Assembly: GCA_045837725.1 (NCBI GenBank)
Contig: JBEWZL010000289.1
Coordinates: 62,001-95,649 of the forward strand
Source of the DNA: Vermamoeba vermiformis
Taxonomy: Eukaryota
Direction: 5' to 3'
Length of the DNA stretch: 33,649 bases
In this document: positions 1 to 33,649 of the stretch, one piece after another
Layout: every line of letters starts with the position of its first letter
Numbering within the stretch: the first letter of the stretch is position 1
Notes under the pieces: generated by a model
Told to the model about the DNA's origin: nothing
What the model saw: the letters and a program-made list of their open reading frames with translations, nothing else
The model's database searches: none
Made by a program: the position numbers and the translations under genes

Positions 1-1892
1 AATGGTCATAACTGCCGCAATCTGTTATAGAGATTGATCGTTAGTATGCACTCGATCATGACTATTCGTCAAATGAAAACACAAACCGAAAAGTAGATCG
101 TACCTTTTTACGGACAACTTTATCGCGGCTATTTCGCTCAGTTTTGCTTTCCTTCAATCGAGACATCAAATGCAACAAACGTCCTGCTGCGATCTAATTA
201 CAAATTAAAATTGAATAAAACGTTCAGTGAAGCGGATATTCAAGTACGTACGAGGAAGCCGATGGTAATAATTAACAGAGAAACGCCCACGATAATGTTG
301 CCAGCGGTGGTAGCACCACTACCAGGTCTTAAACCATCGATCAGTGCGCAGAGCATGAGTGAGAGACCTAGTCCTGCATCCAGACCCAGACAGCACCAGC
401 GGAGAATACGAGAAGCCCTTTCTTTCTGCTTCCAAATAGATGTCTCCAACCTATGATATTCGTCAGTCGGGTTCAATCGGTAGTCATTTGTAGATTCGTC
501 GATCCGACTTTGAGGCAAACGTTATCTTACCAAGCAACGACAACGATAGAGAATACTACGACTAACATAGTGTCGCCAGCGAATGAGACTAAAGAGTAGC
601 CCAAGCCCGTATAAATAACTTGGAAGTTGCGATAATCTACCGCGTACAGGACCAACCGAACTAAATTATAATTTAATTAATAATTCGTGCTAGCAGCGAT
701 TTACGTATCGTAATATTAATTTTATACGAAGTATATTATAGCTAATAAATTTTATGTACCGTGGATTTAAGATCGGTTGTACTTACGAATCGTCAGGATA
801 ATGACAGCTAAAATGGTAAGAAATGCCAACAACGTCTTCGAAGTAACTGGATAGTATTTAATGCGAAATGGAAGAAGAACGATGGCCCATAAGAACGAGA
901 GTCCAGACAGCAAGCAAGTAACAACGAGCTGTCCAGTGTATCTAGTTACGTGCGCATTCCATCCTTTCGTGGCTTTAGAAAATAGGGAGTTAGTACACCT
1001 ACATAATCTAGATGAAAGTTTAACGTTGCAAAAATTAATTAAATTTTCCATTTTCGGACTAATCGTGGATTTTCCTGTGCATTACGTTACTTATTGTCGG
1101 AGGACTGGACGAAAAGATTAAACGTCTCTATTAGTGGCTCGACAAACATACCGTCGTCCGGCGCAGCTAAAACATGAGCAGACATCCGAGCGATCTGAGC
1201 AGATCCTCCGTATTGGTTGAGAATTCCTTCATACGCTTGAATCTCCGTAAATATGAGGCTAGTAGTGCCCTCATAGAAGTATCCTGCTTCCCACTCTTGA
1301 TTCAATTGACTGTCGTTGCGGATTAAGATCACCGCAGCCAGAAGATTGTCTCGTTGAGCTGTAGCAGCCAATTGAAAATATCCGCAACCTCCAATAGTTA
1401 CGCTCCTTTGTGTTGCTCTAGTGACGTAAGTAATGCCGATTTTGCCTTCGGTTTGTTCGCGTGGATTTGCAATGGAGCAGCTGTTTTCAGCAACATCCAA
1501 CTCTGAGGAGAAATTATTCTTAGCATGTCGTATATGATTCTAATAAATATTTTATATTGAGCTATTTCGTAGTTTAATTTAATTTGCGTACAATTTCTTT
1601 TTGGTACACGCGCCACAAGAAATTAATTAATTATTGAAATGTGCACAAGCAGCTTTTAGTACTTACGTATTATGTCTGCAGTGAATTCGTCCTTCGCATT
1701 TGTAATAACTTTCGTGATCCAGCAATACGACGAGGGAAGTTCTATACTTTGGATTGTCGTGCCATTAATGAGCGTTAGATCCAGCAAAACGACATTTTTA
1801 GAGCCTGGAACTACTAAAGTCGTATATACAAAGCTCTGGAAACAAGCTAACCCTATTACAGCCACAAACAAGATCCGTTGCGCTAGACGCAT
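1..1892 (-). CDS. Multi-exon membrane protein: signal peptide, PA (protease-associated)-like ectodomain, several TM helices (7TM-receptor-like); 3' end runs off the window
   Basis: ATG at 1892 (MRLAQRILFVAVIGLAC). Minus-strand ORFs 1656-1901, 1087-1500, 767-1051 and 240-518 end near GTAAG/GTAAC/GTAC-type donors. GGCGYFQLAATAQRDNLLAAVILI resembles the PA-domain GxCxF...AQ..GA.AVII pattern. At least five hydrophobic helices follow (e.g. LVVTCLLSGLSFLWAIVLL, TLLAFLTILAVIILTI, IIVGVSLLIITIGFLV). Confidence 0.65.
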
Positions 1893-2880
1893 TTGTAGCA
1901 AGCTGATCTAGAGTAATTTGGGTTAATTTTGAAGAAGCAGCTATGTTACCAACTAAAAATACTTTTAAAAACTAGTGGTACGTAAAACAGAAACTATGAG
2001 GAATCGCTAAATTAGGAAGCAATTTGCACAGAGATTTTGTACCTCGTGTTGCGTGGTACTTTGTTATTTAAAACATGACCTTCGACGTACACTTTAGCAG
2101 ATTAACAAGGACAAGCTGGCTCCAAGCCGATAACCAGGGCAAACACCAGTAACGTTCTCATCTGATTTGGTTGCAACGGCTAATTGATTTGAATCATTGT
2201 GGCTTACTAGGCAATCAGTATACTACGCATATAAGTGGTTAGTGTTCGTACAATTTTGCCGTCTAAACAAAAATAATGGAATCGTAGATGTCGCTACATG
2301 CATTCTAATCACTAATTTTAATCTTAAAATAATTTAAATATTATTATAATACGCAGTTCCATGAAATCTTTGAAAATGGGGTGAATCTGAACAAAATTAT
2401 ATGAAATAATTCTCTATCGAAAGCTAATATGAAAAGACTTAATAATTACTTTACCTGCTACTTCAATCACTGCTCGGAAATGCAGCATTTCACTAGATTT
2501 TGAGACGGAGTGGCCGGGATGTTTCGCAATCCGCTTTGACATTCAACGAAACATATCCGCTAATCCTTTTTCGAAGATGGTAGAAGCTTTCAGATTCTAT
2601 TGCTCTTCTATTGCATATTTAGCGGTTGATTCACAAATAAACGCGGAGCGCTCGGTGTTTTGAATATTTTTGGAAGCATCCTCCTCCAGAAAAAAACCAA
2701 AAAATAATAAAACGTTAACACTTGGAAGAAATAAGTAATTATTTGCTCGGACCATCTCCGACCACGTGCATATTAGCGTTAAAAATTAAATTTTTAATCT
2801 AGAAGATTTCCTTTTTTCATGAGCGCTAGGATTTGACACCACATCTCCCATCCGACAAATAATATTTGTTAATTGTCACT

Positions 2881-4600
2881 ATGAACAACGTAGGCTTGCG
2901 CGTAGATTTTTATAGTTATTCGTGCAACTCGTGCCAGACCAGAAAAGTAAAATGCGATCGAAAATTACCCAGCTGCTCCACTTGCCTTAAATCAAAGATC
3001 GATTGTCAGTATGGAGGAAACAAAAAACGAGGAAGAAAATCAAAACGAGAAAAGCTCGAGATGCAGCAAGAAGTTGCCGATCTTACCGCCGAATTAAAAT
3101 TTACGAAATCACTAGCGAACGCTTGGAGCCAAGTCTTTACGGAATATAAGAGTCCTATAGAGCCCACTAAATTTGACGAGGGTACGGAAATATTTCTCAA
3201 GTTGCCGAGTGCGGGGAAGACAGTCCTTCAAACATATGAAGAAAATTTCAAAATAGTATTGCCTGGCTACGATCACTTCGCGTCAAACAAAGAGATCGCG
3301 GAGTTAGTATGGAACACGTCTCTAAGCACTCCTTCAGAATTTCAACTTTTATGGCTAAATTTGGAACTCGAAGATCTGGCAATTTTTATCGAGTACCTTT
3401 CTTCGTACCTTATCGGTAATATTGTTTGAGGTGTTGAATAACAAAAGCATTTACAATCGATTGATATTTAGGAGCGATGATCTTGGGATTCGATGAATTA
3501 GCGTCACATCTCGTTCGTCAAGTCAACAACATTATCTTCACAGCCCTTGTATTGAAGACACCAACAGAAATTCCGACAATTCAACACTCTAATGAAAGGA
3601 ATTGCCTTATATGGTTGTTATTTTCGTGCGCCGAAACTTGCGCCGATGTTACGCATCCTTTCCCGCATGGCGTACGAACTCTACACCAAGATGAACACAC
3701 CCAATTACGACTTAGAAGCTGTGTATGTTTATACTATATAATTTGACACAGAACAGATCTTAATTACATAATGTAGGTTATGCAGCAAGCTTGCAATGAG
3801 TAGCGATCCCGTCGCCCACGAAAGGTGGTTGGACAGAATTAAAACATTAGAAGCACAGGTAAATATAATGACATGACGATAACAAATACGTTGTCTCTGA
3901 TAACGGTGCTAACACCCTGATGGCAGGGCCTAAACGTGTTCACAAAGCACATTGTGTACACAGCACTCGGCATGAATTTGTTGAAGCTACCTGCCGAAGC
4001 ATTAGCCTTATCGTAAGTCTTGTGCATAGCCTTATTCTCTTCTAACGGTAGCATAATTTAGGGATGCGCAACGCCTCTTTGACGCAGCGGAAAGTGCTCT
4101 CGTACAAGTGCCGCAACGCACAGTTTTCGGCAGTGTGTTAGTCAAGGCGATGAAAGCAGAGCTATATATGAGACTAGGCAATCGAGACTTCTGTCATCAA
4201 GTTCTAGCTTCGATTGCTGCCGATCTGAACATGGCGAGTTACAATCTTCGCGTCGTTATCTCTCAGACACTACAGGTGCGTCAGTCCCATTAAACTTACC
4301 AACATTATCTAATCTTTTCGATAGTACCATGCAGTAGTCTCGTTAGATAATCAGCTGGTGCTGGGCCCGTGGCTGTACGATTTTATTTTGTCGGGAGTGC
4401 AACAACCGAATGCGCTCAGGTACATAAATGATCATAATAATTCAGAGTATAATAGCAGCGAACAAAATGACAGTGATGAAATCGACGGGACTTTTTCGTG
4501 GTCTTCAAGCGACATGAAAGAAGCTGACAGCTTTGTGTGGTCCGATCCCCAAACGGACTACAGCGTAACCGAGAATACAGAAATGGCCAGTTTATGGTAA
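2881..4600 (+). CDS. Zn(II)2Cys6 binuclear-cluster (GAL4-type) transcription factor, multi-exon
   Basis: CNSCQTRKVKCDRKLPSCSTCLKSKIDC fits Cx2Cx6Cx5Cx2Cx6C, followed by basic KKRGRK and a coiled coil. In-frame introns at 3416-3471, 3723-3776, 3859-3926, 4013-4061 and 4276-4324. Acidic C-terminal tail. One frame discontinuity near 3513-3567. Confidence 0.88.
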
Positions 4601-4782
4601 ACACTTTTTGACTTACCGTTTATCCTCGAAAACACATGAGCTTCAAACCGAATTGAAGCTCAAACCGTGCTGTTCGACTTAAGGAACCCCAGTGAGAAAA
4701 ATCTTCAATATCAAGAAAAGTACTTGTCTAGCTGAAAACAGCGATGTAAATAAAACAAAACGCGGGAGTGATTTATATAAAC

Positions 4783-6314
4783 TTAGAAGTTGATAACAAC
4801 CAAGCTGGCAACAACCAACAAGAAAGCAGGAACGACTGAACCAGCGCTGGATGAACCAGGGTTAGTCTCACCGTTGGCAGCGTTGTAAGCGGAGAAGGCA
4901 CGGTTCTCACGAGCAGCATCCTTGACGGAAGAGCTGGCATCCTTGCACTCGAAGACGTCGAGGTTGGGCTTGAGGATGTTTTGCTCGGCACTGCAGTAAG
5001 GGAAGTAGAACTTGCACAAGAAGGTCTTCAAGTCAGACTTGCAAGAGTCGGGGACGCTACCAACAGCGTTCATCATATCAACGGCGGAGTTGTAGGCGGT
5101 TTGAGTGAAAGAATCGACTTCCTCGAGGTGAAGGAGACCAGTGGTGGGGTAAGTAACGACGTCCGCGCAGAAAGTGATGTTGTACACGCATTGGCATTGG
5201 GAAGCAGCAGTGCAAGTAGCGGGGTAAGTAGTAGTGGTTTCGACGGCAGCGTTCTTGCAAACACCACTGCACTTGGCGTCGGGCAAGATTTGCTTGTTGG
5301 CGCTGACGGCAGCGATGTTCCAGAAGTCCAAAGTGGTCTTGACGGAGGATCCACCCAAGTTAACGTCGAAGACAGTGCGGCGCATTTGGTTGTTGGAGTC
5401 AACGTAGAAAGTGTAAGCGAAAGAGAAGTCTTGTTGAACGTTGCGCTCTATTAGTATGAAGATTAGCATCTCTTGTTTCGTATTTTCGCCGGAAAAATCT
5501 TACTCTTGGATCCGGAGTTGAAACCTGAGCTCCATGAGGCGGTGTATTCGCTGGTGGAAACAGAAGCACCGTTGACAGTGATGGAGACACCAGTGGACTT
5601 AAGGGTAGCAAAAGGAGGCAAAGAGATGATGGGCATCTGGATCGTTCGTTAGTGCCAAGTTTTTGGTATGCAAGTCATTATTATGATTACCTCAGTTGAA
5701 CCTTCGATGGCATTGCATTCGCAAGCGTTGGAGTCCCAAGTGTAGTTCTTGTTCTATTGAAACAGGAGATTAATTCAAGCGGTTCACAAAGCAGATCAAA
5801 CAAAGATTATAAACTAAAGCACGTAATGATTATGATGAATGTTGAATATTATTAATTCAATGATGATTACGATTTTAGGGCTCAAATAAACTAAATTCTT
5901 ACCAAGTCGTAGTAGACCAAGTTGGAGGCATCGAGAGGAGAATCGATTTCCATACCGCTAACAGAGAGAACAAATCGCTTGGCAGTTTGGAGCCAGATGT
6001 TGTTGGGGACATCAGCTTCGATGTTGCCGTAGACGGAGGTGGTCAGACTGCTAGATTGACGCTTGGCAAGCTCGTTTTGGACTTCCTTGGGGAGGAGAGA
6101 CTCTTGGCCAGAGAGTTCAATAGCACGCTTGGCGGAGAAGCCACCAAACTCGAAGGTGAAAGAGTAGTCGGAAGTGAATCGATCACTGCTATAATAAGTC
6201 GTTAGTAAGGGCAACAGGATGGTTCGGATCGGGTTTATCCACTTACAGAGTAGCAGGAGCTTGAGCAGCAATGTAAGCAGCGAAGCAAACGAGTACGATA
6301 ACAGCGATTTTCAT
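4783..6314 (-). CDS. Secreted, probably GPI-anchored protein: beta-rich (ependymin-like?) N-domain plus C-terminal Frizzled-CRD-like cysteine-rich domain
   Basis: Exons 6314-6247, 6188-5903, 5753-5691, 5636-5504 and 5447-4783 splice in frame. Signal peptide MKIAVIVLVCFAAYIAA. SCKSDLKTFLCKFYFPYC matches the Fz-CRD C...L..FLC..YFPxC pattern. Terminal SSSAGSVVPAFLLVVASLVVINF is a typical GPI signal. Strong C-ending codon bias. Confidence 0.8.
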
Positions 6315-7816
6315 TATGTTAGATGAGCTTTCTTTGTCTTGTTGCAATCTGTTCGACAACGAATGAATAGAATGGTGGATCAAGCGGCCTTTTATCTTTT
6401 TGCCTAAATCACACGAACATAAATATTAGTGCTAACTGTCTCCTAACCTGCAATACAAGAATTCACACCAACATGAAAAACGAGTGCAATGTCACAAGTT
6501 TCGATACTGGTGTGCAAAACAAATCACAAACGCACGAAAATTATGCGCAGTCCTTAACCGCCCCGTTCGATTGTAACTTACGTGATTGAGCTATGGTTCT
6601 TCGGGTGCATCCCTACATGCCAAGTGCTAAATATGTGCCTTTTGATCTATCAGCCAACGAGTGATCCCACCCGACAGGCCTAGCATCGTGATCAGAAAGA
6701 TCCATTTCTGAAATGTTTCGAGCTTCGGCTTGCGACATGAAATACTTCAATATTTAGTTGTTTAGCGTCGCGCTGATTTTCCTGCAACAGTTACAAGGTA
6801 CAAGGTAAGCGTCGTTAAAAGATTTTTAATGAAATAAATAAATCTATTGCCTGCGACAAATGGAGTATTATCAAATTATATTTAAGTTTGGTATGGGGAT
6901 TAAATTAACAATAATTGAATTTTAGACCAAAAGATTTGAAATCTGGTGTAATTGTTTTTTTGGCACGTAATTAGCATTTCGCAATTAAGAATATTCTAAA
7001 TTAAACGTATTATTACTCACGTTGAAAGTTTTAGTATGAAGATTTTTTGATCAAAAAATTACCCGTACTGATCTGAATAATCTGATGTCCAGGCAGGAAG
7101 CAAAAGCGCTTATAATGTTATCATCCAAATTGACCCATACGTAACTAAGTTGTATTACAAAAACAAACTGACTTCTACACGCGCTGAACATTTTTAAATT
7201 AATCGATCTTTTCCTCGTGCGCAACCACACCTAACCATTACTACTGAACAAGACTCAGCTGCCCTCAAACCAAGCTTGCGTTCAATATTGAACGCAAAAG
7301 GGTCCGAATATACAATGACGGACTGTTGTTGATCGAGCAGGCTTACTCAAAAATAATGTTATAACGTCTGATATTATTACAGTAATAATTATCCAAATAT
7401 TATTTCGATTTATGGTGAGCAACGAAAGGGAACAAATTTATTTCACCCAAATGAATAAGCAACGAATAGCCAAGAAATCTAATTGACTACGTAAGCTATT
7501 TAAGCAGCAAGATATTTCTGTGTTTAAATTATTAACGTAATAATTCAGGTCCTTTAATCAGCTGAATTACAAGTTGCAACAACGAGCAGCATCTGCACCG
7601 CCGCAAGTAACACGGCGGTGAGGCAACTGCGATTTCGTGTCATTACACGTGCATTAATATTATCTCGGCCATAATTCTCCGCTCGCTACATAGTCCATGA
7701 TTTCGCCATTATTGGTAACTAACTGGATTAAGCAATCCACCAACGGAAGAATTTTTGCCATTTCAAGTTCAACATTGTTCAAGTCGTTCGAAGTGGGAAT
7801 TTAATTAAATTTCAAA

Positions 7817-10800
7817 ATGAAAGCCAAGACATGGCTCCTAATATTAATATTGGCTGCCACCGCACTTCAGTTCGTTGCATCTCAGCTTGTAAACGGCGTT
7901 GACTGGTCCACTTGCCCCTATTCATGTAAGTCTTAACCAATACGGAATCAACATCGATAGTTGTTTGGCAAGTCGATCAATTATTGATCTATTTGACACC
8001 AGCGCGACCAACACCGCTCGCTCGAACTGCATCTGTAGCAATCCCACCGACTTTTGTTTCAGAGATTCGTAATATCTTTCCCGAGGGCAAGACACCAAAC
8101 TCACTCTTAGTTAACCCTGATAACGATGCATTCATTATTATTGAAAGTGTAAGTGACAAAATGTTCCGTGAATCTGATTAATTTGTCTTATTAACACGAG
8201 ATAATTTGATTAGGCAAGCAATGTTACATTCACATTCATACTTGAAGGTGCTGATTATAGAAATCAATTCGGATACTTCATTTTTGATCCCTCTACGAGG
8301 ACTGTAAATCCAAATCCTGGATACGTACCAATTTTTCCGGATGTCTCTACTAGTTCAAGAATGGGAGCCAACGGTAATATTTTTCGACTTATATTGTAGA
8401 GCGATAAGACTAAGACTCGAATTAGGTTGCCTGTTCTCTGGAGTTACTGTAACTGTTGGACCGTTCCCGGCCGCTACCATTATCGGATTCTGGGTTCGTG
8501 CTGATGGCTACAGCAATCCTAGCAACGCAGACACATGGTCCAGTTACACGACCGATGTTCTTACAAACGTAGATGGCTGCCGTCATATTGCGTGGACCAA
8601 AATCAATGGTCAAGTCGTCATCGGATTCGAAGATCTTCGTGGTCTCGGAGATATGGATTATAACGATGGTAAATATAATATCTTATTGCTAATTATAATT
8701 ATCGTGCTGACGCTTCTTAGTTATGTTCTACTTCACTACCGACGGCAATTTTACAGCCAGTCCTGGTCTCGTCGAAGTCGTCAATGGAACACTTCAAGGT
8801 TGCGTGCGCAGCGATTTGCGCATATCTACTTCGTACCAATGCACTCAATTCGCCATTTTGGATGCTTCTAGCTCCTTGGCGTGTCAAGGTTTCATCAAAG
8901 TGCCTGATACCTGGATCCTTGCTCCCAACGACGCCACTACCCGAAGCGCTGTATTGAACAATCCTTCGCTTTTCACAAACCCTGACGGCAGCAGTATTTG
9001 CATGGTACTAGCGGACGGCACATCTGTCAACAATCAATGGAGTCCCTGTGCTGCGAACACACCTCCGCAAGTCTTCTCCAAAGACGGCACTTGTTTTTAT
9101 GTTGGATGCGAGAGAAAACTGTTGATCAAGGGCACAACATCAACTTCCTCGTGCACTGGTCAACGTGATCTGTTGTGCAACCCTACAGTTGCCTCAAGCA
9201 TTCTTTCGAGCTTCCCCGACAGCTACACTTCCGGCATGTCGATCTTCCCTCAAAGCTGGACCGTTTACTTGAGCGATGTGCTCGCAGGCAGTGCGTCAGT
9301 TAACTTCAGCTTGGCTACCTTGCCACAACCCGCTCAACGATTTGACGTGATGGTCTTGTTGGATTCTAACAACATGCTCTCGAGCGACTTCGACACGGCG
9401 AAGAATCAAATCCCAAATTTATACACCTTGCTCAACAACAAATTTGCCCGCCCTCCAAATGTTGGTTTCGCGATCCACACGCAACTCTCTTCAAGCACAT
9501 ACAGATTGGACATTTTAAGCCGTCTGACCAACGACGTCAGTCAATTGACTACTGCTGTTCGCAATGTTCCTTCACTGAGCAGCACGACTCGTTTGGGCAA
9601 CAGTCAACTCATTCAAAGTGTCCAAGCCCTCGCTTCTGACAACACTATTGGCTGGCGTGGCGGCAACGTGTTTGGAGCTATCATTGTCGTTACTGTGTCT
9701 GCTCAACAGCGTAACTCAACCCTCAGTACAAGCTTGAAGAATGCCTTGTATGGAACTGGAATTACTCCGATTTATATTGTCCCGTCAATGGGCGATAATC
9801 CATTCAATGCCTACAATAGCTTCACGAACACCACGCTAAAAATGGGATGGAGTTACCAGTCCGCTACTTATCTGTGGTCTGCTACTGCGCTCCTTGGTCT
9901 TGACTCGTACAGCAACTCTATTCGATTCTATCCCGCGTCTGTAGCCTCCAATCCATTCTGGGACAACGTTCCATCACCGACAACTAGTAGTGAGGCGTGT
10001 GTCAACTCGTTGTGCCCCTTCACAGGTTTCACCGTCACCTACCCCGCCGACAGACCGGTTGGTTCTTTCTCGTTCCCTCTCGTGGCTTCGTTGAATATTC
10101 CTGGTGTTGGTGTGGCAAAGGTTAATATCCTGAGCGACGAAGCACCCATTGTCGTAGATCCGTTCTTTGTGTTAAATGAAGACGCAACGCGACAATTCAG
10201 TTTGAAGGATTTTGCCAGCGACAAGGATGGAAACTCAGTGCGCGTGATCTTCGTTGAACTTCCTCAGGGTCAGATCATTGCTGATGATGCTTACGCAACA
10301 TTGGTCAATAGCTACGACATTTCAACAGCGTTCAGTTACACCCCGCCTCCAAACTATTCTGGTCAAGAGACGGCTCTCTTTCGCGTGACTGACGGCTGCA
10401 AGAGCTCGACAATGGGTACGATCACCTTCGCGGTCAATCCCATCAATGACCCTCCCACCGCTGCAAGCGCAAGCTTCACCATCGATCAAGGCACTTCTGT
10501 AGACGTTGATCTGAGCACGCTAATCGCCGATGTCGAAGACCCCACCTCGTCTTTGGTTGTAATGCTAAAGACCTTGCCCAAGAACAGCACCTTGTTCCAA
10601 GCAGTCTCCAGTCAATTCGTTGCAGTCACTGCGAGTGAAGTGGCAATATCAACGATCGTTAGACTCATACCTCAGAGCAAGTGGTTTGGCAACACGTCCT
10701 TCACTTACTATGTGCGCGACTCAGCTGGTCAGCTCTCAACTGTTGGTACGATCAGCGTTCAAGTCAATCCTACCACCCCTGTCCTCCCTGTCAACCATCC

Positions 10801-13800
10801 GCCTGTTTGCTTCGACGTGCTTCTGACTGGCGAAGAGAACTCGACACTGACTTTAGACACCATTGGCGGACGAGATGTTGATGGCTCACCGATCTCAATC
10901 ACAATCCAAAATGTCACAACCATTGGTGGTGATCTGATGATGGGCGACCAGATCATCACATTGCCAATGACAGTCGAGGCAGGCTCTTTGGTAACATTCT
11001 CGCCTGTTGCGGATGTAAACGGCATGGTGGCAACAATCGCTTACGTGGTTAGTGATGGCACTCTGACATCGGATCCTTGCACTGCCATGATCTTCTTAAT
11101 CGCTGCAAACACTTCTTTGAGTGTGACGGCGGTTAATAATGGGGAGTTCACGCTCTCCGAGGGTTCAGAAATCTCCGTCAACTTTGATGAATACATCTTC
11201 TCCGACGGTCCTACTACGGTTGTTCTCGCGTCACTTCCCGCCAATGGCCAGTTGATCTCTGGTGATGGCGTAGTCGCTGTCGGAACGTCCTTTATGGCCA
11301 ACAAAACCTTCACTTACGTGCCCAATCAGTACTACAACGGCAACGACGCCTTTGATTGGTACGTTCTGGATAATGTCAATGCACGAGAAGACGCCTCGTT
11401 CAGCTTTATCATCACTCCTGTCAATACTCCTCCCTTATCCTCGAGTATCGTCATTTCGACTTACCGTGGCTCACCCGCTCGAATCTCCAACTTTGCAGTA
11501 GAGGATCCCGATACTCAATTGGCTAGCATGTCTTTGATCTTGTTGGCTAGCAATGGCATGGGCACACTTAGTGACGGATCCAAGTCACCCGTGTCATTTC
11601 CTCAAACATTCCCGTACGGTGATTGGAGCTTCTTATGGACTGCACCTGATGATATCCCTTACTACACTACCACAACAACTGTGGCCACTTATTCATTCCA
11701 GCTCAATGATGGTATCGACAACAGTCCTGTTTACACTATCACGGTCAACTTGCTCTACTCAAATTATCCTCCCACTGGAGCTGACTCCGTTACAATGACA
11801 CCTGAGGACACTCCTGCGCTGATCGTGTTGCAAGCTCGCGACTACGAGTCTGCACCGGAGAATTTGCGATTAGTAGTTGTATCGGCCTCTGGCAACGGCA
11901 ATTTTTATCTCGACGGCTCTTTCTCTCAGTTGGTTGTCGCCGGATCTCAATTGCCCGGCAAGCAAATGTGGTTCGTGCCCGCTCCTGGCACATACAGTAC
12001 GGACAGTCCTGCAGCCACATTCTCATACTTCATTGTGGACGAAGGAAGTCAACTCAGCCCCGTCTACGAAGGTTTCATCTACGTCAACCAAAGCGCCGAC
12101 CTCCCGCGTTACAGTGGTGCATTGAGCTTTGATGTGTTTGAAGACAGCGTGCTTACCATGCAGTTTGACGACCAGGTTGCCTACGCGAACGGAACTCAAG
12201 CCGCGACAACAATGACTGTGGTTGACGGAGTTTACAAAGGTCAGCTCTATGAATGCGCTGACAACGTCGATCCCTGCCAGAAGATAATTATCACAGCCGG
12301 TAGTGTGGTGCTCAATGCTGACAAGAAGTTGTTCTTCGTGCCCAACCCGAACGAGAACGGCATCGCCTACGCGGCGTTCGCTTTCACTTTGACTAATGGA
12401 GATGGAGTTACCAAGCCCTACGTCGTTATCATCAATGTCATTCCTATCAACGATGCTCCTGTGATCAGTGCCGACTATCCTACCATGCCTGATCGTGTGG
12501 TGTTCGACGAGGACACAGAGTACATCTTCTCATGGACAGCTACTGACGTTGATTCTCCCGGTGCCAATATTAGCGTTAAGATCACTTCTACACTCCCAGA
12601 AAATGCCCAAATCTTCGTTTGCACAAGCTACACTAATGGCAAGTGCGTGAAAGGAGACGAGCTCACGCCTCCTGTCTATGTTCCCTACATCGCAGCAGGC
12701 TTTTGGGCAGTGGCTTACGTACCTAATCCAAACGCATACGATGCTCACAACTTTGGTTGGTTCAATTTGGTTGCCGAAGACGACACTGGTCTGCGCTCTC
12801 CGCCAGTTCGAACATTGATTCAAGTGCTTCCAATCAACGACCCGCCAACTATCTTCGCTCAATACGTGACTCGCGCAGCTTACCTGGATGAATCTGGTAT
12901 CCCTACTGTTGCACTCTACGAAGTTGTGATCGACGATATCGATGCTGGCAGAAACAACTTGTTGGTGAACATTACCAGCACAGCCGGCAGCAATGTCACC
13001 ATCGATTACGATGGTGCTTTTGAAGACAAGGTCGTCAATGGTCGTGTCATTCCCGCTCGTTGCTCTAGAATCACTGACGACAATGGCTTTGATGGAGTTT
13101 CATGCCTCGACTCGAAAGAATACATTAACGAAATCCTCTTGAAATCCACGAGAATTCAGCTTGAATCCTCTACGCAATCGTACCAGATCTACATCTATGT
13201 GAACGACTTGGGTTCGACAGACAAAGAGGACAGACCAATGGAAAGTTCCTTAATTTTGATGGCCAGTCTCGAATCTAGCTTGATCCTTGCGGTGACAAAT
13301 TCTACCAACGACACTTCTTTGACGGTCACTTTGTCGGTGTCTGGTGGTGTTTCTGTGGTTGTGCTGATTTTAAGCGTTGTTCTATTCTCGTGCAAAGGCA
13401 ACGGGGATAAGATTGACACCTACTTTGAAGGAATTGCCCACAGCAATCCTAATGGCAACGGCGAACAACCGTCCACTGATCCTGTTGTCGAACCTACGAT
13501 TGAAGGAGCAGGCCACGGAAACCGTTCTCACTTCCCAGTCTTCGGTGTACTTGCCGCAGCGGCAGCCAAGAAGGAGAAGATTCTCTACGTGCCAGCAGTA
13601 CCCTCTGATACTACACAACCCGACTATTTGGCTACCATTGACGTGGATCCAATGTCACCTACTTACTGTCAAGTCATTCATCGCTTGCGCGCTCCGACTG
13701 CAGGTGATCAGCTGCGTCGCATCAACTGGAACGTCAACACGTTGAAGAATAGAAAGTACTTGATTGCTCCTGGAATGAAGTCAGGCAATATTCATGTAAT

Positions 13801-15040
13801 CGATACTACCAATCCACGCGCTCCCGCATTGCACAAGACTATCTTGGGCGAGGAAATTACCAAGAGTACTGGTCTTACTTGGCCTCACGCTACGTAAGTA
13901 ATATAGCTGATATCATTAGAAGTAATTGTTCTAACAAAAATTAGTCGCTGCTTACCGTCCGGTGAGATCCTCGTGTCTCACATGGCTGACAAACAAGGCA
14001 ATGCGTTCGGAGGTTATGTCTCGATGACTGCCGACTTTGAAGTGCAAGGCCACTGGGGCAAGAACAGTACTCAACTCGGCTACAGTTTCGCCTATCAAGC
14101 TGGCACCAACACAATGGTCAGCACTGGTTGGGGTGAGCCAAACGCTCCAAAACAATCAGAAGGCGATGCTGCTCCTGATCGATACGGCCGATCCATTTGG
14201 CTCTGGGACTTGGAAAAGAAGGAAGTGTTGAAGGCAGTGGTAAGTTGGCTTGTTTCTCGCAGTGCAGCGACAATGTTACTGATCACGTGTTGTATTAGGA
14301 CCTCGGTGACGATGGAATGATGCCGTTAGAAGTTCGCTTCATGCATCACCCCGAGAGTGCACACGGCTTTGTTTGCGCTGCTCTGAATGGCTGTGTATGG
14401 CACGTGTACTTGGACGACAACGACGAATGGCAGTTCGAGAGAGTAATCAAGATCGAGTCTATTCCAGTCGATGATTGGATATTGCCTATTATGCCAGCAT
14501 TGACTACTGATTTGGTTATCTCTCCTGACGACAAGTTCCTGTACATTTCGAACTGGTTGCACGGAGATATCCGACAATACGACATCACCGACCCTGCCAA
14601 CCCGAAGCTCGTTGGTCAATTGTACTTGGGTGGTTCATTGCGCCAAGATGGAGGTGTCAAGTAAGTCCCATTCGTGATCAAGGGTAAAAGACAGCCGCTA
14701 ACTAATCTTTCGTAGAATGACTTCGGGTAACGAAGGTATCGTAGTGCCTGAAGTCAAGGGACGTACGCTGCAAGGAGCTCCTCAGTCAATGCAGTTGAGT
14801 CTTGACGGCAAGCGTTTGTACGTTACCAATTCGTTCGTTTCCTCGTGGGATCTACAGTTCTATCCCGACCTTGAAAGCAAGGGAACGCAACTGCTCCAAG
14901 TGGATGTCGATGTTAAAGAAGGCGGACTGACGCTGAACAAAGAGTTCTTAGTCGACTTTGCTGATGAACCTGACGGTCCAGCTGTCGCTCGTGAAATGCG
15001 CTTGTACGAAGGCGACTGTACCATGGACGTTTGTAAATAA
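7817..15040 (+). CDS. Giant type-I membrane protein: signal peptide, DUF4114-like domain, integrin-beta/Sib-like vWA, tandem cadherin-like/Ig repeats, TM helix, cytoplasmic SBP56 (SELENBP1/methanethiol oxidase)-like domain
   Basis: ATG 7817 ([22 protein letters not shown]). [15 protein letters not shown] and [16 protein letters not shown] motifs. DVMVLLDS...IGWR..GAIIVVT (vWA). Repeated NPINDPP/IPINDAP/LPINDPP linkers. [24 protein letters not shown] single 1724-codon ORF runs from the ectodomain into SBP56. Introns 13894-13944, 14240-14298 and 14661-14715 complete it to TAA at 15040. Confidence 0.88.
13568..15040 (+). other. SBP56/SELENBP1-like beta-propeller domain with degenerate metal-binding motifs (part of the gene above)
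   Basis: [79 protein letters not shown] and GDCTMDV closely match SELENBP1 motifs. Confidence 0.93.
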
Positions 15041-15252
15041 TAATGATGTAAAATAGAAGCGTAAGCTAAAAATAAAATTGTAATTTCTAAAAAGAGCTTA
15101 TTTGTTATTGTCTTCTTTGGCAAAGCAATCAACCAGAGTTTGGATTAAATGATCACAAATACGAAAATTCAGGCAAATTTCATACGGGTCCCTTTCTTTG
15201 CGTTGAAAATTTTTATTGAGTAAAATCTTTACTACCTACGCGTAATACCACA

Positions 15253-17466
15253 ATGAAGTTTAAAATATTTATTCTATCGCTCCTCTGCTGCTTGTACCTC
15301 GCGTCCGCTTTGAAGAACGGATTGGGCCTTACTCCACAAATGGGTTGGAACAGGTAATTTAATATTGCAAGTAAATAATTTAGCTTTTACTGGGATTTAC
15401 TAATTCCACCCGCCAAACTTGACAACTAAACTTCAATTTCGCTTCAAGATTCAATCTGAAAATTTTTTGTTTTCGCAACGATAATAACGCTATTGAATTA
15501 CCCTTATTTTCAAAGTACGAAATTACTAAAGGACAATTTTAATGCTGCGGAAATAATTTACTGGCTCTGCAACGTGACATCTGTACCTTTTCAAAAAACT
15601 AACTATCAAATTTAATTAACAGCTGGAATGCATATTTCTGCGACGTCAATGAAGACAAAATTAAACAGGCCATTGATGCTATGGTTGTGTTTGGTCTTCG
15701 CGAGTATGGCTATGAATATGTCAACAGTAAGCCAAAAATTTATCCTTTAAATATTATTCTGTCATGATTAATTATTTACGCGCTCCAACATTTGATTTAA
15801 AACGTTTTTGGGCACCGGAGATTTTTTAGATTTCAAATCTGACCTTAACTTGGTTAACAATCGTAATAATAAGTTTAGCGTCAATTTATCGAATACTCTA
15901 AATAGTTAATTAATTGAAATCGCTAGTTGACGATTGCTGGTCAAAGGGACGTGACGAGAATGGTGCTTTGATTCCCGATCCTGTGACATTCCCTTCTGGT
16001 ATCGCGGCTCTTGCTGACTACGGTAAGTTTTTATAATGCTAATGTCACCTCGTTTTATTTTAATTGTTAGTAGCCCTTAAGGGCCTTTCATAGCCGTTTC
16101 AACTTTTATAGTGAATTTTCCGCATGTTCAATAAACCGCATTTCTGACTAATTAATTTCTTTTAGCTCACGCTCGTGGTTTCAAGTTGGGTATCTACTCC
16201 GACAGCGGCTCAAAGACTTGCGCTGGTCGCGCTGGTTCTTACGGCTTCGAGGAAATTGACGCCAAGACTTGGGCTAGCTGGGGCGTTGACTACTTGAAGT
16301 ACGACAACTGCTTTGTGAACGACACTATGGTTCCTACCAAGCCTAGGTATGGTTAATACGTTGAATGCGTGCTATCGCGATATTAACCTTATTATCAGGT
16401 ACGAAAGAATGCGCGACGCTCTCGCTCAGGTCGATCGTCCTATCTTCTTCTCCATGTGCGAGTGGGGTGTTGATGCGCCTTGGTTCTGGGCTTCGGTGAG
16501 TTGATGTCACGCGACTTCAATTTCCTTATCCGGCTCTGACGCTTTTTTGTTTTAAATAGGAAGTCGGCAACAGCTGGCGTACAACTGGCGATATCAACGA
16601 CAACCCCTACTCGTTGACTCAAATTATCGACAGCTCTGTCGGTGTTTCTCGCGTAAGTACAGGATTTGTGTCAGGTTTGTGAATAAGCAGCTGACGATTG
16701 TTGTCTCGCAGTTCTCTGGTCCTGGAGGCTGGAACGACATTGATATGCTCGAAGTTGGCAACGGCGGCATGTCCTACGAGTGGTACCAATTCCACTTCTC
16801 ATTCTGGTGCTTGTTGAAGGCCCCCTTAATCTTGGGCTTTGACATGTACAACAAAATGACCCCCGAGATCTTGGACTTGATCACCAACACTGAGTTGATT
16901 GCTATTAACCAAGACAAGCTCGGCGTTCAAGTGAGTTTAATAGTGGCTGTATTTTTACCGTTCCGTTGCTAACAATTGCGATCAAGGGTGACTTGGTTTG
17001 GCAACTTGGTCCCGAGCAAGTCTGGGCTGCTCCTTTGGCTGACGGCGGTCGTGCTTTCATTATCTGGGAGAGGTACGTATTGACGGATTTTCGTGGCAAA
17101 TGTTTCCCGCTCACATTCTCTCTTCAGAATGTATGAGAAGGACGTCACTGTTCACTTCCCAATGCTCGGTTATGATAACACTACTGTTGTTACTGTTCGT
17201 GACATTTTGAACGGCAAGGATGTTGGTACTTGGACCGGAAAGTAAGTGTTCTAACCACCTTCGGAAGCAGTGGTGTAACTTGTTTTTGTCAGGTTTGTTA
17301 CAAACGTCCAAGGAGATGACGTGACTTTCTTCGTCGGTCGCATGACTCCCGTTAAGTCCGAGTAAGTACACTTGTGTGTGTGAATATCGTGTAGTTGAAT
17401 TAATCGTGTTTTCTCAGCCCCAAGTACACCACCTGGAGACCTTGGAAGAACAACCCTTGGAACTAA
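15253..17466 (+). CDS. Glycoside hydrolase family 27 alpha-galactosidase/alpha-N-acetylgalactosaminidase, secreted, many introns
   Basis: Signal peptide, then [45 protein letters not shown] (nucleophile Asp), SWRTTGDI (acid/base Asp) and [18 protein letters not shown]. Last exon ends PWN-TAA at 17466. Confidence 0.95.
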
Positions 17467-17684
17467 GTAACGACGCATTTGTTACTAGATTGTGTTCTAC
17501 TACAATAAAATTAGGCAATAGAGAATCTTTTAAGTCACATTAACGAGTTTGATGACTCAATGGACACGTGGCGTAATTTTGATAAAGACCCAAAATCAAC
17601 ATCGAATTTCTGCGTAATTGTTAAATTTGTTTACGCGAACAACAAGTACGACAATAGGTTCATTTTTACAATTCTAGCTGGGTC

Positions 17685-20600
17685 ATGGCGTGCGAGTTCG
17701 ACAAACTGCACGACGAATTGCTGATCAACATTTTGGTCAAGCTTCACCGTCCATTCGCAGGTAAAAATTTAAATAAAATTATTCCAGTAGCATAGGTGGT
17801 GTGCAGAGACTGTTTTATATCTTAATTTCTCATTTCTTTATTTTGCAAATAATTTATTAATTTTCAAAGTGGAAATGGCGCAATATCGCCCAGTATGCCG
17901 TCGATGGAATAAACTCAGCCGAACAAAAGATTTTTGGAAGGCTATGTGCATTAAGGATATGGGTCCTAATATTTCTCCGATACGACTTTATCAAGGCGCC
18001 AAAATTTCGGCAGAAGCGCGAGACTACGTGATCCCAATTATAAAAGGTGCTAACAATAGTTGGAAATTAAAGACGTATTCTAACAATTATTTTATATTAA
18101 TAGAAGGTACAAAGGTCACCGTCGATTTTATGTCGTACTACCGCATCCGGTATGGAAAAGTATTGCCTTTGAAGTATCCTACTAATGGATTTGTAGACGA
18201 TATTTCGTTTCACTTGTTCAATGGTTCAACACTGTCGTGAATAGACGAAATAACCAGTTGGTAAGCCGTTCGGCGCATGTTTGTTACGCGAATTCTAATC
18301 GCCCACAGTGGCAAGGCAAAGGCACGGACTTGACGCTGCATAACATTCAAGCGTTCCTTAAAATTCCTTGGGGCACAATCAATGTCAAGCATTCGAACGG
18401 ACTGGCTCAATTCTTGTTCCTAATCATTCCTCCATTACTCGTGCATGGAAAAAAAGAACTTGCACAACAAGCCTTCAACATAATTACGAGTCACGGTGCT
18501 GATGAAACGAACTTGTATATGATCGAGTATGTACCATGTTAGTGCTTAAAATAGGTCGATTACTTATTGTTTTGAAGGTACGCGAGAAATTGCATGAAAA
18601 TTCACCAGGTTGCCAAAGAAAACAAGTTGCCCGATCTCGCATTTAAAGCCTTCGAAGCTGCAGGCAAAGAGTTTCTGTCTTTCATGGAGACCGAGTTATT
18701 GAGTGAGCCTGGTGCTGCAGCTGTGTTCGATTCGATCGTCACTCAAATTATCCGCTATGGGGCCGAGTCGAAGGCCGTAGAAAGGGAGTATTTCGACTTC
18801 AAGTATCCCGAGCAGAAGTACCAAGTGCTGTCAGACGACAAAATCAGAATTCAGTTCCCCGAGGAGTACGCTGCTCCCCTTGTATCGATCGCTCGCCGCG
18901 AGTTCAACCAGACCAACGATTGGCGCGTCAAAGCTACTGCGCTATCAACGGTCTATTCGTTGCCAAGCGGAACGGTAGAAGGTGCACTGCAGTGTATCAC
19001 GTGAGTACTCGTCTCCATTGTATTGCGGGCTAATATCGCCACAGATTTGGCATGGACGTGCTGAATAACAACGACGAGCACGCTGAGGTTAAATACGCAG
19101 CTATTGTTTTACTAGCTACGATTTTTGAAAATTGGTACAAAGATCCAAAGTTCTTGTTGCCTGCAGATCAATACGTCGCTATCTTCCAATTATTCACGAA
19201 CAAACTTGTGGAGGTCCCTGCACCTCAAGTGTAAGTGGCTATTGAAGAATAAGGTGGTGTTCTAATCATTGACGTAGGTTGGCAATGCTGCGCATTGTCT
19301 TGTTGCTCAGCTATTCCGTCAATATTACGCACGAGGTTATCGACGAAAAATCACTGGACAAGTTCCACGACAACTTGTTCAAAATGCTGCTCACGCCTAA
19401 TGTCATTAGCAAGTCTATTATGCCAGCGGCTGGTGCATTGAAAAAACTGCGGTTGCTGGGCAGTACTTATGGCAACCGCCTCGCAAAGGTATGTCCATCA
19501 CGTATTAGTTCGAGGCTAATGTGCAATTCTGACGTTTCTGCAGTATCTCAAAAAATACCGCGAAGTGTTGTTCACTATTGCGCGAACTCCCAAGTTGCGA
19601 GGCGATGCGAAGTTATCAACGGAGGATTGTGTGGCTTCGTACGTTAATTTATGTAAGGACAAGCTTCGTGTTAAGGTTAGTGTCAGATGTTAATTATCTT
19701 TCAGTGTGCTCTGTGAAGGATTTTGAGGCCGAGGCCATCGAGCTTGTTCAACAAATTGAAAACAAATCGCTCGGATTTCCAGTTCGATTGCCACAGTTTT
19801 ATGCAGTTTGCGGAGTCGCGTGCAGCAAGTTACCTGGGGCCAATGGTGACCATATAATTAAGAGCATTTTCGGAATGCTTCCCGCCAAGTTTGCAGCGTT
19901 TGGAAGCACTCGTTCGTTAGGCGATTTCTTAGCGGAAGTTGCAGACAAGCTCAGAGAACAGCAGAAAAAGAAACAAAAAGAAGAAGAAGACGAAGAGTAT
20001 GATTCAGAAGATGAGGAGTATGACTCAGAAGACGAGATGGACATGAGCGACGACGAGGAGGGAGGAGAGAGACGACCGAAAGAGCGGACAGATTTCCTCC
20101 CATACACCGAAGCACAATTCATGCAAGCACTCGAGAAGTCTAAAACAGTTCCAAAAGAAGACGTTGAAGAGTTCAACAAGTGCTTTCAATTTACGGAACC
20201 AGCGCCTGTCAAGGTCGGAAAGCAAAGCAAATTCGTCAAGAAAATTGATCTCACACAAGTGGACCAAGGCGGCGAGGAGGAAGTAATTGAAGTAAGTAAT
20301 AATGATTTAAGTGACACATTAATAACCTGTTTAAAGTCTTTTAATGGCTGCCAAACTGCCCTTGGAACACTATTGAAGTTTGTCGCACAACAAGGCGATG
20401 CGTATCTTCCGCACGCACAGAAGACGTTCCATTTTGTCTTGGGATATTGTCGTGTTGCTATGCTCCTTCATCCTGAAAATCTAACCTCCCTGCAATCGCT
20501 GTTCAAAATGATTTTGCCCTATTTGGATGCCGATCATATCTTCCACTACTCAAAGATCATACTATTCGATATTCTCTCAGGTCACTTAACAATCGAGGAG

Positions 20601-21461
20601 AAACAGGATTTGGGTATCGAACAGGCTGTTGGCATACTCGATACGCTTGACATGGTAAGTCCAGAAGCGATTAATTTTGTTCTAACGTGTGTTCAGATAA
20701 TTGAGGCACTGACGCCTGTGCAAATTATATCTCAAAGTATTTTTGTTGTCTTTTTGGACACTCTGGCTGAGCTGCTGAATCAAATGCCGCTCCATAATTT
20801 CACAAAGCCACTAGAGTACAGAGTCTCTGAAACCTTTGGCACGTTGTTCAGAAAGTGGCCGAAAAATTCAATTCCAGCGTACATTCGCAGTAAAATTTGT
20901 GCGTGGATTAGCGAGTCCATCCGCGAGACGGAGGAAGATGTAAGTTTAGCTGGAGATTGATTGTAGCTAATGCTGTTTACTAGACTGTCCCTCATTTGGC
21001 TGCTTTGCTAATGTGTTGTCACATTGGTCTTCGCTTTGGAATTGCCTTCATGAAGGTAATAAATTTACATGGAAGTATAAGTCAACTCATGACATGGTTT
21101 GTAGATGTCTCTTGCAATAGCCCCTGGTTCTGTTATCGTTCGCCCACACGACTTGCTGGACTTCCTTGAGCAGGCTCTTGCAAGATTCAAACCAGATGGA
21201 ACTCTCAGAGGTACTACCTTACAGCCTCCAGCTAATTCACATCAACTCCTTCAACAAACTGTGCTGCTTTTCCATGGTGCATTGCTTTACGATGATATGG
21301 ACATGTTGAATTGTTACAGGCGCTACACCTTTGATCCAACTATTGTGAAAGATGCTTTTCTTTCTGGTGACTGTGAGTTTGACACTGACCTCCAGGACCT
21401 AATTGATGAAGTGGCTGATGACAACTACATGGATCTAATATTCCCTAAAGAATTTGTTTAA
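17685..21461 (+). CDS. F-box protein with long helical (HEAT/ARM, karyopherin-like) body and acidic loop, multi-exon
   Basis: First exons read MACEFDKLHDELLINILVKL...YRPVCRRWNKLSRTKDFWKAMC (F-box). HEAT-like segments include DWRVKATALSTV and EHAEVKYAAIVLLATI. Acidic tract EEEDEEYDSEDEEYDSEDE. Exact internal and final exon boundaries are approximate. Confidence 0.72.
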
Positions 21462-22558
21462 CACTTAATGCATAAAATAAATGAATTGCTTTTTGTTCTA
21501 AAACAGTGGAGGTACTATTGTCTGTTGATTAGACAAAAGAAGCTTCACTAAGAAGGTAATCACATAATGATTTTTTGCCACTTTAGTTTTTCTTTTTGAA
21601 CTTAACTGAGTTCCCTGTTTTTGTATCTTTTTCATATTTCAAATAAAGCACCACAACAGGTATTTTCTTACCTATTGTCTGCCAGAAGTGCAGTCTGTAG
21701 TTAAAGTTGCTCAAAGTTGGTTGCCAGCAGTCAGCCCAATCAGGCCACAAAGACTCTTGCATACCTAATAAGGCTTGGGGTAGGAAGAATTTCGCACTCC
21801 AAATGCGAAATTTACGTTTATTAGCATATGCTATTGTTTAACATATGATATGACGTAACAGCATGTGCTATTGTGCGCTGCGTGGTGGTTTTACAATAAA
21901 CTTTATTTAGTGTATTTTTACAACATTTTGATATATCTTGTAGGATGCAATAGTAAGTCAAATCTGATCTAAAAGCCAACCAGTGTTGCTGGTCATAGCC
22001 TACGCTGTGATAGTATATCCCTTACACTGGCAACGAGAAAAAAAATTAACAAAAATTTGACAACGTCATAAATTAAAATTACTGTGGTCGATAAGTGTTT
22101 ATTGATATATTGTTTACAAGTACTTACAGTGGGCTAATTTAATTAAGCCCTAATTCATATATGTAAAAGGGCCTGGCCATATAGGGCTAGCCTTAAAAAG
22201 TTACAGAAATAAACAAAAGTCCTGGTGGAATTTTACTTAAGCAAAATTTTGCTTAGGTAATCCCGTACCCAAACCCACACTCACATCCAAGACAACCTGC
22301 AATAAAACCCAATGTACCCAGGGGTCGTCTCCAGCACAGAGACGATCTGTGAAAAATACTAAGTCTGTAAGGGTCGTCTCCAGCGCGGAGACGATCTGCG
22401 AAAAAAAAACTAAGTCTGTAAGGGTCGTCTCCAGCGCGGAGACGATCTGCGAAAAAAACCTAAGTTCGTAAAGGTCGTCTCCAGCGTGGAGACGATCTGC
22501 GAAAAAAAACGAAGTCTGTAAGGGTCCTCTCCAGCGCGGAGACGATCTGCGAAAAAAA

Positions 22559-24272
22559 CACTGCTAGGGCCACAAGCCTAAATCAAAACAAGGAGGTGTC
22601 CTACAAAAATGCAAATCTTTGTTGATTACATCAAGAGCATAGATGTAAAGTTGCATTGATACATAAACTGTGGATTTGCAAAAACACTCTCTTTGATTAC
22701 ACTTTGTTTTTGCTACAAACCTGTAGGTGCTGGCGTCTTTGCTAATAAATGATCATCTTTGCTAAGATAGATTGAAAAATCAAAGAGAAATAAAAGAATG
22801 TACATAAATAGCTTGTTTACTTTTTGCAGTGTCAAGACAATTTTGCAAATTTTGGTTGACATAACAAGAGCATCAATGCAGAGACAGCAAAGATGGGATA
22901 TTTTTGATTCTCTTTGTCAAAATCTGAACTTACAGAATGAATGGCGAGTCCCTGCCAGAGGTGGATGCAACATAGACAAAGGCCTAATTGAATTGAGTTG
23001 ATAACAAGTTTGAGTCAATTAATTAACACTTACCTAAAGATTGCATACAACTTGTTGATGCTTTATCTTCAGACAAGTTTGGATGCACCATCCAAAAATA
23101 TTTGTTTTATGGCCCTAAAAATCAAATAACTATGTTAAAAAATTGTTTAAATATTCTGCTAACTAACCTTGAAAGCTTGGGCTTATCTGAAATGTTGGTC
23201 ATACCACTGGATTGGATATCCTAAGTATGGTTGTATTAGTACGACAATATGCTTATAAAACTATCTGGAACAGAGGGTAAAGTTTTGAGCATCAGCAGTG
23301 TTGTTTTCTGAGGAAAAATGAAAAGGGAATAAAAAAATGTAGGTGGCGTCCAATCAGGAAAATGGAATTGATTCCATTTTCAATAATGTTGATAAATAAG
23401 CTTATTTTTGTTTATTATACTGAGATTATGCATATGTATGAGTTTGAAAGCAAATTCGTATCAATGAAGACATTATCTAAGCAGATCCAAAAAATGGAAC
23501 TGATTCCATTTTAAAAAGTATTGCTGAATTGGGTTATTTTACTTCATAACAATTATATTATGAATATAGATGAATGTGAAGTTAGTATTTTGTTAATGAA
23601 GTCATTATCTAAGCAGATCTGAAAAATGGAATTGATTCCATTTTCAAAAATACAACAAAATAGGGTTATTTTGCTTTGTAACAATTATTTTATTAGTGTA
23701 GATGAGTACGAAGTTAGTATTTTGTTGATGAAGTCATTATCTAAGCAGATCTGAAAAATGGAATTGATTCCATTTTCAATAATGTTGACAAATAAGCTTA
23801 TTTTTGTTTATTATACTGAGATTATGCATATATATGAGTATGAAAGCAAATTCGTATCAATGAAGACATTATCTAAGCAGATCCAAAAAATGGAACTGAT
23901 TCCATTTTAGAAAATATTCCCGAATAGAGTTATTTTGCATTATTTTACCATTACTAAGCCAATATAGGGGTATGAATGCTGTTTTTTGTCAATGAAGACA
24001 TGTATAGAGCAGATCCAGAAAATGGAATCAATTCCATTTTAACGATCTGGCATTTTTTGGCTTTTTAGGCAATAATTGACCTATATACAGCATTGCAACA
24101 TATATTCAGTAATAAATATCAATGAATATACCTGCTTAGCTCAGTACAGTGCGTCTGATTAGTAAGGAAAGATGATGTCTTTGCAAAACATTTATTTTTG
24201 CAAAGATACAATGCTCATCAATTATAAAACAGATAATCAAAGCAAGGAGAAATTGTTGTGGCCCTAGCAGTG
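22559..24272. mobile_element. 1714-bp non-autonomous TIR DNA transposon with CACTG termini (CMC/CACTA-like)
   Basis: Perfect 17-bp TIRs CACTGCTAGGGCCACAA (22559-22575) and TTGTGGCCCTAGCAGTG (24256-24272). Flanked by AA on both sides (possible 2-bp TSD). Removing it restores a normal unit of the 50-bp array. No transposase ORF inside. Confidence 0.88.
23359..24040. repeat. 132-bp-period tandem repeat anchored on the palindrome AAAATGGAAT-TG-ATTCCATTTT
   Basis: Palindrome copies start at 23359, 23491, 23623, 23755, 23887 and 24019 (exact 132-bp period). Units 1 and 4 are nearly identical, and units 2 and 3 are similar. Confidence 0.95.
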
Positions 24273-24976
24273 AACCCAAGTCTGTAAAGGTCATCTCCAG
24301 CGTGGAGACGATCTCCTAAAAAAACCAAGTCCGTAAAGGTCGTCTCCAGCGCGGAGACGATCTCCTAAAAAATACTGTGCAAGTTACTAAAATTTATTTA
24401 TTTATTACCGAATTACAGAATTGTGCGCGCGAACAGTCGGGATCGTGATCTATTTCCATGCAAAACCTAATAAAATCGTTAGTCATTGTCTGTATTAATG
24501 TTTAATTTATTTAAATTAATTTATTCGTTCAAATCCAAATCCTGGATCAAACAATTATCTAGTGCACTTACCAAAATTCACGGTTGATCCATTATGCTGG
24601 TATATAAATTGACCCTTTGAGTAGAACTGATGCGTCATCTAAAGTCGCATCAGCTTCAATCCAAATAACTCGCGCTGAACGGCGCTGGTGACCGTGGCGC
24701 GTTACTGTCGGCTGTATAATCAATGCAAATAAGACCCTTGTGGTCGCGCTGTTGAGCTTAAATTTAATATGACCTAAATGACTGATGTTAGGCATTAGGG
24801 ATACAATCCCTATCACTAATAAACATTGATACTATATTAAATACGGGAGGGTCCATTACTGATCCCGAGCGAGACTCGTTAAGGATGATATTCAAATAAT
24901 CATTCATCCTAAAGTGAATAAACTTAACTTTCAGTTAGTCATCCCAGGCGAGACTCGCTCGGGATGAAAGTAAATC

Positions 24977-27900
24977 ATGAATGGTAATCTAACGCGCAAT
25001 AGCAGAGGTAGATCAAATCCTGTTGCCGATCTGTCCGAGGAAGCAAGTAGAAGATCCACGAACGTTAATACGGAGAAGCCAACGGAAGAAAAGGAGCCTG
25101 TATCCGAAGACGCTGGTTTGTTCAGCCCTCGGAATCCTCTGGTTCAAAACATACGAATCGCCGTGGAGCGGAAACTGTTTCAGAAAAAGGACAGCTGGGC
25201 GACTGCTCAATACAAGCCCAACTACCACACTTCTGGTCCTTGGTATATTGAGCCAAACGCTGCAGCCGATCGACTGGTGTTTCACGGGAAGCTTTTGCGT
25301 AACGTTGGTTCTGGCGTTAGTGGTGAAAAAGTGGAGAGCGACATTATGGAAAAGCACGAACTGGTCATCTGTCGCCCGGCGAAGTTCAGCAACATGTGCT
25401 ATCTGTTTGCTTGCATAGATGGCAGCTTTAAAGAGAAGGACCAGATTTTCATCAACGTCAACTCTTTTTGGGATTTGGAAAAAATCAACCCCATCATTGC
25501 TGAATGGAAGCTTGTCGAGAAAGCAGCTGATGTTTTTGAATGGGCCGGAAGCTTTCCATTACCCGAATGGGTTAACCTGTACATTCAAGCAGTTGAAGCC
25601 GGAAAGGTCACTGATTTTGGGCGAGTGGACACAGAATCACAACAACAGGCGATTAACGAGCTGCAGGAATGTATTGAGATGACGGATATGGTCGTCGACG
25701 AACAACCTGAGCCGAATCCGGTTGTTGAAAGCCAGGAGAACCAAGGAGCGGTGCAGCAACCCACAGTCGTCATTGACGACGATGAGCCCTTTGGTAATCC
25801 TAAAGAATTTCCAGTGGTTGGGGCTAAAAAGAAGCCAACAATTGTAGAAATTAAGGTAAATTTAATTGAAACTGTCCCAAGCGAGACTCGCCTGGGATGC
25901 AACAAATAATTTACAAATTTAATATTACATAAACCAAAACAATAATGAATTCATCCCGAGCGAGACTCGCCTGGGATGAGATACTCATTTCTTTTCAAAG
26001 AAAACAAAGATATAATGTAAAGTCACAATGTTGGAAAGTAATCCCGAGCGAGTCTCGTCAGGGATGAAACAATGCATACCAGGTACTGACGTTAACTTTG
26101 TAGGTTGCTGAACCAACAGCTAAGGACGAAAAGTTCGTCCGATCTTTGTTGCGGTTGGAGGACGAAGAGGCTTTGTTAGCTGTGGCCAAGACGGAAAAAG
26201 GGGCAAAGGCTCAGGAAGACTTCGAAGCGAATCTGTTGCAGAAGCAATCAAAGAAGCTGATGGATAAACAAATCAGCGATGCAGAGGCCGAAGCAAGAGC
26301 GGCTGCAGGGCTGACGAAGGAGGTCGTCGATGAACTTGCCAAGAACATCAAAGACAAATCCTACTTGCAGAAAGTCCAAGCCCACGGAGTCCAATTGTTC
26401 AACTCCGATAAGAGAGCCGGAAACTTTGACAACATACCCATCACTGTCATGAAGAAGGCCTCAAAAAATATAATGCGCGACCTTAAGCAGAATGTCGTGC
26501 AAGAGAAAGTGAAGAGCATTGGTTCGGAATGGTGGAACCAAACACCAATGGTTGGCTGCATCACGCAAACTCAATGGGACAACACAAAAGATTACTTTCT
26601 GTCTCATCTCTCAGGCAAGCCAATGGCTCACAAGCCAGCCTTCAATGATTTGGTCGAGACTTTGGATGGCCAGCACAGACTACATGCTGCTGCGATCTTG
26701 GTTCAGCAGAAGAAGATTAAGAATCCAACAATGAGCTTGATCTTGTTTGTTGGATTGACTGAAGAAGAGAAGAGGGTCATTGCTCTATGGTATAACGAAG
26801 TCCAAAAGAGCATGGCCCAAATCACGCTTGTAGATCTCTTAAAACAAATGAGAGAGGCCTGGTTGGATCTTCTGTTTGGCGAAAAGAAGCTGAGCCCTGT
26901 TGATGCAGAAGTTCAGATCATTGCCAAGTACCATCCGCAAATAATGGAGATGACGCGAGGAACGACTGCCAAGAAGTTGAAGGAGGTTATTGACACTGTA
27001 GATGTTAGCCTGAAGCCAAAAACAAAAGGCAAGAAGAAAGATGCACAAGAAGAGGAAAAAGAAACAGAAGATGAAAAACGGACTACCCGAAACACTGTTT
27101 TTGCAACAGCCTTGGTTGGTAACCACAACAAACTTCGAGGTGCTTACCAAGTTGTTCCCGGTTGGCCTACTTTTGTTTGGGTTCTTTGGTACACTTACTT
27201 GAAGGATCAAGAAACTCGATCACCCCTTTCTGTGCATCACTATTCTGAACTGAGTGGTATGTCCATGAGAAGACGTCACATTGCCATGGCATACGCTGCA
27301 GTAAACAAACTCAGCCCCAGCAGTTTCCGTGCTTTGTGTCGCTACCTCAAAGGCCGAGAGTTTGTCATTAAATTCTTGAAGGAGACGGTTGTCCCTACCA
27401 TTGCCGAAATAAGGAAGGATAATGCGCAATACAACACCCCTCTTGTGCTTAAAGCTCAAGATTACTGGCTTAACCAGGCTCAAGTTGGCAACTTGCTTCC
27501 TATTCTCAGCATCACCGGTGGCAACCTCCGACAGCCTAAGCTTCGCTCCCCCGATCAGTAAGTGGAGGTCCCAAAGACTTGCAACAAATGTCCTCCGTTA
27601 CGCGCGTCATGCAGACCACAAGAGGACAAACGGTTGCAAACAAAGCCCTTGAAGTTTTAAAAGAAAAAGGAGTTTCGACTTTGGGTGACTTTGAAACGGT
27701 AAGTATTATATTCAAAATTCATCCCGAGCGAGACTCGCCAGGGATAACACTTCACTTCTTTTGTACTCAAAATATTACAACTTCAAGCAAATATTAATCA
27801 AATTCATCCCGAGCGAGACTCGCCAGGGATAAACATTTACTTAGTTGTGATTATAATTGTATCAAATTGCAACATTTTGAAAGAAAATCATCCCGAGCGA

Positions 27901-29466
27901 GACTCGCCAGGGATGAGAAATATTTTATAATAATTTGGAATAGTTGTCATTCGTATTAGCTTTTACCTTTATGAAATCATCCCGAGCGAGACTCGCACGG
28001 GACAGCGAACAATACATTCTAACAGTTTTGTTTATAAAGATGCACTTATTTATTGCCGACTGTCGAAAAGCTTTTGCGAACGAAGTGGAAGTCCAACGAT
28101 GTGTTGATATGAACGAAACTTTAATCAACTCTGGATTGGTTGCCGTTACACTGTGCTGCACGGAAACACTTTCAGACATCATTGAAACTATGGGTATTGC
28201 AAAGAAGATGTTCATCTTCCCCGTAATGCTTTACAAAGGCTATCACATGACGTCAGATAAGCCTACTGGTGGAACTGGTTTATTTGTCGTTCTGCAGTGG
28301 CATACCATGCACACCAAGCTGATCAAACTTCGGAATATTGGTTACGAGACCCTACTTCCCAATGTCGGTTTCTCGTATGAACATCAATGCTTCTTTGCCA
28401 ACAAGAATCCCTTGATCCAGAGAACAGTCAAGTCTGAGAGCATTCCTGACGAAGACAATTTGTTGACCGAGTTTATGGCATCTTTGGGGCAGTTCGTCGA
28501 ATTATCTGGTAAAAGCTGTGCCATCATCATGGGAACCATGCGCAACAATGCCATTGCTTTTGCCGGACAGGCCTTCTTGCAAAACAAAAGAAGGTGCCTG
28601 TTCCTTGATACGACTACTGACGTGGATAAAATCTTGCCAACGTCAATGGGTAGAGTTGTGCCTTTGGTTTCCTTGTTTTCGGCAAACTATTTGAAAGAAA
28701 GCGTGCTTCGTCTGGTTGAACATGACTACAAGAGCAGTTTCAAACTTCTCCCGCCAACTTCTCCCACCAGAGGCAAGCTTGCCAATTTTACCTGGTTGCA
28801 AAACTACGTCACAGCTGCAATCACTGAATCGACGATCAATTCTTGGGTTGATGAGCAAATAGAGAAAATCAGATCCAACGAATTGTACACATTGTTGTTT
28901 GAATGGGAACATGAACTTGTTCGTAAATACAACATCGACAAGCTTGCAGATGCCAAAGAGCCCAAGAGTCCTGTAAGTCATCCCAGGCGAGACTCGCTCG
29001 GGATGGAATTGTATGAAATTACCCTTTTCACTTACAATTATTACAGGAAATGCTTGAATGGTACAAAGAGATGAAGAAGAATGATATCTTTTACCAAGAC
29101 ACTCATGAATTCGACTTGGTTCACAAAACTTGGGCGGAGCTTGAAGCTGACTTTTACAAGGAGAAGGAAGCCAAAACTCCAAAGAAGGGTCAAAAAAGAA
29201 AAAGAGAAGAGGAAGAAGAAGAAGATGAAGAAGAAGAAGAAGAAGAGCAAGAGGAAGAGGAGATTGAAGAAGAGGAAGAAAACGAAGGTGATGGCGAAAA
29301 GACTAAAAAGACCAAGTCGAAGAAGACAAAGAAGAGAACGCAACCCAAAAGAAAGAAGAGAAAAGTTGCAGGAATTGTTGAAGAGGAGGTTGAGCCTGAG
29401 AACAACAATAATAACAACAACAACAACAATGATGACGATGACTTTCAAACTCCAAAAAAAAAGTAA
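24977..29466 (+). CDS. Spliced ParB/Srx-fold (DGQHR-motif) protein with possible degenerate amino-methyltransferase-like domain and acidic/basic tail; one frameshift; possible extra exon to 29785
   Basis: Exons ~24977-25856, 26104-27698, 28040-28972 and 29047-29462/6 join via GT-AG introns in phase 0. TPMVG...ETLDGQHRLHAA...LILFVGLTEEEKRVIALWYNEVQ...ITLVD matches the ParB N-terminal domain. Frameshift at the C5 run 27548-27552. True start uncertain. Confidence 0.8.
29195..29441 (+). repeat. Coding low-complexity GAA/GAG and AAC/AAT tracts (poly-E, K-rich NLS-like segment, poly-N)
   Basis: EEEEEEDEEEEEEEQEEEEIEEEEE, KKRTQPKRKKRK and NNNNNNNNNNDDDD in ORF 29050-29466. Confidence 0.85.
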
Positions 29467-29913
29467 GTAAAGTATTTTTATCCATGACGAGACTCGCTTG
29501 GGATGGAATTGTCATCCCTGGCGAGTCTCGCTCGGGATGAACTTGTAATCCCTGGCGAGTCTCGCTTGGGATAAAAGTTGTAAACATTTGCTAATTATTT
29601 TTCTATTTTAATAGGTAAGTCCAGAGTCATCGCAAGCAACTCAAATCATTTCTTTTGATTTGTTTGCCTCTTCTTCAGCTTCATTTTCATCACCGCCTTT
29701 GTCTCCCCCAATCATCTATAATCCTATGCCTGTTGTTGACCCAAATTTATTGGATGATAGTTGGTTCCAGGCTGATAGTTTTTAATGTCGCAAATAAAAA
29801 TGTTTTCCTTATAACTTTTTTTGTTTAAGTATATTTAACCCCCCCATGTTTTCGTTGGAAATAAATGAAAATGGTTTGTTGCTTTATTTTTTTAGTTTGT
29901 ATTATTTTACACA

Positions 29914-30285
29914 ATGGATTACAACAACAGTGACTATTTCAACACTCGTAATCATGCTGTTGATGATTCGATGGATTGTAATCAAAATAATAATGATAAT
30001 TTAGTTGCCCCCCAAGAAGAACCAGCCCAAGAAATTGAAAGTCATGAAGAGGAAATCAGTGACATAGGCTGGGATCAATTTAATTCATTTGTTTTGGATC
30101 AAGCAAAAGATCACCCTGACCTAATTAATCAAATGGTACAAAGAAAATTGAAGCATGTGCCATTTGAAGAAGAACATGTCAACCCTACCTCTGTCAAGTT
30201 GGACATTGATGGACTTTGCATTGTGTCTTTGCCTGGTTGTATGCTTAGTTTTATTATATATAGCCTTAGGAGTAGGCTGGCTTAG
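29914..30285 (+). CDS. Hypothetical acidic protein (first exon or fragment)
   Basis: ATG in acaATGg context after a T-rich leader; 123-aa ORF with protein-like composition; possible donor near 30239; no family recognised. Confidence 0.45.
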   Translation: MDYNNSDYFNTRNHAVDDSMDCNQNNNDNLVAPQEEPAQEIESHEEEISDIGWDQFNSFVLDQAKDHPDLINQMVQRKLKHVPFEEEHVNPTSVKLDIDGLCIVSLPGCMLSFIIYSLRSRLA

Positions 30286-31443
30286 GCTTATAGGCTTTTG
30301 ACATTAAATGATGAAACTTGCCGTGTAATGCGTATACAAAATAAAGAAGTATATACAAAATTAAAGTTTGATTGCTTACGGGTTCCTTGCATGCTTTTTG
30401 AAAGACATCAATAGGAAATACCTATTAATATACTTGTATTGTGTTGTGCTTCATCCTACAAGTTGTTGGCTGGTCTTCACGGGAAAAGAGTGAATGTGTA
30501 TACGAAACCCGTAATGTATATATAAAAGTGCACTTTTGTCTTTAGGACTTGGGAAGAGAATTTGATTTAATTTTTAAGCATATATTAGAAGAAAATTATC
30601 AATGAAACACTGAGGAGAGTTTACAGTACTAAAGAGACGTTTATTTTTAAATCACATGTACATTTTGTAAATTGTATATACAAATTATTTTGGTATATAC
30701 ATTCCGTAGATTGTGTATACAAAACGGTGTCCCGTTCTAAGTGCGGCCCTTGGCAGGAATTATTGATGAATGCATTAATTCCGCGCACTGCTAACGCTGT
30801 TAGTAATATACACTGCACCCAAACCCTTCGACTTACCTTGTTGCAACAGAGGGTTTGCTCATCACCCTCTAGCAAACCCACGATGCACACTGCTTTCAAA
30901 CCCTCGCAAACCTCGTAGCTCGCGTGTTACGACCTAAACTAACCCTTCGGAGGTTTGGAAAATGTAAGGTTTTACCTACCGAAATATTCCCTTCGCGACT
31001 TTTTGGAATGTGGCGACAGCTGAGCGTCAACAGGCCAGGCTTGATTTCGAAGCATGCTACACTTGAATTTACGCCGCATAGTGCGTCACTTAAGTGCGTA
31101 AAACCTGCATCCAAAACAGAAAATTATTCGTAGTTGTAAGTCGTTCGTTAGTCTTACGCGCTATTAACGATGTTAAGCGGGCAGATCCATTTAATAATAA
31201 AAAATTATTCAAGAAGTGAAGTTGAAACAAAAAATAGTTTATTGACGTCAGTATGTCAGACTGCCAGTCACGAATTAAAGTACCTTATAATCCGTTTCCG
31301 AGACAGCTTTGTGCAGTACATCGACATTTAATTGGTTTGTTCCAACGAGCTCTGGTTGTCGAGGCTTTGACACGGTAACAAAATAACTAGGAAAAAAATT
31401 TAGTTTTTTAACTTCAAACAGCAAAACACGACCACAAACCAAC

Positions 31444-31737
31444 ATGGAGTGGAACCCAGTAATTTACCCTACCTGCAGTTGCATCAGAGTTTGCGTTACC
31501 GACGCTGAAAACCGCAAGTACGTACGACTCTCTGTTGAAGAGGCAAGACCATTAGTTCAACTTGTGCCAGCAACTGCACTTGACCAAGTGATCTACGAGG
31601 CATGGGCTATAACAAAAGCCGGAAAAGTCTGGATCCGAGCTGAGCTACACAAAGAAGCTCCTGTAGTCTCCCATGTCCTTCCATGGAACAGCGATCTCTT
31701 TTGCAACGTCATTGTATTCTCTACTTTATTTGAATAA
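31444..31737 (+). CDS. Hypothetical small protein
   Basis: 97-aa ATG-initiated ORF with higher GC than its flanks; the stop overlaps AATAAA; no family recognised. Confidence 0.4.
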   Translation: MEWNPVIYPTCSCIRVCVTDAENRKYVRLSVEEARPLVQLVPATALDQVIYEAWAITKAGKVWIRAELHKEAPVVSHVLPWNSDLFCNVIVFSTLFE

Positions 31738-32247
31738 ATCAATTTTCTAATTTCTTTAAATTGCGTGGCCCATTTTTCGTGTATATATGTTCTGTGCATA
31801 CAATACAAAGTATACACCGAAATTATTGCTGGATCGGATCTGAGACAAGAAGTGGTTGGTCTACATATAAATCATCTCAAAATGTAATTAAGAAACGAGG
31901 AAATGTATTATATAATTAATACATAGAATGATTAAAATATAAAATTTTGAATTATTTGCGAGCTTCTCAGAATATCCTTTCGACGGTTTAAAGTCTCGTA
32001 TCGTGACCGTAATTACAAGTTCATCTTTTGCTCTACCTCTGAAGAATGTCCTCCCAATCAATTCGGATTTATTGGATCCATTTCGTCATAACAGTCCTCG
32101 GTGATATCTGACGTATCGTTGTAATACGGTCCTGTGATAGTGGAGACGTTGAACCATTTCGTGCGTATAATCTAGGCATTCGTATTTATCGGGTTCAACA
32201 TTTTGTATACCAGAAATTTAGTGTACACAGTATTCTGTGCGCACGAT

Positions 32248-33089
32248 TTATTTGGCGGGTTTAAAGGAGTTCCAATCAGTACAAAATACAATCGATTGCC
32301 TATCTCCCTCAACGACAGGAAGGTTCTCGTGCAGCATCTTCTGAGATTGGAAGAAAATGATGTCGCCCTTTTCGAAGTGGATGCGGATCTTCTCGTCACG
32401 GAAGACCAAATCTCCTCCTGTGAAGTTGCCAAACGGCAGAACGCAACACAAGCCATCAGGACGGTCCATGTGGTCGTAATGAGGGCCTGTTGTTCCCCAG
32501 TTGACGACGCACATTGAAAACGACTTGCCAACCAGTCGCGGGCCCGGGGTCTCCACGTCGCAGTATTCCTGGTACAGCTTCTTGCTGGTCTGCTTGAACA
32601 ACTTGTCCACTATTCTGAACAGCTCCATGTTCAGCACGTTGTAAAAGAATCTGCCACCTTGCTTGATGCAGCAGGCCATTCCGTCGCGCGAAAGGAACTG
32701 GCGTTTACGGTAACGCCGCCAATAACCGAGATGGTAGCTTCTGGTGTTGCGGCAAGCAGGACGACCGACAGCCAGTTTGAGGGCACGAGAAGATTTCACT
32801 AAGTTGTTACAATACTTGAGAGGAATTTTCTTTTTGAAAAAACGGATGGCCACGTTGCCTTCGGCATCCCAAAAAATAAAGCTAATATTATTAAATTAAA
32901 ATAAGTATGTGAGAAATCATACTATAAAAATGCTACTTACTCGTCGTTAACTACCTGAAATTCTTTGAGGATAGGGTCATCAGCCGAGAGAGGTTGCACG
33001 TTCGGATCGAGTTTTCGCCTTGATTTTAAAATTATCTTACGCCTGAATACCTGACGGATGCGCCCGCGACGTAAGTTCTTTAGACCCAT
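32248..33089 (-). CDS. TET/JBP-like 2-oxoglutarate/Fe(II) dioxygenase, two exons, ~260 aa
   Basis: Exon 1 33089-32941 (MGLKNLRRGRIRQVFRRK...) and exon 2 32881-32248 are joined in frame by a GTAAGT..TAG intron. Motifs YHLGYW, FSMCVVNWGTTGPHYDHMD (HxD), CCVLPFGNFTGGDLVF, GDIIFFQSQKMLHENLPV (distal His, HxN) and DRQSIVF (RxS) are all intact. Confidence 0.85.
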
Positions 33090-33649
33090 GCGTACTCAAC
33101 AAAAAAACTAATGCGTGGTGGACGGTGTAAGCGAAAATAAAATTTAGCCTACACAAAATCTCTTGCGAGATACACGAAACTAACCGTTGTGCATATACAG
33201 AATGTTTTGTTTTCTGGTATGCACAGAACAATTTTTTTAACTAACGAATGAACGTAACCACCTGGCGCGGTCAGTATGTTCAAACAGTCACCCAGATCCC
33301 GGTGACGGCCTTTTTTGGTAAAATCGAAGTTAGTTTCGGTTTCTTCGTACTATCGGGGAAAAATCAATTGTAAGTAATGTACAAATGTTTCCGGCAGTGT
33401 TCCCTCTGTTTCAATGCACAGAAACCCGGAAAAAATTGCGTTCACAATTGCGCATCGGGAAGAAATTCATAAAACCTTTTTAAACTTCCCAAAACCGCAT
33501 CGTCTTTGCAAATTTACTCAAAAATATCACGTCTTACGATACAGAAAAAATAATTGGACATGAATAGGCCAAAACTAAGCCAAGTTTTATTTCGTGTACA
33601 CAAAATGTAGAAAAAACTCAAAGTTGCGAGTGATTGGCCCGTTTCCTTT

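Follow-up and report, generated by a model that had tools for sequence, protein, structure and literature searches.

Does one gene of Vermamoeba vermiformis encode both the ectodomain of an adhesion receptor and an SBP56 domain, and if so, what might the latter do beneath the membrane? Sib-type receptors are integrin-like adhesion molecules of non-animal eukaryotes. A literature search found no published description of such a receptor fused to SBP56, and the excerpts of PMC5739008 describe the known SBP56 family proteins as stand-alone, soluble or periplasmic; the typical member is a soluble protein of ~45-56 kDa, whereas the present domain shares a reading frame with a receptor ectodomain. 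The locus lies in a window of 33,649 nucleotides (the whole stretch of DNA analysed, from contig JBEWZL010000289.1), to which all coordinates refer.

Gene structure and receptor architecture

Our gene model is a single 8-exon gene (7817-15040, + strand, 2270 aa predicted) whose parts follow in the order signal peptide, DUF4114, Sib-type vWA-like domain, Big_9/cadherin-like repeats, Ig_SibA, one transmembrane (TM) helix, a Met-free linker and full-length SBP56. X1 and X2 below are the two runs of another strain that gave cDNA reads.

7817..7925, + strand: exon 1, with the start codon and a signal peptide (aa 3-26 hydrophobic; hydropathy peak 2.19 in the aa 3-8 windows); joint 7925>8003, GT..AG, in an X1 contig
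8003..8148, + strand: exon 2; joints 7925>8003 (X1) and 8148>8214 (X2)
8214..8373, + strand: exon 3; 3' boundary and following intron (8374-8425) by prediction, without a cDNA joint
8426..8667, + strand: exon 4, DUF4114 (PF13448, E 7.4e-08, 33.7 bits vs cut-off 27); joint 8667>8720 in X1 and X2
8720..13893, + strand: exon 5 (5174 nt), the remaining ectodomain, TM helix, linker and first 113 aa of SBP56 (ORF 8711..13897; Pfam)
9314..9904, + strand: Sib-type vWA-like domain (PF24909 vWA_SIBA-E, E 2.1e-11, 44.3 bits vs cut-off 27)
10139..12496, + strand: Big_9/Cadherin_4/Cadherin_5 repeat region, limits approximate (PF17963 2e-25, PF17803 2e-21, PF17892 8.3e-14)
12497..12826, + strand: Ig_SibA (PF24619, P0001 residues 1263-1372, E 2.5e-08, 34.4 bits vs cut-off 27)
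About 13319..13393, + strand: TM helix, the sole internal 19-mer cluster with KD >2 (2.52); aligns with the TM helix of P0005
13394..13552, + strand: linker of 53 aa, no Met and no stop, carrying a membrane-proximal D-x-Y-F-x-x-I common to P0005
13553..13893, + strand: SBP56 part 1, profile 12-133; Arg-Arg (13715-13720) in place of His-His, retained His (13886-13888)
13894..13944, + strand: intron, 51 nt, GT..AG, spliced out in X1 record 5 and X2 record 10
13945..14239, + strand: SBP56 part 2, profile 136-236; Arg (13946-13948) for the second His of HxxH, Ser (14084-14086) for the Asp189 equivalent
14240..14298, + strand: intron, 59 nt, GT..AG; joint 14238>14298 (cut +1) in X1 and X2
14299..14660, + strand: SBP56 part 3, profile 238-353; Glu252 equivalent kept (14329-14331)
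14661..14715, + strand: intron, 55 nt, GT..AG; joint 14660>14716 in X1 and X2
14716..15040, + strand: SBP56 part 4, profile 356-451; TAA stop at 15038-15040

The end chosen for exon 3 is one of nine distinct frame-keeping GT..AG combinations, picked by intron length and acceptor. Neither tandem nor dispersed repeats were found within 7000-16000 of the window, which also contains a Zn2Cys6 gene.

A preliminary description had proposed that one ORF crosses from cadherin-like repeats through a TM helix and linker into SBP56, and this is borne out: the stop-to-stop ORF 8711..13897 (P0001, 1728 aa) runs from the Big_9, Cadherin_4, Cadherin_5 and Ig_SibA matches into an SBP56 match at its residues 1615-1727 (PF05694, E 2.9e-28). 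Its statement that no intron is evident between the TM helix and the start of SBP56 holds, but the ORF that it called uninterrupted does not stay open to 15040: the frame ends at a GTAAGT donor after 13893, with three short GT..AG introns (51, 59 and 55 nt) dividing the remaining SBP56 into exons 13945-14239, 14299-14660 and 14716-15040. The four exon pieces jointly match positions 12-451 of the 453 in the SBP56 profile (E 2.9e-28 to 1.9e-46), so the domain is complete; all four also match the solved structure 2ECE.

The receptor portion had been compared with Sib/integrin-beta-like proteins, and two Sib-specific Pfam models (vWA_SIBA-E and Ig_SibA) do match it, with Big_9, Cadherin_4 and Cadherin_5 also above their cut-offs. 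On reading the P0001 translation, the MIDAS motif D-x-S-x-S was not seen at the expected place in the vWA-like domain. The only strong hydrophobic segments in the full protein are aa 3-26 and aa 1751-1781 (internal peak KD 2.52, in the aa 1751-1763 windows); hydropathy thus predicts a signal peptide and a single TM helix, that is, a type I topology that would place SBP56 in the cytoplasm. The 493-aa tail contains no match to NP.[YF] (NPxY/NPxF), in agreement with the absence reported earlier, and an N-P-N-G in the linker that we considered as an NPxY remnant was dropped, being conserved in neither P0003 nor P0004.

Dictyostelium SibA-E share with this protein the signal peptide, the Sib-type vWA-like domain, bacterial-type Ig/cadherin-like repeats, Ig_SibA and the single TM helix. 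They differ at both ends: the fusion has an extra N-terminal DUF4114 and, in place of SibA's short, talin-coupling tail and its pair of NPXY motifs (as given in excerpts of PMC12686525), a 493-aa tail with an SBP56 propeller. A closer comparison is offered by P0005, a 3016-aa Sib-like protein in a public NCBI record, whose N-terminal exon starts in the same way, whose vWA-like region is 54% identical, and whose last 283 aa are 44% identical through the TM helix and D-x-Y-F-x-x-I. Unlike the fusion, P0005 has many more repeats and continues for only ~50 aa after the TM helix, in a tail with NPFY and no SBP56.

The junction in transcripts and relatives

Spliced cDNA contigs from another strain, obtained in both of the two runs giving reads, are continuous from the ectodomain over TM helix and linker into SBP56, with introns removed and neither a splice nor an end in between, the outcome anticipated for the cDNA check that the preliminary description had suggested. 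One (X1 record 5, 1799 nt) aligns on 13076-13893, 13945-14238, 14298-14660 and 14716-15015, and the other (X2 record 10, 1014 nt) on 13295-13893, 13945-14238 and 14298-14415; these are assemblies, not single long reads, and leave room for a further start inside the gene or for other isoforms. Among the differences between strains that were listed, 28 of 40 are synonymous.

A search for relatives with the TM-linker-SBP56 part, covering proteins of 950-3024 aa only, found three among 1293 candidates: P0002, P0003 and P0004 (99, 76 and 72% identity), independently assembled on contigs of 7.6 kb, 386 kb and 15.6 kb. Each holds the same junction in frame, with ectodomain, TM helix, linker and SBP56 in a single ORF and only in-frame indels in the linker. 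Their ORFs stop at the intron, so that the comparison covers the N-terminal part of SBP56; P0007 represents exon 2 of the P0004 lineage. Identity to P0003 and P0004, respectively, is 74 and 72% for the ectodomain, 81 and 81% for the TM helix, 69 and 53% for the linker, and 87 and 83% for N-terminal SBP56, making the last the best-conserved segment of the protein and the linker the least. As first described, neither a Met nor a stop lies between TM helix and SBP56, although the linker measures 53 aa rather than ~60; P0004 has Asn where the window's protein has the first Met of the domain.

The fusion is real: one transcribed, conserved gene. Since spliced contigs cross the junction and three relatives keep the frame, misassembly, which had been named as a possible refutation, and two separate genes are both unlikely. 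Among 1.84 billion representatives the fused form makes up a single 50%-identity cluster, and it seems to be restricted to one narrow clade, as an invention of that lineage and not a widespread architecture. Metagenome contigs from JGI/ENA gave 297 pattern matches but no relative in a first scan; in a second, with alignment A1, they gave only L001 and L002, distant cadherin-like loci of 28-29% identity that are irrelevant to the fusion. Three other candidate fusions were set aside: P0088 and P0145 are LVIVD/Ig-repeat proteins rather than true SBP56, and P0049 is an SBP56 whose 640-aa extension at the C-terminus matches nothing in Pfam.

The propeller and its altered active site

The domain resembles the copper-dependent methanethiol oxidases SELENBP1 and bacterial MtoX in matching the PF05694 profile (12-451 of 453), but it sits behind a TM helix and its active site is changed. 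In SELENBP1, H73, H74, H137, H140, D189 and E252 are each needed for at least ~90% of activity, in both the human and the C. elegans enzymes, according to excerpts of PMC10362175, and the excerpted text of PMC13603461 has the same six conserved from bacteria to man. Taking the residue list from the former excerpts, we find R/R/H/R/S/E at the equivalent positions, that is, four of six replaced (HH by RR, H by R, D by S) and two kept, as mapped by alignments to 2ECE and to 12 full-length representatives and by motif spacing, with D189 and E252 placed by alignment and spacing without the human sequence. The Arg-Arg pair is invariant in all four fused sequences, while the same column reads His-His in 141 of 148 stretches aligned from the remaining 149 SBP56 matches listed. 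Ser at the D189 equivalent recurs in P0007; the Arg at the H140 equivalent is seen in the window's lineage only, the relatives' ORFs ending at the intron. In the alignment to the 12 representatives (motifs as in Table 1 of PMC11394908) the domain has a deletion at the CSSC loop and lacks the N-terminal Cys pair. Among the matches listed, no non-fused representative exceeds 58% identity to the N-terminal SBP56 part. Judging from the published SELENBP1 model, the substituted residues would line the central cavity.

With four of the six copper-coordinating, activity-required residues and the CSSC loop lost, the propeller is most likely not a methanethiol oxidase, and catalysis was presumably lost with them. 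The idea that it serves as a scaffold and not as an enzyme, raised in the preliminary description, gains support from these substitutions, within what the excerpts say of the six residues. We therefore put forward, as the probable though far from certain explanation, that this is a Sib-family receptor whose short NPxY tail has been exchanged for a catalytically disabled SBP56 propeller acting as a docking or scaffold module. The product would be a type I membrane protein of ~2270 aa, an integrin-beta-like adhesion receptor in which, beyond the retained D-x-Y-F-x-x-I, a complete seven-bladed propeller replaces the talin-binding tail. As a pseudoenzyme tethered on the cytoplasmic side of the plasma membrane, the propeller would offer the receptor a surface for docking or ligand binding and would connect adhesion to partners in the cytoplasm without going through NPxY and talin. 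Such a gene may have originated when a Sib gene fused with an adjacent SBP56 gene.

ILK, a pseudokinase adaptor on integrin tails, is a parallel in concept only: the shared idea is that of a catalytically dead enzyme fold serving as scaffold beneath an adhesion receptor, but the folds are unrelated and ILK, being a distinct protein, has no covalent bond to its receptor.

The conservation of the domain could instead mean that the tail has kept an enzymatic function, as an oxidase of thiols or other substrates that is tethered to the membrane under the receptor, has a rebuilt metal site and makes or removes H2S/H2O2 locally. SBP56 is the most conserved segment (83-87%), its profile is matched end to end, and the alignment to the representatives shows retained counterparts of G225, H329 and the C-terminal Cys in addition to those of H137 and E252; the domain appears to be under strong constraint, and an altered yet catalytic or metal-binding site is possible. 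Arg is, by general chemistry, a poor copper ligand, however, and the CSSC loop and N-terminal Cys pair are gone; moreover, any one of the four replacements would by itself be expected to abolish ~90% or more of activity, as the excerpts of PMC10362175 have it for the human and C. elegans enzymes. We regard this reading as unlikely.

We are similarly doubtful that the protein is a precursor from which a soluble SBP56-like protein is freed by cleavage in the linker or inside the membrane, either once it has been made or upon adhesion. The linker is the least conserved segment (53-69% identity) and probably unstructured, and other SBP56 proteins are soluble and of about 400-520 aa; against this, we identified no conserved cleavage motif, the sequence does not require cleavage, and an intact tail explains the conserved membrane-proximal motif and frame equally well.

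A further step down in probability is the idea that one locus yields two products: an internal promoter or alternative processing would produce SBP56 on its own alongside a Sib receptor, and the read-through ORF would be a minor form. Word depth in both runs is ~5-8 over 13254-15052, somewhat above many upstream bins (0-6), and both junction contigs start only 25-245 nt upstream of the TM helix. Nonetheless, X1 depth is back to 5.7-6.6 at 11712-12482, with no clean step, and a separate SBP56 is hard to reconcile with a linker that has no Met, keeps its frame in three lineages and leads without a stop to a domain whose first Met is not conserved.

That an assembly or annotation artefact has joined two unrelated genes is scarcely credible, as no supporting point was found and what the window shows at the junction is repeated by three further assemblies and by a pair of cDNA contigs from a different strain.

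Implications for SBP56 and Sib-type receptors

New here are the loss of four of six catalytic residues and the CSSC loop in what is nevertheless the best-conserved segment, and the SBP56-less relative P0005 with its NPFY tail. SELENBP1 has long been studied, and its oxidase activity was discovered only recently. Other reported roles include intra-Golgi transport and redox regulation (cited in the excerpts of PMC5739008). A bolder reading, to which we give some room while thinking it rather improbable, treats the fusion as a 'Rosetta stone': SBP56/SELENBP1 would have a non-catalytic role at the membrane-cytoskeleton/trafficking interface, here hard-wired to a Sib receptor independently of talin/NPxY, and its central pocket, in which three Arg and one Ser stand where the copper ligands were, might accommodate something negatively charged, for example a phosphorylated partner or the head group of a phospholipid.

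For the SBP56 family, the scaffold role being a suggestion from sequence, this conserved, expressed fusion is a concrete case of a candidate non-enzymatic use of the fold. For the receptors, it indicates that Sib-type proteins can swap the talin-binding tail for another module, which bears on the evolution of adhesion signalling outside animals.

Gene structure and transcripts

The preliminary description had placed cadherin-like repeats, a transmembrane (TM) helix and an SBP56 domain in one uninterrupted ORF, which holds through the first 113 SBP56 residues but not after 13893, where three short introns follow. In the fusion gene, P0001 (1728 aa) is the stop-to-stop frame 8711..13897 on the forward strand in the standard code; a GTAAGT donor stands immediately after 13893, the end of its open frame. 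Because three further exons carry the profile on from 136 to 451, the SBP56 domain is complete. An ATG at 7817 begins a typical signal peptide, and the gene model, four 5' exons included, has eight exons and 2270 aa, with introns of 51–77 nt and GTAAGT donors in most.

Domains of the fusion gene (all forward strand; Pfam E-values)
Exon just before that of P0001: DUF4114, 7.4e-08
P0001: Big_9, 2e-25
P0001: Cadherin_4, 2e-21
P0001: Cadherin_5, 8.3e-14
P0001 residues ~190-420, scanned separately: Sib-specific vWA-like model PF24909, 2.1e-11
P0001 residues 1263-1372: Ig_SibA, 2.5e-08
P0001 residues 1615-1727, its extreme end: first part of SBP56 (PF05694), profile 12-133, 2.9e-28
13945-14239: SBP56 exon, profile 136-236, 6.2e-20
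14299-14660: SBP56 exon, profile 238-353, 1.9e-46
14716-15040: SBP56 exon, profile 356-451, 2.5e-37, then TAA

Two public runs (X1 and X2) hold assembled contigs from a closely related strain, 95–99% alike to the window, in which all three SBP56 introns are precisely excised (GT..AG); these contigs therefore stem from spliced RNA. X1 record 5 (1799 nt, spanning 13076-15015) and X2 record 10 (1014 nt, 13295-14415) are unbroken over the ectodomain end, TM, linker and SBP56, and thus bear out transcript continuity across the junction. Three 5' introns also appear as joints (7925>8003, 8148>8214 and 8667>8720), and the intron at 8374-8425 is predicted only, as one of nine distinct frame-preserving GT..AG options. 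Being assemblies, the contigs cannot establish that a single molecule runs through all eight exons. Synonymous changes made up 28 of the 40 listed differences between the window and the related strain, with a further 61 outside this count.

When the TM-linker-SBP56 region was searched against proteins of 950–3024 aa in a 5.8-billion-protein collection, three of the 1293 candidates proved to be fused relatives, each joining Big_9/Cadherin/Ig_SibA and SBP56 within one ORF.

Fused relatives (identity to the query; overall alignment identity to the window protein; identity by part)
P0002, on a 7.6-kb contig: 99%; 99%
P0003, on a 386-kb contig: 80% over the query region; 76%; ectodomain 74%, TM 81%, linker 69%, SBP56 N-terminal part 87%
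P0004, on a 15.6-kb contig: 74%; 72%; ectodomain 72%, TM 81%, linker 53%, SBP56 N-terminal part 83%

In the alignment, linker variation among these proteins consists of substitutions and in-frame indels only. The first in-domain Met of SBP56 is Asn in P0004, so there is no conserved internal start. Given that lack, the spliced contigs spanning the junction and the independent assemblies in which the frame is kept, a misassembly at the junction or two separate genes is very unlikely. The fusion is confirmed, with its introns corrected, and its earlier interpretation is supported and made sharper.

The genome is very compact around the fusion gene, an alpha-galactosidase gene beginning only ~215 nt past its stop. 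This spacing, the short introns with their mostly GTAAGT donors and the fungal-type Zn(2)-Cys(6) gene upstream suggest that the source is a fungus or something fungus-like rather than an amoeboid protist.

Other features of the window
2863-3426, forward, upstream of the fusion gene: ORF encoding a Zn(2)-Cys(6) binuclear cluster of fungal type (PF00172, 4.7e-09)
4786-5499, reverse: ORF matching Fz (Frizzled cysteine-rich) below threshold, at 27.6 bits (cut-off 32.1)
15254-~17000, forward: secreted alpha-galactosidase gene, matching Melibiase_2 (2.9e-14) at 16556-16969, with a signal peptide and one or more short introns
23001-24000: AT-rich trough, GC 0.288
24974-29466, forward: long ORFs of 311, 485 and 376 aa without a Pfam match, then an extremely acidic poly-E/poly-N/poly-D stretch (29017-29466)
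32251-32895, reverse: ORF weakly similar to Tet_JBP (30.1 bits, short of its 34.9 cut-off) and to 2OG-FeII_Oxy_3 (27.4 bits, at cut-off)

The region 24974-29466 may hold a gene cluster that is mobile or specific to this lineage. Judged by its profile matches, the ORF at 32251-32895 may encode a Tet/JBP-like dioxygenase; such enzymes are often tied to mobile elements in fungi.

Predicted membrane topology and Sib relatives

Hydropathy marks two strong hydrophobic segments in the 2270-aa model, the signal peptide and aa 1751–1781 (~13319-13393), and a third, borderline 19-mer at aa 1006. With a signal peptide and one TM, the protein is predicted to expose its ectodomain on the outside and to keep the SBP56 propeller in the cytoplasm, where eukaryotic SBP56 proteins usually reside. 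The density of N-x-S/T sequons (20 in 1752 ectodomain residues vs. two downstream of the TM) agrees weakly with this topology. In keeping with the first description, the linker (53 residues from the TM to the Pfam start of SBP56) contains neither Met nor stop, and an NPxY tail is absent.

Dictyostelium SibA spans the membrane, carries a vWA domain on its extracellular side and engages talin through two NPXY motifs in its tail (available text of PMC12686525). Like SibA, the fusion protein is Sib-type by sequence, its ectodomain matching two Sib-specific Pfam models; unlike SibA, with its two talin-engaging motifs, it has a tail of 493 aa holding no NPxY or NPxF. A search with the vWA-like region gave five matches among 7981 candidates: the three fused proteins and two Sib-like relatives without SBP56, P0005 (3016 aa, 54% over that region) and P0006 (1437 aa, 49%). 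P0005 and the window protein share 44% identity across 283 aa, a stretch that takes in the final Ig-like region, the TM and a D-x-Y-F-x-x-I motif next to the membrane. Since the alignment ends there and P0005 itself terminates ~50 aa past the TM, with NPFY, the fusion protein has the appearance of a Sib paralogue in which the juxtamembrane tail piece was retained and the NPxY part swapped for SBP56. Its simplest origin would be a merger in which an adjacent SBP56 gene was joined on and the stop and start between the two were lost.

HMMER was also run exhaustively, with the 198-aa TM-linker-SBP56 query, over 1.84 billion cluster representatives and gave 750 matches at E up to 0.001. Among the best 150 of the 750, P0003 alone spans query 1-197; none of the other 149 starts before query 60, so none extends to the TM (query 7-32), and P0003 represents the fused family. 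Among the matches listed, identity is 46% for the best non-fused one and at most 58% for any of the non-fused. We rejected as the same architecture P0088 and P0145, which are LVIVD/Ig-repeat proteins, and P0049 (1159 aa), in which a complete SBP56 at 64-518 is followed by an unannotated C-terminal extension of ~640 residues without a Pfam match; P0049 could represent a further multidomain SBP56, or else an error of gene calling. Full-text search for SBP56 with SibA, or "selenium-binding protein" with "integrin beta-like", returned no paper, and a word search of the available text of a paper on SBP evolution found none of fusion, fused or transmembrane.

Active site of the fused SBP56 domain

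Six residues of human SELENBP1 (H73, H74, H137, H140, D189 and E252) line the central cavity in the published model and are each needed for at least ~90% of methanethiol oxidase activity, as are their equivalents in C. elegans SEMO-1 (Philipp et al., PMC10362175, available text); they are reported to be conserved in a bacterial MTO as well as in orthologues from plants, fish and mammals (2026 follow-up, PMC13603461, available text). The spliced tail was compared by alignment with 12 full-length representatives, and its exons, one at a time, with the solved structure 2ECE. In the fusion SBP56, Arg-Arg stands in place of the His-His pair, HxxH-C reads H-x-x-R-C and Ser replaces the Asp of Y-D-F-W; a deletion removes the CSSC loop, and there is no N-terminal Cys pair (motifs as in Table 1 of PMC11394908). 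The domain retains the Glu of P-L-E-x-R, as well as the counterparts of G225, H329 and the C-terminal Cys. Motif spacing supports this mapping, with 46 residues from the second His to the Asp and 62 from the Asp to the Glu, vs. 46–51 and 61–64 in four canonical sequences. The human numbers D189 and E252 are assigned partly through motif contexts that we assume.

All four fused sequences carry Arg-Arg, and the Ser replacement recurs in P0007, an exon-2 fragment from the P0004 contig; His-His occupies that column in 141 of 148 aligned stretches of the other listed SBP56 matches. Four of the six essential residues are gone from what is nonetheless the most constrained part of the protein, a pattern that marks a pseudoenzyme put to a new use and not a decaying domain. 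The tail could instead be a remodelled yet active oxidase, which we consider unlikely.

Three other SBP56 representatives (P0059, P0115 and P0030, one of them bacterial with a Tat-like leader) also lack parts of His-His or HxxH, and the copper site may have been lost more than once in the family.

Proposed role of the tail

Release of the SBP56 tail by proteolysis is, if anything, slightly less likely than retained oxidase activity. An additional internal transcript from the fusion locus is the least probable of these three alternatives; word depth over the gene is low (0–8) with no clean step at the linker, X1 giving 5.7–6.6 at 11712-12482 and ~5.4–6.9 across 13254-15052.

For the pseudoenzyme we infer a function from these sequence features. 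The Sib-type ectodomain would bind substrate or particles, and the tethered, catalytically disabled propeller would form a cytoplasmic docking site in place of NPxY-talin coupling. Three Arg and one Ser for essential residues would turn the copper site into a basic pocket, where, we speculate, an anionic ligand is bound. The architecture is that of a Sib-family receptor with an unprecedented pseudo-SBP56 cytoplasmic module, probably limited to a narrow clade.
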